The notes: generated by a model from the letters alone, not told the origin. Positions 1 through 60,643 are shown, numbered from the stretch's first letter. The stretch is 60,643 nt of DNA from an uncultured Candidatus Saccharibacteria bacterium (GCA_964357395.1 CAYHLC010000002.1:107033-167675); one strand, 5' to 3'. Translations and numbers: made by a program.

Positions 1-1151
1 TGCTTAATGATATCGACTGGCTTGGACTAAAAAGGGATAATACGGAGATCTGGCGACAGAGCGAGCGCACCGAAGTATACAAAAAGTACCTGCACAAGCT
101 GATAGACGAGGGCAAGGCGTATATCTCGCAAGAAACTGAGGGAGAGAATAAGGAGGTGGTCCGTTTTAAGAACCCAAACAAGAGAGTGATCTTCCAAGAT
201 TTGGTACGCGGCGAGATTGGTGTCGACACCACAGACCTTGGCGACTTTATCATCGCTCGAAACATTAATGATCCGATCTACCATATGGCTGTTGTCGTTG
301 ACGACTTTGAGGCAGGAGTGACACACGTCATCCGCGGTGAAGATCATATCTCAAACACACCACGGCAGATACTAATCCAAGAAGCAATCGGCGCAGTGCG
401 GCCCGTCTATGCGCACTTGCCGCTCATAGTCGCAAGTGATCACTCCAAGCTCTCGAAGCGTAAACATGGCGTGGCGGTATCGCTCGACTACTATCGCACC
501 CTCGGCTTTTTGCCCGTGGGCATCGTCAACTACCTCGCACTCCTTGGGTGGAACCCGGGCACGGAGCAAGAAATCTTTACGCTAGACGAACTGAAGGCAG
601 TATTTGCAATTGAGCAGGTACAGAACCACGCAGCAATCTTTGATATCATCAAACTCCGCTGGGTAAACCGAGAGCACATGCTGAAAATGAGTGAGCCGGA
701 CTTCGTCGCTTATGCCAAAGACTATGTCAGCGAGGGGACAGCGGCGGTGTTGCCAAAGCTAGTTTCTGTTATGCGGGAGCGAGCCTCGACCTTCGGAGAT
801 ATCCAGGAGGCAGACCAAGCAGGCGAGTTCCGCTACTTCCACAGTACCCCTGTCTACGAGGCTCCCGCCCTCCTATGGAAGCAGGAGTCGCAAGCGGACA
901 CAAAGAGGCGCCTGGAGGCCGTTTTGGGCCTATTAGAGCCAGTTTTAGAGTCACAATGGACCACGGAGGGCGTTAAAAGTGCTGTATGGCCGTATGCAGA
1001 ATCGGAGGGCAGGGGACAGGTACTATGGCCACTCCGCATGAGCCTCTCGGGGAGGGAAAAGTCGCCCGACCCCTTCGTAATTGCAGGTATCATAGGGAGA
1101 GATGAAACTCTTAAGCGCATTAGCGCTGCTGTTAGTTGTCTTTCTCTCTAG
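1..1151 (+). CDS. gltX: glutamate--tRNA ligase, 5' end cut by window edge
   Basis: Frame 3 is open from base 3. Translation has class I core strings HMAVVVDD, THVIRGEDHISNTPRQ and a KLSKRKHG (KMSKS-type) loop. The ORF-track M at 156 is internal. Confidence 0.93.
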   Translation, partial: LNDIDWLGLKRDNTEIWRQSERTEVYKKYLHKLIDEGKAYISQETEGENKEVVRFKNPNKRVIFQDLVRGEIGVDTTDLGDFIIARNINDPIYHMAVVVDDFEAGVTHVIRGEDHISNTPRQILIQEAIGAVRPVYAHLPLIVASDHSKLSKRKHGVAVSLDYYRTLGFLPVGIVNYLALLGWNPGTEQEIFTLDELKAVFAIEQVQNHAAIFDIIKLRWVNREHMLKMSEPDFVAYAKDYVSEGTAAVLPKLVSVMRERASTFGDIQEADQAGEFRYFHSTPVYEAPALLWKQESQADTKRRLEAVLGLLEPVLESQWTTEGVKSAVWPYAESEGRGQVLWPLRMSLSGREKSPDPFVIAGIIGRDETLKRISAAVSCLSL

Positions 1152-2427
1152 TGCCGCCTTTCCTGCGCATGCCGAGACCCCTGAGGAGATAAAGGCCAAG
1201 ATCGAGACCCAGAACCAGAAGATCAAGGCGCTGGAGCAAGAGATTGCCAAGTTCGAGGCCGAGCTGGTGGAGATTGGCAAGAACAAGAGCACCCTCCAGA
1301 GCGAGGTCAACCGTATTGATACCTCTCGAAAGAAGATTGCCTCCGACATTGCGGTTACGCAGAACAAGATTACGAGCGCGACGCTAGAGCTCGATAAGCT
1401 TGGCAATCAGATTGTAGATAAGGAGACGCGGATCGGAAGCGGCAAGAGCGCGCTCGGCGAGGCACTGCGCTCCTTGCAGAGCATTGCTGACACCACACTG
1501 ATCGAGCACTTCCTGTCGTCGAGAAGTGGTATTGCGAGTGTTTGGCAGGGTGTCGACATGCTCCTCACGCTCGAGTCGAGTCTCAGCGACGAGATAGATA
1601 CGCTCGTCGAAGCCAAGTACGCGCTCACCATCGACAAGGAGGAGGTGAGCGTGCAGAAAGCGAGTCTCTCGTCGCTGAAAACCACACTGAGCGGACAGAA
1701 GACGGTCCTGGACGAAAATCGCAAGGAGCAGGCCACACTGCTTACCGAGACCAAGAACAAAGAAAGCGAGTACCAAAAGATAGTGAGTGCAAAAAAGATT
1801 GCCAAAGAGCAGTTCGAGCGCGAGCTGAATCTGTATGAATCGCAGCTGAACTACACACTCGATACGAATGCTATCCCTGCTGCTGGGTCAGGTGTGCTGC
1901 AGTTCCCACTCGACCCGCAGTACATGCAGCGCTGCAAAGATAGGCAGAGCACGTTCAAGAACTTGTACTGCATCACGCAGTACTTCGGTGACACTCCATT
2001 TGCACGCTCGGGTGCCTACAACGGCAAGGGCCACAACGGTATCGACTTTGGCGTACCCGAGGGTACCAAGGTGGTAGCAGCCTTGTCCGGCATAGTCCAG
2101 GCCGTTGGTAATACTGACGCTTACCCAGGCTGTTACTCGTATGGCAAGTGGATGCTCATCAAACACGGGAACGGACTTACTACACTCTACGCACACCTTT
2201 CGGTAGTGTCTGTAGGACAGGGGACGGAGGTACCTGGAGGCGCTGTCATCGGCTACACCGGCAAGACCGGCTATGCGACAGGGCCGCACCTCCACTTCAC
2301 ACTCTACGCGTCGGAAGCGGTGAAGCTGGTTAAGATGGGCGACATTAAGTCGAAGACGAACTGCGCGAACGCGATAGTGCCTGTTGCTGCAACCGAAGGT
2401 TATCTCAATCCAATTTCGTATCTTTAG
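1102..2427 (+). CDS. secreted coiled-coil M23 metallopeptidase (EnvC/LytM-like)
   Basis: Signal peptide LLLVVFLSSAAFPAHA, long E/K/Q-rich coiled coil, C-terminal GHNGIDFGVPEGT and GPHLHFTLY zinc motifs. Overlaps the gltX 3' end by 50 nt. Confidence 0.88.
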   Translation: MKLLSALALLLVVFLSSAAFPAHAETPEEIKAKIETQNQKIKALEQEIAKFEAELVEIGKNKSTLQSEVNRIDTSRKKIASDIAVTQNKITSATLELDKLGNQIVDKETRIGSGKSALGEALRSLQSIADTTLIEHFLSSRSGIASVWQGVDMLLTLESSLSDEIDTLVEAKYALTIDKEEVSVQKASLSSLKTTLSGQKTVLDENRKEQATLLTETKNKESEYQKIVSAKKIAKEQFERELNLYESQLNYTLDTNAIPAAGSGVLQFPLDPQYMQRCKDRQSTFKNLYCITQYFGDTPFARSGAYNGKGHNGIDFGVPEGTKVVAALSGIVQAVGNTDAYPGCYSYGKWMLIKHGNGLTTLYAHLSVVSVGQGTEVPGGAVIGYTGKTGYATGPHLHFTLYASEAVKLVKMGDIKSKTNCANAIVPVAATEGYLNPISYL

Positions 2428-2509
2428 CCACCCTGATATACACACACAGCCCCCTCGGCCTCCCTGCGGGGACTACAATGTGGGTATTAGTAACTTTTAA
2501 TAACAAGCG

Positions 2510-2725
2510 ATGAAATACGTACACATGATCGCGTTCGTCCTCCTTGTGATAGGTGGCCTTAATTGGGGGCTTACCGCACTCGGCTACAACGTGGTCTACA
2601 TGATCCTCGGCTCGTGGCCGATGGTCGAGCAAGCTGTATACATCCTTGTGGGCCTCTCTGCGGTGTATCTCGCGATCACACACGGAAAGGACTGCAAGAT
2701 GTGTTCAGCTGGCCCAATGATGTAA
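2510..2725 (+). CDS. DUF378-family small membrane protein
   Basis: 71 aa with GGLNWGLTALGYNVV and LVGLSAVY strings typical of DUF378. Followed by the hairpin terminator at 2793. Confidence 0.75.
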   Translation: MKYVHMIAFVLLVIGGLNWGLTALGYNVVYMILGSWPMVEQAVYILVGLSAVYLAITHGKDCKMCSAGPMM

Positions 2726-2792
2726 CCAAAAGTTACAAACTGTAGTAATATATTTTGTGTGCCGCCATTAGGGCACCAAAGATTGTGCAAAC

Positions 2793-2816
2793 AAAATCCC
2801 CTAATAGGGGATTTTT
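2793..2816. terminator. bidirectional intrinsic terminator hairpin
   Basis: AAAATCCCCT-AAT-AGGGGATTTT, a perfect 10-bp stem flanked by A and T runs. Confidence 0.7.
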
Positions 2817-3195
2817 GTTGCCTAGACAAACGTTACTTTAGAAGAGGAAGGGGACAGGGAGTATGTTCCCTGCAATCAGCTTGACCACCTCGAGCGTGAC
2901 GTCTGGATCAAAGTCTGTGGGGCCGAAGCCAGAACTCTTCTCTAACTCAGCAAGCTTTCTTAGTTTTAGTTCTTCAGTGAGCTGCACAAGGTTGGCAGCA
3001 GAGAGGGTAGGGTCGGTTAGTGTAGCATATTATGGTCTGTTGTCAAATATGCCTTCTTCATAATCTTCATGTTTGTCAAGAGTAGGGGAGGAGTGCCAAT
3101 ATAGGCCTAGTGGTGTGAAATACGCTACAACACCCCTGTGGATAACTGTCAAGCTCACTCGTTAGAGCTCATCTGCTGCTCAACGTGGCCGGACC

Positions 3196-3444
3196 CTAGT
3201 CGTGCTCGTCGCTAGGTGCGCCCTTGTCGATGGCAGCAAGTATCCTACGGGCACGCTCTGGGTCGACTCTTCCGTTTGACCCCCTCTTAAGCACATTGAT
3301 GCTTATGACCAAAAGGACCATAGCCGCAATTGCTGCTGCCGTAATTACCACTGCGTCAGTCTGCGAAAGTGACTCTGGACCCATTGCGGCCAGCTTATAG
3401 GACCTGGGCCAAGCCGTCCAGGAGCCCCTAGGCATGCTTCGCAA
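3196..3444 (-). CDS. small single-pass membrane protein (hypothetical)
   Basis: ORF with one hydrophobic helix VVITAAAIAAMVLLVISINVL and a charged tail. The start may be the internal MGPES. Confidence 0.45.
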   Translation of the reverse strand: MRSMPRGSWTAWPRSYKLAAMGPESLSQTDAVVITAAAIAAMVLLVISINVLKRGSNGRVDPERARRILAAIDKGAPSDEHD

Positions 3445-3725
3445 AAGATATATTGTGCGAAGCTTCTGTATATAGGGCCAACCCTTCCTAAAACCCCTTC
3501 TCCCTACCGTCGGGTCCGTGTGATCTAGCTGGTTACCGCAAATACTCTAATCAAATTATTACTAAGAATGACCGCGTATCACTGCTCCTCTGTCGGGTTT
3601 GCGTCTGGGAGTTAAACTTCGAATTAGTCTGTATCAACTGTGTGTCTTTACCAGCGGCGATACTATTCCCCACTGTTGTCAAGTGGGTAGGATGAGGTAA
3701 ATAAATCCGTGCAAGAATAGCTACT

Positions 3726-3950
3726 ATGCCAGTCGAGCGCGCACTCGGAGTTCTGCTTGTCCTTGGTGGAGGATATGTCACTCTTGCGTACGCACAGCCC
3801 GCAGCCTATCGGATGTGGGCGCATATGGACAACTCTGCCTCAAATGAATACGTGCAGGCCAGCTTCGACGCGTGGGTCGATATAGGAACAGCGCTCATCC
3901 TTATTATCGGCGGCACGCTGATCGAACGCCTAGCCAATAAGCGCGGCTAA
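3726..3950 (+). CDS. small 2-TM membrane protein (hypothetical)
   Basis: 74 aa with two hydrophobic helices. Converges on 3947..4234 with a 4-nt overlap. Confidence 0.5.
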   Translation: MPVERALGVLLVLGGGYVTLAYAQPAAYRMWAHMDNSASNEYVQASFDAWVDIGTALILIIGGTLIERLANKRG

Positions 3951-4234
3951 TCGGAGGCAGGGTGCTTGGGGCGGGTGGCGATGAGGACTATCTCGGCTAT
4001 GGTGGCAATGACATAGACGCGCCAGCCTATGTCGAAGTAGTCGGTGTCGTACTCAGCGTCCCAGCTACCGAGCGCCATAAGCATGGCGAAGGCGGCCGCG
4101 TTCCGCCACAGCAGGCCATGCATCGATGGGATACCGGTGTACGGAAACTGACCACGAGATAGCGTGAGCGCGATGCTGACCACAGGCTTCAGTGTATTCA
4201 AGGTGAGCCCGTTAACTATCTCGCGGTGATGCAT
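3947..4234 (-). CDS. small multi-TM membrane protein (hypothetical)
   Basis: 95 aa with hydrophobic segments. Starts 1 nt after the stop of 4236..4532, last gene of the protease operon. Confidence 0.55.
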   Translation of the reverse strand: MHHREIVNGLTLNTLKPVVSIALTLSRGQFPYTGIPSMHGLLWRNAAAFAMLMALGSWDAEYDTDYFDIGWRVYVIATIAEIVLIATRPKHPASD

Positions 4235-4235
4235 G

Positions 4236-4532
4236 CTACTTTGACTCTTGTGTCTGTATGCATGCTACGTACTCGTCATAGAGCGAAGTGTACTCCGAGC
4301 AGCCCTCCTCGAAGAGCGGGGAGTCGTTGACACACTTGTTCCCGTCCCTACCCCACTCAAACCCGGCGTAGTAAGGCGAGTTAATCGAATACGGATTCTC
4401 TGGCTCTATGCAGCCGACTGTTGCAGGGGACGGTCCAAACTGAAATGGGTTGCCGTGGTCAGTAAAAAAGGTGTTGTACCCAACCCACAAAACAATAATA
4501 ACGAGTACGAAGTATACGAACTTCTCTAACAT
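4236..4532 (-). CDS. membrane-anchored Cys-containing exported protein (hypothetical)
   Basis: N-terminal anchor FVYFVLVIIVLWVGY, four Cys in the soluble part. Lies 4 nt downstream of the protease gene. Confidence 0.6.
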   Translation of the reverse strand: MLEKFVYFVLVIIVLWVGYNTFFTDHGNPFQFGPSPATVGCIEPENPYSINSPYYAGFEWGRDGNKCVNDSPLFEEGCSEYTSLYDEYVACIQTQESK

Positions 4533-4536
4533 GCCT

Positions 4537-5682
4537 TTATTTTACTACAGGCTCAGGCTCTTGCGGGAGCTCATCTGGGGAGTACAGGTCAATGCCGTAC
4601 ATGCCAGCTCGGAACGCGTCGTTGTACATGCGCAGTTTCTGAGCGCGCTTTAGGAGGCCAGCTTTCAAAGTGCGGCGTAGATACTGCGACTGATCGGTAA
4701 CAAAGATTTCTTGCGCGAGCTCGGCTTCGCGACCTGGTGCATGTGCAGTAAGGATAGATCGGATAGCTGCGAGCGCACTGTCGAAGCTAACCGGCAGTGC
4801 CTCGATGGCCTCGTCCTTCGGATGCTCCTCGCGGCCAGCAATGATGTCCTTCAACGCCTCGTTTATCGCTATAAAGGTCTTGCTGTGCTTGGCGAGTGTG
4901 CGTGCCTCATTGCCATGGATAGCTACTGCAAAGCGTGCGTTACCTGGGTCGCGTAGCCCGCCCATGTGAATGCCAACAACCTCACCCTTCTCATTCAGAA
5001 CTGGCGCACCCGAGCTACCCGCTGCAGTGCCAACACCTTGCATCTTAAAGCCGCGGCGCAATACTCCTATGAAGTCCTTGTCTTCGTGGTTCGTATGTTG
5101 CTTATCGTCGATGCCTAGAACCACAACCTCCGCATGGCCAGGTACCTGGCCCATTGCCTGGGTATTGGTGAGTGGGTACGAAATAGTATCTACCTGCTGG
5201 CCCGGCTTGACCTCGTCTGAGTCACCGAACGTGAGCGCCTCTGCGGGTGGCAAGTCGCCGTCTGGAATCGTGACGGTAAAGAGAGCTAGGTCGCGCTCAA
5301 AGTCGATATGGCGGAGCGTCGCCTCAAGCCCTCTGCTGTATACCTTTGATTCAAAGTTGACTGAAACTCGCTTGAAGACGGCCGCAACGTGCGCGTTGGT
5401 CATAATGGTCATCGTCTGCCCCTCGACAGATGTAACAAAGCCAGTGCCAACCTCCTGCACACGCTCGATATCGGCCACCTCCTCATCAGAATTTGGGAAT
5501 ACGGGTTTCATTACATCATTCCAGCCGGTTAGGTATACGACTGAGCGGCCGAGACGCTCCAGGCGCTGCTCGCGTGACTCGGCATGCAGCTCAAACTTGG
5601 GGTACGGAGCGGCATCTCTTTGACCAGCGTCAGCAGTGAGCCGTGTGTGCTCGCGCGCAATAGCTCCGTCTGGAGAAAACAT
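4537..5682 (-). CDS. trypsin-like (S1/chymotrypsin fold) serine protease, no signal peptide
   Basis: Candidate triad context: TNAHV (His), ERDLALF (Asp), GSSGAPVLNEKGEVVGIHMGG (Ser). About 100 aa helical C-terminal extension. Confidence 0.8.
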   Translation of the reverse strand: MFSPDGAIAREHTRLTADAGQRDAAPYPKFELHAESREQRLERLGRSVVYLTGWNDVMKPVFPNSDEEVADIERVQEVGTGFVTSVEGQTMTIMTNAHVAAVFKRVSVNFESKVYSRGLEATLRHIDFERDLALFTVTIPDGDLPPAEALTFGDSDEVKPGQQVDTISYPLTNTQAMGQVPGHAEVVVLGIDDKQHTNHEDKDFIGVLRRGFKMQGVGTAAGSSGAPVLNEKGEVVGIHMGGLRDPGNARFAVAIHGNEARTLAKHSKTFIAINEALKDIIAGREEHPKDEAIEALPVSFDSALAAIRSILTAHAPGREAELAQEIFVTDQSQYLRRTLKAGLLKRAQKLRMYNDAFRAGMYGIDLYSPDELPQEPEPVVK

Positions 5683-5724
5683 ATCTTGACGCTATCACAA
5701 TAGTCCCAAAAGTCAATTAGTGCG

Positions 5725-6057
5725 CTACCAACCGCGCCTAATTGCGTCTGCCTGCTCCTCCTCGTGCGACTTTGCCTGCGCCGAATGGATTTTTTGGTCA
5801 GTTACGTTTGCGTGTGTCGCGAGCGAAATCGCTAACCCCGTCACAAACGTCGCGCCTCCTAGTGCGATCCACAGCGCCCTCTCTGTATCGGCAGACAGCT
5901 CGTCGCTATAGCTATCGATAACGATCCCGCCACCTATGACTGGCGCAGTGAGCGCCAGCAGCGCAACTCGAAGCCAGAATACCCAACGTGCACTATCCGC
6001 TGCCATGCCGTGCCTGCGCTCGGCTGCTTGCCCATGACCATCAGAGTATTCGCTCAT
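5725..6057 (-). CDS. small 2-TM membrane protein (hypothetical)
   Basis: 110 aa with two hydrophobic helices. The -10 TATGCT (6064..6069) lies 6 nt from the ATG. Confidence 0.55.
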   Translation of the reverse strand: MSEYSDGHGQAAERRHGMAADSARWVFWLRVALLALTAPVIGGGIVIDSYSDELSADTERALWIALGGATFVTGLAISLATHANVTDQKIHSAQAKSHEEEQADAIRRGW

Positions 6058-6098
6058 ACATTAAGCATACTGGACAATCTTAAGTTTGGTTACATAGC

Positions 6099-6123
6099 AA
6101 AAACCCCGCTTGCGCGGGGCTTT
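6099..6123 (-). terminator. intrinsic terminator after 6144..6461
   Basis: Minus-strand RNA GCCCCGC-GCAA-GCGGGG followed by UUUUU. Confidence 0.75.
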
Positions 6124-6143
6124 GCGACCGGTACTCCGGTTAG

Positions 6144-6461
6144 CTACATAAGCTTGGCAGCCCTAATTGCGTTACCGCCAATTCGGAACAGCACTCCACC
6201 AAGTGCGGCCTTTGCCCACTGATTAGTAGAGAGTGGATCATTGAAGTGCACCTCTGATAGGTCTACGTCCCATGTCTCAGGGGCTGCTAGCTTGTACTCA
6301 TCACTGCCAGCAGTCATATCATTAAGTGCATCTGCTGCCTCTACTCCGTTAACAACATACTGTCCGATGTTGAATAAGGCGATAAAAGCTGCGGTCCAGA
6401 GCGCCTGGGCACCGAGGAACTTCAGTGCTACATTTCCATTTTCTTTTCCTGCTACACCCAT
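6144..6461 (-). CDS. small membrane protein (hypothetical)
   Basis: 105 aa with N- and C-terminal hydrophobic segments and its own promoter and terminator. Confidence 0.6.
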   Translation of the reverse strand: MGVAGKENGNVALKFLGAQALWTAAFIALFNIGQYVVNGVEAADALNDMTAGSDEYKLAAPETWDVDLSEVHFNDPLSTNQWAKAALGGVLFRIGGNAIRAAKLM

Positions 6462-6490
6462 ATATTTTAATTAGTATTTAATAAAGTACC

Positions 6491-6520
6491 GGTATACCCT
6501 TTGTACCCACTCAGTGTCAA
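6491..6520 (-). promoter_or_regulatory. sigma70-type promoter of 6144..6461
   Basis: Minus strand TTGACA-18-TATACC. Shares the blocks AGTGTCAAAC and GTACCGGTATAC (plus-strand reading) with the promoter at 6996..7024. Confidence 0.6.
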
Positions 6521-6539
6521 ACGAGTTACTGCTACACAC

Positions 6540-6563
6540 AAAACCCCACCGAAGTGGGGTTTT
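6540..6563 (-). terminator. intrinsic terminator after 6580..6957
   Basis: CCCCAC-UUCG-GUGGGG hairpin followed by UUUU on the minus strand. Confidence 0.75.
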
Positions 6564-6579
6564 GTCAAACATCGAGGTC

Positions 6580-6957
6580 TTAGTGGTGACCACCACCTCC
6601 CCCACCGCCTCCTCCCGCTAGGACCTTTCGTGCGCCAAAGGTTAGGGCACCAACAAGGGTCGCCATACCGAGGCTAGTGATATCAAAACCTATAGTGTCG
6701 AAGTCTAGATACGGGTTGCTTAGGCTGTTCCAGAACTCAGATCCATTGAACCCAAAGCCAGTGCTCCACTCTCTTACTGAGAGGTTGTCGAACTGCGAGT
6801 ATACAGCATAGCCGATATTCATCAATATTGCGCCCATAACCGCGTTGATAAGGAGGATGCCAGCTGGTGCTAATTGCTCTGGCACTAGCTTCATTGCACG
6901 CTGCTCTGCTGGCGCAAGAACAAACGATTCTAATAGCTTTGCCGGATTAAAGTCCAT
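6580..6957 (-). CDS. small 2-TM membrane protein with poly-Gly-His C-terminus
   Basis: 125 aa with two hydrophobic helices. Ends AGGGGGGGGGHH. Confidence 0.6.
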   Translation of the reverse strand: MDFNPAKLLESFVLAPAEQRAMKLVPEQLAPAGILLINAVMGAILMNIGYAVYSQFDNLSVREWSTGFGFNGSEFWNSLSNPYLDFDTIGFDITSLGMATLVGALTFGARKVLAGGGGGGGGGHH

Positions 6958-6995
6958 AAGTTCTTTCTTTGACTTATCTTGCTTATAACCGTACC

Positions 6996-7024
6996 GGTAT
7001 ACTCCTCGATACTGTGAGTGTCAA
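6996..7024 (-). promoter_or_regulatory. sigma70-type promoter of 6580..6957
   Basis: Minus strand TTGACA-17-TATACC, with the same extended blocks as 6491..6520. Confidence 0.6.
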
Positions 7025-7078
7025 ACTTATTATGCACCCACACAAGAGGCTACGCTTTCGCAGGATTTTTTATTCGGA

Positions 7079-7435
7079 CTAGTCGTACCAGCCGCGCGTG
7101 TCCGTCTTCCTGCGGGGATAGGCCATTCCCATACCTACGCCGGCTCCAAGGAAGACAAGCACGTCTCGCCAGAAGCGACCTTCAGCGGCACCCTTCGCTG
7201 CAAGAAGGTCCTGTATCGTGCCGTTTGGTGTTGCCTTATCTGCAAATGCGATATTGTAGTCCTTAGTTGCTAATTGCAGATCCGCATGTGCGTCTACAAT
7301 TTCCGGCACCATAAAGACGTACAGTAGGCCGCCGAGCATAGCAAGGGTGAGAGTCTTTCCGAACCACTCCGAACCACTGTCCCGAGGACTAAAAACTTTT
7401 GCTTCTGCCATATACGAAAAATTAGCTTGTAACAC
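7079..7435 (-). CDS. small 2-TM membrane protein (hypothetical)
   Basis: 118 aa ORF. An ATG at 7411 (MAEAKVF) is the more likely start. Two hydrophobic helices. Confidence 0.55.
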   Translation of the reverse strand: MLQANFSYMAEAKVFSPRDSGSEWFGKTLTLAMLGGLLYVFMVPEIVDAHADLQLATKDYNIAFADKATPNGTIQDLLAAKGAAEGRFWRDVLVFLGAGVGMGMAYPRRKTDTRGWYD

Positions 7436-7469
7436 TAGGTATACTTGACTAGTTCAGATTTGGTTACAC

Positions 7470-7496
7470 AAAAACCCCGCTTTCGGCGGGGCTTTT
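7470..7496 (-). terminator. intrinsic terminator after 7509..7832
   Basis: GCCCCGC-CGAAA-GCGGGG followed by UUUUU on the minus strand. Confidence 0.75.
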
Positions 7497-7508
7497 GTTA
7501 ATCAGAGA

Positions 7509-7832
7509 TTAGTACCGACTTACGTACTCCTTATCGTAGGTGGCGTACGGCCTCATCTTAAAAGCAGCCCAGAGCAGACCGCCCGCGCCGAACGCATACA
7601 GAACCTTTCTCAGGTCGTGTCCAGCCTGCTCCGTTCTCAGATTTTCATACTGAACAAGGTCGTTTGCTTCCCGCGCCCTAGCAATATCATCAATCAGGCC
7701 GATTGCCTCGTTGTGCTCGTGCGCCGCTGCCATTCCAGCTTCACACATAGCCAAAGCAAGCGCCGCCATACCGATAACCTTTGCAAAGGCTGTTCCGATG
7801 CTCTCCTCCTGCCACACATGTTTGTAACCCAT
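7509..7832 (-). CDS. small 2-TM membrane protein (hypothetical)
   Basis: 107 aa with two hydrophobic helices. Promoter TTGACA-17-TAAAAA at 7862..7890. Confidence 0.6.
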   Translation of the reverse strand: MGYKHVWQEESIGTAFAKVIGMAALALAMCEAGMAAAHEHNEAIGLIDDIARAREANDLVQYENLRTEQAGHDLRKVLYAFGAGGLLWAAFKMRPYATYDKEYVSRY

Positions 7833-7861
7833 AAGTAATCTTTAATATATAAACGTAACTG

Positions 7862-7890
7862 TTTTTAACATCTATATATACTCTTGTCAA
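7862..7890 (-). promoter_or_regulatory. sigma70-type promoter of 7509..7832
   Basis: Minus strand TTGACA (7885..7890), 17-nt spacer, TAAAAA. Confidence 0.55.
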
Positions 7891-7910
7891 TAATCTCTGG
7901 TTACGAGCTG

Positions 7911-7936
7911 AAAAGCCCCTCCGGAGAGGGGCTTTT
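7911..7936 (-). terminator. intrinsic terminator after 7946..8416
   Basis: AGCCCCTC-CGGA-GAGGGGCT hairpin flanked by A and T runs. Confidence 0.75.
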
Positions 7937-7945
7937 ATGAATGAT

Positions 7946-8416
7946 CTATTTGGCGAGGGCGAGCTTGCCCCAACAGGCACGGCTGGCGTTCCAGGGCTTG
8001 GTGCCCTGCGTCTCATAGAGGTGCATAGCATAGGCAAGGTTGCCCTCAAAGGACATGAGGTCCATACCGAGCTCGGTTGCATCCTCGAGGTGGTAGCGAG
8101 TGTTGATCTGCATAACGCCGACGTCGGCACGGACCTTCTCTCCACGGAGCACCTCGCCGTTAGAGCCAAAGTGGCGGAAGTGCGACTCGCAGCCAGCGAT
8201 CTCTACCATGACCGGTGCGTCTTCGAAGTACTCAGAGAGGAGTGTACGCATCTCGGCAGGGGTCTCCGGTGGGGCGACCTTCTGCGCAAGGACCATTGGA
8301 TCTGCAAATGTGCCATGAACCGCAAAAGCGGTTCCGGCCATGAATGCGATGATTGGGAGCATGTAGATTTGTTTGGGCCTGCCTGCGCAGGCAGGTACGA
8401 AAAAAGCCGCCCACAT
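7946..8416 (-). CDS. membrane-anchored lytic transglycosylase / lysozyme-like (SLT-type) protein
   Basis: N-terminal hydrophobic anchor. IAGCESHFRHF (catalytic Glu-Ser) and VGVMQINTRYH strings resemble the SLT domain. Confidence 0.7.
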   Translation of the reverse strand: MWAAFFVPACAGRPKQIYMLPIIAFMAGTAFAVHGTFADPMVLAQKVAPPETPAEMRTLLSEYFEDAPVMVEIAGCESHFRHFGSNGEVLRGEKVRADVGVMQINTRYHLEDATELGMDLMSFEGNLAYAMHLYETQGTKPWNASRACWGKLALAK

Positions 8417-8509
8417 GGCGACTTGGAATTTATACTAGCATTTGACAGACCCCTGTGTCAAGCTCTCTGAATCAGAAAATCCTACACCATGGCCCTACTG
8501 AGCCATATA

Positions 8510-9223
8510 TTAGCATTTTACAGACTTCAGAATATGCTCATACGCCTCGTCCGCCGAGTCGACCACTTGGAACAGTTGCAGGTCCTCCTCGTTGATGGTC
8601 TGGTGCTTGAGGAGGGTGCCCTTGATGTACGCAACGAGCGGCGCCCAGTACTCCTTGCCGTACATGACGATCGGAATCCGCTTGATCTTGTTGGTCTGGA
8701 CCAAGGTAAGGATCTCGAACAGCTCGTCGAGCGTCCCGTACCCACCCGGGAAGAAGACATACACCTCGGACTCGAATGCGAGCATCACTCGCCGAGTAAA
8801 GAAGTAGTTAAACGTCATCGAGTCTGTTGTGTACTTGTTGCCTCCCTGCTCGTGCTGCAGCTTGATGTTGAGTCCGATCGACTTGCCCCCGGCATTGAAG
8901 GCCCCCTTGTTCCCTGCCTCCATAATGCCGGACGCGCCACCCGTAATGATGGCAAAGCCCGACTGAGACAGCTTCCTGGACAGCTCCTCCGCTGCGGCAT
9001 AGACCGATGGGTCGAGGGTATTCCGTGCAGAGCCAAAGAAGGTGGCTGCGAGCCGATACTTACGCAATAAGTCGAATCCGTCCACCAGCTCGGCCATAAT
9101 TTTGAACACGCGCCAAGACTCCATATCCTTGGTATGGTCCACCTTGACCGGGTCGCAGACCTTGAGCTCCCCCTCCATGCGGTGGATGATCGGCGGGACT
9201 ATGCTTCTGTTTGGCTCACTCAC
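8510..9223 (-). CDS. LOG family (TIGR00730) nucleotide phosphoribohydrolase
   Basis: GGASGIMEAGNKGA and PGGYGTLDELFE signature strings. Confidence 0.88.
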   Translation of the reverse strand: MSEPNRSIVPPIIHRMEGELKVCDPVKVDHTKDMESWRVFKIMAELVDGFDLLRKYRLAATFFGSARNTLDPSVYAAAEELSRKLSQSGFAIITGGASGIMEAGNKGAFNAGGKSIGLNIKLQHEQGGNKYTTDSMTFNYFFTRRVMLAFESEVYVFFPGGYGTLDELFEILTLVQTNKIKRIPIVMYGKEYWAPLVAYIKGTLLKHQTINEEDLQLFQVVDSADEAYEHILKSVKC

Positions 9224-9270
9224 CTTCCTATTCTACCGCATCCCGAGGTGAAACCTTGAGATGTTAGGCC

Positions 9271-9873
9271 CTAAGGTTTCACCTCAAACGGGATTGGATA
9301 GATCTCGAACTCGGGCAGCAGCTTTTTGCTATACAAGAGGCGGCTTGCTACCTCGGCGTGGCAGAGGGCGCCGGTAAGTGCGTTATGCGGCTTCGGCTCC
9401 GCAGGAACACCGACGTACGAAAGTATGTAGTCGAGGTTGATAGCCGAGTGGTGGTGGCGGATATCAAACGGAGGGATCTTGCCCTGCAGGGCTATATGCA
9501 TATACGCCATGGTGTGCGTGTCGAGTGTCCGGTGTGGGAACGGGTAGTCGATATGATAGCGCGCGCATGCTGCCTCGATAAAGCCGCGGTCGAACGACGG
9601 GTTCTGCCCCACAAAGGTCCAGTCCCTGCAGTCGGTGGCCCACGCGATGAACGAGCGTACCAGCGCCTCCTCGCTCTGCCATCCGGGGTTCTGTGCCTGT
9701 GCCTCGGTTAGGCCGTTGATGTCGAGGGCCTCCTTCTCAAAGTGGGCGCCCGGGAATGCCCGGCACTCGCCATAAAACTGGTTCGTCCTGTCATCAAAGT
9801 CGAGCGCCCCAATCGCTAGGATGGAGTGCACTTGGGGGTTGGTACCGGTCGTCTCGACATCCAGGACGATCAT
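9271..9873 (-). CDS. DEDD-family 3'-5' exonuclease (DnaQ-like)
   Basis: MIVLDVETTGTNP ExoI motif at the proposed start, and a later H-x4-D type region (NALTGALCHAEV). The ORF-track start at 10002 adds a non-protein-like 43-aa extension. Confidence 0.8.
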   Translation of the reverse strand: MIVLDVETTGTNPQVHSILAIGALDFDDRTNQFYGECRAFPGAHFEKEALDINGLTEAQAQNPGWQSEEALVRSFIAWATDCRDWTFVGQNPSFDRGFIEAACARYHIDYPFPHRTLDTHTMAYMHIALQGKIPPFDIRHHHSAINLDYILSYVGVPAEPKPHNALTGALCHAEVASRLLYSKKLLPEFEIYPIPFEVKP

Positions 9874-10007
9874 ATAGTCTCGATCTTGAAGTCCGAAGGA
9901 CCTGAATAAAAGACTGAGAGTCGCCCCATCTGGAAGGCGGCCAGGGCTACCAAAATGAGAATGGACACTGTGAGCAGCAGTTGCCCGTTTCTGATGAGCC
10001 ATGACAT
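9870..10007 (-). CDS. small single-TM protein, translationally coupled to the exonuclease
   Basis: MSWLIRNGQLLLTVSILILVALAAF. Its stop overlaps the exonuclease ATG in an ATGA. TAAAAT lies 7 nt upstream of its ATG. Confidence 0.45.
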   Translation of the reverse strand: MSWLIRNGQLLLTVSILILVALAAFQMGRLSVFYSGPSDFKIETI

Positions 10008-10060
10008 AAATCCTATTTTAGCACTGGCTTTTCGAGCTGGATGCAAAGGAGCGACCCGAC

Positions 10061-10088
10061 TTGACAAACACTAGGTTAGGCGTACTAT
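10061..10088 (+). promoter_or_regulatory. sigma70-type promoter, leaderless configuration
   Basis: TTGACA-16-TACTAT, then 7 nt to the ATG at 10096. Confidence 0.65.
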
Positions 10089-10095
10089 CCGCCCC

Positions 10096-10383
10096 ATGGA
10101 AGGAGGTCCGACGATACGAGATATGATCCGGTGGACTGCTATAGCATTTGCAGGATCCATGGCCCTGTCGTTCATGATGGCCTCAGCAATAACTGGTGGC
10201 TGGTTTATTGGACAGAAAATGGATGCCCTTTTTGAGTACGCCACTGGAACAGAGATTCCAGACGAGACCAGTCTCTTTGGATTTATTATGGCTGCACTTG
10301 CGATCTATGCAACTACGTTCCGGCAGTCTATACAAGACCCAGTCAAGGTGCCCCAAGCCGTAGCAGAGGCAAAAAAACTATAA
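10096..10383 (+). CDS. small 2-TM membrane protein (hypothetical)
   Basis: 95 aa with two hydrophobic helices and a consensus promoter directly upstream. Confidence 0.6.
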   Translation: MEGGPTIRDMIRWTAIAFAGSMALSFMMASAITGGWFIGQKMDALFEYATGTEIPDETSLFGFIMAALAIYATTFRQSIQDPVKVPQAVAEAKKL

Positions 10384-10387
10384 CTAT

Positions 10388-10663
10388 ATGGACAGAGATC
10401 GAATATGGTATCGCCCGGGGATGGGAGAAGTCGCAATGGCAATATTCCAAATGGCCTCTCTGGCCATTGGCGGTAGGATCCTTGGCGTTACGATCGAGAG
10501 CGGAGTCGTACCTCTTGAGTTCGGTAGTGTGGCAGACAACCTTGCCAAGGTAGTTGCTGCCATACTGGGCGCCGGTGCCGCGCTCACCATTGGTAACTTC
10601 TTTCGGCCATTCAATATTGCTAACTCGTACCGGACATTAGTCATCCATAACAGCGATGCCTAA
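10388..10663 (+). CDS. small 2-TM membrane protein (hypothetical)
   Basis: 91 aa with two hydrophobic helices, 4 nt after the previous gene. Confidence 0.55.
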   Translation: MDRDRIWYRPGMGEVAMAIFQMASLAIGGRILGVTIESGVVPLEFGSVADNLAKVVAAILGAGAALTIGNFFRPFNIANSYRTLVIHNSDA

Positions 10664-10832
10664 CTACGAACAGGTGGCGCTCTATGGAGGCGGTGCACTT
10701 TTAGCACTTGCCGTAGTCTTCCTATTGGTCAAGAGATACCGTGCCTCTGTCAAAGCAGAGCGAGAGGAATGGGAGAGGCTGGGCAAGGTGTCTGACGAAA
10801 GGCGCCAACGAGTCAGTGACTTCCTTAGCTAG
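10656..10832 (+). CDS. small single-TM protein (hypothetical, below ORF-track cutoff)
   Basis: Hand-translated 58 aa: MPNYEQVALYGGGALLALAVVFLLVKRY followed by a charged tail. Its ATG overlaps the end of the previous gene by 8 nt. Confidence 0.4.
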   Translation: MPNYEQVALYGGGALLALAVVFLLVKRYRASVKAEREEWERLGKVSDERRQRVSDFLS

Positions 10833-10890
10833 AGTCCCCACTCCCCCTTGAACTAAGGAGGGCAATACGGTATTATAGCCCCACAGAGAT

Positions 10891-11169
10891 ATGGCAACCA
10901 AAAAAGCCGGCGGATCAGCCAAAAACATATCCTACAACAACCCCCAGTACCTGGGAGTTAAGTTGTATGCAGGAGAGAAGGCCAATACAGGCAACGTCAT
11001 CATCCGCCAGCGTGGCACCAAGTTTGTCGCAGGCAAGGGCACTGCGGTTGGTAAGGACGACACCATTTTTGCAATGAAGGCCGGAGTAGTCTCGTACCGC
11101 TCGGTACGCCGCACCAAGTACGATGGCTCCACCGTCCGCCGCCAGGCCGTCGACGTCTTGTCTAAATAG
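10891..11169 (+). CDS. rpmA: 50S ribosomal protein L27
   Basis: KKAGGSAKN, GVKLYAGE and IIRQRGTKF strings. Promoter TTGAAC-17-TATTAT upstream. Confidence 0.95.
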   Translation: MATKKAGGSAKNISYNNPQYLGVKLYAGEKANTGNVIIRQRGTKFVAGKGTAVGKDDTIFAMKAGVVSYRSVRRTKYDGSTVRRQAVDVLSK

Positions 11170-11223
11170 CGCAACCCATAGGCAGTTTGACAAGTACCAT
11201 AAATAGGTACATAGTATGCAGGT

Positions 11224-11505
11224 ATGAAATCTGAACGACTGTTCTTCGAATCTGGCCAATGGGCATACCGGGGCACACTCGTTGGAGCGGCTTACCTTCT
11301 GATTTCTGGGCTCATTGTCGGGGTTTGGGAAGAGAAAGGCTTGGATTGGTTCACTATAGACATTCCTGCTGGTGCTATTGCAGGTAGTGCTTTAGGCGCA
11401 TTGGCTGGCTTTCTGAGCAAGACCTTTCTCAATGGAATGATGCTGGGGTTGGGAGGAGATGTTGGGGGTCCTGATGATCGCGACAACGATTTAGTAAACA
11501 CATAA
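11224..11505 (+). CDS. small 2-TM membrane protein (hypothetical)
   Basis: 93 aa with two hydrophobic helices. TTGACA promoter at 11187. Confidence 0.55.
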   Translation: MKSERLFFESGQWAYRGTLVGAAYLLISGLIVGVWEEKGLDWFTIDIPAGAIAGSALGALAGFLSKTFLNGMMLGLGGDVGGPDDRDNDLVNT

Positions 11506-11512
11506 ATTACAT

Positions 11513-11824
11513 ATGAGTGCAACTGAAGGGCAGGAATCATACGATGATAATGAGACCAAGGAGACTTTCCGAGTCATCATTTCATTCGCTGCATTTGCAG
11601 TAGCCTGTGGGGTACTGTTGTTGGCTACTGGAATGATGCATGATGATGCAGCGGTGACGGGCATTGATACAAGAGAGATGACCTTTGGCGCTTTGCTACT
11701 AATTCCGGCGGGACTCGCTGTGTTGTTTTTTGGAGCATTGAGAGGTAGACCTTGGGCCATTAACACTTTGCGGAAGTATGAGGAACTGCAAGAGTATGAC
11801 AATCGGGATAGGAGCGAAGAATAA
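11513..11824 (+). CDS. small 2-TM membrane protein, paralog of 11839..12159
   Basis: Two helices. C-terminus QEYDNRDRSEE resembles EDYNRDRLDEE of the next gene. Confidence 0.6.
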   Translation: MSATEGQESYDDNETKETFRVIISFAAFAVACGVLLLATGMMHDDAAVTGIDTREMTFGALLLIPAGLAVLFFGALRGRPWAINTLRKYEELQEYDNRDRSEE

Positions 11825-11838
11825 ATGCGTAACTCAAT

Positions 11839-12159
11839 ATGCGAGATTCAATTGAACAGGGAAAAATTAGGCAACGGACGAGGGAGAGACTTATGTGGGA
11901 TGTCGCGTTTTTTGCAACAGCCGTAGGTATACTGGCTGAGGGAGCTGGCCTGGTGAATGTTGATCCATTACGTTTTGATAGTTTTTTGGGTGAAGTAGAG
12001 GGTACTAACACATATCTCGCACTAGGCGGCCTTTTCCTACTGTCAAGCGTATTGGCAGTTATTGCCACTTTTGGGTCTGCTTTCGGGGCAACCAGGCGGC
12101 TGGAAACGAAGCGGATTGAGGATTACAATCGCGATAGATTGGACGAAGAGTTTGGCTAA
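11839..12159 (+). CDS. small 2-TM membrane protein, paralog of 11513..11824
   Basis: Two helices and the shared acidic Y-N/D-R-D-R tail. Confidence 0.6.
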   Translation: MRDSIEQGKIRQRTRERLMWDVAFFATAVGILAEGAGLVNVDPLRFDSFLGEVEGTNTYLALGGLFLLSSVLAVIATFGSAFGATRRLETKRIEDYNRDRLDEEFG

Positions 12160-12171
12160 TCAATCTCCCCC

Positions 12172-12192
12172 ACCGCCCACCGAGGGCGGTTT
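12172..12192 (+). terminator. probable intrinsic terminator
   Basis: ACCGCCC-ACCGA-GGGCGGT followed by a short T run. Confidence 0.5.
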
Positions 12193-12216
12193 ACTGAACG
12201 GCCGCCACGGTTCTGT

Positions 12217-12245
12217 TTGACAATAAGCTTTTGCTGCTGTATAAT
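12217..12245 (+). promoter_or_regulatory. consensus sigma70 promoter
   Basis: TTGACA-17-TATAAT, a perfect consensus, about 40 nt upstream of the ATG at 12288. Confidence 0.75.
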
Positions 12246-12287
12246 AGCCGTAACTAGACATTACTAACTTAAGTACTGTAAGTAGAT

Positions 12288-12623
12288 ATGACACTAACCG
12301 CAACAGCAGAGCAGGCACAGCAGGAAGTCGGCCGCCCAGGATCGTACCTCGCGTGGGCACTTATGTTCGGCGTTGGTTCTGCACTCATCGCTCGCTACTT
12401 CCTACTTTCTGAAGCGCTTGAGTCCGGCTATACAGAAGGCTTTACTGATCCTAGTGGTCGCGTAAGCTACGAGGTCCTCGGACTCACCGTCGCATCCGAG
12501 CGACCAGAGATCATGCGCGAGCTAGTGGACGGCGCCCGCACGACTGGATTCCTAGGCCTCTTTGTAGCTGCGCTCGGAGCAGGTGGAGCGTGGCACCGCT
12601 TCAGCACCGGACCAAAGAACTAA
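12288..12623 (+). CDS. small 2-TM membrane protein (hypothetical)
   Basis: 111 aa with two hydrophobic helices, downstream of the perfect promoter. Confidence 0.6.
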   Translation: MTLTATAEQAQQEVGRPGSYLAWALMFGVGSALIARYFLLSEALESGYTEGFTDPSGRVSYEVLGLTVASERPEIMRELVDGARTTGFLGLFVAALGAGGAWHRFSTGPKN

Positions 12624-12633
12624 CACAACAATC

Positions 12634-12738
12634 CCCTGGTTTAAGGATAAGGAGTTTGGTGAATCACTCTTCTCTCTTGCAGCAGCTGCCTGGGCACTCC
12701 TCGTCTGGCACGTGATCAGCCACGCTCGCAAGGCCTAG
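12634..12738 (+). pseudogene. start-less relic homologous to the 3' end of gene 12880..13107
   Basis: Reads PWFKDKEFGESLFSLAAAAWALLVWHVISHARKA*, compared with VPWFADKEFDDTLFNLAGWLAWGLLAWHVISHARKG* in the intact gene. No start codon in frame. Confidence 0.75.
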
Positions 12739-12827
12739 CTGACAAGAACAGTTACGGTAGCGGTGCTACCAGCAAGAGTTAGACCTACTTCGTGTGGGCC
12801 TTTCTGCTTTATTGGGTGGTGGAGAAA
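12735..12827 (-). pseudogene. relic of the 3' end of rplI (L9)
   Basis: Reads HHPIKQKGPHEVGLTLAGSTATVTVLVS*, compared with DHPIKQKGTHQVPISLDGSTATVVVSV* at the true L9 C-terminus. Includes the identical 17-mer ctgctttattgggtggt. Confidence 0.8.
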
Positions 12828-12844
12828 TGTAACTAGCGCCCAGT

Positions 12845-12873
12845 TTGACAAGTAGTACTTATGAGAGTACAAA
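12845..12873 (+). promoter_or_regulatory. sigma70-type promoter, leaderless configuration
   Basis: TTGACA-17-TACAAA, then 6 nt to the ATG at 12880. Confidence 0.6.
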
Positions 12874-12879
12874 CACATT

Positions 12880-13107
12880 ATGACGGAACAGAAGTTTTGG
12901 GCACCAAACATGAAGCGGGCGGGGCTCGAGTTTGCCATCGGCTCCGTGCTTATAGCTGGAGTCAGATCGGCAGGCAACGGAGCGCTCGAGTCCCTCGTCC
13001 CATGGTTCGCAGACAAGGAGTTTGATGACACACTCTTCAACCTCGCTGGATGGCTGGCTTGGGGACTCCTAGCCTGGCACGTTATCAGTCACGCACGTAA
13101 GGGCTAA
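12880..13107 (+). CDS. small 2-TM membrane protein (hypothetical)
   Basis: 75 aa with two helices. The intact copy of relic 12634..12738. Confidence 0.6.
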   Translation: MTEQKFWAPNMKRAGLEFAIGSVLIAGVRSAGNGALESLVPWFADKEFDDTLFNLAGWLAWGLLAWHVISHARKG

Positions 13108-13116
13108 CAAATTGTT

Positions 13117-13446
13117 ATGAGGCCAGGACACAGAACTGCAGAAGGATACTGGCGGAATGAACCAGCAAGCCCAGTTACTGTCGCAGTCGGTTCTGCGGCT
13201 GTACTCATACCCTTGTATCCAATTGTAGCTTTCACGGCATTTTCCATTGCAAATGGGAGCGGACTTCCTGCCTATAGCGAGGGCGGTACGCTATTCACTC
13301 CAAACGACAGCGTGGAGGTTGCATCCCTAGCCGTACTAATAACTGCGATCTTGCCAGCACTTTTGTGGCTTTCTGTATACCCCGCTGCGCGGCGTTCATA
13401 CAATGAGAGCTACCGGACGCGGCAAGTGGATGACGAAGAAAACTAG
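13117..13446 (+). CDS. small 2-TM membrane protein (hypothetical)
   Basis: 109 aa with two helices. Its stop shares CTAG with the rplI stop. Confidence 0.55.
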   Translation: MRPGHRTAEGYWRNEPASPVTVAVGSAAVLIPLYPIVAFTAFSIANGSGLPAYSEGGTLFTPNDSVEVASLAVLITAILPALLWLSVYPAARRSYNESYRTRQVDDEEN

Positions 13447-13877
13447 ACACTAACAACTACAGTGGCGGTGGAGCCGTCGAGGCTGATGGGCACCTGATGG
13501 GTGCCTTTTTGCTTTATTGGGTGGTCGAGTAGAACGGCCGACTCGGGCACGGTGACGCTGAGCTCTGACTTAAGGGCGGTAACGATGTCGGACTCGTGCA
13601 GCGACTTGAACAGGGTTCCTGTCTCGCTCGACTTCGCTGTTATCGTAATAGTCTTGCCATCGATCTGCGCTAGTACTGCGCGCGCCTGCGCAGCGCCCTG
13701 GTCTGCCCTGCCCTTGGCCTCCGCAGCAGCCTTCTCATACTTCTTCAGGTTGTCTGCAGTACCCGGCACCGCCTTGCCCTGCGGAATCAGGACGTTCATT
13801 GCGTAGCCGTCCGCTACAGTAATCAGCTGCCCCCGCACCCCCACCTTCTTTACATCAATTGTGAGTATCACCTTCAT
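13443..13877 (-). CDS. rplI: 50S ribosomal protein L9
   Basis: MKVILTIDVKKVGVRGQLITVADGYAMNVLIPQGKAV N-terminal domain. Confidence 0.93.
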   Translation of the reverse strand: MKVILTIDVKKVGVRGQLITVADGYAMNVLIPQGKAVPGTADNLKKYEKAAAEAKGRADQGAAQARAVLAQIDGKTITITAKSSETGTLFKSLHESDIVTALKSELSVTVPESAVLLDHPIKQKGTHQVPISLDGSTATVVVSV

Positions 13878-13916
13878 ATAGTTGAGTCTACCCTACGCGT
13901 ATGCTAGCGTAAAGGC

Positions 13917-14213
13917 ATGAACAAACAACCATGGGAGGCGCGTAGTCCTTTGGAAAAGGCGCATAGCGCCACGCTTGCAGTTGCCATCGGGTCGGCCATT
14001 GTGTCGGCTCTTTTTGTATCTGTCGATCTTCTTGCTGATAACGTACTGGATGGCGGCACAATCGAGACCCGCGCCCTCGCTCTTGCCGGCCTCTCGGGCG
14101 TCATTGCACTAGCCCTCGGCTGGTGGATCAAGCGCTCTGCGCACCAGGAGCGCGTACAGCTACTTGGTAGCGAGAGCAACGCGCAAGAGTGGGAACGCGC
14201 CCACGGCCTCTAA
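13917..14213 (+). CDS. small 2-TM membrane protein (hypothetical)
   Basis: 98 aa with two hydrophobic helices. Confidence 0.55.
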   Translation: MNKQPWEARSPLEKAHSATLAVAIGSAIVSALFVSVDLLADNVLDGGTIETRALALAGLSGVIALALGWWIKRSAHQERVQLLGSESNAQEWERAHGL

Positions 14214-15467
14214 CTATTTGCCAGTATTCAGGAACTCGACAGCTCTATCGAGCTGCGGGTCCTTGTCCCCTTCCCTATCCTCAGCGGTGATCTTGACCTC
14301 TATGTCCGGGGTGAGGCCCTGGTGCGATATCGATGTGCCGTTCGGAGTGAGCCAGCGCGCAACCGTAATCTTGAGCTGCGTCGTCTCGGTAACATCAAAG
14401 AGTTGCTGCACCGAGCCCTTGCCGAACGATTGGGTGCCGATCAGTGTTGCGCGGCCGTGGTCCTTCATCGCGCCAGCCATAATCTCGGAAGCAGAGGCCG
14501 ACCCGCCGTCGATGAGTATTACTATCTTGATATCCTTGTTCTGCAGGGAGCCGAAGCCAGCAGACTTGTAGGTGGTGTCCTGTCTGTCGCCACCATAATC
14601 AGAGGTGACAATAAGTTCGCCTGCGGGCAAAAACCAGCTCACCATATCCGCTGCAGACTCGAGGAACCCGCCTGGGTTGCCGCGGAGGTCGATAATCAGC
14701 TTATCCTTGCCGGATGCGATGAAGGTTTGTATCGCATCCGCAAAGAGCTGCGGAGACATACCGTTGAAGCTGTACAGCTGTATGTAGTAGATCCCGTCGT
14801 CCCGCATCGTGGCGTCTAGTGTAGGAAGCACGATGGTGTCGCGTGTCACCTTGATCTCGAACTCCGCGCCATCGTCCTTGCCCTCGCGAGCGAGGGAGAG
14901 TGTCACCACAGTGCCGCCCTTGCCGCGGATGTGGCCAACTGCTTCGTCAACTGCCATGTTGAGGGTCGACTCACCGTCGATCTTGAGTATCAGGTCTCCA
15001 CTCTTGATGCCTGCGCGGAAAGCGGGTGTGTCCTTGATCGGTGCGATGACGGTCAGTATGCCGTTCCGCTTACCGATTTCCATACCGACGCCCTCGAAGC
15101 CGCCTGCGACCTCGGTCTCGAATATCTGCTTCTGCACTGGCGGAAGGAATACCGTGTAATCATCGCCATACGCTGCTGCTAATCCTTGGATGGCACCCCA
15201 GAGCTTATCCTCTGCTTCGATGACTGCGGTGGTCGTCGCTGGTGCGAAGTGCTCGTTAAGCAAGTTCCATGACGAAAAAAATGGTGCGAGGTCCACCTGC
15301 TCGGGCGCGCGCGCGTCGTAGATAGGCTGGCGGAAGCTGGCGGTCGCGCTGCCTGCATAAAAGCCGGCCCCTCCAATAACCACAACGGCAATAACGATCT
15401 GAGTTACAGATACCTGTAACTTTTTTTGTACCCATCCTTGCGGCGTCTTAAGCTCTAGTTGCTCCAT
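14214..15467 (-). CDS. ctp: C-terminal processing peptidase (S41, Ctp/Prc-like) with PDZ domain
   Basis: RGNPGGFLESA and LIDGGSASASEIMAGA motifs. Start set at MEQLELK (15467) because the longer ORF runs into corA. Confidence 0.9.
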   Translation of the reverse strand: MEQLELKTPQGWVQKKLQVSVTQIVIAVVVIGGAGFYAGSATASFRQPIYDARAPEQVDLAPFFSSWNLLNEHFAPATTTAVIEAEDKLWGAIQGLAAAYGDDYTVFLPPVQKQIFETEVAGGFEGVGMEIGKRNGILTVIAPIKDTPAFRAGIKSGDLILKIDGESTLNMAVDEAVGHIRGKGGTVVTLSLAREGKDDGAEFEIKVTRDTIVLPTLDATMRDDGIYYIQLYSFNGMSPQLFADAIQTFIASGKDKLIIDLRGNPGGFLESAADMVSWFLPAGELIVTSDYGGDRQDTTYKSAGFGSLQNKDIKIVILIDGGSASASEIMAGAMKDHGRATLIGTQSFGKGSVQQLFDVTETTQLKITVARWLTPNGTSISHQGLTPDIEVKITAEDREGDKDPQLDRAVEFLNTGK

Positions 15468-15486
15468 ACCAAAGTATAATAGCATT

Positions 15487-16401
15487 ATGATTACACGATA
15501 CGAGCACCAAGGCGTGCAGTGGCTTGATGTCGAGCGGCCAACGCCCGAGGAGGCAGATGCGCTTGCCGAGGAGTTTGGCTTGGGCCCCGTCGTGATACAA
15601 GAGATCACCACACCGACCATGAAGCCACGTGTCGACCTGTACCCAAACTTCATCTACCTCGTACTCCACTTCCCCGCTTATCGTGACACGCGCGGTGCGC
15701 AGGCAGACCACGAGGTAGACCTCGTCGTCGGCAAGAACTTCATACTCACCGTGCACTACGAGACAGTGCCTGCGATACATGACTTTGCTCGCTCGTTCGA
15801 GACGGCCATGCTGCTCAAGAAGCCGAAGAGCGGCTTTCATAGTGGACACGTGATATTTGAGCTCGCGCACCGCCTGTACCAATCGGTTGATCATGAGCTG
15901 GATGCCGTGGAAGAGTCGGTAGCCAAGATCGAGAGGGCGATCTTCTCCCGTCGCGAGCGCGAGATGGTGGCACCTATCTCCACCATGACTCGAGAGCTCC
16001 TGAACCATCGACGCCTTATTGGCAACCAGGAGGAGACGCTCAGGGAGTTCGAGAAGGCGGGCGCGTCGCTCTTTGGCGACACGTTCCGTAGCTATATGTC
16101 GACCATGACGGCGCTGCATTACCGAGTCTTCAATCGTGCGCAGATGCTGATGGATACCCTTGGCGAGCTGCGCAGTACCAACGACTCTTTGATGTCCACC
16201 AAGCAGAACGAGATCATGAAAAACCTGACCATCATGGCCTCGGTCATACTGCCGCTCTCCCTTGTTGCGTCGATGTTTGGTATGAATACGGAGCACAACC
16301 CCTTTGTCGGCAACCCGAACGACTTTTGGATTGTCGCAGGGATTATGGTCATTGTCGGTCTCCTGGTCATGATCTACTTCCAGTTCAAACGCTGGTTCTA
16401 A
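15487..16401 (+). CDS. corA: CorA-family magnesium/cobalt transporter
   Basis: MFGMNTEHNPF (GMN motif) followed by two C-terminal TM helices. Confidence 0.92.
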   Translation: MITRYEHQGVQWLDVERPTPEEADALAEEFGLGPVVIQEITTPTMKPRVDLYPNFIYLVLHFPAYRDTRGAQADHEVDLVVGKNFILTVHYETVPAIHDFARSFETAMLLKKPKSGFHSGHVIFELAHRLYQSVDHELDAVEESVAKIERAIFSRREREMVAPISTMTRELLNHRRLIGNQEETLREFEKAGASLFGDTFRSYMSTMTALHYRVFNRAQMLMDTLGELRSTNDSLMSTKQNEIMKNLTIMASVILPLSLVASMFGMNTEHNPFVGNPNDFWIVAGIMVIVGLLVMIYFQFKRWF

Positions 16402-16403
16402 GC

Positions 16404-16499
16404 TAGGGTGTAGCCACTAGGGTATAGGGTTTAGACAAGAGGCTAATTAAGGGGATAAGGCAGTTGAAAACCTCGCTATTGGCTAAACCCTAGTGGCTA
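16404..16499. repeat. TAGGGT-rich inverted repeat, related to 40575..40598
   Basis: TAGCCACTAGGGTATAGGGTTTAG (16411..16434) and the inverted CTAAACCCTAGTGGCTA (16483..16499). A third TAGGGT at 16404. Confidence 0.7.
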
Positions 16500-16522
16500 G
16501 TGCCTACCTGTATACTTTGGTA

Positions 16523-17908
16523 ATGGCCGGCCCCAACATGCGCATACCCCCGCAATCTATCGATGCAGAGCGCGCACTCCTTGGTGCCGTAATGCTGAAG
16601 GCGGACGCGATACACGAGATCACCGACCTCATAACGAGTGATTCGTTTTATGTAGAGAAGCATCGCAGCATCTACCGTGCGTTTGTGGCGCTCGCCGCTG
16701 CCGGCTCCCCCATCGACCTCCTCTCCGTTGCTAACTACCTTAAGGACCAGCAGGAGCTGGAGCGCGCGGGTGGCAATGGCTACCTGGCAGAGCTGGTGTC
16801 CGCCGTCCCCACCTCCTCTAACATCAAGCACTATGCGGAAATAGTGCAGAAGAAGTCGATGATGCGCGCCGTGATCGACGCGGCAACGGACATAAGCGAC
16901 ATGGGCTACGACGAGAGCCGTCAGATCGAGGAGATAGTCGACGGCGCCGAAAAGAGGCTCGGCGAGGCGACGAGCAACCCGACGATGCGTAAGTTTGTCG
17001 CTATTGGCGAGGAACTGAAGGAGGCCATGGAGCGGTTCGAGAACCTCAGTAAGGGCGACCACGAAATGCGCGGCGTCCCCACCGGGTTTGCGAACCTAGA
17101 CAACGTGCTTGCCGGCTTTCAGAAGTCGGACCTCATCATCCTCGCTGCTCGCCCCTCGATGGGTAAGACCAGTCTCGCCCTCGACATTGCACGCCAGACT
17201 GCTATTAAGTTTGGTACCCCCGTCGGGATCTTCTCACTCGAGATGAGTGCGCAGCAGTTGGTGGACCGTATGCTCGCAGCCGAAGCGCGAGTGGATGCGT
17301 GGAAGTTGCGCACCGGACGCATCTCGACTGACGAGGAGTTCGAGCAGATCCGCGACGGCATGGAACGCCTCAGCAAGGCCCCTATCTATATCGACGATCA
17401 GCCGGCCAACAATGCACTCATCATGCGTTCGGTGGCGCGCCGCCTCAAGCGGGAGAACGGCATCGGACTCCTCATCATCGACTACCTGCAACTGATGGCG
17501 CCGACATCGGCCCGTTCCTCCGACTCATTGGTACAGCAGGTGACGGAGATATCCCGCTCATTGAAGCAGCTCGCGCGCGAACTGGATGTGCCCGTCCTCG
17601 CCCTCTCACAACTCAGCCGCGCCGTCGAGCAACGCCGGGGCAGGCCGCGTCTCTCCGACCTCCGTGACTCGGGCTCTATCGAGCAGGATGCGGACGTGGT
17701 TATGTTCATCCACCGCGAGGACAAGATGAACTCGGAGACGGTCGAGAAGAACAACATGGCCGAGATCCTGATTGAGAAGCACCGCAACGGCCCCGTCGGC
17801 AAGGTGGACCTCTACTTCGATGAGAAGCGCGCCTCCTTCATCCCTATCGACAACTCCGACTTCGGTGCCTCCGTCACCACCCCCGCCTCGGCGCACGAAG
17901 ACTTTTAA
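16523..17908 (+). CDS. dnaB: replicative DNA helicase DnaB
   Basis: PPQSIDAERALLGAVM N-terminal domain, Walker A ARPSMGKTS, LIIDYLQLM, SQLSRAVE. Start placed at the ATG 6 nt after TATACT (16511..16516). The ORF-track GTG at 16493 is also possible. Confidence 0.93.
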   Translation: MAGPNMRIPPQSIDAERALLGAVMLKADAIHEITDLITSDSFYVEKHRSIYRAFVALAAAGSPIDLLSVANYLKDQQELERAGGNGYLAELVSAVPTSSNIKHYAEIVQKKSMMRAVIDAATDISDMGYDESRQIEEIVDGAEKRLGEATSNPTMRKFVAIGEELKEAMERFENLSKGDHEMRGVPTGFANLDNVLAGFQKSDLIILAARPSMGKTSLALDIARQTAIKFGTPVGIFSLEMSAQQLVDRMLAAEARVDAWKLRTGRISTDEEFEQIRDGMERLSKAPIYIDDQPANNALIMRSVARRLKRENGIGLLIIDYLQLMAPTSARSSDSLVQQVTEISRSLKQLARELDVPVLALSQLSRAVEQRRGRPRLSDLRDSGSIEQDADVVMFIHREDKMNSETVEKNNMAEILIEKHRNGPVGKVDLYFDEKRASFIPIDNSDFGASVTTPASAHEDF

Positions 17909-18193
17909 CTAGCTCTTGCGCCGCCCCTTGTCTTCTTCTGATTGTCTCCAATGACGCGCATAACCGGCGCTCTCCTGGTACCACATCGCTTGATCAATTA
18001 TGTACATTGAGAGTACAAAAGCCCCCACCCCACCCACTTCTCCAAACGCATTCCAGAGCCCGGTGCCTAGATTTCCTTCTAGTGCCTCCTCTGGTATTTC
18101 AAGTAGAGTCCACGCACCCACACCAGCAAGCGCCGCAACGACAAGGTGGGTGCTTGTCCGCTCGAACCAAAGAGGTTTAGGAGCTTCTGCCAT
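17909..18193 (-). CDS. small 2-TM membrane protein (hypothetical)
   Basis: 94 aa with two hydrophobic helices. Its stop abuts the dnaB stop. Confidence 0.55.
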   Translation of the reverse strand: MAEAPKPLWFERTSTHLVVAALAGVGAWTLLEIPEEALEGNLGTGLWNAFGEVGGVGAFVLSMYIIDQAMWYQESAGYARHWRQSEEDKGRRKS

Positions 18194-18222
18194 ACCACCA
18201 GTGTGCCATATGCGGTAAGCTT

Positions 18223-18822
18223 ATGTCCATGAGCCCCATCCGGGATCTGACTGAGCTCCTCAGCAAGCTGCCTGGCCTTGGCCCCCGGCAGGCACGTCGC
18301 GTGGTGCAGTACCTCCTATCGAGGGATCAGGCATTCCGCGAGCGCCTCGCAGCCGATATCACCTCGCTGAATCAGAAGGCGGCGCAGTGCCCACGCTGCA
18401 TGCGCTACGATGATCCAACGCAAAGCGGGCTCTGCTACACCTGCTCCGACACCAGCCGCGACGCGACTACCCTACTTGTCGTAGAGCATGATGTCGATAT
18501 CGACGCAATCGAGGCATCACTGACGTACAAGGGCCTCTACTTCGTCCTCGGTGGACTTATGAACCTGGTACGCGAGCGAAAGGATAAGGTCATCCGTGTT
18601 GCAGAACTTTTAAAGAGAGTTGACTCACATGTAACCGAAGTGATCTTTGCGCTCTCAACCACCCCCGAGGGCGATTACACTGCAAAAGAGCTGAGCTCAC
18701 AGCTGACAGCTCACAGCTCACAGCTTCGTGTCACCCACCTCGGAAGAGGGCTGTCGGTAGGAGCGGAGCTTGAGTACGCCGACCCAGAGACCCTCCGCAG
18801 CGCCCTCAGAAACCGAAACTAA
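18223..18822 (+). CDS. recR: recombination protein RecR
   Basis: LPGLGPRQARRVVQYLL helix-hairpin-helix, CPRC...CYTC zinc finger, Toprim-like region. Confidence 0.92.
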   Translation: MSMSPIRDLTELLSKLPGLGPRQARRVVQYLLSRDQAFRERLAADITSLNQKAAQCPRCMRYDDPTQSGLCYTCSDTSRDATTLLVVEHDVDIDAIEASLTYKGLYFVLGGLMNLVRERKDKVIRVAELLKRVDSHVTEVIFALSTTPEGDYTAKELSSQLTAHSSQLRVTHLGRGLSVGAELEYADPETLRSALRNRN

Positions 18823-18837
18823 GCGACTTTTACTTTC

Positions 18838-18866
18838 TTGACATATGTGGCTTGATGTGGTATACT
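18838..18866 (+). promoter_or_regulatory. sigma70-type promoter, leaderless configuration
   Basis: TTGACA-17-TATACT, then 6 nt to the ATG at 18873. Confidence 0.7.
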
Positions 18867-18872
18867 AGCCAC

Positions 18873-19100
18873 ATGAAGCACACTATGTCATACACCAGGT
18901 ACAATCGCGTACACAAGGTTGGCACTGCGCTTGCAGTAACGGGGATCCTCGTCATCGGCGCGGCTCTTGCTACTTACTCCATCACAGATGGCGCAGTTGG
19001 TGCACTCCTCACCCTCGTAGGATTCGGCACACGTATGTACGCAACAGCGAGCCTCTGCGACATGTACCGCGACGACCCGTTTGCTGGCTACCAGATCTAG
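18873..19100 (+). CDS. small 2-TM membrane protein (hypothetical)
   Basis: MKHTMSYTRYN with two helices. The ORF-track start at 18852 lies inside the promoter spacer. Confidence 0.55.
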   Translation: MKHTMSYTRYNRVHKVGTALAVTGILVIGAALATYSITDGAVGALLTLVGFGTRMYATASLCDMYRDDPFAGYQI

Positions 19101-19118
19101 CGCACGAATGACGAGCTT

Positions 19119-19274
19119 CTAGTACCGCCAAAACCACACGAGAATTGCCGAGCCGACAGATAACGAACCGCTGAAGGTCCAACCAGCAACCTTTCCTACG
19201 AGAGGTTTAAAGCGCGGGCGAGTAAACCCATCAGAGTCAACGACTCGACTTTCCTTTTGAAGGTCGAGGGTCAC
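19119..19274 (-). CDS. possible 51-aa membrane peptide downstream of rplU
   Basis: Hand-translated GTG-start ORF 4 nt after the L21 stop. Hydrophobic C-terminus GSLSVGSAILVWFW. No other support. Confidence 0.3.
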   Translation of the reverse strand: MTLDLQKESRVVDSDGFTRPRFKPLVGKVAGWTFSGSLSVGSAILVWFWRY

Positions 19275-19278
19275 GGTG

Positions 19279-19587
19279 TTAGATCTTTTCGATCAGCACC
19301 TTGAGGTAGGGCTGGCGGTGGCCACGCTTCTTGAAGTAGCGACTCTTGGCCTTGTACTTGATCACAATCTTCTTATCATCGCGGCCAGCTTCCAGGACCT
19401 TGCCAGTCACCTTGCCACCGGTTGTTGGGGTGCCAACCTCAGTCTCCTTGCCGTCGTCAGTCAAGAGAACGTGATCGAAGGTGACCTTGTCACCCTCCCC
19501 GAGCCCTGGGATCTTCTCTATCTCCAAATAGCGACCCTCCTCCACGAGGTACTGCTTGCCGCCGGTCTTGATTACTGCAAATGCCAT
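19279..19587 (-). CDS. rplU: 50S ribosomal protein L21
   Basis: MAFAVIKTGGKQYLVEEG N-terminus and KYKAKSRYFKKRGHRQ tail. Confidence 0.95.
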   Translation of the reverse strand: MAFAVIKTGGKQYLVEEGRYLEIEKIPGLGEGDKVTFDHVLLTDDGKETEVGTPTTGGKVTGKVLEAGRDDKKIVIKYKAKSRYFKKRGHRQPYLKVLIEKI

Positions 19588-19680
19588 GAGAGGTATACTA
19601 CCCTATTTGAACCCCTCTGACAAGACTCTGGGTCTAGCGGTATTTGACATATTCCGATTGTGATATATAGTATCTCTCAT

Positions 19681-19869
19681 ATGGGATCAGCAGACGAATT
19701 CGATCTTGGCCCATTCACCCCGTGGCTAGGAGGCGCTCTCTTGATTGGCGGCATCACCAGAGCAATCTTCGACCTTAATGAGGGTCACGTACTGAATGTG
19801 GGAGCCGATCTAGTCTTTGCTGCTTTAGGTGGCCTGCTTGTCTGGCTCGGAACAAATAAGTCCGACTAA
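19681..19869 (+). CDS. small 2-TM membrane protein (hypothetical)
   Basis: MGSADEF start downstream of TTGACA (19644)-16-TATAGT. The ORF-track GTG at 19660 lies in the promoter. Confidence 0.5.
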   Translation: MGSADEFDLGPFTPWLGGALLIGGITRAIFDLNEGHVLNVGADLVFAALGGLLVWLGTNKSD

Positions 19870-19879
19870 AGCACAGTTA

Positions 19880-20125
19880 TTATTCCACGGTGACTGATTT
19901 GGCTAAGTTTCTTGGGCGGTCGACGTTGTAGCCTTTCAGACTTGCTACGTGACAGCTAAACAGTTGTAGCGCGATAGCAGAGAGTATGGGCGAGAGCTCC
20001 TCGCTCGTTTTTGGTATGTATATGACCCTATCTGCAATCTCGCTAACCCGCGTGTCCCCTTCGGTTGCTATTGCAATAATAGGACCCTTCCGCGCCTCTT
20101 TTCCCGGTGTATCCAAAGATGCCAC
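19880..20125 (-). pseudogene. glmS: C-terminal remnant of glutamine--fructose-6-phosphate aminotransferase
   Basis: Only 81 codons, ending ALQLFSCHVASLKGYNVDRPRNLAKSVTVE*, the canonical GlmS C-terminus. An in-frame TAA lies immediately upstream. No N-terminal part in the window. Confidence 0.85.
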
Positions 20126-20199
20126 ACATTACTGACCATACTACGGAAGCGAGATGTAGGTAACGTTAACACCGTAAGTAAGTTAATCGCGTAGTCTAG

Positions 20200-20906
20200 A
20201 GTCCCGAGGTTTCGCCTCGGGACTTGCTATACTTATGTGCAGTATATGGCTAGGAACCACCGATTTGCGCCTGGCGAGTGGTACCACTGCTACAATCGTG
20301 GTGTTGAAAAACGTACTACCTTTCTCAGTGCCACCGATTACCACCGCTTTATGTTGCTCATGTATACCTGCAATTCATCTGAGCCGTATGAGAACCTCAC
20401 ATACCGCAACGAGAGCTTGGCGGACGCGATTGAGCGACAAGGCCGGACAGGCACCCCCCTCGTTGCCATAGGAGTCTATTGCATGATGCCCAACCACTTT
20501 CATTTTTTGATGAAGGAGGTAGTCGAGGGAGGCATTGCCAAATTCATGCAGAAGGCGATAACTGGATACACAATGTACTTCAACAAGAAGTATGAGAGGT
20601 CTGGACCCCTATTTGTTGCTGGCGTCTTTAAATCTCGCCACGTTGATGCTGATGTCTATTTACAGCATGTGGCTTCTTACATACATCTCAACCCAACCGA
20701 CCTGAAACTCAAATGGCCTGAAGTGTTGACCTTCCCCTACAGTAGCCTTGCAGACTTCGACAAAACGACCCACCGAATTCAAAAGTCACTACTGGACGAT
20801 GAGATCTTTACTTTGATCAATCAAGATCTGATGCACAATTCTCTTAAGGAAGCGGCTGGGGTGTATGCAACCAAACTGGAAAGTCCCGAGTCGAAACCTC
20901 GGGACT
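20200..20906 (+). mobile_element. RAYT/IS200-like Y1 transposase gene bracketed by inverted 25-nt hairpins
   Basis: AGTCCCGAGG-TTTCG-CCTCGGGACT at 20200..20224. Its inverted copy (1 mismatch) lies at 20882..20906. Confidence 0.7.
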
Positions 20907-20911
20907 TTTGA
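20246..20911 (+). CDS. HUH-Y1 transposase, REP-associated tyrosine transposase (RAYT)-like
   Basis: MPNHFHFLM (HUH motif) and ASYIHLNP (catalytic Tyr context). Homologous to 53032..53691. Confidence 0.8.
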   Translation: MARNHRFAPGEWYHCYNRGVEKRTTFLSATDYHRFMLLMYTCNSSEPYENLTYRNESLADAIERQGRTGTPLVAIGVYCMMPNHFHFLMKEVVEGGIAKFMQKAITGYTMYFNKKYERSGPLFVAGVFKSRHVDADVYLQHVASYIHLNPTDLKLKWPEVLTFPYSSLADFDKTTHRIQKSLLDDEIFTLINQDLMHNSLKEAAGVYATKLESPESKPRDF

Positions 20912-21943
20912 TCAGTCGCGGGTTGGACCATCAATTAGTTCAGTTTCAATGCCTAGCGAGGAGCCGGAGATTCTTAAGACGTCTTTGTCGATTTTCTTAA
21001 ACTCCTTTTCCGAAGCGTTGTAGTGGTTGACCACGGTGCCAAGGGCGTTGCCGAGCTTACTCTGGTACTCGCGGTAGGCACCCAGGTGCTTGCCGAGCTC
21101 GCCCACGTTCTTGATCACGTCGTGGATCTTCTCTTCTATTTGTAGAGATTTTAGGCCTTGAAGAACTGTCTGTAGGTACGCGAGGAACGACGTTGGCGAG
21201 ACGATGATCACCTTTTTGCTAAAGGCGTACTCTATCAAGTCACGTGTGTTGGTCTTGACCGTGCCAACTTGGTTAATCAGGAGATCGTAGTAGATACCCT
21301 CGGATGGGATAAACATGAACGCGAAGTCCATAGTGTTCTCCTCTGGCCGTACATACTTACTGGTCTCGTCGATGCGGAGCTTGAGGTCTTGCTTGAAGAG
21401 CTTCTCCAACCGCTCCTTCTCTGCGACATCATTCGTCCCGAGGATGCGATTGTAGTTATCGAGTGAGAACTTGGAGTCGATTGGCACGATTCGCTCCTTG
21501 ATGAACACCACCGCATCCACAATCTCGCCATTCTTGAACGTGTACTGCATTTGGAAAGACCCGGGTGGCATCACGTTCTGCAGTACGGTCTCCAAATAGT
21601 ACTCTCCGAGTATCCCCCTTTGCTTAGGATTCTTTAGGATATCCTGCAAGTTCTGGAGCTGGTCAGCAAAGCTCACCACCTGCCTGTTGGTCTCGTCAAG
21701 CTTGGTCAATCCCTCCGTCACGTCCCGTACGATTTTGAATGTGTCTGTTAGCTGCTTTTGCACCGACTCTTGCACGCGGGACGTCGAGTCAGACATGAGG
21801 CGCGATAGCTCGCCGATACGGTCATGTAGCAGCTGCACCGCCTCCCCGCCCTGCTGCGGCTTTTGCTGGCTGAACAAGAAGTACAACACCCCCGCGTTTA
21901 CGAGGAGTAGTACAACAACGAGGCCAATAAGCACACCTTCCAT
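20912..21943 (-). CDS. rmuC: DNA recombination protein RmuC
   Basis: N-terminal TM helix, coiled coil, then the nuclease-like region FMFIPSEGIYYDL and VIIVSPTSFLAYLQ. Confidence 0.88.
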   Translation of the reverse strand: MEGVLIGLVVVLLLVNAGVLYFLFSQQKPQQGGEAVQLLHDRIGELSRLMSDSTSRVQESVQKQLTDTFKIVRDVTEGLTKLDETNRQVVSFADQLQNLQDILKNPKQRGILGEYYLETVLQNVMPPGSFQMQYTFKNGEIVDAVVFIKERIVPIDSKFSLDNYNRILGTNDVAEKERLEKLFKQDLKLRIDETSKYVRPEENTMDFAFMFIPSEGIYYDLLINQVGTVKTNTRDLIEYAFSKKVIIVSPTSFLAYLQTVLQGLKSLQIEEKIHDVIKNVGELGKHLGAYREYQSKLGNALGTVVNHYNASEKEFKKIDKDVLRISGSSLGIETELIDGPTRD

Positions 21944-21974
21944 CTCGCCATTTTAGCACTGCTGCGCAGCATAC

Positions 21975-22003
21975 TTGACGCATATAGTATATTATGTTAC
22001 TGT
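21975..22003 (+). promoter_or_regulatory. sigma70-type promoter, leaderless configuration
   Basis: TTGACG-17-TACTGT, then 6 nt to the ATG at 22010. Confidence 0.6.
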
Positions 22004-22009
22004 CTCGAA

Positions 22010-22297
22010 ATGTCAGAACTGACACCTCGCGAGATTGCGGACAGAGCGCTGAAGGGATATATCCCGAAGCGCCTCTTCATTTTGGGGGCCTTCATGGCGA
22101 TCGGTACAATTATTGGTTCTGTGGGCTTGCTCGATGACTTCCTAGGCTTTGATGCCCGTGACGATCGCAACAATCCTTTGTTGGGTCTTTTGTTTGGTGT
22201 ACTTGGGGGTGGTATCGCAGTATCAGCTTACGATATCGCTACAGTTTCAATCCCACTTGCCAAGTATCTGTGGCGCAAACGCAACGATCCAAAATAA
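22010..22297 (+). CDS. small 2-TM membrane protein (hypothetical)
   Basis: 95 aa with two helices. Confidence 0.55.
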   Translation: MSELTPREIADRALKGYIPKRLFILGAFMAIGTIIGSVGLLDDFLGFDARDDRNNPLLGLLFGVLGGGIAVSAYDIATVSIPLAKYLWRKRNDPK

Positions 22298-22325
22298 TTG
22301 ACAAACTGCTATTATTTAGTAATAC
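22298..22325 (+). promoter_or_regulatory. sigma70-type promoter, leaderless configuration
   Basis: TTGACA-16-TAATAC, then 6 nt to the ATG at 22332. Confidence 0.6.
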
Positions 22326-22331
22326 AAGAGT

Positions 22332-22562
22332 ATGGATCAATACAAAATTGCAGAAAAGCTTAAGTCTAGTCCACTCCTAACTATTGGATTCTTGGTAGCT
22401 CTTGCTACCCTATCCTCGATTACGACTTACGCGTATATGGAGCAGTACCCAGACTTCTTTGACTCTGGGGACAATGTGCCACTCGTTTTGTTTGGAGGGT
22501 TCACTTCTGCTGCCTCATCTGGACTCCTCGCAGCATTGATCTTTGGTACAGATCGCAAATAG
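22332..22562 (+). CDS. small 2-TM membrane protein (hypothetical)
   Basis: 76 aa with two helices. Confidence 0.55.
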   Translation: MDQYKIAEKLKSSPLLTIGFLVALATLSSITTYAYMEQYPDFFDSGDNVPLVLFGGFTSAASSGLLAALIFGTDRK

Positions 22563-22567
22563 GAACT

Positions 22568-22825
22568 ATGTCAAAAGAGATACTAAACAGTGGATTTGAA
22601 CTTTTTACAAAGGGAATGATGGGGCTTGCGCTCGATGCAGTTGTTCTTATAGGCGCCATCGAGTTGGATGGGTACCTCACCGAGCATGGAGCCGGGTCGG
22701 GCATTAACATGCATGCACTTCCTGGACTGCTAGCTCTGGCAGTGGGTTTCCATGCTTTCTATGGGATATACCAAGTCGGCACTGGCGGCCTTACGATGGT
22801 AGCGGGCCCGCTATTTAAGGACTAA
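22568..22825 (+). CDS. small 2-TM membrane protein (hypothetical)
   Basis: 85 aa with two helices, followed by the terminator at 22837. Confidence 0.55.
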   Translation: MSKEILNSGFELFTKGMMGLALDAVVLIGAIELDGYLTEHGAGSGINMHALPGLLALAVGFHAFYGIYQVGTGGLTMVAGPLFKD

Positions 22826-22836
22826 CGGAAAGCCAC

Positions 22837-22860
22837 AAAACCCGCCTAGTGGCGGGTTTT
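22837..22860 (+). terminator. intrinsic terminator
   Basis: AAAACCCGCC-TAGT-GGCGGGTTTT. Confidence 0.8.
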
Positions 22861-22877
22861 GTGTTATATTTAGAGCC

Positions 22878-23330
22878 ATGATTCAGAACACTATTTCGAC
22901 TGATTTGATAACCGCTATGAAGGCAAAGGAGATGCTCCGAGTGGAGGTGCTGCGAGGCCTCAAGGCGGCCTTCACCAACGAGCTGGTCGCCACCAAGCGG
23001 ATGCCGACAGACCCCCTCCCCGACGAGGACGCGCTCGGCGTGATCAGACGAGAGGTCAAAAAGCGCAAGGAGTCCATAGAGGCCTTCACCAACGGCAACA
23101 GGCCTGAGCTCGCAGAAAAGGAGCTGCAGGAGATAGCCATCCTCGCACCCTACCTCCCCGCCATGATGAGCCGCGAAGATATCGCCAAGATCGCGGTTGC
23201 GAAGAAGATCGAGATGAACGTCTCAGATAAGAAAGACATGGGCAAGTTTATGGGCGCACTTATGAAGGACCTGAGGGGCAAGGCAGATGGTGATGATGTA
23301 AAGGATGTGGTCGCAGGACTATTTATATGA
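22878..23330 (+). CDS. yqeY: GatB/YqeY domain protein
   Basis: LITAMKAKEMLRVEVLRGLKAAF and the overall 150-aa YqeY layout. Confidence 0.85.
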   Translation: MIQNTISTDLITAMKAKEMLRVEVLRGLKAAFTNELVATKRMPTDPLPDEDALGVIRREVKKRKESIEAFTNGNRPELAEKELQEIAILAPYLPAMMSREDIAKIAVAKKIEMNVSDKKDMGKFMGALMKDLRGKADGDDVKDVVAGLFI

Positions 23331-23455
23331 AATTCGGCTCAGAAAGCGCAGCGGACGACAAAAAGGACTCGGAGCCCACACCTGCTCCACCTGAGCCAGA
23401 GCCAGAAGATGAACCGAAGCCAAGCGGCCCTGATTGGTGGAAGCGATATAACTAG
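23327..23455 (+). CDS. possible 42-aa acidic Pro-rich peptide
   Basis: Hand-translated MKFGSESAADDKKDSEPTPAPPEPEPEDEPKPSGPDWWKRYN. ATGA overlap with yqeY. Ends 8 nt before the terminator. Confidence 0.3.
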   Translation: MKFGSESAADDKKDSEPTPAPPEPEPEDEPKPSGPDWWKRYN

Positions 23456-23462
23456 TAAAATC

Positions 23463-23488
23463 AAAAACCCGGCGAACGCCGGGTTTTT
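23463..23488. terminator. bidirectional intrinsic terminator
   Basis: AAAAACCCGGCG-AA-CGCCGGGTTTTT. Confidence 0.8.
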
Positions 23489-23504
23489 AGTTACTCTACT
23501 GGAG

Positions 23505-23639
23505 TTACTTGGGCATAGGAAGCTTGTCCCAGTCTGGATCATCACCATCTGGTGACTTACCTGGCTCTTCTGGGTCTACGTCTGGTCCTGTCCAGACAGG
23601 ATCCTCGCTTGGGTCTGCTTCTGAAAAATATTCAGCCAT
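23505..23639 (-). CDS. possible 44-aa acidic Pro-rich peptide
   Basis: Hand-translated MAEYFSEADPSEDPVWTGPDVDPEEPGKSPDGDDPDWDKLPMPK. Converges on the same terminator. Confidence 0.3.
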   Translation of the reverse strand: MAEYFSEADPSEDPVWTGPDVDPEEPGKSPDGDDPDWDKLPMPK

Positions 23640-23729
23640 GAAAACTTGATTAAGTTTTAATAGTTAAATAGTATTCCTTTCATCCCCCCTGTCAACAAGT
23701 TATGCAGAACTTGCAAGTTCTGACATTTG

Positions 23730-23801
23730 TGACCCTACAGGGAATCGAACCCTGATTACCGCCTTGAGAAGGCGATGTCCTAACCGTTAGACGATAGGGC
23801 C
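23730..23801 (-). tRNA. tRNA-Glu (anticodon CUC), no encoded CCA
   Basis: Folds by hand as GGCCCUA acceptor, GUCU/GGAC D stem, UCGCC-UUCUCAA-GGCGG anticodon arm, CAGGG-UUCGAUU-CCCUG T arm, discriminator A. Confidence 0.9.
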
Positions 23802-23879
23802 GTCACACTTTTATAGCATGAAGCTGAGCCGTTTTAAAGTCACACGAGCAATTCCCTGCCGTTCTGCTAAGATAGGCTC

Positions 23880-24488
23880 ATGAACAAGGGACTCTTGGCT
23901 GCAGCCGGCACTGTACTAGTACTCCTCATAGGAGGACTCGGCTATTCTATATACAGCCTGAACACGCCGGAAAATCTGAACCCGGTCGCATCCGAAATCG
24001 AGGAGGAGATACGCGCTTTTGCGAGCAGCTACTCCTCTACAACCGATAGTATTAGCGGTATCGAGGTCACTCGCGTCGAGGGTATGGCAGACGACTCGTA
24101 CATAGTCGAGGGCGAGGCGCAGACCCCTGGAGGCAGCTACCCTGCGACACTACGCCTCCTCAAGGTAGACGGGCAGTGGACAGTCCTCGGGTTTGAGAAG
24201 TCGCAAGCTTCGCCAACCTCTAACCAGGTTACGGTCGAGGGCACCTGGGAGTGCCTCCCCCACCGCGGCAATGGGCCGCAGACGGATGAGTGTGCCTTCG
24301 GGGTACTCCTCGACGGAGCCCACTTTGCAGTCGGTACGGAGCATGTGACCCACGACCCCGTAGAGCTCGCCGTTGGAGCCCGGGTTCGCATCGTCGGCGT
24401 TATGGTGCCTATCTACGAGGACTCGGTTGCAACTCTAAAGTACAGCATCAACGGCATCATTGATGCCACCTCAATTCAGAAGATCTAG
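23880..24488 (+). CDS. membrane-anchored exported protein (hypothetical)
   Basis: 202 aa with the N-terminal anchor LLAAAGTVLVLLIGGLGYSIY. No recognisable domain. Confidence 0.65.
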   Translation: MNKGLLAAAGTVLVLLIGGLGYSIYSLNTPENLNPVASEIEEEIRAFASSYSSTTDSISGIEVTRVEGMADDSYIVEGEAQTPGGSYPATLRLLKVDGQWTVLGFEKSQASPTSNQVTVEGTWECLPHRGNGPQTDECAFGVLLDGAHFAVGTEHVTHDPVELAVGARVRIVGVMVPIYEDSVATLKYSINGIIDATSIQKI

Positions 24489-24694
24489 TACCAGAATCCC
24501 TTGCTGACCTCATCAGCACCACTGCGACCGTGCTCTTTCCTAACCTCGTTTATTACGTGCTTCTTAACGCCATAGGCCATCTGTATAGCAGCCACACTTA
24601 CATAGCTCACGGCCCACACCAGCGCTGCCAGTCCCAGCACATCGAGGATGAGTGGTGTTCCCGGGATCTCTATCTGTGTTAGTTCGTATGACAT
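24485..24694 (-). CDS. small single-TM protein with basic tail
   Basis: 69 aa, third of three tandem genes with the same architecture. Confidence 0.5.
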   Translation of the reverse strand: MSYELTQIEIPGTPLILDVLGLAALVWAVSYVSVAAIQMAYGVKKHVINEVRKEHGRSGADEVSKGFWY

Positions 24695-24703
24695 ATACGT
24701 TTG

Positions 24704-24865
24704 TTAGTAGTTCCGTCGTCGCTCTGCACGCTCTTTAACGTTGGCTATGAATTCGTATACCGTCCTAAAGTTTCGGAAACTTAGCATCCCAAACACCGCG
24801 ATACCGAGGACGGCGGCTACATCTACCAGCAGGTCAGGTGTGATAAATCCTTCAATGCTGTCCAT
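24704..24865 (-). CDS. small single-TM protein with basic tail (below ORF-track cutoff)
   Basis: Hand-translated 53 aa ending ERAERRRNY, similar to the LRERERNY end of 24882..25097. Confidence 0.45.
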   Translation of the reverse strand: MDSIEGFITPDLLVDVAAVLGIAVFGMLSFRNFRTVYEFIANVKERAERRRNY

Positions 24866-24881
24866 AGGTACTTTTAATTAC

Positions 24882-25097
24882 CTAGTAATTGCGCTCTCGC
24901 TCGCGCAGTAACTTGAAATACTCGTTCGTTGCATGCTTGGCAAACTTGCCTGTCTCCTCTATTACTGCCAAACTAATGAAGATCAGTGCCGTAATAACCA
25001 TGCCATTAAATATCATATCCGAGAGTTCTGACCCTATTTCAAAACCGAAAAAATCTACCCCCTCAGCCGGTGCCCCTTCTGCTACTCCTGTAAACAT
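24882..25097 (-). CDS. small single-TM protein with basic tail
   Basis: 71 aa with one helix MVITALIFISLAVI. Ends RERERNY. Confidence 0.5.
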   Translation of the reverse strand: MFTGVAEGAPAEGVDFFGFEIGSELSDMIFNGMVITALIFISLAVIEETGKFAKHATNEYFKLLRERERNY

Positions 25098-25171
25098 AGA
25101 AATGTAAAGAATTAGTTAGTAAGGTATCGACCTACTAACCTTACCCAGCTCCCTCCACTTAGGTGACGACC

Positions 25172-26464
25172 CTAGCGGGCGAGCCATTCCGAGTCCTGCC
25201 TTGGGAGGAGCTTCTTAGCGTCTTCTGGACGCGCCATGAGGCGCTTGGTGACACGCTCCATACGGATACTCTGCGAACCCTTGATGAGGACCACATCGCC
25301 TTCCCCTACTATTCCAGCGAGGTGCTCGGCTGCGGCAGAGGACGAATCGAACTGGAGCATACGCTCCTGCGGCATTCCCGCCTTCTCGGCCCCTGCCAAG
25401 ATGCCGCGCGCGCGCACTCCAACGGTGACGAGTAGCTCTGCCGAGGTCGCAGCAAGTGCCCCTGCTTTCTCATGCTCTGCAACTGAGTACGGCCCGAGCT
25501 CGAGCATATCACCGAGTACTGCTACGCGCCGCGCCTTTCGTGGCACTGACTGCAAAGCCTTCAATGCCTCTGCTACTGCAACTGGTGAGGAGTTGTACGA
25601 GTCGTCGATAAGCACTGAATCATTCATCCCCATTACCAAGCGCATACGGCCAGGAGGGGGTAAGTGCATACTGAACGGCCCTGCAGCTTGCGCAAGCGGT
25701 ACGCCAATTGCAAGAGCGGCAGCTATGCCAGCGAGGACTGCATAAATGTGCGCCTCACCTACAACGCCATCGAGGATGATGCGTGTCTTATCACCCTTGT
25801 ACACAACATCAAAGCTGGTGCCGCGCGGCATGCCTTTTGTGACTGTGGTGCGAATGCCACTCGCGCGTAGATCACCACCATGAATACCGTACAACAGTCG
25901 TAGCACTCCATCCGGGAGTGTTGCGGTCCGCACCAGTTCGTCGTCATAATTCCCCACTAGGGTTCCGCCCGGACGGAGCCACCCGACGGGGGCAAGCTCC
26001 TCCTCCTGCACCGCCTGCGGCGAGTCGTAGTACTCGACATGCACCGACACAGCGGGGAAGCGCGTTGCGACGACGACGGTGGGCCGCAGCCATGAGAGAG
26101 AGCGCGTGATATCGCCAGGTCGGTCCGCCCCAACCTCGAGGATCAGCCACTTAGGGTACTGCGCTTTGAGGAAGATGAGGAACAGTCCGTCAACTATGTT
26201 TCGCGCCCAACGAACCGGGTTCGCCCAGCCGTTTGGTACGCCGAGTACGGTCAGTGGTGCACCTATGTCGGAATTAAAACTTTTCTCGCTCTTTCGGACA
26301 AAGTGCGTATCCTTGAGCGCTGTGTACGTAGCATCCTTGGCAGATGTCTTGCCAACGGAGCCCGTAACCAGGATTACTTCCGGCTTGTACTTCCACAAAA
26401 TCAGTTTGGCCTCCCAAACGAGTATGCGGATGACTATTGATCGCAGGAATTCCTTGCTATTCAT
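25172..26464 (-). CDS. murF: UDP-N-acetylmuramoyl-tripeptide--D-alanyl-D-alanine ligase
   Basis: VTGSVGKTS P-loop, Mur ligase middle and C-terminal domains, position after ftsI in the dcw cluster. Confidence 0.9.
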   Translation of the reverse strand: MNSKEFLRSIVIRILVWEAKLILWKYKPEVILVTGSVGKTSAKDATYTALKDTHFVRKSEKSFNSDIGAPLTVLGVPNGWANPVRWARNIVDGLFLIFLKAQYPKWLILEVGADRPGDITRSLSWLRPTVVVATRFPAVSVHVEYYDSPQAVQEEELAPVGWLRPGGTLVGNYDDELVRTATLPDGVLRLLYGIHGGDLRASGIRTTVTKGMPRGTSFDVVYKGDKTRIILDGVVGEAHIYAVLAGIAAALAIGVPLAQAAGPFSMHLPPPGRMRLVMGMNDSVLIDDSYNSSPVAVAEALKALQSVPRKARRVAVLGDMLELGPYSVAEHEKAGALAATSAELLVTVGVRARGILAGAEKAGMPQERMLQFDSSSAAAEHLAGIVGEGDVVLIKGSQSIRMERVTKRLMARPEDAKKLLPRQDSEWLAR

Positions 26465-28187
26465 TGTTCAGAGGACGGTCGGGTGGTACTTGGTAGTAGG
26501 TAGTGAGGAACTTAACGGTACTAATGAACGGGTCTGTCCAGGTCTCGGATGCGTACTTGGCACCAACCGGCTCGACTGCAAAGAAGAAGATGAGGAACCG
26601 TGGCTCATAGGCCGGGAAGTACCCAAAGAACGAGTGCAGGTACCTGTCCGTATAGTACCCGCCGCCGCCAGGCATCGCAATCTGGGCGGTACCGGTCTTT
26701 GCCGCAATACTCATCTCTGGTACTCTCGCCTTGCCCCCCGAGAGAGCAGTATCCACCACAGTCACCAACATGCGCGAGAGCGTTTCGGATGTCTCGGCAC
26801 GTATTGCCGTTCTCGGTGGTGTCCACCCTACCTTCTTGGTAACTCCACCCGGGTAGCGCAACTCAGTACCAACGTGTATACCAGGGACCTCACCGTGATT
26901 CGCAAGTGTCGCAAGCGCTCGCGCCATAGCAACAGGTGTTACCGCAACACCCTGCCCGAATCCGGCAGTAACATACTCAACAATGCGTGGACTTTCGAGG
27001 TTCGAGACCAGGGGCGAGGCCTCGCCAGGGAGGTCGATCCCTGTTTCCTCAGTGATGCCAAAGCGGTCCATGTACTCGCGGAAGGTCTCGGTACCCATCT
27101 TCTGCACCACAAAGCTAATACCAACATTCAGTGATTGCGAGAGTACCTCCTGCACCGACACAACGCCTCGTGCCTTGCCATCGTAGTTAGAGATCTTTTC
27201 AGTATCTATCGTTATCGAACCAGTATCGTTATACTTGGTTGCAGGCGTAATAGCACCAGCGTCGAGCGCTGCTGCGATCGTTATCGGCTTCATGGTGGAT
27301 CCGAATTCATACACACGTTCCGTAAGCGGGTTGGCGAGCGAGTTTGGGTCTGCCCCTTTTACATCATTTGGATCGAAGGTTGGCAAGGATGCCATAGCAA
27401 ACACCGCTCCCGTTTTTGGATCCATAACAATTCCGCCAACTATCTTTGAGTTCCACTTACTGTTGTATGCCCGTAGGGTGTCCTCTAGTTCCGCCTGCAC
27501 CGAGGGTTCAATCGAGGTAACGAGGTCAGCGCCAGGCCCACCATCGTCCGAGAGGATGCGTGTACCCACGTTCGCAAAGAGGTCCGCAAAAAAGTTGATA
27601 GCGAATCCGGATTCCGGACGCGAGAGTGGCGACTGGTAGCTGCGCTCCAATCCGTACTGGCCAGCCTCCGCTGTACCATCTGGGCCATATCCGATCAGAC
27701 CTATTTCGTGCGCCGCCAATGTGCCACCAGGATAGTATCGCCACCGCTCGCGATACGCCTCGACCCCCGAGATATCCGCCTGTCGTACCCTATCACCCTT
27801 CTCCTCGCTGACCTTACGGAGGAGCTCCTCGTACGGGTCGTCGGCTTTTGCCGCCTTGGCCATAAACTCAGCCTCCGGAACGGGTACGATACCTTGGAGC
27901 TTGCTCAGCGCAAGAGTTGCATCCTCAATCTGTTGCGGAATGACCGCAATTGTATATCCGGATTGGAGCGTTGCCGCCGAGATCAGCGTGCCATCCTTCC
28001 GCGTAAAGTATATGGAGCCACGGGAGAGAAGATTGGCACTCGGCCTAATGTGCTGGTTCTCTGCTCGCTGCCGATACTCCTCGCCATGGACTACCTGCAC
28101 GAGGTAGAGACGTGCAATAAGCAAAATTGCCACGCACACAAAGAATGCGGCTATCAACCTAATACGAAATATGAATTTACTGCGCAT
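26457..28187 (-). CDS. ftsI: class B penicillin-binding protein (FtsI-type transpeptidase)
   Basis: N-terminal TM helix, STMKP (SxxK), KTGTAQ (KTG). dcw cluster context. Confidence 0.9.
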   Translation of the reverse strand: MRSKFIFRIRLIAAFFVCVAILLIARLYLVQVVHGEEYRQRAENQHIRPSANLLSRGSIYFTRKDGTLISAATLQSGYTIAVIPQQIEDATLALSKLQGIVPVPEAEFMAKAAKADDPYEELLRKVSEEKGDRVRQADISGVEAYRERWRYYPGGTLAAHEIGLIGYGPDGTAEAGQYGLERSYQSPLSRPESGFAINFFADLFANVGTRILSDDGGPGADLVTSIEPSVQAELEDTLRAYNSKWNSKIVGGIVMDPKTGAVFAMASLPTFDPNDVKGADPNSLANPLTERVYEFGSTMKPITIAAALDAGAITPATKYNDTGSITIDTEKISNYDGKARGVVSVQEVLSQSLNVGISFVVQKMGTETFREYMDRFGITEETGIDLPGEASPLVSNLESPRIVEYVTAGFGQGVAVTPVAMARALATLANHGEVPGIHVGTELRYPGGVTKKVGWTPPRTAIRAETSETLSRMLVTVVDTALSGGKARVPEMSIAAKTGTAQIAMPGGGGYYTDRYLHSFFGYFPAYEPRFLIFFFAVEPVGAKYASETWTDPFISTVKFLTTYYQVPPDRPLNNE

Positions 28188-28539
28188 TCATCGCGTACGT
28201 TTCTCGCGTCACAAAGACGCGATCCTTGGCTGTCACATAGCCCAAGGAACGGGCGTACTCGGGAGTTATAGCACGAGTTTTAGCTAAGTATTCCTGCTCA
28301 AGTTCGGCAACAGCAGCTGTCAGGCTGCGCGAATCCTGCACCGCGCTCTCGCGGGCTGCTACGGAGGAAACCGAGATCCCAATCATAGTGCCGTACATAA
28401 CTATGAGCGCAGCGCCAAAGACACCGAGACTTACGAGGATGTTCCGTTCGCTCTTCCACGGCGTGGCCAAAGTCCGAGCTGTGCTCCCGCGGAATGGGAG
28501 CTGGGTCTGGGCGTAGGAGATGAGTGACTTTTTGCGCAT
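28177..28539 (-). CDS. ftsL: FtsL-like bitopic cell-division protein
   Basis: 120 aa with a single TM helix and a coiled-coil segment, located between rsmH and ftsI. Confidence 0.6.
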   Translation of the reverse strand: MRKKSLISYAQTQLPFRGSTARTLATPWKSERNILVSLGVFGAALIVMYGTMIGISVSSVAARESAVQDSRSLTAAVAELEQEYLAKTRAITPEYARSLGYVTAKDRVFVTRETYAMNAQ

Positions 28540-28557
28540 ACGGGTAGTAGTAAGCTA

Positions 28558-29448
28558 TTAATTTTTCTCAAAGATTCTTAGTTTTGCTGATCGTGCACGA
28601 GGATTGGCAACCGCTTCAGCACGTGTCGGAACTATGGGCTTCTTGGTAATTCGCCTCCCCTCGCCCGCATCCTCTGCGGCGCGGAACATGTCCTTCACGA
28701 TCTTGTCCTCAAGCGAGTGGAAGCTGATGACTGCGAGGCGGCCCTCTGGTGCGAGGAGACGCATCCCCTCCTGTAGTCCCTCCTTCAGTGCCTCCAGTTC
28801 GTCATTAACTGCTATGCGAAGTGCCTGAAAGACTTTGGTAGCGGGATGGATGCGGCCACGACGAAATTTGGCGGGAACAGCCTGCGCCACCACTTCCGCA
28901 AGCTGAGCGGCCTTTGTTATAGGTGTATGCGTGCGAGTCTCGACGATGACACGTGCGATGCGTCCAGAAAAGCGCTCACCGCCGTACTGCTTAAAGAGAG
29001 TTGCGAGCTCGTCCTCGTCCCATCCAGCAATAATGTCGCGTGCGGTTACCTGGTAAGCCTCGGGCTCGTTGCGTGTCATCAGGAGCGGTGCATCTTCCTT
29101 GAACGAGAATCCGCGCCCACTCTCCAACTGTCCTTGATGCCAGCCGAGGTCAAAGATGATGGCGTCAGCCGAGCTAATGCCAATACGCTCTGCATGCTCT
29201 TTGAGGTTACGGAAATTGCCTTGCACAAAGATGACATGCGCGGGCACATCCTTCAGCGCGTCCTTAGCGACTACAATCGAATCCTCGTCAGCATCTACCG
29301 CAACGATGGTGCCTTGCTTGCCGATCTTGTCTGCAATGAGGAGTGCGTGGCCACCCTGCCCCACAGTCCCGTCGATAGCAACATCGCCAGCCTCAAGGTT
29401 GAGACCGTCAACTGATTCCTGCAGTAATACTGAAATGTGTTTGATCAT
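28558..29448 (-). CDS. rsmH: 16S rRNA (cytosine1402-N4)-methyltransferase
   Basis: HISVLLQESV, DGTVGQGGHA, FDLGWHQGQL, SFHSLEDKIVK strings. Confidence 0.95.
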   Translation of the reverse strand: MIKHISVLLQESVDGLNLEAGDVAIDGTVGQGGHALLIADKIGKQGTIVAVDADEDSIVVAKDALKDVPAHVIFVQGNFRNLKEHAERIGISSADAIIFDLGWHQGQLESGRGFSFKEDAPLLMTRNEPEAYQVTARDIIAGWDEDELATLFKQYGGERFSGRIARVIVETRTHTPITKAAQLAEVVAQAVPAKFRRGRIHPATKVFQALRIAVNDELEALKEGLQEGMRLLAPEGRLAVISFHSLEDKIVKDMFRAAEDAGEGRRITKKPIVPTRAEAVANPRARSAKLRIFEKN

Positions 29449-29879
29449 AGTGCACCAATGTCACCGAGCTTCTCTGCCATCGCGTCGCCTTGGAGCTCAA
29501 TATGCTTCTTATACGTATCCCAACGTGACTCGTCCCATACTTCGACCCTATCGCCTACTCCTGCAAAGACGACATGCGTCTTGAGACCTGCAAACTTCTT
29601 GAGAAAGTCCGGAATGAGTATGCGGCCCGAGTTGTCGATCTCTGCCTCGACTGCGCCGGAGAGGAGGAACCGGTTGAAGCCTCGTGAGTCACCGACGCCC
29701 ATCGAGAGCGTGCTCATCTTTTCTGTAATCTTCTTCCACGAGGCACTCGAGAACACGAATAGACAGTGATCGAGGCCACGCGTCATAACGGCACCCTTGC
29801 CAAGTTCCTTGCGGAATTTAGCAGGCAACGAAAGTCGTTTTTTGTCATCGAGTGTGTGCGTGTACTCGCCGATTAGCAT
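29445..29879 (-). CDS. mraZ: transcriptional regulator MraZ
   Basis: MLIGEYTHTLDDKKRLSLPAKFR and a second SpoVT/AbrB-like repeat. Start taken at the second ATG. The ORF-track start is at 29888. Confidence 0.92.
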   Translation of the reverse strand: MLIGEYTHTLDDKKRLSLPAKFRKELGKGAVMTRGLDHCLFVFSSASWKKITEKMSTLSMGVGDSRGFNRFLLSGAVEAEIDNSGRILIPDFLKKFAGLKTHVVFAGVGDRVEVWDESRWDTYKKHIELQGDAMAEKLGDIGAL

Positions 29880-29882
29880 ACC

Positions 29883-29917
29883 TCCCATTGTATCCCACTA
29901 TGTCCCATCATATCCCA
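29883..29917 (-). promoter_or_regulatory. MraZ operator-like array: four TGGGA boxes in 10-bp phase
   Basis: Plus-strand TCCCA at 29883, 29893, 29903 and 29913, immediately upstream of mraZ. Confidence 0.7.
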
Positions 29918-29979
29918 TTCTTATCCACATCGTGTGAAAACACGATGTGCCCCGAGCCTGCCCTGGGGCTATATAGCAA

Positions 29980-30008
29980 AACAGCCCGAGGTCCGACCTC
30001 GGGCTGTT
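29980..30008 (-). terminator. REP-like hairpin acting as the lysS terminator
   Basis: AACAGCCCGAGG-TCCGA-CCTCGGGCTGTT. The minus-strand RNA is followed by UUUUG. Near-identical copy at 50007..50035. Confidence 0.75.
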
Positions 30009-30030
30009 GGTGGCTTATCTCGGCGATTTC

Positions 30031-31491
30031 TTAGTCGCGGGGGCGCATGAGTGGGAAGAGCTGGCCCTCCCGAATCGGAATCCCCATGAGGAACGAGAAG
30101 AGTCGTTCTGAGAAGCCGTGTCCTGCGGTAGGCGGCATTCCATACTCCAGTGCCTCTACGAACTCCATATCGGCCATCTGCGCCTCCTTGTCGCCGGCAT
30201 CACGCAGCTTCTGCTGCGCTTCGAAGCGCTCGCGCTGATCGATAGGGTCGTTCAACTCGCTATAGCCCTGCCCCACCTCCGACCCTGCAATGATGAAGTG
30301 GAATCGTTCTGTCACGCGCGCGTTATCGTGGCGAGTTTTGGCAAGTGGCGAGGTGATTTTTGGCTCGTTGATGAGGATTGCGGGGCCACCAATGTTCTTT
30401 CGGCAGTACTTCCAGAGCGTGTCGATGAGTCGCTCCTTGCCTACCCCCTTCTCATACTGGACGCCGAGCTCCCCTAACTTGTCTTGCATGTCCTTTTCGG
30501 ATGCGTCCCAGATATTGATGCCTGTCTGACGCTCCACCTCTTCGGTAAAGTCGATAGTCGGCCACTCGCCACCAAGATCGATGTCAAATCCGCGGATAGC
30601 AAATTTGAGTGTGCCAAATGTCTCCTCGGCTACGTACTGGTAGCACTTGCGGAGAAACGTATACATATTGACGAAGTCCGAGTACGCCCAATATGCTTCG
30701 CACTGCTCGTAGTCTTGCGCATGCTCGGCAGACATGCCCTCATTGCGAAATATGCGTCCAACCTCAAATGTCTTGGGGAAGCCCGCCACCATCAAGCGCT
30801 TCTGCCACAGCTCGCCAGCGGAGATGCGCAGGTTGACCTCGATATCCAAGGAGTCGTGGTGCGTTACAAACGAGTTAGCATCCGCACCTCCCGTGGTCGT
30901 CTCGAGTACGGGTGTCTGCACCTCCATAAATCCATTATCCTCATGGAAGCGGCGCACCGATCGCCAAAACTTAGAGCGCTTCTCGACAATATCGCGAGTC
31001 TCCTTGTTGAGCAGGAAGTCGAGATACCGCTTGCGGTAGCGCTCGTCCTCGTCCTTGATACCAAACCATGCCTCAGGCACTGGACGGAGGCTCTTGGTGA
31101 GGATGCGCCACTTGGTTGCGAGGAGCGACTTCTCTCCGCGCTGCGTGGTAAAGGCGGCCCCCGTCACCTCGATAAAATCGCTTGCATCTATCGTTTTTTG
31201 AAAAAGATCGAACGTCTCCGCGCCAAGGTCATCCTTCCTAATAACTGCTTGGAACTTGTCAGTGCCGTCATATAGGTCTGCAAACATGATGCCTCCTTGA
31301 CCACGGAGGGACAGGATTCGCCCGGCTATTGTTATAACAATGCCACCCTTCTGAAGATAGTCGAATTGTTCGCGCACCTCATCGAGCTTGTGAGTGCGGA
31401 AGGACTCTGACGGATACGGATCCATGCCCGCCTCCTTCAGGATTGCAATTTTCTTGATCCGCTCATCTCGGATCTCGTCGAGGGCGCCCAT
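30031..31491 (-). CDS. lysS: lysine--tRNA ligase, class II
   Basis: OB-fold N-terminal domain, class II motifs (FRNEGMSAEHAQDYEQCEAY, GMPPTAGHGFSERL). Confidence 0.95.
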   Translation of the reverse strand: MGALDEIRDERIKKIAILKEAGMDPYPSESFRTHKLDEVREQFDYLQKGGIVITIAGRILSLRGQGGIMFADLYDGTDKFQAVIRKDDLGAETFDLFQKTIDASDFIEVTGAAFTTQRGEKSLLATKWRILTKSLRPVPEAWFGIKDEDERYRKRYLDFLLNKETRDIVEKRSKFWRSVRRFHEDNGFMEVQTPVLETTTGGADANSFVTHHDSLDIEVNLRISAGELWQKRLMVAGFPKTFEVGRIFRNEGMSAEHAQDYEQCEAYWAYSDFVNMYTFLRKCYQYVAEETFGTLKFAIRGFDIDLGGEWPTIDFTEEVERQTGINIWDASEKDMQDKLGELGVQYEKGVGKERLIDTLWKYCRKNIGGPAILINEPKITSPLAKTRHDNARVTERFHFIIAGSEVGQGYSELNDPIDQRERFEAQQKLRDAGDKEAQMADMEFVEALEYGMPPTAGHGFSERLFSFLMGIPIREGQLFPLMRPRD

Positions 31492-31495
31492 GACA

Positions 31496-31990
31496 CTATT
31501 CTATCTCAACAATGGTGTACTCCTGTCGCCCGTTTGGGGTAGCGAAGGTGAAGGTCTCGCCCTTCTTCTTGTTCATCAGTGCCTCGCCCATTGGGGAGAG
31601 ATGGCTGATCTTCTTCTCGCGCATATCCGCTTCCTCGGACCCAACAATGCTGTACGTGTGTGCTTCGGGGAAACCTTTCTTTTTGATAGTCACCTTCGAA
31701 CCGAATCCAACAACACCCTTCTTCTTTTCCGTGACAATCGTCGCTGACTTGATGATCCCCTCCAACCTTCGGATGCGCTCCTCAGTTGCAGCCTGCAACT
31801 CACGTGCTGCGTGGTACTCGGCGTTCTCCGAGAGGTCGCCGAGGGAGCGTGCGTACTCCAAGGACTCTGCGATCTCCTTTCGGGATACCGTTATCAGCTG
31901 CTCCAGCTCTGCCTTAAGCTCATCAAACTTTTCTTGCGTTAACAGATTTTCTTCCAAAACTGCCTTCGCGGAGACTTTTTTAGTTACCAT
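31496..31990 (-). CDS. greA: transcription elongation factor GreA
   Basis: LTQEKFDELKAELEQL coiled coil, DLSENAEYHAA, C-terminal FKBP-like domain. Start at MVTKK (31990). The longer ORF overlaps mrdA. Confidence 0.9.
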   Translation of the reverse strand: MVTKKVSAKAVLEENLLTQEKFDELKAELEQLITVSRKEIAESLEYARSLGDLSENAEYHAARELQAATEERIRRLEGIIKSATIVTEKKKGVVGFGSKVTIKKKGFPEAHTYSIVGSEEADMREKKISHLSPMGEALMNKKKGETFTFATPNGRQEYTIVEIE

Positions 31991-31999
31991 CCGAGATAG

Positions 32000-32066
32000 T
32001 ATACCCCGTGAGATAGTTTGTGCAATATTGACGAGGTAACCCGGTACAGTTATCTCATGGGGTATA
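32000..32066. repeat. 67-bp palindromic promoter cassette, copy 1
   Basis: TATACCCCGTGAGATA - 35 nt containing TTGAC - TATCTCATGGGGTATA. Homologous to 51607..51675. Confidence 0.75.
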
Positions 32067-33749
32067 CAGTTCAGGTCTATTCTGCGCAATCCAGCGCATA
32101 AGTTCGCCTCCTACTGCAGGTGCGCCGACCAACGTGCCGGCCTTTGAGCGCTCGAGGATGATAGCGAATGCGAATTTGGGCCTGTCGTACGGGAAGAAGC
32201 CGATAACCAACGAGTTCGAGAATTCCTTTTTCACACCAACTTCGGCAGTGCCAGTCTTGCCAGCGACCTTGAAATCCGGGATCGAGAGCGATTGTGCGGT
32301 GCCCTCAGTCACCGCGAGGCGCATACCCTCGCGCGCCACCGATAGGTATTGATCAGGTATGCCAACTTCCTCGGTCTCTATCGTGCCAAACTTCTCAATC
32401 GTTGGAGTCACCAGCACTCCTCCGTTAGCGAGCGCAGCGGTCGCGCGCACCGCCTGCAGCAGTGTCACCTGCCAGCCGTACTGACCGATAGAGGTGTTGT
32501 ACGTATCGCCGACACGCCAAATACTTTCATCAAAATGCTCCGCCTTCCACGCAGGAGACGGCACCGTGCCCTTTGGCTCATCTGAATCAGGAAAGCCGGT
32601 GTTAGTTCCGAAGCCGAAACGCGCAGCATATTTGTCGATTGCTGCAACACCAAGACCTCGCTGCGACTCAAAGCCGCCTCCTACGATATAAAAATAGACG
32701 TCGGAGGACACGGCAATGGCGCGCCGCATGTCTACGGCGCCGTGCGCGCGCCAGTCTTTAAAGATCGAGGGCTTTGATGGATCAAACGGGTTAGGCAGTA
32801 CCAGCTGACCCGTCGAGACGAATGTACTCTGAGGCGTCACCACACCCTCATTCAGTGCTGCTGCAGCGAGGAAGGGCTTGACTATGGAGCCGGGGGTATA
32901 GAGACCCGCCACTGCTCTATCCAAAAATGGTGAGCGTGTATCGGTGATATACGACTGCACTTCGGAGGCGGGCACACCCGAGGACATAACAGACGGGTGG
33001 AAGGACGGGTAGCTCACCAAGGCATACAGCTCCCCAGTGGTGATGTCCATAACGGCGCCCGCTCCACCAACAAATGCGGTGTCTGCCCGAGTCTTGATAA
33101 ACGAATACAGCGCTTCCTGCAATCCCGCGTCTATCGAGAGCTCAACATTACCTCCCGCTTCGGCTGCGCGCACTACAGAGCCAGAGACACTCTCCCCCGT
33201 GGCATCCGTCTCTGCAATCTCGATCCCGTTTATACCTTTCAGTTTTTGGTCAAATTGTTGTTCAGCACCTGCTACACCGATAGTCTCCTCCTGGTACCAA
33301 AATCCATTTTGGTCGCGCTTCGGATACGAGACGTACCCCACGAGCTGCGCCGCAGCCTCCTCGAGGGGATACACGCGCCGCACCTCAGCCTCCGGAGTGG
33401 TAGTACCGACCTGCTCATTTCCTGCAAGGGTCTGCCCCGCGCGATCGAGGATGAGTCCACGCTCCGCGATCAGCGTATCGTGTCGAAGTCTGTTTTCCTC
33501 CGACCAAGACACGAAATAATCGTGTTTACCAATATCGAGCCATGCGGTCTGACCTAGGAAAATGAAACCGATCAGTCCACCTGCTGCGAGGAGCCCTCGA
33601 AATGCGTGTACGGAGAGTGGTCGCTCGAGGGTCCCCTGCATCGAAGCGCGGTCGAAATCGGGCAAATTCTGTGCGTCAATAAATATCTCGTCTGGCTCGA
33701 GTGCGCCGTACCGCTTCTTCTGCAAAAGTAGATTCAGTGGGTTCCTCAT
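32055..33749 (-). CDS. mrdA: class B penicillin-binding protein 2 (elongasome transpeptidase)
   Basis: GSIVKPF (SxxK), KTGTAE. ATGA overlap with the mreD-like gene at 33746..33749. The longer ORF-track start is rejected. Confidence 0.88.
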   Translation of the reverse strand: MRNPLNLLLQKKRYGALEPDEIFIDAQNLPDFDRASMQGTLERPLSVHAFRGLLAAGGLIGFIFLGQTAWLDIGKHDYFVSWSEENRLRHDTLIAERGLILDRAGQTLAGNEQVGTTTPEAEVRRVYPLEEAAAQLVGYVSYPKRDQNGFWYQEETIGVAGAEQQFDQKLKGINGIEIAETDATGESVSGSVVRAAEAGGNVELSIDAGLQEALYSFIKTRADTAFVGGAGAVMDITTGELYALVSYPSFHPSVMSSGVPASEVQSYITDTRSPFLDRAVAGLYTPGSIVKPFLAAAALNEGVVTPQSTFVSTGQLVLPNPFDPSKPSIFKDWRAHGAVDMRRAIAVSSDVYFYIVGGGFESQRGLGVAAIDKYAARFGFGTNTGFPDSDEPKGTVPSPAWKAEHFDESIWRVGDTYNTSIGQYGWQVTLLQAVRATAALANGGVLVTPTIEKFGTIETEEVGIPDQYLSVAREGMRLAVTEGTAQSLSIPDFKVAGKTGTAEVGVKKEFSNSLVIGFFPYDRPKFAFAIILERSKAGTLVGAPAVGGELMRWIAQNRPELYTP

Positions 33750-33979
33750 AGGAGTGCGCGGTGCTTCAGGACTTCTGCCGCAATGGCTCCCAGCCCAAAC
33801 ACTATCGTGTATAACGGGTGCACACTTCCGAACGTAACATCCATGAGCGCACCGCCAAGGATCAGGACTGCGAGCGAGTAGCGTAGTGGCGCTATGAGTG
33901 GTACGAGTAGTGCCGTTATGTACCACGGGGCGAGGATTGCCGATGCCAGGAATGTGAGCGAGGCGAGTAGTAACATCAT
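33746..33979 (-). CDS. mreD: short MreD-position membrane protein
   Basis: 77 aa with 2-3 TM helices, sitting between mreC and mrdA with 4-nt overlaps. Shorter than typical MreD. Confidence 0.5.
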   Translation of the reverse strand: MMLLLASLTFLASAILAPWYITALLVPLIAPLRYSLAVLILGGALMDVTFGSVHPLYTIVFGLGAIAAEVLKHRALL

Positions 33980-34683
33980 GGGTGTGTCAGACTAACCTCA
34001 CGTAATTCTGCAAACGATATCGGGGACGCAAGCTCAACCGTTTGCGCAATATCGGTAGGTGCATAGGAGACGGAGCGGACGACTGCAACGAGAAGTCCCC
34101 GTGCATCGGTGGCCTGGTCGCCCACGCGAAGCTCGACCGAGCGAGGGATCTCTAACTCAAAGGCACCACCACCGAGGCCCTGCAGTACGACTATAGCTGA
34201 CTGCACCTCAACATCCATGACTGCGCCAGGACTCGAGGCAAGTGTAACGACTGAGGTGCGGCTCGAGACCTCACTCACTGCCCCTACCAGTATTCGCTCT
34301 ATAGTCACCGTGTCGCCGATATGCACTCCGTCACCCTCACCTGCAGCAATAAGGAGCGTGTCGAAATGTGTACGCGGGGGACGCGCGAGGACCTGTGCAG
34401 TCATGTATGCATCAGGGTTTCGGACACCCACCTCCGCTCGTAGCCCCTGATACTCCTCGAGGAGCGTTTGGTATAGGATGGCCTGGTACCGCGTACGCGC
34501 AAGTTCTGTCTCAGCAGTGTGCAGCCGCTCCACCAACACAGAGCGCGGCACCGCGGCAAGCTCTATATCAATCGTGCTACTGAGGAGTTCCCCTACCCCA
34601 TCGCGCACGTACGGCGCGAGCAGGAAGACTGCCACCACAACAGGAGCGATCAGTATACTAGGCCACCATCCCGTCATAGTCAT
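33976..34683 (-). CDS. mreC: rod shape-determining protein MreC
   Basis: N-terminal TM helix, coiled coil, beta-rich domain. Located between mreB and mreD. Confidence 0.8.
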   Translation of the reverse strand: MTMTGWWPSILIAPVVVAVFLLAPYVRDGVGELLSSTIDIELAAVPRSVLVERLHTAETELARTRYQAILYQTLLEEYQGLRAEVGVRNPDAYMTAQVLARPPRTHFDTLLIAAGEGDGVHIGDTVTIERILVGAVSEVSSRTSVVTLASSPGAVMDVEVQSAIVVLQGLGGGAFELEIPRSVELRVGDQATDARGLLVAVVRSVSYAPTDIAQTVELASPISFAELREVSLTHP

Positions 34684-35713
34684 CGAGTAACATATTCTGA
34701 TACATGTCTATATCCTCAAGGATGATGCCGGTGCCGCGAACAACGGTGGTCAGCGGCTCCTCTACTAAGTGGATAGGAACCTTGAGCTCCTCTTGCAACA
34801 GTTCGGGTAGGCCGCGCAGGAGCGCTCCACCGCCAGTCACATAGATACCAAAGCGCATCACGTCAGCAACTACCTCGGGAGGCGCTGTCTCCAAGACCTC
34901 CTTCACTGCCTCGACTATCGACTGCACTGACTGCCCTATTGCCTCGCGTACGTCCGCATCGGTAATAATGATCTCGCGCGGGAGACCCGTGACTAAGTCG
35001 CGGCCACGAATGGTGGTCTGCAGTGGCGCGGCGGGCTTCAGAACGGTGCCAACGGCGAGCTTGATGTCCTCTGCGGTCCGATCTCCAATCAAGATCTTAA
35101 ACTCGCTACGAATGTAGGCAGAGATATCCTGATTCATAGTGTCGCCTGCGACGCGTAGATTCTTGGAACGGACAATGCCGCCCAAGGAAATGAGTGCGAT
35201 GTCGGTCGTGCCGCCGCCGATGTCGACGAGCATAGTCCCAACCGGCTCGCGTACCGGGAGGCGTGCGCCGAGCGCGGCTGCCATCGGCTCCTCAATAATA
35301 TGCACCTCTCGCGCGCCAGCGTTCCGCGCGGCGTCACGCACCGCACGCACCTCGACCGAGGTGATGCCAGAGGGCACACCAATGACGACGCGCGGCCCTA
35401 AAGGGGTCTTCTCACCTTGCGCTTTCTGGATGAGGTACGCGAGCATCTCCTCGGTTACCTCGAAGTCTGAGACCACGCCCTCTACAAGAGGACGCACCGC
35501 AAGTATGTGTGCGGGTGTGCGACCCAGCATGTCCCGAGCCTGCGCTCCAACCGCAACTACTTGCCCCGTCTTGGTATTCACTGCAACCACCGATGGCTCG
35601 GTTATGACTATCCCCTTACCCTTCAAATAGACAAGCGTATTAGCGGTGCCGAGGTCGATCCCGATATCTCGTGAGAAGCGGTCTGTGATTGATCGAGGAA
35701 GTTTAAGTCTCAT
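34658..35713 (-). CDS. mreB: rod shape-determining protein MreB
   Basis: DIGIDLGTANTLVY, VVIGVPSGITSVE, DIGGGTTDIA actin-fold motifs. Confidence 0.95.
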   Translation of the reverse strand: MRLKLPRSITDRFSRDIGIDLGTANTLVYLKGKGIVITEPSVVAVNTKTGQVVAVGAQARDMLGRTPAHILAVRPLVEGVVSDFEVTEEMLAYLIQKAQGEKTPLGPRVVIGVPSGITSVEVRAVRDAARNAGAREVHIIEEPMAAALGARLPVREPVGTMLVDIGGGTTDIALISLGGIVRSKNLRVAGDTMNQDISAYIRSEFKILIGDRTAEDIKLAVGTVLKPAAPLQTTIRGRDLVTGLPREIIITDADVREAIGQSVQSIVEAVKEVLETAPPEVVADVMRFGIYVTGGGALLRGLPELLQEELKVPIHLVEEPLTTVVRGTGIILEDIDMYQNMLLDDYDGMVA

Positions 35714-35716
35714 GGG

Positions 35717-37156
35717 TTAGTATGCCTGCGCAAAGAGCCAGCGGTACCCCGCCTCCTTGCCGCAATAGACACACGTACCCATTTCTGGTTGCGCATCGAT
35801 AGGTAGGCAGCGGGTGGTGGCCTTCGTCTCTTCCTTAATCTTTTTCTCGCATTCGTCGCTCTCGCACCAATGTGCCTTGATGAATCCACGATCATTCTCA
35901 AGAATGCGCTTGAACTCGTCGTACGAATCTGCCGAGCGTGTATTTGTCATAAGGAACTTTTCTGCCTCTGCATAGAGGTTTTGCTGTATATCTGTGAGCA
36001 GCTTTGCAACCGTTGCTTCCAAATCCGCAAGAGTGCAGCTCGACTTCTCACCAGTATCGCGCCTGACAAGTGTTACCGTACCTTGCTCAACTTCGCGTCC
36101 ACCAAGCTCAATCCGAATTGGAACACCCCTCAGCTCCCAATGGTTAATCTTTGCACCTAGGGTGCTATTGTCGCCATCATCGATATGTATGCGAACCCCT
36201 TTCGCCTTAAGCGCGTCCTCGATCTTCTCCGCGTAGGCAATAAGCTCTACCTCAGGCTTGACCGGTATGACGACTACCTGGATTGGTGCTAGGTTTGGTG
36301 GGAGCCTGAGCCCTCCATCATCGCCGTGCGCCATGATAACTGCACCGATTGAACGCGTTGAGAACCCCCAACTCGTCTGCCATACATGCTCATTCTTGCC
36401 GTCCTTCGTTTGGAACTCAATGCCAAAGGACTTTGAGAAGTTCTGGCCCAAATCGTGCGAAGTGCAGCCCTGCAAGGCCTTGCCACCCGGCATAAGCATC
36501 TCGTACGTCAGCGATGCATCGGCACCTGCAAACTTTTCTGACTCAGACTTCTGCCCCATGTAGCCCGGGAGCGCAAAAAGCTTTTTGTACACATCGGCGT
36601 ACATATTGATGCCCCAATTCGTCATCTCCCACGACTCATCATGCGTCGCGTGTGCGGTGTGTCCTTCCTGCCACAGAAACTCAGTCGTGCGGAAGAAGAG
36701 GTACGTACGCTTTTCCCATCTGACCACATTGTTCCACTGGTTGATCATGAGTGGTAGATCGCGCCATGAGTGCACCCAGCGCGCGAATGCGTCATACATG
36801 ATGGTCTCTGATGTTGGGCGCACAACGACTTTCTCGCTCAGTTCCTCGCCACCACCGATCGTAACGACGGCTAGCTCGGGCGAGAATCCCTCAACGTGCT
36901 TCTCTTCCTTCTTGAGGAGTGCCTCAGGAATAAAAAGCGGGAAGTATGCGTTCGATACCCCACGGTCCTTGATCCGTGCGTCCATCTCCTTCTGGATTAG
37001 CTCCCAAATGGCATAGCCATACGGTCGGTAGATCATGGTGCCCTTGACCGGGCCATAATCTGCTAGCTCTGCCTGCAAAACAACCTTGTTGTACCACTCC
37101 GACACATCCTCGGACTTCAGTGGCAAATCTCGTTTTTTCTGTACCATACGTCTCAT
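35717..37156 (-). CDS. proS: proline--tRNA ligase, archaeal/eukaryotic-like type
   Basis: Class IIa core, about 480 aa without an INS editing domain, C-terminal Cys-rich zinc domain ending FAQAY. An alternative ATG at 37147 lies 10 nt after TATACT. Confidence 0.93.
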   Translation of the reverse strand: MRRMVQKKRDLPLKSEDVSEWYNKVVLQAELADYGPVKGTMIYRPYGYAIWELIQKEMDARIKDRGVSNAYFPLFIPEALLKKEEKHVEGFSPELAVVTIGGGEELSEKVVVRPTSETIMYDAFARWVHSWRDLPLMINQWNNVVRWEKRTYLFFRTTEFLWQEGHTAHATHDESWEMTNWGINMYADVYKKLFALPGYMGQKSESEKFAGADASLTYEMLMPGGKALQGCTSHDLGQNFSKSFGIEFQTKDGKNEHVWQTSWGFSTRSIGAVIMAHGDDGGLRLPPNLAPIQVVVIPVKPEVELIAYAEKIEDALKAKGVRIHIDDGDNSTLGAKINHWELRGVPIRIELGGREVEQGTVTLVRRDTGEKSSCTLADLEATVAKLLTDIQQNLYAEAEKFLMTNTRSADSYDEFKRILENDRGFIKAHWCESDECEKKIKEETKATTRCLPIDAQPEMGTCVYCGKEAGYRWLFAQAY

Positions 37157-37180
37157 TAGTATACCTTCATCTGCTAATAA

Positions 37181-37513
37181 TTACCCAAGCCTTGCACCAT
37201 TCGGAATATCCTGGTCCGGTACTGCAAGGACGACACTGCCGTCCTCTCGATAAAAGCCTGTTGTCAATACTTCAGATACAAAAGGTCCTATCCCCCGCGG
37301 GGGTAGGTTGGTGACACAAATCACTTTTTTATTCAAAAGCTGCTCTTTGGTATAGAGATCTGTGATACGAGCGCTTGAGCTCTTCTTCCCAACTTCTGCG
37401 CCAAGATCTATGACAAGTTTGTACGCCGCCTTCTTTGCCTCAGGAAAGTCGTCGACTTCGATGATTGTCCCGACTCGTATCTCTATTTCATTGAACTCTT
37501 CAATAGTAGCCAT
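37181..37513 (-). CDS. csaA: CsaA/EMAP-type tRNA-binding domain protein
   Basis: IEIRVGTIIEVDDFPEAKKAAYKLVIDLG and VICVTNLPPR strings of the OB-fold tRNA-binding domain. Confidence 0.88.
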   Translation of the reverse strand: MATIEEFNEIEIRVGTIIEVDDFPEAKKAAYKLVIDLGAEVGKKSSSARITDLYTKEQLLNKKVICVTNLPPRGIGPFVSEVLTTGFYREDGSVVLAVPDQDIPNGARLG

Positions 37514-37684
37514 GATTATTTGTTAGTTGCTAAAGTACTTTCTCCTACAATCGTCACATATCAGTGACCCAAACACGTACTGCGAGGAATAGACAGATAT
37601 CAACCTCCCGCATAGCGCGCATGGATAGAGTGAGTGCGATCCTTCGTGGGCCCCATATAGTTTCTGATTACTCTTATAACGCTT

Positions 37685-37807
37685 CTAGTATCTACGCCTG
37701 AACAGCTTTTGGATCCATAATCTGAAGCCTAGCGCCATGAAGAATGCCAGACCCGCAATATAGTTGTCCTGCTTTTTCTGCTCGGGAGTTCTTTCCTTCC
37801 TTGCCAT
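37685..37807 (-). CDS. possible 40-aa single-TM peptide, first ORF after the T-box leader
   Basis: Hand-translated MARKERTPEQKKQDNYIAGLAFFMALGFRLWIQKLFRRRY. AAGGA lies 7 nt upstream of the ATG. Confidence 0.35.
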   Translation of the reverse strand: MARKERTPEQKKQDNYIAGLAFFMALGFRLWIQKLFRRRY

Positions 37808-37825
37808 TTTTGTTCCTTAGGTACT

Positions 37826-38067
37826 ACTAACCCCCAACAGCTCGACTACTGGAGACAGAGGCGGGGGTAGCCGCGGTACCACTCTGTTTTGCCCAACAAA
37901 AAACGCCATGCCGGCGTGTGTTAGGTCTTAGCGCTCCTTCCTTCGGCTATCCTCCAGATGACACACTTTGGCTTGTTTTTACGGTTGCCCTCCGTCAGAT
38001 TTATGTCCGAAGACTTTCATCTGCAGCTCCCTTGGCTGGGTACCAAGATCAAAGCCTGTATTCAACT
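37826..38067 (-). promoter_or_regulatory. T-box riboswitch-like leader with proline specifier
   Basis: T-box core AGAGUGGUACCGCGG (37871..37885) sits inside the antiterminator CAGAG[UGGUACC]GCGG-CUACCC-CCGC-CUCUG (37856..37886). K-turn hairpin with loop UACCCAG at 38025..38056. Stem III at 37903..37917. Confidence 0.75.
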
Positions 38068-38073
38068 CGCCCT

Positions 38074-38102
38074 ACTCTACCCCCTTCCCTCCCAATAGTC
38101 AA
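38074..38102 (-). promoter_or_regulatory. promoter of the T-box leader
   Basis: Minus strand TTGACT-17-TAGAGT. Confidence 0.55.
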
Positions 38103-38107
38103 CCAAC

Positions 38108-38131
38108 TCATATATGATCACCCATATATGA
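38108..38131. promoter_or_regulatory. double palindrome operator, site B
   Basis: TCATATATGA and CCATATATGA with centres 14 bp apart, 6 nt upstream of the T-box promoter -35. Confidence 0.6.
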
Positions 38132-38166
38132 TATGTTTTTCACTATAGCTCTTAGGGCACAGCGCT

Positions 38167-38604
38167 TTAGTTGCGGTACTGCTTCTTCGGTTTTGGATCG
38201 GGAAAGAGGAGGAAGTGCAGCGGGTACTTGCGCTTCAGTGCGGCAAACGAAAACGGATCGGCCTTAGCCTCGCGGCGCACCGCACGCCTATCCATCTCCT
38301 TTTCCAGCTCCGCTATCACTTTTTCGTATCCTGGGAACTGGTCTTTGAGCCAGTGTTCCACTCGCGAAACAGTACTCAGTCCCACGAGCAGCTTGCGAGA
38401 GATCTCTGCGTGTGACATACCCTGCATCAATAGTCTTGCGATCCAGATGCGTCTACCAAGCATGACGCGTTCGCTGGGAGTGAGTAGGTCGCGCAGGAAC
38501 GCTTTCATACCGTCGCGCCCTTTGGCACTGGCTGCCGCAGTGTAGAGCATGTCAAGCGTATTTATTCTTTCCTGCTCCGTGAGGTCTGTCATTTTCTTCT
38601 TCAT
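38167..38604 (-). CDS. TrpR-family YerC/YecD-like DNA-binding protein
   Basis: FLRDLLTPSERVMLGRRIWIARLLMQGMSHAEISRKLLVGLSTVSRV matches the YerC/YecD helix-turn-helix layout. Confidence 0.75.
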   Translation of the reverse strand: MKKKMTDLTEQERINTLDMLYTAAASAKGRDGMKAFLRDLLTPSERVMLGRRIWIARLLMQGMSHAEISRKLLVGLSTVSRVEHWLKDQFPGYEKVIAELEKEMDRRAVRREAKADPFSFAALKRKYPLHFLLFPDPKPKKQYRN

Positions 38605-38618
38605 ACCCCAAAATCATA

Positions 38619-38642
38619 TCATATATGATCACTCATATATGA
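38619..38642. promoter_or_regulatory. double palindrome operator, site A
   Basis: Two perfect TCATATATGA palindromes 14 bp apart, overlapping the predicted promoter of the YerC-like gene. Confidence 0.6.
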
Positions 38643-38684
38643 GTCATTTTAAGCAGTGGGAGTTCTGCAGCTCGAGGGGTGGGG

Positions 38685-39767
38685 TTAGCCGATGAGGCGG
38701 GAGATGTCGTGCCAAGTGACGAGCACCATTAGGAGGATGAGCGCCAGGAATCCTCCGGCGTTGATGAGCTGCACAATCGTCTGCGGCACGGCCTTGCGGC
38801 GCCAAGTCTCTATCGCAAGGAGTGCGAGGCGGCCGCCGTCGAGCGCAGGGAGCGGCAGTAGGTTGATGATCGCAAGGTTCAGCGAGATGATGGCCGCGAG
38901 GACAAGTACCTGTCCGGCGCCAAACACGCTCGCGTCCCCTACGAGGCCTGCAATACCAACGGGGCCAGATACATCCTCCAAGGATGCCGAGAGCGTGAAG
39001 GCGTTGCCAAGGAGCGTCAGGAGCCCGACAAGTATCTGCCACAGAGCAGTGACGGTCTGCACTGCTGCCTCGCCGAGCGCAGTCAACGGGTCCAGGACCT
39101 GCATGCCAAGCATTGCAGAAGCTATACCGATACCAAAGCGAGTCGGCTCCTCTGGCACTAAGCCTGTAACCGGAGTGATCTCCTTTTGTTCGACTACGCC
39201 GGAGCGCTCGTAGGTCAGGGTGAGTGGCTCGTTAGAAAAGGCAATTGCAGCGGGCACGTCGCTCGCCTTTGTTATTGGGGTTACTGCGCTGCCGCGAGTA
39301 ATGCTCACCAACTTGTCTCCTATCTCAAGTCCCGCTGCTCCGGCGGGACTGTCCTCCAACACGCGAACGACAACGACTCGGGCGTCGCGAAGCTCGGTAG
39401 AATCATCGGTCACTACTGCGGGTATACCAATACTGAGTGCTATCCAAAACGCTAGGAACCCCAAAACCACGTTCATGCCTGGGCCAGCGACGAGCGTGAG
39501 TGCTTGCAGCCACCACGATTTTCTGCCGAACGAATCAGGATGATCTGCATTCTCGCCATCCTCCCCGACAATGCGCACAAAGCCGCCAAACGGCAACGCA
39601 TTGATTGTGTACTCGGTGTCCCCAATCTTTGTGCCCCAGAGCCTCGGTGGGAAGCCGATGCCGAACTCTGGGACCTTCATCCCTGACCACTTGGCAGCAA
39701 AAAAATGCCCCAGCTCGTGCCCAATAATGAGTACTAAAAGAATAACGATAAAGAGTAGTACTGACAT
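38685..39767 (-). CDS. rseP: RIP metalloprotease RseP (M50 site-2 protease) with PDZ domain
   Basis: HELGHFFAAK (HExxH) and the NLLPLPALDGG motif. Confidence 0.93.
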   Translation of the reverse strand: MSVLLFIVILLVLIIGHELGHFFAAKWSGMKVPEFGIGFPPRLWGTKIGDTEYTINALPFGGFVRIVGEDGENADHPDSFGRKSWWLQALTLVAGPGMNVVLGFLAFWIALSIGIPAVVTDDSTELRDARVVVVRVLEDSPAGAAGLEIGDKLVSITRGSAVTPITKASDVPAAIAFSNEPLTLTYERSGVVEQKEITPVTGLVPEEPTRFGIGIASAMLGMQVLDPLTALGEAAVQTVTALWQILVGLLTLLGNAFTLSASLEDVSGPVGIAGLVGDASVFGAGQVLVLAAIISLNLAIINLLPLPALDGGRLALLAIETWRRKAVPQTIVQLINAGGFLALILLMVLVTWHDISRLIG

Positions 39768-39769
39768 GA

Positions 39770-40009
39770 TTATGCGTCCTCTAGTTCATGCTCATCAGTC
39801 TTGGTATGTGTAGTGCTCGCCTTGCAGTTTGCACAGTAGATATACTTTTTATGCCCAAATTCCTTCCTGTTACTTGCATTGCGCCAAACCTCTTTTGTGT
39901 GATCACAACTTCGCCAAGAGCACGCGTACGTTTCGACATACCGTACCCATTCTGGATACCCGTTTCGACTTTTGGCGAACGTGATAACCCCTTCCCGAAA
40001 CTCGGACAT
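39770..40009 (-). CDS. small Cys4 zinc-ribbon-like protein (hypothetical)
   Basis: 79 aa from MSEFREG with CSWRSC and CANC pairs. Wedged between frr and rseP with 1-2 nt gaps. Confidence 0.55.
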   Translation of the reverse strand: MSEFREGVITFAKSRNGYPEWVRYVETYACSWRSCDHTKEVWRNASNRKEFGHKKYIYCANCKASTTHTKTDEHELEDA

Positions 40010-40010
40010 A

Positions 40011-40562
40011 CTAGCTCTCCAGCTCCTTTTCCTTACGAGCCGACAACTCCTCAAGACGCTTGTTGGACTCGTCTATTACCTTCTGCACCTCATCCTTGGC
40101 GCTTCGTGACGCATCCTCGCTCATGGTGCCGCCCTTTTCCTTGCTATCAACATCGTCCATCGCCTTCAGTCGCTCGCCCTTCAGGGAGACTCGCGCTTCC
40201 TCGAGCTTCCCGCGCACCAGCTTGATGAGCTGCTGCCTGCGCTCAGTCGTGAGTTCTGGAAACGTGACTCGTACGCCCACTGCGTCGGACCCTACACCAA
40301 CACCGAGATCCGCGATACTGATCGCTCGCTCTATCGGCTTCAACTGCCCCTTATCCCACGGAGAGATATAGAGAGAGCGTGCATCCTCGACACTAATCGT
40401 TGCGATCTGACTGATCTTCATGCGGGCGCCGTACACCTCGACCGATACTCCATCGAGGAGTGCGGGCGACGCTCGGCCGGTGCGGAGCCCTGTAAGTTCC
40501 TGTTGCAGCCAGGTATAGACACCGTCGGTGCCAGCTCGTAGTTTGTTTAGGTCGTATGCCAT
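40011..40562 (-). CDS. frr: ribosome recycling factor
   Basis: LRTGRASPALLDGVSVEVYG and VTFPELTTERRQQLIK strings. Confidence 0.95.
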   Translation of the reverse strand: MAYDLNKLRAGTDGVYTWLQQELTGLRTGRASPALLDGVSVEVYGARMKISQIATISVEDARSLYISPWDKGQLKPIERAISIADLGVGVGSDAVGVRVTFPELTTERRQQLIKLVRGKLEEARVSLKGERLKAMDDVDSKEKGGTMSEDASRSAKDEVQKVIDESNKRLEELSARKEKELES

Positions 40563-40574
40563 CTAGTTAGTATA

Positions 40575-40598
40575 TAGCCACTAGGGTATAGGGTCTAG
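40575..40598. repeat. TAGGGT-rich motif copy, overlapping the holB 3' end and the frr promoter
   Basis: TAGCCACTAGGGTATAGGGTCTAG, 23 of 24 identical to 16411..16434. Confidence 0.7.
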
Positions 40599-41258
40599 AG
40601 TGACAGCAAGATGGGAGAGGATCAACTTTGGTGAGGCTCCCGAGAGGCGGAGGTGCCGCTCGGCCTGGAGGAGCGTACGCAGCGCTGCGGGTGTGGTGTG
40701 CGCCATGTGCGCCTCGGCGATCAGGGAGCGGACGAATGCGCGCACCGGTCCCCTATCCTGGGTCTTCTGGCTAGCTGCCACCAACTTCTCCACCTGTGAT
40801 AGGCGCTCAGCATATCCTGCTTTCAGAAATCCAGCTCCGAGAGGCGACGCCTCGGGATCGGTCTTTGAAGCGTCGCCTCTGACTGCAATACATCGGGACT
40901 GCAGCGTCGAGAGTATGCCACCCAATGTTTCGGTGCAGAAAAAGAAGTGTGTGTTGCCTGGCGCCTCCTCCACCACCTTTAGCAAAGCGTTCTGCGCAGC
41001 GTCGTTCGCCCGATCAAACGTAATGATGAAGTACTTCCCCGCACCCACCGATTTCAAAAAGGCGTAGCTCGCGAGCGTACGCGCGTCGTCTACCCCCATT
41101 TCGGAATAGTCAAACTTCAGCAAATCAGGATTTCCTTTCGTCGCCACTCCCCGCTTTTCAAGCAGCGCGACCACCTGCCCTGAGCCTGCCCTAGGGTCGC
41201 CCACCACAATATATGCGTGATGCAGGTGCTCCGCTTTTGTTAGATCTGCGACGTGCAC
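40581..41258 (-). CDS. holB: short DNA polymerase III delta-prime-like clamp-loader subunit
   Basis: HAYIVVGD, NALLKVVEEAPGNTHFFF and STLQSRC strings (AAA+ sensor region). Confidence 0.8.
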   Translation of the reverse strand: MHVADLTKAEHLHHAYIVVGDPRAGSGQVVALLEKRGVATKGNPDLLKFDYSEMGVDDARTLASYAFLKSVGAGKYFIITFDRANDAAQNALLKVVEEAPGNTHFFFCTETLGGILSTLQSRCIAVRGDASKTDPEASPLGAGFLKAGYAERLSQVEKLVAASQKTQDRGPVRAFVRSLIAEAHMAHTTPAALRTLLQAERHLRLSGASPKLILSHLAVTLDPIP

Positions 41259-41288
41259 CCCTACATTGTACCGCGGTGGGACGAGCGG

Positions 41289-41537
41289 CTAGGAGCGGCT
41301 CATCACCTTGAGTATCGAGTCGCCGCCAGAGGTGCCTCGTGCCATGCCATCTGCCATCATGCCAAAACCTGCAAGCACGCTAAGAAAGGTAGCGAAAAAT
41401 GACTTGGCGTTGTCTATCTCTGGTGAGCCTCCGAGCACAAATCCACCGAGCAGAAAGACTAGCATGCCGGCGGTCATCTCCGCGGCGCCAACGCCGAGCC
41501 AGAGTGCTCGTCTACCAAAACTTTTTTCTGTTGTCAT
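41289..41537 (-). CDS. small membrane protein (hypothetical)
   Basis: 82 aa with two or three hydrophobic segments. Confidence 0.55.
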   Translation of the reverse strand: MTTEKSFGRRALWLGVGAAEMTAGMLVFLLGGFVLGGSPEIDNAKSFFATFLSVLAGFGMMADGMARGTSGGDSILKVMSRS

Positions 41538-41576
41538 GCCCTCACCGTACTCCTTTACTGCCTAGTGTCAACGCCG

Positions 41577-42593
41577 CTATCTCCTCTTGGTGGTGGCGGC
41601 GCGCTTGTAGGTGTCGAGATGGTTCAACGCTATGCCGGTGCCCTTCGCGACACAAAACGGTGCGTCGGTAGCAAGCGTCGCCTGCACACCAGTGCGACGA
41701 AAGACGAGCTCCGGCAGGTGCCGCAGTTGCGAGGTACCGCCCGTCATAATGATGCCGTGGTCGATGATGTCGGCGGCAAGCTCGGGCGGCGTCTCTTGCA
41801 GCACGGCGCGTATCGCCTTGATCATCTCGCGCAGCTCCTTCGCAATCGCGCGGACTATCTCGTTCGTACCTATCGTCACCGTGCGCGGTAGTCCGGAGAG
41901 GAGGTCGCGCCCTCGCACGGTCATGCTGAGCTCCTCCTCGACTGGCACGGCAGAGCCGACCTCGATCTTGATGTCCTCCGCTGTTTTATCTCCTATGGCG
42001 AGGTTGTAGGTCTTCTTGATGAAGTCGGCGATAGCCTGGTCTATCCTATTTCCAGCACACTTCACCGACGTCGAGGCAACAATGCCGCCGAGCGAGATCA
42101 CCGCGACATCGATAGTTCCACCACCAATGTCGGCAATCATGTGGCCACGCGGCTCATGAATCGGAATGCCGGCGCCAATAGCGGCCAAGATCGGCTCCTT
42201 AATAACGTACGCATTCCGGGCACCCGCCTTCAGTGACGCTTCGACGACCGCGCGGCGCTCGGTCGAGGTGACGCCAGCAGGAACAGAGACGATAACATCA
42301 GGTTTGAAGAAGTTCCAAGGCCCCAGCGCCTTCCGTATGTAGTAGCGGAGCATCGCTTCAGTAACGCGGTAGTCGGCAATGACACCGTCCTTCATCGGTC
42401 GATAGGCAATGATCGACTCGGGTGTGCGGCCTATCATCTCTTTGGCATCCGCACCTATGGCGAGGATCTTGCGGCCCGACTCTGAGACTGCAACGACCGA
42501 TGGTTCGTTGAGGACGATCCCCTTGCCAGGTACGTAGACAAGTGTGGTTGTTGTACCCAAATCTATACCCAACTTCGGAGACCAGAATGACAT
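41577..42593 (-). CDS. mreB: second MreB/Mbl-family actin homolog
   Basis: LGIDLGTTTTLVY, VIVSVPAGVTSTE, DIGGGTIDVA. Start set at MSFWSPK. The longer ORF crosses murA. Confidence 0.9.
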   Translation of the reverse strand: MSFWSPKLGIDLGTTTTLVYVPGKGIVLNEPSVVAVSESGRKILAIGADAKEMIGRTPESIIAYRPMKDGVIADYRVTEAMLRYYIRKALGPWNFFKPDVIVSVPAGVTSTERRAVVEASLKAGARNAYVIKEPILAAIGAGIPIHEPRGHMIADIGGGTIDVAVISLGGIVASTSVKCAGNRIDQAIADFIKKTYNLAIGDKTAEDIKIEVGSAVPVEEELSMTVRGRDLLSGLPRTVTIGTNEIVRAIAKELREMIKAIRAVLQETPPELAADIIDHGIIMTGGTSQLRHLPELVFRRTGVQATLATDAPFCVAKGTGIALNHLDTYKRAATTKRR

Positions 42594-42750
42594 ATAATTG
42601 CATTGTACTCGGTTTGGTATACTTAGGCCAAGATGGCCGGCCCAGAGGGATTGACCTTGGAGAACGCGCCCGCAATGTGTGCGAGTTGCAAAAAGCGTCC
42701 AGTAGAGTTTGAGGGCCTTTGTGGTCCTTGTTATAGATGGGAAGAACCCG

Positions 42751-44025
42751 CTACTCCTCCCGCCGAATCGCGACGCCAATAGCGCGGAGGCGCTCTTCAA
42801 TCTTTTCGTAGCCTCTGTCCACGAGGTGCGCGTTGCCAACGCGCGTGGTACCCTCGGCGACTATACCCGCGAGGATGAACGCGAGCCCGGCGCGGATGTC
42901 CGGCGTCTCGATGTCAGCTGCCCTCAGAGCGCGCTTCCCCACCACCCTTGCTCGGTGCGGACTGATACAGGTAATCTCGGCACCCATACGACAGAGCTCC
43001 TCGGTGTATGCAAGACGGCCGTCAAAGATGGACTCAATCATAATGCTCTCGCCGTGTGCTTGAGTCAGGAGCACCATCGTTGGTGGATGCGCATCTGTCG
43101 GAAATCCTGGATGCTCGTGCGTCCGCACCCTGACGGGCTGCAGCACCTCTGGCGCGCGCACCGTTATGTAGTCCTTGCCGACGTTGACGCGTACACCCAT
43201 GCGCATGATCACGTCCAAGACTGCGTCGAGGTGATGCGGGCGCACCTGCTCGACCGTGAGCTCCTCTGCAGCAAGCGCGCCGAGTGCGAGGAATGTCGCT
43301 GCCTCGATCCTATCCGGAATGACAGCAGCGGGTGGTGGTGAGTGGAGCGCTGTTGGAGTTATCACAATTGTTGCAGTGCCCACGCCTTCGATCTTCGCCC
43401 CCGCAGAAATGAGGAATTCAGCGAGCGCCACCACCTCGGGCTCCAAGGCGGCATTCCGGAGCGTTACCTTGCCACGGGCGAGTGTCGCTGCCATCATGAG
43501 CGCCTCTGTGCCAGTTACGGAAACGGTACTGAAGAAGTAGTCGCCGCCCTTGAGGCCCTGCGGGGCGGAGAAGGTGTATGAGTCATTAAACTCGGTGACG
43601 GTGGCACCGAGCGCCTGCAGCCCGGCAGCAAAGAGGTCGATCGGCCGCTCGCCGATAAGGTCGCCGCCCGGGTGCGGAAAGCTGACCGAACCCATACGCG
43701 CGAGGACTGGTCCCGTAAGAAGGATGGACGCGCGCAGGGACTTTGCGGTTGCATGGTCGAGTACGGTTGAGGAGAGCTCGCGCATGCCGAGCTCTAGAGT
43801 TCCGTTTGTGCGAACAACTGTTGCGCCGAGCCCTTCCAGAATCTTACCCATCGCGGCAACGTCGCTGATTGCCGGCACGTTGGTCAGTATGGTCTCCGCA
43901 CGGATCAGCACCGAGGCGGCCATCATTGGGAGCACAGCATTCTTAGCACCATTAACCTTGATCGAGCCCTTGAGTGTCTTCTTCCCGGCGAGGCCCTCGA
44001 TCACAAACGTCGACATTGGCTGCAT
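42751..44025 (-). CDS. murA: UDP-N-acetylglucosamine 1-carboxyvinyltransferase
   Basis: KVNGAKNAVLPMMAA and LRASILLTGPVLAR strings, with GGDLIGERPIDL where MurA proteins usually carry the Cys/Asp catalytic loop. Start at MQPMSTF. Confidence 0.93.
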   Translation of the reverse strand: MQPMSTFVIEGLAGKKTLKGSIKVNGAKNAVLPMMAASVLIRAETILTNVPAISDVAAMGKILEGLGATVVRTNGTLELGMRELSSTVLDHATAKSLRASILLTGPVLARMGSVSFPHPGGDLIGERPIDLFAAGLQALGATVTEFNDSYTFSAPQGLKGGDYFFSTVSVTGTEALMMAATLARGKVTLRNAALEPEVVALAEFLISAGAKIEGVGTATIVITPTALHSPPPAAVIPDRIEAATFLALGALAAEELTVEQVRPHHLDAVLDVIMRMGVRVNVGKDYITVRAPEVLQPVRVRTHEHPGFPTDAHPPTMVLLTQAHGESIMIESIFDGRLAYTEELCRMGAEITCISPHRARVVGKRALRAADIETPDIRAGLAFILAGIVAEGTTRVGNAHLVDRGYEKIEERLRAIGVAIRREE

Positions 44026-44046
44026 TGTACCCCGCCTCCCCAACCA

Positions 44047-44075
44047 TTGACATATGAGCATAACAAGTTTATACT
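44047..44075 (+). promoter_or_regulatory. sigma70-type promoter, leaderless configuration
   Basis: TTGACA-17-TATACT, then 7 nt to the ATG at 44083. Confidence 0.7.
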
Positions 44076-44082
44076 CCATCAC

Positions 44083-44277
44083 ATGAATATACGAGAATTC
44101 GTCCTTCGCCAAATGCCATTTCCGTTGATTATTGGTGCGATTGTTGGCGCCATTGGGCTTGACTCCATTCTCGCAGCGACCGGGGGTGATCGCTCATATG
44201 CACTCCTTATTGGCGGCATCATCGGCGGTCTTACCGGCAGTGTACTGTTTACGAACGCTAACGATCGACATCTCTAA
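44083..44277 (+). CDS. small 2-TM membrane protein (hypothetical)
   Basis: MNIREFVLRQMPFPLIIGAIVG. The ORF-track start at 44047 is the -35 hexamer itself. Confidence 0.55.
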   Translation: MNIREFVLRQMPFPLIIGAIVGAIGLDSILAATGGDRSYALLIGGIIGGLTGSVLFTNANDRHL

Positions 44278-44317
44278 GTTCGAGTGTGATTCCTGTACCA
44301 CTTGGTAGAATGGCCGT

Positions 44318-46234
44318 ATGTACGCGGTCAGGGTTATCCCTATCGTCCGAGGACCACTGAAGGGTGAGCTCACCTTCTTCAGTCGCGATTCGGTCCCCGA
44401 AGGGGCGATCGTCAGCGTGCCTTTGCGAAAAAAGATGGTGCCGGGCTTGGTGGTAAGCGCCCGCGACGTGCGAGAGGAAAAGCAGGTGCTGAAGGCGGCC
44501 GACTTTGCGCTCCGGAAGATCGGCCGCGCCGCGCCGCGTCGTATCCTCTCCCCTGCTTTTATGCGTGCAGTGTCACGGACTGCACGCTACTTCGTCGCGC
44601 CCGAGGGCGCGGTACTCTCGGCACTTACCTTCCAGCACGTGCTAACGAGTATTCGCATACCAGAGTGTAGCCCTCCGTCGCCAAAGGCTATGGAGGGCGC
44701 TGCGAGACCAGAGGTACTCCTCCTCCAAGCAGACACTGACGAGCGACTCAGCGAGTATCGGAACCTCGCTCGCGAAGCGTTTGCGAGGCAGAACTCTATT
44801 ATGATCATCGCCTCCTCGCTGATAGAGGTCGAGGCGCTTGCAGCAGCGCTCGGCAGAGGTATCGAAGACCAAGTAGTGACGCTCTCTGGTGACATGGGTG
44901 ATACGAAGGTACGCGCCGCATGGACCAAGGCAGTGTCGCCTGGCCTGCCTGCGCAGGCAGGCGTACCACTCCTTATTATAGGAACGCCACCAGCACTTTC
45001 GGCACCGGTACCGAACCTCGAGACTATTATTGTGGAGCGCGAGAGCGCACGTAGCTACAAAGGGCGCGTGCACCCGTACCTCGACCACCGGCTCGTCGCA
45101 GAGTGGGTAGCAGCAGAGAGCGGTGCGCGGTTCATCCTTGCCGACTTTCCTGTGCGCGTCGAGACGCGGGCGCGTATCGACGCCATCCGCGCAGAGTGGC
45201 TCACCCGCCCTGCCGCGCGGCCGCGCGGGCGTGCCATCGTCACACTATTTGATACTCGTGTAACTGAAGAAAAGAAGAAGGAGCGACGCGCTTTCCAGCC
45301 TATCTCTGTAGAGTCTGTTACCGCTATCGAGGAGGAGCTGGCGCGCGGTGGCCGTGTTGCAGTCTTCGCTGCCCGGCGTGGCATTGCCCCGCTCACCGTC
45401 TGTAACGACTGCGGCACACCGGTACAGGACAGGGCCGGTACCCCAATGACGCTCCACAAGACTCCAGAGGGACCCGCGTTCATATCGCACAAAACAGGAG
45501 CGCTGATGCCGGCCAACATCCGCTGCACCACCTGCACGAGCTGGAACTTGGTCTCCCTCGGCATCGGCGTCGATCGTGTACACGAGGAACTCAAGAAACG
45601 CTTGCCAAAGGCATCGCCCATCCTCTTTAGTGCCGACACTGCGCGCACGCACGCAGAGGCCAAACGCTTGCAGCGCGCGCTCTACGACAAACCGGGCACC
45701 ATCATCGTTGGTACCGAGCGCATGCTGCCCTACCTCACCGAGGGGGTCGAGCTCGCCGTCGTTGCGTCGATAGACAGCATGCTCTCCCTCTCTGCATGGC
45801 GCGCGCACGAGCACGCGCTCCAAACGCTGATGTACTTGCGCACTCGCGCAACGGAGCGACTCATTATTGAGAGCCGCAAGCCCGAGAGCGAGGTCTTGCG
45901 GGTTGCCGTATCTGGCGACATCCAAGAGTTTTATGAGCGCGAGGCAGCGGAGCGGAAGGAGTACGAGTACCCACCCTTTGCCACCTTCATCGGTCTCACG
46001 TGGGTCGGCACCGAGGTACAGAACAAGCTCGTCCGCGACTCTATAATCCCCGCACTAAAGAACTACGACGTCGTTGGCCCCTTGCCACCCGAGGTTGTAG
46101 AGCGCAACCGCATGCGCGAGCGCGCTGTTATTCGCATCCCTGTCGGGCAGTGGCCGAATGACGACCTCCTCGCCATTTTGGACACACTCCCCCCGTCGGT
46201 ATCGATTACTGTCGACCCCGATGATATTGTGTAG
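44318..46234 (+). CDS. priA: PriA-like primosomal protein N' lacking Walker A/B motifs
   Basis: PriA-like N-terminus, a Cys4 zinc region (CNDC...CTTC) and a GTERMLPY region. No GK[ST] or DExH anywhere in the 638 aa. Confidence 0.8.
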   Translation: MYAVRVIPIVRGPLKGELTFFSRDSVPEGAIVSVPLRKKMVPGLVVSARDVREEKQVLKAADFALRKIGRAAPRRILSPAFMRAVSRTARYFVAPEGAVLSALTFQHVLTSIRIPECSPPSPKAMEGAARPEVLLLQADTDERLSEYRNLAREAFARQNSIMIIASSLIEVEALAAALGRGIEDQVVTLSGDMGDTKVRAAWTKAVSPGLPAQAGVPLLIIGTPPALSAPVPNLETIIVERESARSYKGRVHPYLDHRLVAEWVAAESGARFILADFPVRVETRARIDAIRAEWLTRPAARPRGRAIVTLFDTRVTEEKKKERRAFQPISVESVTAIEEELARGGRVAVFAARRGIAPLTVCNDCGTPVQDRAGTPMTLHKTPEGPAFISHKTGALMPANIRCTTCTSWNLVSLGIGVDRVHEELKKRLPKASPILFSADTARTHAEAKRLQRALYDKPGTIIVGTERMLPYLTEGVELAVVASIDSMLSLSAWRAHEHALQTLMYLRTRATERLIIESRKPESEVLRVAVSGDIQEFYEREAAERKEYEYPPFATFIGLTWVGTEVQNKLVRDSIIPALKNYDVVGPLPPEVVERNRMRERAVIRIPVGQWPNDDLLAILDTLPPSVSITVDPDDIV

Positions 46235-46236
46235 CG

Positions 46237-46764
46237 GTGGATACTCATATCGTCCAAGACGGAGAAAACCCAGTTTTACGCTCGGTGGCCAAAGAGGTGC
46301 CTAAGGAGATGTTTGGCACGCCAGAGCTGACCACGATCCTCAAGCGCATGAGCGCCGCGCTTCGCGTTGCCAAAAACGGCGTTGCTATTGCTGCGCCACA
46401 AATCGGCGAGCCGTGGCGGATCTTCCTAGTCTCTGGCTTTGTGATAACAGGCAATCCACGAAACGATGACGACCCTGACAAAGTGTTTATCAACCCATCG
46501 ATGGTCCGCCAGTCCAAGGAGCGTGTCGCGTACGAGGGCGAGGGGTGCCTCTCGGTTGTTGGTATGTATGGCACAACACAGCGCTCCATGCGCGCTATGG
46601 TACGAGCCCAAGACGAAGCGGGCAAGAAGTTCATACGCGGTGGCTCCGACCTGCTCGCTGCCATCTTCCAGCACGAGCTCGACCACCTCGAGGGCACCCT
46701 CTTTGTCGACCATGCGACTGACCTTCATAAAGCAAAGGATGAGTCCGAGGTTGCAGAACTATGA
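46237..46764 (+). CDS. def: peptide deformylase
   Basis: GVAIAAPQIG, EGCLS and HELDH motifs. Confidence 0.95.
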   Translation: MDTHIVQDGENPVLRSVAKEVPKEMFGTPELTTILKRMSAALRVAKNGVAIAAPQIGEPWRIFLVSGFVITGNPRNDDDPDKVFINPSMVRQSKERVAYEGEGCLSVVGMYGTTQRSMRAMVRAQDEAGKKFIRGGSDLLAAIFQHELDHLEGTLFVDHATDLHKAKDESEVAEL

Positions 46765-47594
46765 AACTCGCATTCTTTGGCACACCGCGCTTTTCTTGCT
46801 TCGTCCTCGACGCGTTAGATGCTGCCGGCTACACGCCCGCACTCATCATCACCACCCCCGACCGCCCTGCCGGCCGCGGACTAGAGCTCCAGATGTCGCC
46901 GGTTAAGCAGTGGGCTATCACCCACAATGTTGATGTTATCCAGCCAACCTCCCTGAAAGGCGACGCCTTGGATGCAGATGTTAAGGCGTCGCCTTTACTA
47001 AACACCGAGTGGGATCTATTTGTAGTCGCCGGGTATGGAAAGATTTTGCCAAAAAGGATTGTGGACCTCCCAAAGTACGGGTCGCTGAACGTGCACCCAT
47101 CCCTACTACCCCGCTTCCGCGGCCCCTCGCCTATCGAGAGCCAGACACTCCAGGATGAAAAGGAGGTTGGTGTGTCTATATTGGTTATGGACGAAAAGAT
47201 GGACCACGGGCCCATACTTGCCCAGGCACGCATCACGCCCGAGGAGTGGCCACTCCGCACGCGCGAATTAGAGGACATGCTCTGGAGCGAGGGTGGCGAC
47301 CTCCTCGTCGAGTCGATACCTGCATACGCCGATGGTAGCCTAGTGCCCGAGCCACAAGATCATTCGGCCGCAACTACAACTAGCTTTATGAAGAAAGAGG
47401 ATGGCGAGCTGGACCTCGCTGCCGATCCGTACCAAAACTACCTCAAGTTCTGTGCCTATGACGAGTGGCCCGGGACCTTCTTCTTCGTCGATGGAAAGCG
47501 CCACAAGATCACTGAAGCGACGTACCTGGACGGTGTCTTCCGCCCTACAAAAGTCGTGCCCGAGGGCAAGAAGGAGCAGGATTGGCAGGGTTGA
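46761..47594 (+). CDS. fmt: methionyl-tRNA formyltransferase (short form)
   Basis: FFGTPRF, SLNVHPSLLPRFRGPSPI motif. ATGA overlap with def. Confidence 0.92.
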   Translation: MKLAFFGTPRFSCFVLDALDAAGYTPALIITTPDRPAGRGLELQMSPVKQWAITHNVDVIQPTSLKGDALDADVKASPLLNTEWDLFVVAGYGKILPKRIVDLPKYGSLNVHPSLLPRFRGPSPIESQTLQDEKEVGVSILVMDEKMDHGPILAQARITPEEWPLRTRELEDMLWSEGGDLLVESIPAYADGSLVPEPQDHSAATTTSFMKKEDGELDLAADPYQNYLKFCAYDEWPGTFFFVDGKRHKITEATYLDGVFRPTKVVPEGKKEQDWQG

Positions 47595-47616
47595 TAACCT
47601 CACGAGGACCAGCTAA

Positions 47617-47645
47617 TTGACATGTGTCAAATGTCATGCTAAATA
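47617..47645 (+). promoter_or_regulatory. sigma70-type promoter, leaderless configuration
   Basis: TTGACA-17-TAAATA, then 7 nt to the ATG at 47653. Confidence 0.65.
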
Positions 47646-47652
47646 TAGCTGA

Positions 47653-47988
47653 ATGGCTGAGAATGCGCCGCGGAAAGAGTCAGTGGGGGATTCCCTTTGG
47701 TGGGCGACTAAGTGTGCGGCTATCCCTGCCCTTTCTCTTATTTGGCTACCCTACTTTGTAGGTGCCGATAGGAAGTTGGATGGGTTGGTAACGCAGTTGA
47801 CCGGGCTGACCAGCGGCGAATCGGTGACAAGCGTAGTCGAGAAACCTACTGCGTGGATACGCAAGGATACTACATACAGCTACGACGGGATGGAAGAGTT
47901 TTACAGCTCATGGGAGGTGTTCATGACATCAATGGTTATCAGTATCGCCTTGGTCAGTCTCGCATTTAAACTGTTAAAGAAAAACTAG
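47653..47988 (+). CDS. 2-TM membrane protein, cassette gene 1 of 4
   Basis: 111 aa with an N-terminal helix, a roughly 50-aa loop and a C-terminal helix. The N-terminus MAENAPRKES resembles MTEKAPEKES of 49631..49978. Confidence 0.6.
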   Translation: MAENAPRKESVGDSLWWATKCAAIPALSLIWLPYFVGADRKLDGLVTQLTGLTSGESVTSVVEKPTAWIRKDTTYSYDGMEEFYSSWEVFMTSMVISIALVSLAFKLLKKN

Positions 47989-47989
47989 T

Positions 47990-48322
47990 ATGGACCCCGA
48001 AACAGCACAGCGAAGTGCAACCATGGAAATGCTACCGAAAGTGATGGTCGCTTATATTCTTGCGCAGATTTTTGTCATATCGCTACCCAGCTTGGTGGAG
48101 ATGTTTGGATTAGAGGAGCAGGCACACGGCATGGCGTTGCGACTTGGATATGATGGCTCACAAGTAACTTCGTATGAGAAGGTACCAACACTGATGGAGA
48201 GAGTAAACGATGTGAAGTCTGGAGGATACTCTTCGACTACCAAGCTTGCGTGGTTAGGCTTTCTTGGAGGTGGACTCCTCCTCTTTGTTGGGCGCAGAAT
48301 TATGGCAGGTAATCGCAACTAA
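47990..48322 (+). CDS. 2-TM membrane protein, cassette gene 2 of 4
   Basis: 110 aa with the same helix-loop-helix layout, 1-nt intergenic gap. Confidence 0.6.
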   Translation: MDPETAQRSATMEMLPKVMVAYILAQIFVISLPSLVEMFGLEEQAHGMALRLGYDGSQVTSYEKVPTLMERVNDVKSGGYSSTTKLAWLGFLGGGLLLFVGRRIMAGNRN

Positions 48323-48324
48323 AT

Positions 48325-48657
48325 ATGGCTGAGAAAATGGGCAATCATTGGAGTGCATACGCGGGGCTCGCTGCCGTTGTGGTTAGCGGCTTGGGCGTTA
48401 CGTATGGACCGGACCTGCTTGCGCAATACTTTGACATCCACGTTCCTGACCCGGTAGGCGCTGTAGTTGATGGGCTTGGACTCCAAGATATCGGCATCAC
48501 TACCTCTGATGGCATGGAGCCAGAGACCTGGGAAGCCAAGAAGACAGTTACGACATACACACCATCAGCGCTCTTCTGGTATCGTATTCAAACTGGCATT
48601 TTTGTTGGTGTTGCTATCCTTCTTTTCCGCTCGTACTTTAAAAGCCTTAAAAGATAA
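48325..48657 (+). CDS. 2-TM membrane protein, cassette gene 3 of 4
   Basis: 110 aa with the same layout, 2-nt gap. Confidence 0.6.
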   Translation: MAEKMGNHWSAYAGLAAVVVSGLGVTYGPDLLAQYFDIHVPDPVGAVVDGLGLQDIGITTSDGMEPETWEAKKTVTTYTPSALFWYRIQTGIFVGVAILLFRSYFKSLKR

Positions 48658-48659
48658 GT

Positions 48660-49052
48660 ATGGGGCAAGAACAACACGACGACAGTGGTCCGTACGCAAT
48701 GCTTGGAATACACTTTGGATCAGCTATTGCTGCAGGCATACTTACCTGGAGCGTACTCGAGCCGCTCTCACATACGCTTGGATTTGATACCTACATAGAC
48801 GACTACGCACGTAGTATGGGGTTTGAGCCAATGACGGAGGAAAAGATTTCTGACCCAGTGGTTACTAGCGAGCGACGAGTTGGGCCGGAGGAAAGATTTA
48901 CTTGGATGAGCGCGCGGGACCAGGCTGGGTACCTTATCTTCCTCGCAACGATGGCGGCATTCCTGATCGCTGGCAGTCTGCTGCGCAAGAAGACCCCTGG
49001 CCCGTACCCAGGACCCACTGTTGCTGACAAGCGAGATCCAGGCCTGAATTAA
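48660..49052 (+). CDS. 2-TM membrane protein, cassette gene 4 of 4
   Basis: 130 aa with the same layout plus a Pro-rich tail, 2-nt gap. Confidence 0.6.
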   Translation: MGQEQHDDSGPYAMLGIHFGSAIAAGILTWSVLEPLSHTLGFDTYIDDYARSMGFEPMTEEKISDPVVTSERRVGPEERFTWMSARDQAGYLIFLATMAAFLIAGSLLRKKTPGPYPGPTVADKRDPGLN

Positions 49053-49060
49053 CCCCCCCT

Positions 49061-49105
49061 CGTGTCATCCCTGAGGGCAAGAAGGAGCAGGGCTGGCTCG
49101 GTTGA
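49061..49105 (+). pseudogene. relic of the 3' end of fmt
   Basis: cgtgtcatccctgagggcaagaaggagcagggctggctcggttga reads VIPEGKKEQGWLG*. The true fmt end (47552..47594) reads VVPEGKKEQDWQG*. 19 consecutive identical nt. Confidence 0.8.
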
Positions 49106-49153
49106 CAATGCCAGTTTTATGGTATAAAATATACAAATAGAAATTACGAAGTT

Positions 49154-49399
49154 TTGTGTATGTTAAATAGAGCTGAAATTGGTCAGAGAGCACTTGGTAC
49201 CCTAATGGTACTTGGCGGGGCACTATGGACAGGCCTCTGGGGCGTTGCTGGTGAGTATGTCGCCTTTGAGCGTTGGGAGCAAATGGATCTAAAGAATTGG
49301 ACTCTGCTCACCGCAGCTGTTCTCTACAAAAGCCGCTGGGGCATTGGTGCAGCAATTGCTGGTATGCATCTAATGAACGCGGGTAAGAATAAAATTTAA
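49154..49399 (+). CDS. small 2-TM membrane protein (hypothetical)
   Basis: 81 aa. Promoter TTGACA-17-TAAAAT starts inside the fmt relic stop region (49102). Confidence 0.55.
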   Translation: MCMLNRAEIGQRALGTLMVLGGALWTGLWGVAGEYVAFERWEQMDLKNWTLLTAAVLYKSRWGIGAAIAGMHLMNAGKNKI

Positions 49400-49401
49400 A
49401 C

Positions 49402-49623
49402 ATGAACTTCAACGATTTAAACGAGGGACAGAGACGAGCATTGATTCCTGTTATAGGGGGTGGTGCATTTTTGGCGCTTGACCTTGTTACGCTAGCTACA
49501 GGCAAGAATATCCTAGGGTTCTCATGGCTCCTAAATGACGAAATGCCGAACGTAGCCGACATAGCGCTTGCTGGCATTGTTATGGCAGTTGGCATATACC
49601 TCTTTTTTAAACGCTCAAACTAA
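49402..49623 (+). CDS. small 2-TM membrane protein (hypothetical)
   Basis: 73 aa with two helices, 2-nt gap. Confidence 0.55.
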   Translation: MNFNDLNEGQRRALIPVIGGGAFLALDLVTLATGKNILGFSWLLNDEMPNVADIALAGIVMAVGIYLFFKRSN

Positions 49624-49630
49624 ATAACTT

Positions 49631-49978
49631 ATGACTGAAAAAGCACCGGAGAAGGAGTCGATCGCGAGTTCAGTTTTCTGGGCTATCCCCCGCTTCCTTT
49701 GGCACATGGCCGAGGTACAGGCCGATGCCAGGATACGTGGCGGCGTAATCGGAGCTACGGTGGGGCTCACCACCATGTTCCCTTTCTGGCTTGCACTCAA
49801 AGCAGCTGGTGTAGAGTTTACCCCTGAGAATACGCTGTTTGATCAGATCAATAGTGACACAGCACTAACGCTCATGTATGACGCAAGCTTCGTGCTCAGC
49901 CTTTTACTTGGATGTGTCGTCGTCAACTGGATGTTTGACAAGGACGCCGAAACTAAGCGAGTAACTAGTGCAGCGTAG
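49631..49978 (+). CDS. small multi-TM membrane protein, N-terminal paralog of 47653..47988
   Basis: 115 aa, MTEKAPEKESIASSVFWA. Confidence 0.6.
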   Translation: MTEKAPEKESIASSVFWAIPRFLWHMAEVQADARIRGGVIGATVGLTTMFPFWLALKAAGVEFTPENTLFDQINSDTALTLMYDASFVLSLLLGCVVVNWMFDKDAETKRVTSAA

Positions 49979-50006
49979 GAATAAGTGATCAAAAAATAGT
50001 CTGTGT

Positions 50007-50035
50007 AACAGCCCGAGGTCCAACCTCGGGCTGTT
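50007..50035 (+). terminator. REP-like hairpin terminator, twin of 29980..30008
   Basis: AACAGCCCGAGG-TCCAA-CCTCGGGCTGTT followed by TTGC. Confidence 0.75.
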
Positions 50036-50038
50036 TTG

Positions 50039-50413
50039 CTAGCTCCCTCTCCAATACCTGAACAAATCTTTGACTTTGGTGGCACCGCGGCGGAGTAAGT
50101 CGCGGTGTTTTGTTACATGCTTCTGCACTTCCCTGCGCGCTTCGTCCCCTGCCTGATCGATTGCGGCATGCAAGGTCGGGCAGGTCGCCTCGGCGCGCAC
50201 AAAGCCGCCTGCGAATGAGAGGTTGATTTCCGCTCGGAACTCCTCGCCCGTGCGCGAGCCACCAGTCGTGCAGAGCTCCACATCGGCGTGAGCTGTGGGA
50301 TCACTGCTCAGCAGTTTAAATATCTTGCCGAGCTTCTGCTCTACATACTCGGTTACCTCATCAGTTAACATCACTGCTCCAGAAGCTTTGACTAGAAGTT
50401 GGGTGTGCGCCAT
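50039..50413 (-). CDS. hpf: ribosome hibernation promoting factor / RaiA family
   Basis: TDEVTEYVEQKLGKI and LHAAIDQAGDEARREVQKH strings of the S30AE fold. Confidence 0.85.
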   Translation of the reverse strand: MAHTQLLVKASGAVMLTDEVTEYVEQKLGKIFKLLSSDPTAHADVELCTTGGSRTGEEFRAEINLSFAGGFVRAEATCPTLHAAIDQAGDEARREVQKHVTKHRDLLRRGATKVKDLFRYWRGS

Positions 50414-50434
50414 ATATCTATTCTACCAGTATCT

Positions 50435-51598
50435 CTACCGCGCTTCGTGGATTAAGGATACGCGATACACAGCTCCGGCACGATCGTCAGAGATATACAA
50501 GACCCCTCCTGGCTCTGCGAGGAGCCCCACGGGCCGCCCTATGACGTCCCCATCATCAGTGATGAACCCGGTCATAAAGTCCTGCTCCTCCCCTGTAGGC
50601 ATACCGCGCTCGTCCACCACTACCCGCACCACTTTGTACCCTGAGGGCAGGGAGCGGTTCCAGGAGCCGTGGTAGGCCACCAGGGCGTCCAACCAGTATT
50701 CCTCAGGCCAGCCCTCCTCAGGGGCAAAGGCGATGCCGAGGGGGGCCGAGTGCGCCGGGATATCGTAGACTGACGGCTGCTCAAACGGCTCGGAGCACGG
50801 CGCGCGGATGTAGGTGTTCTGGTCAAACTCGGTGTCGTGCACATTCTTGCCATAGCAGGTAGGCCAGCCATAGTTGCCACCCTTCTTCAGAATGTTGATC
50901 TCGTCTGGCGGCGTGTCGTCCCCCAGGAGGTCGCGGCCCATGTCGGTGCCCCACAACTCGCCAGTCACCAGCTCGTACGCCATAAACACGGTATTGCGGA
51001 GCCCGCGAGCGTACACCGAGGCCTCCTTGCTCTTGAGGTCTATCTCCATAATGGTGGCGCGGCGCGTGTCTGCCTCATTGCAGACATTGCAGGACGAGCC
51101 GACCGAAACGAGGAGCGATGTGTTGTCGTGACTCGGAATCAGCGTTCGTGTGCTGTGCCCCCCATCCGTCGGGAGCACTGCAATGGTCTCGAGGTACGTG
51201 GCGCTCTTGGTGTCTGCGTTGTACGCATAGGACTTGACCGCACCCTCCTCGGCCACGTACAGTATGTCGCCGATGAGCGCGAGTCCGTGTGGCTCACTGA
51301 GGCCATCCAAGATCACCTTCTTATCCGGCAGCGCTACTATCTGACCCTCAGATGTTTGGGACACCAGTAGTGCGCCCTTCGGATCGCGAATGAGGACACG
51401 CGCACCCGGCACTCCGGAGGCGTACACCTCAACACGGAACCCTTCAGGGACGGTAAAGGCGGATGGCTCCGAAACCTCGACCCTCTTTGATAACTCGATG
51501 AGCGGGATGATCTGCGAGGCGATGCCCCAGAGGTTGAAGTAGAGGACCGCTCCAATAAGTATGGCCGCTGCAAGGGCGGCCCAAAGTAGAGTTCGCAT
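50435..51598 (-). CDS. PQQ-dependent sugar (sorbosone/glucose) dehydrogenase-like beta-propeller, membrane anchored
   Basis: KKGGNYGWPTCYG signature, N-terminal TM helix. TATAAT lies 6 nt upstream of the ATG. Confidence 0.8.
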   Translation of the reverse strand: MRTLLWAALAAAILIGAVLYFNLWGIASQIIPLIELSKRVEVSEPSAFTVPEGFRVEVYASGVPGARVLIRDPKGALLVSQTSEGQIVALPDKKVILDGLSEPHGLALIGDILYVAEEGAVKSYAYNADTKSATYLETIAVLPTDGGHSTRTLIPSHDNTSLLVSVGSSCNVCNEADTRRATIMEIDLKSKEASVYARGLRNTVFMAYELVTGELWGTDMGRDLLGDDTPPDEINILKKGGNYGWPTCYGKNVHDTEFDQNTYIRAPCSEPFEQPSVYDIPAHSAPLGIAFAPEEGWPEEYWLDALVAYHGSWNRSLPSGYKVVRVVVDERGMPTGEEQDFMTGFITDDGDVIGRPVGLLAEPGGVLYISDDRAGAVYRVSLIHEAR

Positions 51599-51606
51599 AC
51601 ATACAT

Positions 51607-51675
51607 TATACCCCGTGAGATATTTTGTTATTTGACATATATAGTAATAGTTTTCGCATTATCTCATGGGGTATA
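51607..51675. repeat. 69-bp palindromic promoter cassette, copy 2
   Basis: TATACCCCGTGAGATA - 37 nt containing TTGACA - TATCTCATGGGGTATA. Arms abut the -10 boxes of both divergent genes. Confidence 0.75.
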
Positions 51676-51686
51676 CTGTCTGTACT

Positions 51687-52613
51687 ATGAAGAAGGGATA
51701 TTTGAGTGTAGGTGATGGGCACACTATCTACTTCGAGGACTGGGGCAATCCAAAGGCAGTGCCTATCTTCGCCCTCCATGGCGGACCCGGCACAGGCTTC
51801 AGCAAGCGGCACCAGAAGCTCTTCGATCCGAAGAAGCACCGAGTGATATTCCACGATCAGCGGGGGTGTGGCCGCTCGACCCCGTTTGCATCGACCAAAC
51901 ACAATACGACACAGGACCTCATAGCAGATATCGAAAAGCTACGCGAGCACCTGGGTATCAAGAAGATGTACGTCGCCGGCGGCTCGTGGGGTTCGACCCT
52001 CGCCCTCTTCTACGCGATCGCGCATCCTAGCAGGGTTAAGAAACTGCTGATCTGGAGCGTGTGGCTCGCACGAAAGTTTGATACCTATTTTATGGCCGAG
52101 GGGTACCCGCGGCATTTCTTCCCTGCAGAGTGGGAGCGCTTTATCTCTGTGGTCCCAAAGCAACATCGGAAGAATGGTGAGAGCATTACGCGCTACTATG
52201 CTGCCAAAATCAGAAGCTCGAGCAAACAAGTTGCCAGCAGCTACGCGGACCTATGGGCACAGTGGGAGGGTACCCTCATCTCGATCAACTACAACCCAAA
52301 AACATTGGCCGCGGACACGCGTGCGCTTTCGGGCGAGAGTATTCCCGTCTCAATATTGGAAACACATTACTTCCTCAACCACTGCTTTGTTCCTGAAAAC
52401 TACATTCTGGCAAACATCAATAAAATCAAGCATATCCCCTGCTTCGTAGCACATGGCTACTTCGATATGTGCACACCCGCAGTCGGTGCCTACGATCTTG
52501 CCAAGGCGTATGGCAAAAAGTTAAAGCTTATGTGGACCAACTCGAGCCACACCACCGCCGACCCCGAAATGTTCAAAACCCTATCCGCCGCTACCCGCGG
52601 CGAACTTATCTAA
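51687..52613 (+). CDS. pip: prolyl aminopeptidase (proline iminopeptidase, alpha/beta hydrolase)
   Basis: HGGPG oxyanion motif, GGSWGSTLAL nucleophile elbow. The ORF-track ATG at 51666 lies inside the palindrome arm. Confidence 0.9.
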   Translation: MKKGYLSVGDGHTIYFEDWGNPKAVPIFALHGGPGTGFSKRHQKLFDPKKHRVIFHDQRGCGRSTPFASTKHNTTQDLIADIEKLREHLGIKKMYVAGGSWGSTLALFYAIAHPSRVKKLLIWSVWLARKFDTYFMAEGYPRHFFPAEWERFISVVPKQHRKNGESITRYYAAKIRSSSKQVASSYADLWAQWEGTLISINYNPKTLAADTRALSGESIPVSILETHYFLNHCFVPENYILANINKIKHIPCFVAHGYFDMCTPAVGAYDLAKAYGKKLKLMWTNSSHTTADPEMFKTLSAATRGELI

Positions 52614-52614
52614 G

Positions 52615-53022
52615 ATGGAACCGAGCCAGAAGATCATACTGAAGGATTCAGGAGTGGCTAATGCGGGGCGCGGCGTATTTGCGACAATCACAATTGCGGA
52701 GGGCGAGCTGATCGAGTCCTGCCCCGTTATAGAGCTCACGAGCCGTTGGGATCGCCGCCTTTTAAAGCTGACCGAGCTTCGCAACTACTACTTCCTCTGG
52801 GGAGAGCCTCAGACGCAAGTTGCCGTAGCGCTCGGATACGGATCTCTGTACAACCACTCCTACTCTCCAAACGCCAAGTACAAAAAGTTAGACGAGGAGA
52901 AGTGTATTAATTTTTATGCAATTCGCGATATCGCGCCTGGCGACGAAATATTGGTTAACTATAATGGAACACCGACAGACAAGACTCCACTTTGGATCAA
53001 AGAGATACCGCTCGCTGAGTGA
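52615..53022 (+). CDS. SET domain protein (putative lysine methyltransferase)
   Basis: GRGVFAT, NHSYSPNAKY and GDEILVNY motifs characteristic of SET domains. Confidence 0.85.
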   Translation: MEPSQKIILKDSGVANAGRGVFATITIAEGELIESCPVIELTSRWDRRLLKLTELRNYYFLWGEPQTQVAVALGYGSLYNHSYSPNAKYKKLDEEKCINFYAIRDIAPGDEILVNYNGTPTDKTPLWIKEIPLAE

Positions 53023-53728
53023 GATCCGATCTCACTCAAGGTATAGATGCTCAAGCGACGGATCTCTGATTGCCCGCAAATAACTCTTGAGGCTCGTGGT
53101 GTGAGTGTGCCGCTCAGCAAAGATATCGGACCCAGTAAGAATCTCCGAGAACTCAGGCTCACCGCTATAGTTACGGTAACTACTCCAGCGGTATGCGTCG
53201 AGATAGTCGAGGGCAGCCTTAGGACTTGCCAGAGACTGAGTCCGCCAACCAGACCCGCCGCGCATAAGGTCTAATGGATTGCAATGAATGTAATGCAAGA
53301 TGTAGTTAAAGTGCGCCTCCTTCTCGATCAGCACCTTCTTCGTCTTCCCTTGAAACAGAACTCCACTTCGCTGGTGTCGCTTATTAAAGTACATCGTGTA
53401 CCCAATGTTAAGCTTTTGCAGAAACTTGCTCACTCCATTTTCAACATGCGATGACAACAAGAGATGGTAATGATTTCCCATCAGGCACCATGCATGGACA
53501 TCCACCAAACGGTTCCGATCATCTGAGTGAGATCCGATCTCACTCAGATCCCTTGAAAGGTTAACTACCGAGTCTACGTCGTTGAAGGCATACAGGCCTA
53601 GCACAAAGCGCTGCCGGTCATAATTGTCCATCACTATAGCTCGCTTGTCAGTCCCTCTATTTAGCGCGTGGTACAGCTCCATTCCCAGCATAGTATCACC
53701 CAGTATGAGTGAGATCCGATCTCACTCA
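53016..53728 (-). mobile_element. second RAYT/IS200-like gene with three copies of a 23-nt perfect palindrome
   Basis: TGAGTGAGATCCGATCTCACTCA at 53016..53038, 53524..53546 (within the extended palindrome 53521..53549) and 53706..53728. Confidence 0.7.
53032..53691 (-). CDS. HUH-Y1 transposase, RAYT-like, paralog of 20246..20911
   Basis: MGNHYHLLL (HUH) and LHYIHCNP (Tyr context). GYTMYFNK is shared with the other copy. Confidence 0.8.
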   Translation of the reverse strand: MLGMELYHALNRGTDKRAIVMDNYDRQRFVLGLYAFNDVDSVVNLSRDLSEIGSHSDDRNRLVDVHAWCLMGNHYHLLLSSHVENGVSKFLQKLNIGYTMYFNKRHQRSGVLFQGKTKKVLIEKEAHFNYILHYIHCNPLDLMRGGSGWRTQSLASPKAALDYLDAYRWSSYRNYSGEPEFSEILTGSDIFAERHTHTTSLKSYLRAIRDPSLEHLYLE

Positions 53729-53734
53729 GGAAAT

Positions 53735-54676
53735 CTAGCGGCCGCGGCCGTACTGCTCCTTAAGGAGGGCGACGTGCTCCTCGTACGTGACGGAGCAGAA
53801 GAACTCGCTCGTCTTTGAGTGGAAATAGAACATGCAGTCCGTCTTCCTTGGATTTAGTGCCGCGATGATTGCCGCCACGGAGGGGTTTGATATCGGCCCT
53901 GGGGGGAGGCCGCTATGCATATAGGTGTTGTAGTCCGACTTGATGTACTTGTCCCTCGAGCGTGGCACCGGCCACCAGCCGTTACTCCCTGTACCGCGCG
54001 CGTAGGAAAGCGTGGCGTCGAGCTGTAGACGCATGCCGGCGAATATCCGATTCCAGATAATTCCTGAGATAATCCGCATCTCCTCCGCATTCCCTGCCTC
54101 GCGCTCCAGCATCGACGCAATGGTGAGCGCATCCGCTACCGGCACCACCTCGCGCGTACTGGTCGCGTAGCGCTCCAAAACCCGATTGTTAAACTCGGCA
54201 TTGATGAGCGCCTCCACATCCGTAGGCGTCATGCCCGGCGAAACCAGGTAGGTAGAGGGGAACAGCATACCTTCGTCAATAGCAAGCGTCGCCTTCCTAT
54301 CCCACTTCAGCGCCGTACCAAACGCGCGTGCCACCTGCTCCTTACGCGAACCGGGTTGGATAGTAACCGTTGTGGGGAGGCCAACGAGCGCCACCGATTG
54401 GTACCACGGCTGCTCGGCAACAAATGCCGCAACACGCTGCAAAAACCGAAATGAGAGCTGCTCCACTGCTGGCGGTTCCTCACGTATAACACGTGCTATC
54501 GGATCGACCGAGAGTGTAAAAGGTTCTGGCTCGAACGGCGTTATTATTTCGGCGTGCAGGAAGGAAACAAGAGTGGGCAGGAACAGCACGGCGATCATTC
54601 CTCCTGCGGCAACTCCTGTTAGGGTCATAACAATTCCGCGTGCGCCCTTCATCACCACACATAGTAGCAGAGGCAA
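53735..54676 (-). CDS. mltG: endolytic murein transglycosylase MltG (YceG-like)
   Basis: N-terminal TM helix, ASMLEREAG and YNTYMHSGLPPGPISNP motifs. Confidence 0.9.
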   Translation of the reverse strand: MPLLLCVVMKGARGIVMTLTGVAAGGMIAVLFLPTLVSFLHAEIITPFEPEPFTLSVDPIARVIREEPPAVEQLSFRFLQRVAAFVAEQPWYQSVALVGLPTTVTIQPGSRKEQVARAFGTALKWDRKATLAIDEGMLFPSTYLVSPGMTPTDVEALINAEFNNRVLERYATSTREVVPVADALTIASMLEREAGNAEEMRIISGIIWNRIFAGMRLQLDATLSYARGTGSNGWWPVPRSRDKYIKSDYNTYMHSGLPPGPISNPSVAAIIAALNPRKTDCMFYFHSKTSEFFCSVTYEEHVALLKEQYGRGR

Positions 54677-54764
54677 GCAAGCGGTTGATTAATCCGCCAT
54701 TCACCAGGCTTAGGCTAGCGTATAGGTAGGTTGCCGTTACTAGCATTAATGCGAGCACACACTT

Positions 54765-55019
54765 ATGGCGCAGAACACAAAGACGAGTAAGAAGATGACG
54801 GTCGAGGAAGCCGGCCGTATGGGGGGCGAGAAGGTCGCCCGCGAACGAGGGTCCGAGTTCTACTCAGAAATCGGCCGCATCGGCGGGCAGAGCCAAGGCA
54901 AGGCTACTAACCCAGGCAACTTTGCTAACGACCCCGAGAAGGCCCGAGAAGCCGGGCGTAGGGGTGGCGAGAGCCGCAGTAAGGCCCTAGAGGAGGACCA
55001 CTCGCCACCAATGATGTAG
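54765..55019 (+). CDS. KGG-repeat general stress protein (YciG/GsiB-like)
   Basis: Repeated GG-x-x-x-R/K and EFYSEIGRIGGQSQG strings, 84 aa, hydrophilic. Confidence 0.75.
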   Translation: MAQNTKTSKKMTVEEAGRMGGEKVARERGSEFYSEIGRIGGQSQGKATNPGNFANDPEKAREAGRRGGESRSKALEEDHSPPMM

Positions 55020-55020
55020 C

Positions 55021-55049
55021 AAAAAGCCCCCTCTCCGAGGGGGCTTTTT
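55021..55049 (+). terminator. intrinsic terminator
   Basis: AAAAAGCCCCCTC-TCCG-GAGGGGGCTTTTT. Confidence 0.8.
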
Positions 55050-55069
55050 GTATCACCAACTTCTCTCAG

Positions 55070-55720
55070 CTAGTTGTTGGTTCTGAAGGTCTTCTGCAGC
55101 GTCATCGAGACATTACCCACTGCGTCGATCACGCGGACCACGAAGTAGTACGTCGTGTTCGGTGCGAGTGCAGTAATTGGGATGATGTGCGAGGTGGTTA
55201 CCGCAGCACCTGCTGCTAGAGAGCCACTGATGTATGGCAATTGGCGAGGACCTGTTGCCTCATCCGAGCGGACTGGGAGTATGTCGAAGTACACCTGGCC
55301 AGTCGTGGGCTCGTTGGTGGCAAAGCTTACCGTTGCGCTGGTATTGCTCTGCGTCACCGTTGGTACGCTGAGGACCGGTACGGTGTCCCAGCCCACGCCA
55401 GTACCCATCAATAGGTTGAGGCGAGCGCGAGTAGTTGGACCCACACGGCCATAGCCCGTCGAGGCTGGCGTACCAGATGAGACGATACCTTCCGATTGTT
55501 GGAACCTCTGGACTGCAGCCTCGGTCAGAACACCGAAGTAGCCAGTGACCAGACCCTCTGGGTAGAGGTTGGGGCGCGAGGCAAGGTAGGTCTGGAGCTC
55601 AGTCACCTGTGCCCCGGTCGAGCCAAGATCGAGTGATGTAGTAATGGCTGCGTTTGCGAACTCGACCTGCAGAAAGGCAGCGACGAGCAGAGCAGCAAAG
55701 AATGCAAATTTCTTACTCAT
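55070..55720 (-). CDS. secreted peptidoglycan-binding (PG_binding_1) domain protein with beta-sandwich C-terminus
   Basis: Signal peptide, then GSTGAQVTELQTYLA...GYFGVLTEAAVQRFQQSEGI. Confidence 0.8.
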   Translation of the reverse strand: MSKKFAFFAALLVAAFLQVEFANAAITTSLDLGSTGAQVTELQTYLASRPNLYPEGLVTGYFGVLTEAAVQRFQQSEGIVSSGTPASTGYGRVGPTTRARLNLLMGTGVGWDTVPVLSVPTVTQSNTSATVSFATNEPTTGQVYFDILPVRSDEATGPRQLPYISGSLAAGAAVTTSHIIPITALAPNTTYYFVVRVIDAVGNVSMTLQKTFRTNN

Positions 55721-55826
55721 AGTGTTTGTAGTTGTAATTGTAATAAGGATTAATAAGACGACCTATACATATGCCGTTTGAGTGGCTATTTGTTTACATA
55801 TCATTTCTGTGCGGTAGTATATGCGC

Positions 55827-55961
55827 ATGGAAAGATTAGTATTTGATGAACGCACGAACACGCGCAACTGCTATTGCCGCGGTGGCAAGCACTACTACTC
55901 GGCAGAGATCGAGTCAGGCGCAGTCGAGCCGAACAACTGCCCCGACTATCCCAACTGCTAG
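55827..55961 (+). CDS. possible 44-aa Cys-rich peptide, leaderless
   Basis: Hand-translated MERLVFDERTNTRNCYCRGGKHYYSAEIESGAVEPNNCPDYPNC. TTTACA-16-TAGTAT, then 6 nt to the ATG. Confidence 0.3.
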   Translation: MERLVFDERTNTRNCYCRGGKHYYSAEIESGAVEPNNCPDYPNC

Positions 55962-56998
55962 GCAAACGTGCTGTGTGCGACTGACACTATGGTACCTTCG
56001 CTCGTGCTCTTCCGCGTCACAGTAGCCTCAAGTTGCCTCGCGAGCGAGGCAACAATGCTGGTGCCCAGACCCTCAGTAGCAGCCAACTTAGCTGTATCAA
56101 TACCAACACTGTCGTCCTGTACAGCCAATTTCCATCTATCGTCCTCGGATTCGTAGACCACGAGTATGTTGCCTTCCCCACTCGGAAAGGCGTGCTTGAG
56201 TGAGTTGATTACCAGCTCGGTAGTCAGGAGCCCAATAGCGATGGCCTCATCGGGACTCGCGGCCCCCTCACCCCCGCGTACCTTGAGGGTGATAGGCTTC
56301 CTCCCACCAATCATGGATCGGGCAAGGCTGTCGCACAGTACCGTGAGGTATGCCGCCATCGGCACCATGCTGTCCTCCCCAGTTGGGTCGAGGTTACGCT
56401 GTACGGTTGCTATCGAAAGTATGCGGTCATGCGCATCCTCAAGGTGCAGTCTACTTTCCTCAGACTTTACCATCCCTGCTTTGAGGAGGATAATACTCGC
56501 AATAAGTTGGAGACTGTTGGCGATACGGTGGCGCATCTCCTTCAGCAAGGTATCCTTCTGCAACATCAGCTGTTCCTTATCGTGTTGCAGCTTGCGCTGC
56601 TCAGTGACATCTAGGATCGAGAGCAATATATTTTGTCGTGTGCTATCAAACTTGATTGCACGTGCCCTAATAACCATAGTGCGCTTGCCAAGGCGCATGA
56701 ACGTGTGCGTCACCTCATAGTGCTCGACGATCATTTTTTCTGGGATAACTTGCTCGAGGAGTACGCGCAAGGCAGGGATGTCCCACTCGCCGTTGCCCAA
56801 GGAATAAAACGATTTTCCCCGGATAGTCTCATACTCAACTCCAAAGACGTTATAGAAAGAGCGACTCGCTACAATCACGTTAAGTTTCTCATCTAGTATG
56901 ATTATTGGTTCGAGGAGAGTTCCGATGATAGCCTCGGTAAGCTCAGGGTCCAAACCCCGAGGATGTTGATCCACATACATAGTGAATGCCTGTGTCAA
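55958..56998 (-). CDS. PAS-domain HisKA_2/HWE-type sensor histidine kinase, cytoplasmic
   Basis: PAS region, phospho-His box EMRHRIANSLQLIASI, HATPase region NSLKHAF and GLGTSIV. Confidence 0.85.
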   Translation of the reverse strand: MTQAFTMYVDQHPRGLDPELTEAIIGTLLEPIIILDEKLNVIVASRSFYNVFGVEYETIRGKSFYSLGNGEWDIPALRVLLEQVIPEKMIVEHYEVTHTFMRLGKRTMVIRARAIKFDSTRQNILLSILDVTEQRKLQHDKEQLMLQKDTLLKEMRHRIANSLQLIASIILLKAGMVKSEESRLHLEDAHDRILSIATVQRNLDPTGEDSMVPMAAYLTVLCDSLARSMIGGRKPITLKVRGGEGAASPDEAIAIGLLTTELVINSLKHAFPSGEGNILVVYESEDDRWKLAVQDDSVGIDTAKLAATEGLGTSIVASLARQLEATVTRKSTSEGTIVSVAHSTFA

Positions 56999-57143
56999 GC
57001 AAAAGACTAATGTAGAGATTATGAAGATTCGTTAGGACTTCCCCCCTAGGCATGCACGGGGGGGATAAGTCGTGGATAAGTCTTGTTAATCGGTGACCAC
57101 AAGATGGCGAATCGAGGCACCACGCATTATGACGCAGGCCTAC

Positions 57144-57494
57144 TTAGGCCTCCATCCCCGGAAGGTAGTTGATCGGCATGACGTCGATCCAGCCCGTCGG
57201 TATACCAAAGTGCGGGTGGCCCACGAAGGCCGCAGCGACCGCATCGACTGACTCGCCTTCTGCAATAGCATAAAGCATCACATCGTTTGCAACGTCCGCT
57301 ACGCCAGCACCCGTCACGCGCTTGGTCTTGCCTGCTCCAGCTACGACGCCTTGCAGCCCCTTGTGACTCGCAGTCCAGGCGTCCCACTCGGCCTTCATCT
57401 TTGCCTCCTCTGCCTGCCTCGCCTCTTGTGGCATAGCCATCCACTCGGCCATACTTGCTGCGGGGGCACAATACAACACCAAGAATTTTTTCAT
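57144..57494 (-). CDS. hypothetical soluble protein
   Basis: 116 aa from MKKFLVLY. No motif I can name. The longer ORF-track start at 57539 is also possible. Confidence 0.55.
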   Translation of the reverse strand: MKKFLVLYCAPAASMAEWMAMPQEARQAEEAKMKAEWDAWTASHKGLQGVVAGAGKTKRVTGAGVADVANDVMLYAIAEGESVDAVAAAFVGHPHFGIPTGWIDVMPINYLPGMEA

Positions 57495-57532
57495 ATATCG
57501 CAGTATAGCAAACGGGGGTGTAGTATACAGCC

Positions 57533-57724
57533 ATGGCACGCCGGGTCCCTGACTACGTAGAGCTCTTCGCCGCAGTGGGCGTCTACTTTATGGCTGATGC
57601 GCTGGTCTCTACCATCCTCGAGGTGAGCGGAGCTCTTGATGAACCAGTATCCGATATAGCAGGAGTAGTCGCTGGCATACTCACCATGTTTGGTTACATA
57701 ACACTCCGCAACCGAGGCAGGTAG
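57533..57724 (+). CDS. small 2-TM membrane protein (hypothetical), leaderless
   Basis: 63 aa. TAGTAT (57521..57526), then 6 nt to the ATG. Confidence 0.45.
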   Translation: MARRVPDYVELFAAVGVYFMADALVSTILEVSGALDEPVSDIAGVVAGILTMFGYITLRNRGR

Positions 57725-57748
57725 CAGGCAGTAAGCTGTAGCATAGGC

Positions 57749-58540
57749 ATGCAGCCAAGGCATCTTAGTGAGTTATGGTACTTCTTCCTCGCTAACCTTA
57801 AGGCGAGCTACTTTGGGGTATTCCTACTTATACTCTTTGTGCTCACCGAGTTTGTTTCGGTACCACTAACCAGATATGACTTCATCTTCCTTTCGGCAGT
57901 CCTCTATCAGCTGTGCGCGCTCGCCTTCCGGCTCGAGAGCTGGCGCGAGTTTAGTGTCATCATCACCTTCCACATCCTCGCGACCGGGATGGAGCTGTTC
58001 AAGACGCACCCCGCTATCGGCTCCTGGGCGTATCCTGGATACGAAAGCTCTATATTCGTCCTTGCCACCGTGCCCCTCTTCTCTGGCTTCCTCTACTCGG
58101 CAGTTGGGAGCTACATATCGCGCGCGTTCGTGTTCCTCGATCTTTCGTTTCAGAACTTCCCTGCTTACTATCACCTCTCCATACTCGCGGCGCTCATATA
58201 CATCAACTTCTTTTCGCACCACTTTGTGTACGATATCCGCTATATCCTCTTTGCGTACGTTGCCGTTCTCTTCTGGCGGACACAAATCCACTTCCGTGTG
58301 TACCAAAAAGTGCGGAGCATGCCGTTCGTGGTGGCGGCAGTCCTCACCGCCTTCTTCCTCTGGGTGGCCGAGAACATAGGGACCTTCACCTCTGTCTGGC
58401 TCTATCCGAGCCAGGCGGAGCTGTGGCACGTGGTCTCTTTTGGCAAGATGGGCTCGTGGTTCCTCCTCCTCATACTCAGCTTCGCTCTCGTCAGTATCAT
58501 CTACCGCGACCGGCTACGAGGTACCAGATCTTACCCCTAG
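57749..58540 (+). CDS. polytopic integral membrane protein (possibly DUF817-like)
   Basis: 263 aa with about 7 hydrophobic helices. The family assignment is tentative. Confidence 0.65.
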   Translation: MQPRHLSELWYFFLANLKASYFGVFLLILFVLTEFVSVPLTRYDFIFLSAVLYQLCALAFRLESWREFSVIITFHILATGMELFKTHPAIGSWAYPGYESSIFVLATVPLFSGFLYSAVGSYISRAFVFLDLSFQNFPAYYHLSILAALIYINFFSHHFVYDIRYILFAYVAVLFWRTQIHFRVYQKVRSMPFVVAAVLTAFFLWVAENIGTFTSVWLYPSQAELWHVVSFGKMGSWFLLLILSFALVSIIYRDRLRGTRSYP

Positions 58541-58737
58541 CGCCTCCAGAGCCAGAGGAGCAACGCAATCGCTCCAAGCAGGGCTCCAACTATAAGTGCG
58601 ATGCCAATGTAGATTGGTAGGATAATGACCTCCGCAATCTCTGGCGCTCCGACAAATAGGTCAAGTGCGAAGTATGCAGCACCCAAAAAGCATACGGCAG
58701 AGAGTGACCCCAAGATCCTTATGGCGCTCCAACTCAT
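58537..58737 (-). CDS. small 2-TM membrane protein (hypothetical)
   Basis: 66 aa from MSWSAIRILG. The 165-aa ORF-track version overlaps the nucleotidyltransferase gene. Confidence 0.5.
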   Translation of the reverse strand: MSWSAIRILGSLSAVCFLGAAYFALDLFVGAPEIAEVIILPIYIGIALIVGALLGAIALLLWLWRR

Positions 58738-58759
58738 GCCGCTATGATACACTTTTTTT

Positions 58760-59548
58760 ATGATCAACAAGAACTTCGTTCTCCCGCCGAAAGGGGTGTC
58801 GGAGATGGAGACCGAGCGGCGACTCAGCCTCCTACCCAAGGTTCGTGAGGCGCTCGACACAAGCACTGAGGCTATATATGTAGGCGGGTCGCTCGCCGCC
58901 GGTCGCAACCACTCTGTCCACCCCGACTCTGACATAGACACGGGGCTGCTTGTAACGCCACAAACAGTCGGCCACATTGTTGGCACCAACCTTTTCGACA
59001 AGGACCGCGCGGAGTACTTTATTGAGGGGTACAAGAAGGGTCTCGCGCATCAATTTAGTTTGGATGCGGAGATGGACGGAGTGAAGATCGAGTGCCACTT
59101 TATCGACAAGGACGCATATCTCGATGCACTGCGACTACGAAAGGAAACGGTACTGCGTTTCCGCTCCTCAAACGGAGGACAGAACGTGAACTACGGCTTC
59201 AACTTCAATGGAGAGGAGCTCGTCACTGAACTACCTACAGAGACGATCGATAAGTGGTTTACAAGCCCGTTCCCGCTCTACATTAGAGAGGGCAAGAACT
59301 TCTACCCCTGCAGACTAGTAACCAATCTACTGGGCACTCCTATTATTGTTAAGGGCGATGCCTTGCTGCAGCCCTACATTGACTCGTTGTGGACTTGGGT
59401 AGCAGAAGAGCTCTTGGCGTTTGCTGGCGGCGAGCCGGATCTGAGTAACACTAATGTTTCAAAGTCTATGCCCGGTAATTGGAAGTTCGCACCCGAGACG
59501 CTAGCTGCTATTGAAGAGCGCACCAAGACAGAGCTCGCGAGGCTCTAA
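58760..59548 (+). CDS. Pol-beta superfamily nucleotidyltransferase domain protein
   Basis: GGSLAAGRNHSVHPDSDIDTGL = G-S...D-x-D minimal NTase motif. The rest is unrecognised. Confidence 0.7.
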   Translation: MINKNFVLPPKGVSEMETERRLSLLPKVREALDTSTEAIYVGGSLAAGRNHSVHPDSDIDTGLLVTPQTVGHIVGTNLFDKDRAEYFIEGYKKGLAHQFSLDAEMDGVKIECHFIDKDAYLDALRLRKETVLRFRSSNGGQNVNYGFNFNGEELVTELPTETIDKWFTSPFPLYIREGKNFYPCRLVTNLLGTPIIVKGDALLQPYIDSLWTWVAEELLAFAGGEPDLSNTNVSKSMPGNWKFAPETLAAIEERTKTELARL

Positions 59549-59571
59549 TCATAGTTTGGTAAGATAGGGGT

Positions 59572-59820
59572 ATGTCAAAGACACTTCCAGGTGGGACGGT
59601 ACACAAGCTACCGGCTGATATGAAAAAGATGCTGCACTCGAACGCGAAGGTGGAGGCGCTCTGGCAAGACATAACTCCACTAGCGCGCAACGAGTGGATC
59701 TGCTGGATAGAGTCGGGTGCGAGGGCAGAGACTCGCCAGATCCGCCTCGACAAAGGCCTCTCGAAGCTGAAGGGCGGCATGCGCCGCCCCTGCTGCTGGG
59801 TCGGCTGCCCGCACCGTTAA
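59572..59820 (+). CDS. YdeI/OmpD-associated family protein
   Basis: WQDITPLARNEWICWIESGARAETRQIRLDK string typical of the family. Confidence 0.7.
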   Translation: MSKTLPGGTVHKLPADMKKMLHSNAKVEALWQDITPLARNEWICWIESGARAETRQIRLDKGLSKLKGGMRRPCCWVGCPHR

Positions 59821-59844
59821 TCCCCGTTTGCTACACTACAGGTA

Positions 59845-60267
59845 ATGGCCGAACTCAAAACAAAGCGTACCCCCGCAAGCGCCCTCACGTTTATTAAGTC
59901 AGTACCGGATGAAAAGAGGCGCAGGGACAGCCTCGTGCTCCTTAAGGCCTTTAAAGAGATGACCGGGCAAAAGCCGAAGATGTGGGGCACTGCAATTGTC
60001 GGCTTTGGGATGTACCACTACGAGTCTCTGCGGAGCAGTCAAAAGGGCGACTGGCCGCTGGTCGGCTTCTCCCCCCGCAAACAGAACCTCACCCTCTATA
60101 TCATGCCGGGCTTTCTTGGCCTCGGCGCAGAGCTTAAAAGGCTCGGCAAGCACAAGACGAGCAAGGGCTGCCTCTATATCAATAAGCTTGAGGATGTGAG
60201 CATCCCGGTCTTAAAGCAGATCATCAAAAAGTCTTATTCCGCGATGAAGAAGAAGTACAAGGCGTAG
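59845..60267 (+). CDS. DUF1801 (YdhG-like) domain protein
   Basis: MWGTAIVGFGMYHY...WPLVGFSPRKQNLTLYI layout. Confidence 0.75.
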   Translation: MAELKTKRTPASALTFIKSVPDEKRRRDSLVLLKAFKEMTGQKPKMWGTAIVGFGMYHYESLRSSQKGDWPLVGFSPRKQNLTLYIMPGFLGLGAELKRLGKHKTSKGCLYINKLEDVSIPVLKQIIKKSYSAMKKKYKA

Positions 60268-60328
60268 CCTTTAATACCGAAACTGCAATAAAAAAACCGC
60301 CCACTTTTCAGTGGATGGTTTTTTCAAT

Positions 60329-60526
60329 CTAGTTCCCCTGGCTGTTACTTTGGAGCACCATTGCTCCTGCGCCTGCACCGGCTGCCGCCGAAAGGAGAGT
60401 GAGTATCGGATTTCCCTCAGTTAGCGTGAACCCCAAGCCACCTGCGAGAAGCGCCGCTGGTATGATTACGCCCCATGCAAATACTTGCTCAATCAAACCA
60501 CCACCATTTTCAGTTCGCTTTGCCAT
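60329..60526 (-). CDS. small 2-TM membrane protein (hypothetical)
   Basis: 65 aa with two Gly/Ala-rich helices. Confidence 0.5.
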   Translation of the reverse strand: MAKRTENGGGLIEQVFAWGVIIPAALLAGGLGFTLTEGNPILTLLSAAAGAGAGAMVLQSNSQGN

Positions 60527-60643
60527 AGTTTATTGTTTAGTTTTAAGTCATAATAGTATAGCACTGGTATAGCTATCTGTCAAGTAAGCGTAATGTTTCA
60601 ATAGCTTCGCAACACCAAGGAGGTCTAGGATGTACCTATGGCC

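Follow-up and report, generated by a model that had tools for sequence, protein, structure and literature searches.

The locus described here lies in the window, by which we mean the whole 60,643-nt stretch of DNA that was analysed; its host is an uncultured Paceibacteria (CPR) lineage from groundwater. Seven small genes (g1–g7) lie between fmt and the convergent gene hpf, and they are interrupted by what looks like a displaced copy of the fmt 3′ end:

46761–47510, plus strand: fmt codons 1–250, the body of methionyl-tRNA formyltransferase (Pfam Formyl_trans_N, E = 1e-29)
47511–47594, plus strand: resident fmt tail, codons 251–277 and stop codon, holding copy 1 of the repeat
47591–47596, plus strand: TTGATA over the fmt stop codon, a likely degenerate remnant of the conserved −35 box
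47617–47645, plus strand: putative promoter P1 of g1–g4, read from the sequence
47632–47662, plus strand: copy A of a second homology patch (local alignment to 49157–49189)
47653–47988, plus strand: g1, 111 aa, two-transmembrane hairpin ORFan (hydropathy)
47990–48322, plus strand: g2, 110 aa, two-transmembrane hairpin ORFan (hydropathy)
48325–48657, plus strand: g3, 110 aa, two-transmembrane hairpin ORFan and paralogue of g1 (hydropathy)
48660–49052, plus strand: g4, 130 aa, two-transmembrane hairpin ORFan (hydropathy)
49061–49105, plus strand: probable relic of the native fmt 3′ end, RVIPEGKKEQGWLG* (from the repeat and the tails of relatives)
49102–49130, plus strand: predicted promoter P2 of g5–g7 (11/12 consensus matches)
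49157–49189, plus strand: copy B of the second homology patch, the start of g5 (ATGTTAAATAGAGCTGAA)
49160–49399, plus strand: g5, 79 aa, small membrane ORFan
49402–49623, plus strand: g6, 73 aa, two-transmembrane ORFan
49631–49978, plus strand: g7, 115 aa, membrane ORFan, N-terminal paralogue of g1, adjoining hpf
50009–50037, plus strand: intrinsic terminator ending the array (folding energy −27.8 kcal/mol, z = −6.85)
50039–50413, minus strand: hpf, ribosome hibernation factor, the convergent conserved right edge of the slot (Pfam Ribosomal_S30AE, E = 5e-15)

Rfam and tRNA scans of the region returned nothing relevant. The first-pass annotation had described a tightly packed cassette of four genes with a common protein layout, followed beyond the relic by three more small genes, and all of this is borne out: ORF calls give g1–g4 lengths of 111, 110, 110 and 130 aa with gaps of 1, 2 and 2 nt, g5–g7 follow 3′ of the relic, and each g1–g4 product has two hydrophobic segments separated by a 49–56-aa acidic loop, with a basic C-terminal tail. 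In g4 that end is a 22-aa proline-rich tail reaching into the junction with the relic. The proposed N-terminal paralogy of g1 and g7 also holds (40% identity over 55 aa, z = 8.7 against 400 shuffles), and g1 is additionally paralogous to g3 (z = 6.9); g1 looks chimeric, its N-terminus resembling g7 and its loop and second helix resembling g3. Because g1 has one paralogue within the insert (g3) and another beyond it (g7), we assign g1–g4 to the family of the resident array. A start motif, TAAATA..GCTGA, is common to g1, g3 and g5, GC3 is lowered in all seven genes, and g5 begins with MLN, as does the first post-fmt gene of one relative (L034). An exhaustive HMMER search of 1.84 billion cluster representatives with g1–g7 retrieved only the seven self matches, and the matches in Pfam, NCBIfam, PHROGs and PADLOC were noise below threshold, with no toxin, immunity or defence family. 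AlphaFold2, run on g1 without an alignment, produced two long helices in a helical hairpin at low confidence (pLDDT 57). The proteins are probably N-in/C-in helical hairpins that display fast-evolving acidic loops on the cell surface, although this assignment is speculative.

The 3′ end of fmt is present twice. Positions 47553–47597 and 49064–49108 form a 45-nt direct repeat of 82% identity (37/45) at a spacing of 1,511 nt, and the 19-nt core noted in the first pass, GAGGGCAAGAAGGAGCAGG, does occur twice, exactly, in the window. Chance similarity of the two ends is ruled out by two nulls: the 19-mer had no match in 100 dinucleotide shuffles with up to three mismatches allowed, and when 1,500 45-mers were drawn at random from the window, their second-best matches averaged 25.3 and peaked at 36, short of 37/45. 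Read in frame, the downstream copy gives (T)PPRVIPEGKKEQGWLG* and the resident fmt end RPTKVVPEGKKEQDWQG*. The 19-mer encodes the motif EGKKEQ, which is invariant in the clade, and its only differences from relatives are A-to-G changes at third codon positions; to account for the exact match, conservation of these residues in a GC-richer genome would be enough. Both window tails are GC-rich and use AAG AAG codons, as in the host genome. A four-point grouping of the two tails depended solely on two AAG codons in the core and was set aside as not robust. The homology of the two copies is not limited to fmt, but reaches the start of the first array gene: a second patch, 38–52 nt past the stop codons, aligns 47632–47662 with 49157–49189 at a score of 28 (1,000 shuffles gave 15.0 ± 2.1, none reaching 28). 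In copy A of this patch a degenerate g5 start (ATGCTAAATATAGCTGAA) now provides g1 with its −10 region and the context of its start. Between the tail repeat and this second patch, the promoter core is unalignable, with a 13-nt length difference.

The fmt body has 82% amino-acid identity to its nearest relative (L080), which suggests vertical inheritance of codons 1–250. This relationship ends abruptly at codon 251 (position 47511), 51 nt upstream of the 19-nt core. Nucleotide identity to L080 is 52% from 47511 on, as compared to 92% over the preceding 75 nt, third-position identity falls from 0.65–0.75 to 0.20–0.25, and a maximum-chi-square test places the breakpoint at 47511 (25.6, a value that none of 2,000 permutations reached; identity is 0.78 on the left side and 0.525 on the right). 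The resident tail shares an identity of only 0.51–0.58 with those of six relatives and 0.68 with that of L084, as compared to 0.63–0.87 for the other pairs of tails, L080's included. Since the outlier is thus the resident tail and not that of L080, we assign the discontinuity to the lineage of the window, and the resident tail is apparently a foreign replacement in an fmt end that is otherwise conserved across the clade. Counting against a foreign origin, its GC3 is host-like (0.71, from 28 codons only), as compared to 0.49–0.61 for g1–g4. Among 118 fmt relatives no donor of this tail was found, the best match sharing 19/28 amino acids and 68% of nucleotides.

The downstream copy shows the opposite affinity. 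It lacks a start codon, its reading frame is not that of g4, and it aligns to the fmt tails of relatives over 49044–49105 (weakly in its 5′ part), as compared to 49064–49105 for its alignment to the resident fmt. Its mean match to relatives' tails is 34.7/48 nt, against 31.2/48 for the resident tail. The best amino-acid matches of the relic, at 13/17 each, are P0003, P0008 and P0001; among full-length fmt relatives none is nearer than P0001 and P0003. By these comparisons the relic looks like the native fmt end, typical of the clade. A further extension to about 49020 (VADKRD against VDGKRH, 11/18 nt) required a 22-nt gap and was rejected as not significant.

The relic also appears to retain a promoter element. 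P2 (TTGACA, 17-nt spacer, TAAAAT) is the top site of a consensus scan of 5 kb, and its −35 box contains the TGA stop codon of the relic. In the clade the −35 box of the slot promoter overlaps or abuts the fmt stop codon: the stop lies inside TTGACA in four relatives (L066, L067, L068 and L083), as it does in the relic, and abuts TTGAC(A/T) in two others (L084 and L034). At the resident fmt end, TTGATA stands where, relative to the stop, the relatives and the relic have TTGACA. The overlap preserved in the relic would therefore be the ancestral arrangement of the clade. Raised synonymous conservation in the tails of relatives (0.55, against about 0.42 over the whole gene) fits a dual coding and promoter constraint. 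As to g1–g4, the leaderless promoter proposed in the first pass can be found, with TTGACA at 47617–47622, a 17-nt spacer, TAAATA at 47640–47645 and the ATG after a further 7 nt, but the consensus scan passed over it on account of its weak −10 box; its −35 box lies inside a palindrome, TTGACATGTGTCAA. For both P1 and P2, promoter activity is a prediction from these motifs.

Assembly artefact is rejected, because two assemblies that are 100% identical to the window (L076, 47398–49726; L077, 47379–53988) each span both copies; two more (L078 and L079) cover the first junction. All five assemblies of the strain, which are independent, carry the insert, and no cassette-free strain was recovered. 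One contig from the same aquifer sample (L033) matches the window without a difference as far as 47452, beyond which it carries another fmt 3′ region. It is possibly a second allele, but at 2x coverage could be a chimeric contig, and it ends before the insert site. The best protein-level match to its tail, L081, is only ~80% identical and was rejected as its source.

The comparison of relatives downstream of fmt that the first pass had called for yielded variation in gene content (1, 3, at least 3 or 7 small genes), without a cassette-free strain. Convergent hpf lies 3′ of fmt in eight relatives (L001, L002, L003, L034, L066, L068, L083 and L084), and the small genes between the two belong to families unrelated in sequence. 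Profiles group them as L066a/L084a/L034c, L068a/L067c/L083a, L034a/L062b/L062c and window g1/g3/g7, and small profiles gave no significant links between these families of relatives and window. The fmt–hpf interval is thus a variable slot for lineage-specific small membrane-protein genes in this Paceibacteria clade. A PEGK regular expression applied to 64 loci, L034 and L062 included, found no further relics in relatives' arrays.

We propose, with about an even chance of being right, that recombination anchored in fmt imported a foreign tail together with g1–g4 and displaced the native tail, its promoter and g5–g7 downstream. The incoming DNA would have come from a related array and comprised a foreign fmt tail (codons 251–277), a degenerate array head and g1–g4. 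At the left end, homologous recombination in the fmt body would have crossed over at about 47510/47511; at the right end, an illegitimate join at about 49044–49060 would have fallen within the recipient's own fmt tail. Such an event, a homology-facilitated illegitimate recombination requiring no integrase, would keep fmt intact with a foreign tail, at the cost of about 10 native codons, and would move the rest of the native tail (49061–49105) 1.5 kb downstream with its embedded promoter and g5–g7, for which the displaced relic would still provide the −35 box. That the donor was a homologous array and not an unrelated mobile element is suggested by the paralogy of g1 to g3 and g7. Given the overlap of stop codon and −35 box, gaining a gene at the head of the array would require duplication of the overlap segment, a requirement that would account for the survival of the relic; where a promoter is embedded in the end of a gene, the growth of such arrays may be limited in this way. 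Several observations count against displacement: no donor lineage is sampled and g1–g4 have no homologue anywhere searched, the copy of the g5 start 5′ of g1 and the chimeric look of g1 need extra, unspecified rearrangements, and the window array, with its single relic, does not demonstrate repeated displacement.

The same final topology would result from the mirror-image event, in which the relic, P2 and g5–g7 were imported, anchored in hpf and joined illegitimately after g4, while the resident tail and g1–g4 are native. As a conserved flank, hpf is a potential anchor, and the relic does resemble tails of other lineages. However, these include the two nearest full-length fmt relatives among its best matches, it is the resident tail that is the outlier against the nearest relatives, the breakpoint falls within fmt, and the conserved overlap of stop codon and −35 box is lost at the resident end and kept in the relic. 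We regard this event as very improbable.

Displacement with fmt as the anchor must also be weighed against an in-situ tandem duplication, in which an illegitimate or unequal sister-chromosome exchange copied the head of the array (fmt tail, promoter and first genes) and the copies then diverged. The upstream tail would have kept the coding role alone and lost its promoter, the downstream tail would have kept only the promoter, and g1–g4 would descend from duplicated array genes. Such an origin accords with the two homology patches (tail and g5 start) repeated in the same order, with the paralogy inside the array (g1 with g3 and with g7) and the shared start motif, with the GC-rich, host-like codons of both tails, with the lowered GC3 of all seven genes, and with the dual constraint on relatives' tails, which a duplication could split. 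Yet the functional fmt copy is the more diverged one, and its divergence has a sharp onset at codon 251, some 10 codons before the repeat becomes detectable. Two head-to-tail collinear units were not found, as only the head (tail and g5 start) aligns: the 950 nt 3′ of the relic are too short for a 1,511-nt unit, hpf is single, the paralogues are non-collinear (g1 pairs with g7 and g3, not g5), and the promoter core between the patches cannot be aligned. On this balance a tandem duplication is unlikely.

The first-pass annotation had read the order of gene, insert and displaced 3′ end as a footprint of site-specific integration. The topology is real, with a resident tail that looks incoming and a downstream copy that looks original, but integration of that kind finds no support. 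It would involve a cassette with an fmt-tail mimic as attP, a tyrosine or serine recombinase acting in trans or since lost, and the 19-nt core as the site of crossover, and we consider it quite improbable. Integrases are known to insert DNA into gene 3′ ends with restoration of the target, as in e14 or phage 21 at icd and in islands at tRNA and tmRNA genes, and the likeness is genuine: a gene, an insert and a displaced pseudo-3′-end, incoming DNA that supplies the gene end and restores the target, direct repeats with an exact 19-nt core flanking the insert, and an insert GC below that of the surrounding genome. The core identity, however, is accounted for by the invariant EGKKEQ codons and their G endings, and the low GC is common to g5–g7, which lie outside the insert. 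As the first pass had noted, there is no integrase; gene calls and Pfam matches over 36761–53988, which take in the insert and 10 kb upstream and 6 kb downstream, show no recombinase, phage or island genes, the sole transposase-like gene being an IS200-type Y1_Tnp about 4 kb off (53032–53691). Moreover, the switch from native to foreign sequence lies upstream of the core, not at it, the flanks of the core are fmt-like on both sides in both copies with homology running on beyond fmt, the relic lacks the ~10 codons expected in a clean attR, and the cargo gene g1 has a relative beyond the borders of the insert. Also counting against integration, a pattern scan of IMG/VR turned up no viral contig with a mimic of the fmt tail; its single match (L082) fell by chance within a large phage ORF, in another reading frame.

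Compared with integron cassette arrays, the fmt–hpf array likewise has promoter-proximal, tightly packed, promoterless small genes, apparently gained at the head. Unlike integrons, it has no intI or attI and no inverted repeats between genes, and the gaps of 1–2 nt leave no room for attC sites. A stronger view, which we judge very unlikely, would make the slot a dedicated platform for gene capture or gene birth, with the tail/promoter overlap as a recurrent integrase-free recombination site for integron-like head insertion and the ORFans under diversifying selection for surface variation (host attachment, or phage evasion in episymbionts). As a conserved address for fast-turnover ORFan membrane proteins, the slot may nonetheless be a convenient site at which to follow, in metagenomes, how uncultured Patescibacteria gain genes, give rise to new ones and vary their surfaces.

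The closest parallels to the displacement that we propose are the Rhs, CDI and T6SS effector–immunity loci, where C-terminal displacement and orphan arrays are known (Kirchberger et al. 2017, PMC5361080; Jackson et al. 2009, cited therein). Displacement at those loci is integrase-free, and homology-facilitated illegitimate recombination is its proposed route (PMC5361080). As there, a conserved upstream gene would serve as the anchor and the incoming DNA would bring a new 3′ end with one or more small genes; similarity falls sharply where the gene body meets an apparently replaced 3′ end, and the old 3′ end, which has no start codon, is retained with its own downstream genes as the array grows. 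The fmt locus differs in that a housekeeping enzyme gene stands in place of the polymorphic toxin gene as anchor, the displaced tip consists of 17 conserved tail residues instead of a variable toxin domain, the two-helix ORFan products of g1–g7 match no toxin, immunity or defence family, and there is one relic only, which carries a promoter over its old stop codon. Homology-facilitated illegitimate recombination itself is described in natural transformation of Acinetobacter, S. pneumoniae and P. stutzeri (PMC3240628, and references given in PMC5361080). The footprint here resembles it in its one-sided homologous anchor, abrupt foreign switch at 47511, non-homologous distal joint at about 49044–49060, and net insertion with a small deletion of recipient DNA; it is from this footprint alone that we infer the pathway. 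The rearrangement is thus of a kind already known, and what sets it apart is the anchor gene and the promoter-bearing relic: displacement-type recombination, familiar from polymorphic-toxin loci, here appears to act on an essential housekeeping gene of a reduced-genome CPR bacterium.

In the window, murA, priA, def and fmt are followed, in this order, by seven small genes, a strong terminator and the convergent hpf. The elements between fmt and hpf are the following:

47511–47594: end of the fmt coding sequence (resident tail)
47617–47645: P1, putative promoter of g1–g4
47653–49052: g1–g4, four small genes (the cassette)
49061–49105: downstream copy of the fmt 3′ end (relic)
49102–49130: P2, putative promoter of g5–g7, its −35 box overlapping the relic stop codon
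49160–49978: g5–g7, three further small genes

The first-pass annotation had reported the cassette between the end of fmt and a duplicate of that end, and this observation is confirmed: the ORFs, their sizes and their 1–2-nt gaps match the gene calls, and a repeat search of the window returned a 45-nt direct repeat (47553–47597 and 49064–49108, 82% identity, spacing 1,511 nt). Its match of 37/45 exceeds an empirical null drawn from the second-best matches of 1,500 random window 45-mers (mean 25.3/45, maximum 36), and the 19-mer GAGGGCAAGAAGGAGCAGG, which occurs exactly twice in the window, had no match in 100 dinucleotide shuffles even with ≤3 mismatches allowed. An assembly artefact is ruled out by two independent contigs, L076 (47398–49726) and L077 (47379–53988), each of which matches the window at 100% identity and reads through both copies; the first junction is also covered by contigs L078 and L079. 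L078 has T>G at 47592, converting the fmt stop TGA to GGA and, the next codon being TAA, extending Fmt by one Gly; the variant is seen in one low-coverage contig, close to its end, and is possibly an error. In g2, each of these two contigs has a single non-synonymous difference (L078, G53V; L079, D2E).

Comparison with related fmt sequences, the closest of which all come from Patescibacteria/Paceibacteria metagenome bins, points to the relic as the native tail and to the resident tail as foreign or extraordinarily accelerated. Over the aligned tail, the relic on average matches the relatives at 34.7/48 nt as compared to 31.2/48 for the resident tail (relatives mutually, 37.8/48), and its alignment covers 49044–49105 against relatives' tails, but only 49064–49105 against its own fmt. 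At the amino-acid level, the relic best matches P0003, P0008 and P0001 (13/17), including the two nearest full-length fmt relatives (P0001 and P0003), and the resident tail best matches P0042 (19/28) and P0030 (18/28), both of which belong to a subclade further away. Nucleotide identity to L080, the nearest relative, is 0.82–0.92 over codons 215–254 and falls to ∼0.50 in the intervals spanning the last ∼30 codons (0.20–0.25 at third positions), with a maximum chi-square breakpoint at 47511 (chi-square 25.6, equalled in 0 of 2,000 permutations). Because the window's 78-nt tail is 0.51–0.58 identical to six relatives and 0.68 to L084, while the L080 tail and all remaining pairs are 0.63–0.87 identical, we assign the discontinuity to the window's lineage, where it would have arisen. 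The two window copies agree at 33/48 positions, which does not exceed the agreement of the relic with relatives at 61–82% fmt identity (33–36/48). A duplication in situ is unlikely, though it is the strongest of the specific alternatives. Separately, the fmt coding sequence contains a perfect 14-nt inverted repeat at 46956–46996 (codons ∼66–79; AAAGGCGACGCCTT, 13 nt, AAGGCGTCGCCTTT), in a poorly conserved segment where L080 is four codons shorter; related 13-mers match 11 times in the window against two expected, a count inflated by the pattern itself being palindromic.

The relic also shares a regulatory layout with the relatives. In them, the stop codon of fmt is embedded in TTGACA (L066, L067, L068 and L083) or directly abuts TTGAC(A/T) (L084 and L034), with a −10-like box 16–17 nt beyond. 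The downstream copy has the same layout (ggTTGACA, 17-nt spacer, TAAAAT), and P2, scoring 11/12, is the best promoter-like site within the 5 kb scanned; the resident end reads TTGATA, with a separate, weaker promoter 22 nt further downstream. Thus, the downstream copy, P2 and g5 appear to preserve the ancestral arrangement. Synonymous codon conservation among relatives peaks in the last ∼20 codons of fmt (0.55 versus ∼0.42), which together with the stop/−35 overlap suggests dual coding and regulatory constraint on the fmt 3′ end across the clade. In P1, a perfect 6-2-6 palindrome (TTGACATGTGTCAA, 47617–47630) holds the −35 box, is followed by a further TGTCA and looks like an operator; the array contains no regulator gene for it.

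The order def–fmt–[small membrane genes]–hpf(−) is retained in lineages at 61–82% fmt identity with differing slot content: L066, L068, L083 and L084 have one small gene each, L034 has three, L067 and L062 have at least three, and the window has seven. The relatives' small proteins form several separate families, with no significant links among them or to the window genes, and in more distant relatives (∼45% identity) ordinary enzyme genes occupy the slot. The seven window genes are all ORFans, their products matching nothing but themselves (seven self hits) when 1.84 billion cluster representatives were searched exhaustively with HMMER; profile libraries gave no credible match either. By hydropathy, g1–g4 each encode two helices joined by an acidic loop of 49–56 aa and followed by a basic C-terminal tail; AlphaFold2 without an alignment renders g1 as two long helices (pLDDT 57). 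Under the positive-inside rule, these tails and loops point to an N-in/C-in hairpin whose loop is exposed, and surface variation, which would fit the fast turnover, is our guess at the role. The g4 product has an unusually long proline-rich tail abutting the relic, as ORF extension near a junction might produce. A further small glycine-rich membrane ORF (76 aa) lies at 44047–44277 (+), between murA and priA; the corresponding position in L066 is occupied by two small genes without annotation.

The first-pass annotation had read the cassette as a site-specific integration at fmt. The part of this that stands is the foreign-looking resident tail and native relic; an integrase event, even with the enzyme acting in trans, is improbable. 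No recombinase gene occurs in the insert or anywhere in 36761–53988. An IS200-like Y1 transposase ORF (53032–53691 (−), 219 aa; PF01797, E = 1.4e-6, above the gathering score) lies past hpf at a distance of ∼3 kb, with a SET-domain gene and yceG as its neighbours; this class is not known to produce repeats of this kind. The homology between copies continues past the tail in a second patch (47632–47662 versus 49157–49189, score 28; shuffles 15.0 ± 2.1, 0 of 1,000 reaching 28) that corresponds to the g5 start (MLNRAE; MLN also begins the first gene of L034), so that the repeated unit appears to be the array head: tail, promoter and first-gene start. The cassette likewise seems to belong to the array's own gene family, since g1, chimeric in appearance, is a paralogue of g3 (z = 6.9) and, as claimed for its N-terminus, of g7 (z = 8.7), and a start motif is common to g1, g3 and g5. 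The GC drop (∼0.58–0.62 to ∼0.49) spans the whole array rather than the cassette alone; GC3 is 0.42–0.61 in g1–g7, 0.63–0.75 in flanking housekeeping genes, 0.71 in the resident tail and 0.76 in the relic. EGKKEQ, a motif invariant in the clade, is encoded by the 19-nt core, which differs from relatives only by third-position A-to-G changes, so that conservation of the residues in a GC-richer genome would be enough to explain it. The change from native to foreign sequence occurs 51 nt upstream of this core, and no IMG/VR contig carries an fmt-tail mimic.

A displacement anchored in fmt fits all these points (breakpoint, tails and homology), and we give it an even chance. Related-array DNA would have recombined homologously within the fmt body (crossover ∼47510/47511) and joined illegitimately at its other end (∼49044–49060), adding a foreign tail, a degenerate array head and g1–g4, removing ∼10 native codons, and shifting the native tail, P2 and g5–g7 downstream. 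The relic would plausibly persist because of the stop/−35 overlap, by which a head insertion keeps both fmt and the g5–g7 promoter intact only if the segment exists twice. The mirror-image event, anchored in hpf, is highly improbable; multi-step histories take the remaining probability.

A possible second recombinant fmt allele occurs on L033 (2x coverage), from the same aquifer sample as the window (Hainich, well H41). By blastn it differs by 10 mismatches and two gaps over 46174–47486; it is identical over 379 nt (47074–47452), then switches to a ∼65%-identical, still fmt-coding 3′ region (CAYDGWPGTYLFKNDKRIKI) before ending at codon 250; this tail has only ∼80% identity to its best match at the protein level, L081. 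It is either such an allele or, at 2x, an assembly chimera; a real allele would show that the population is still recombining in the fmt 3′ region. In the R3 assembly, a contig break inside fmt (L065 ending at 47389, L077 starting at 47379, 11-nt overlap) sits ∼65–75 nt upstream of the L033 divergence point; it may stem from low coverage (4x) or from strain variation branching the assembly graph.

The literature proposes “C-terminal displacement” or “sequential displacement” at Rhs, CDI and T6SS loci (PMC5361080) and suggests homology-facilitated illegitimate recombination as its route (PMC5361080; PMC3240628). The fmt-anchored displacement would be a variant of this known recombinational process, acting on a housekeeping gene with an end that also serves as a promoter. 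The window shares mechanism-level features with those loci, but lacks their defining toxin/immunity feature; by analogy, it would operate as they do while standing outside their family.
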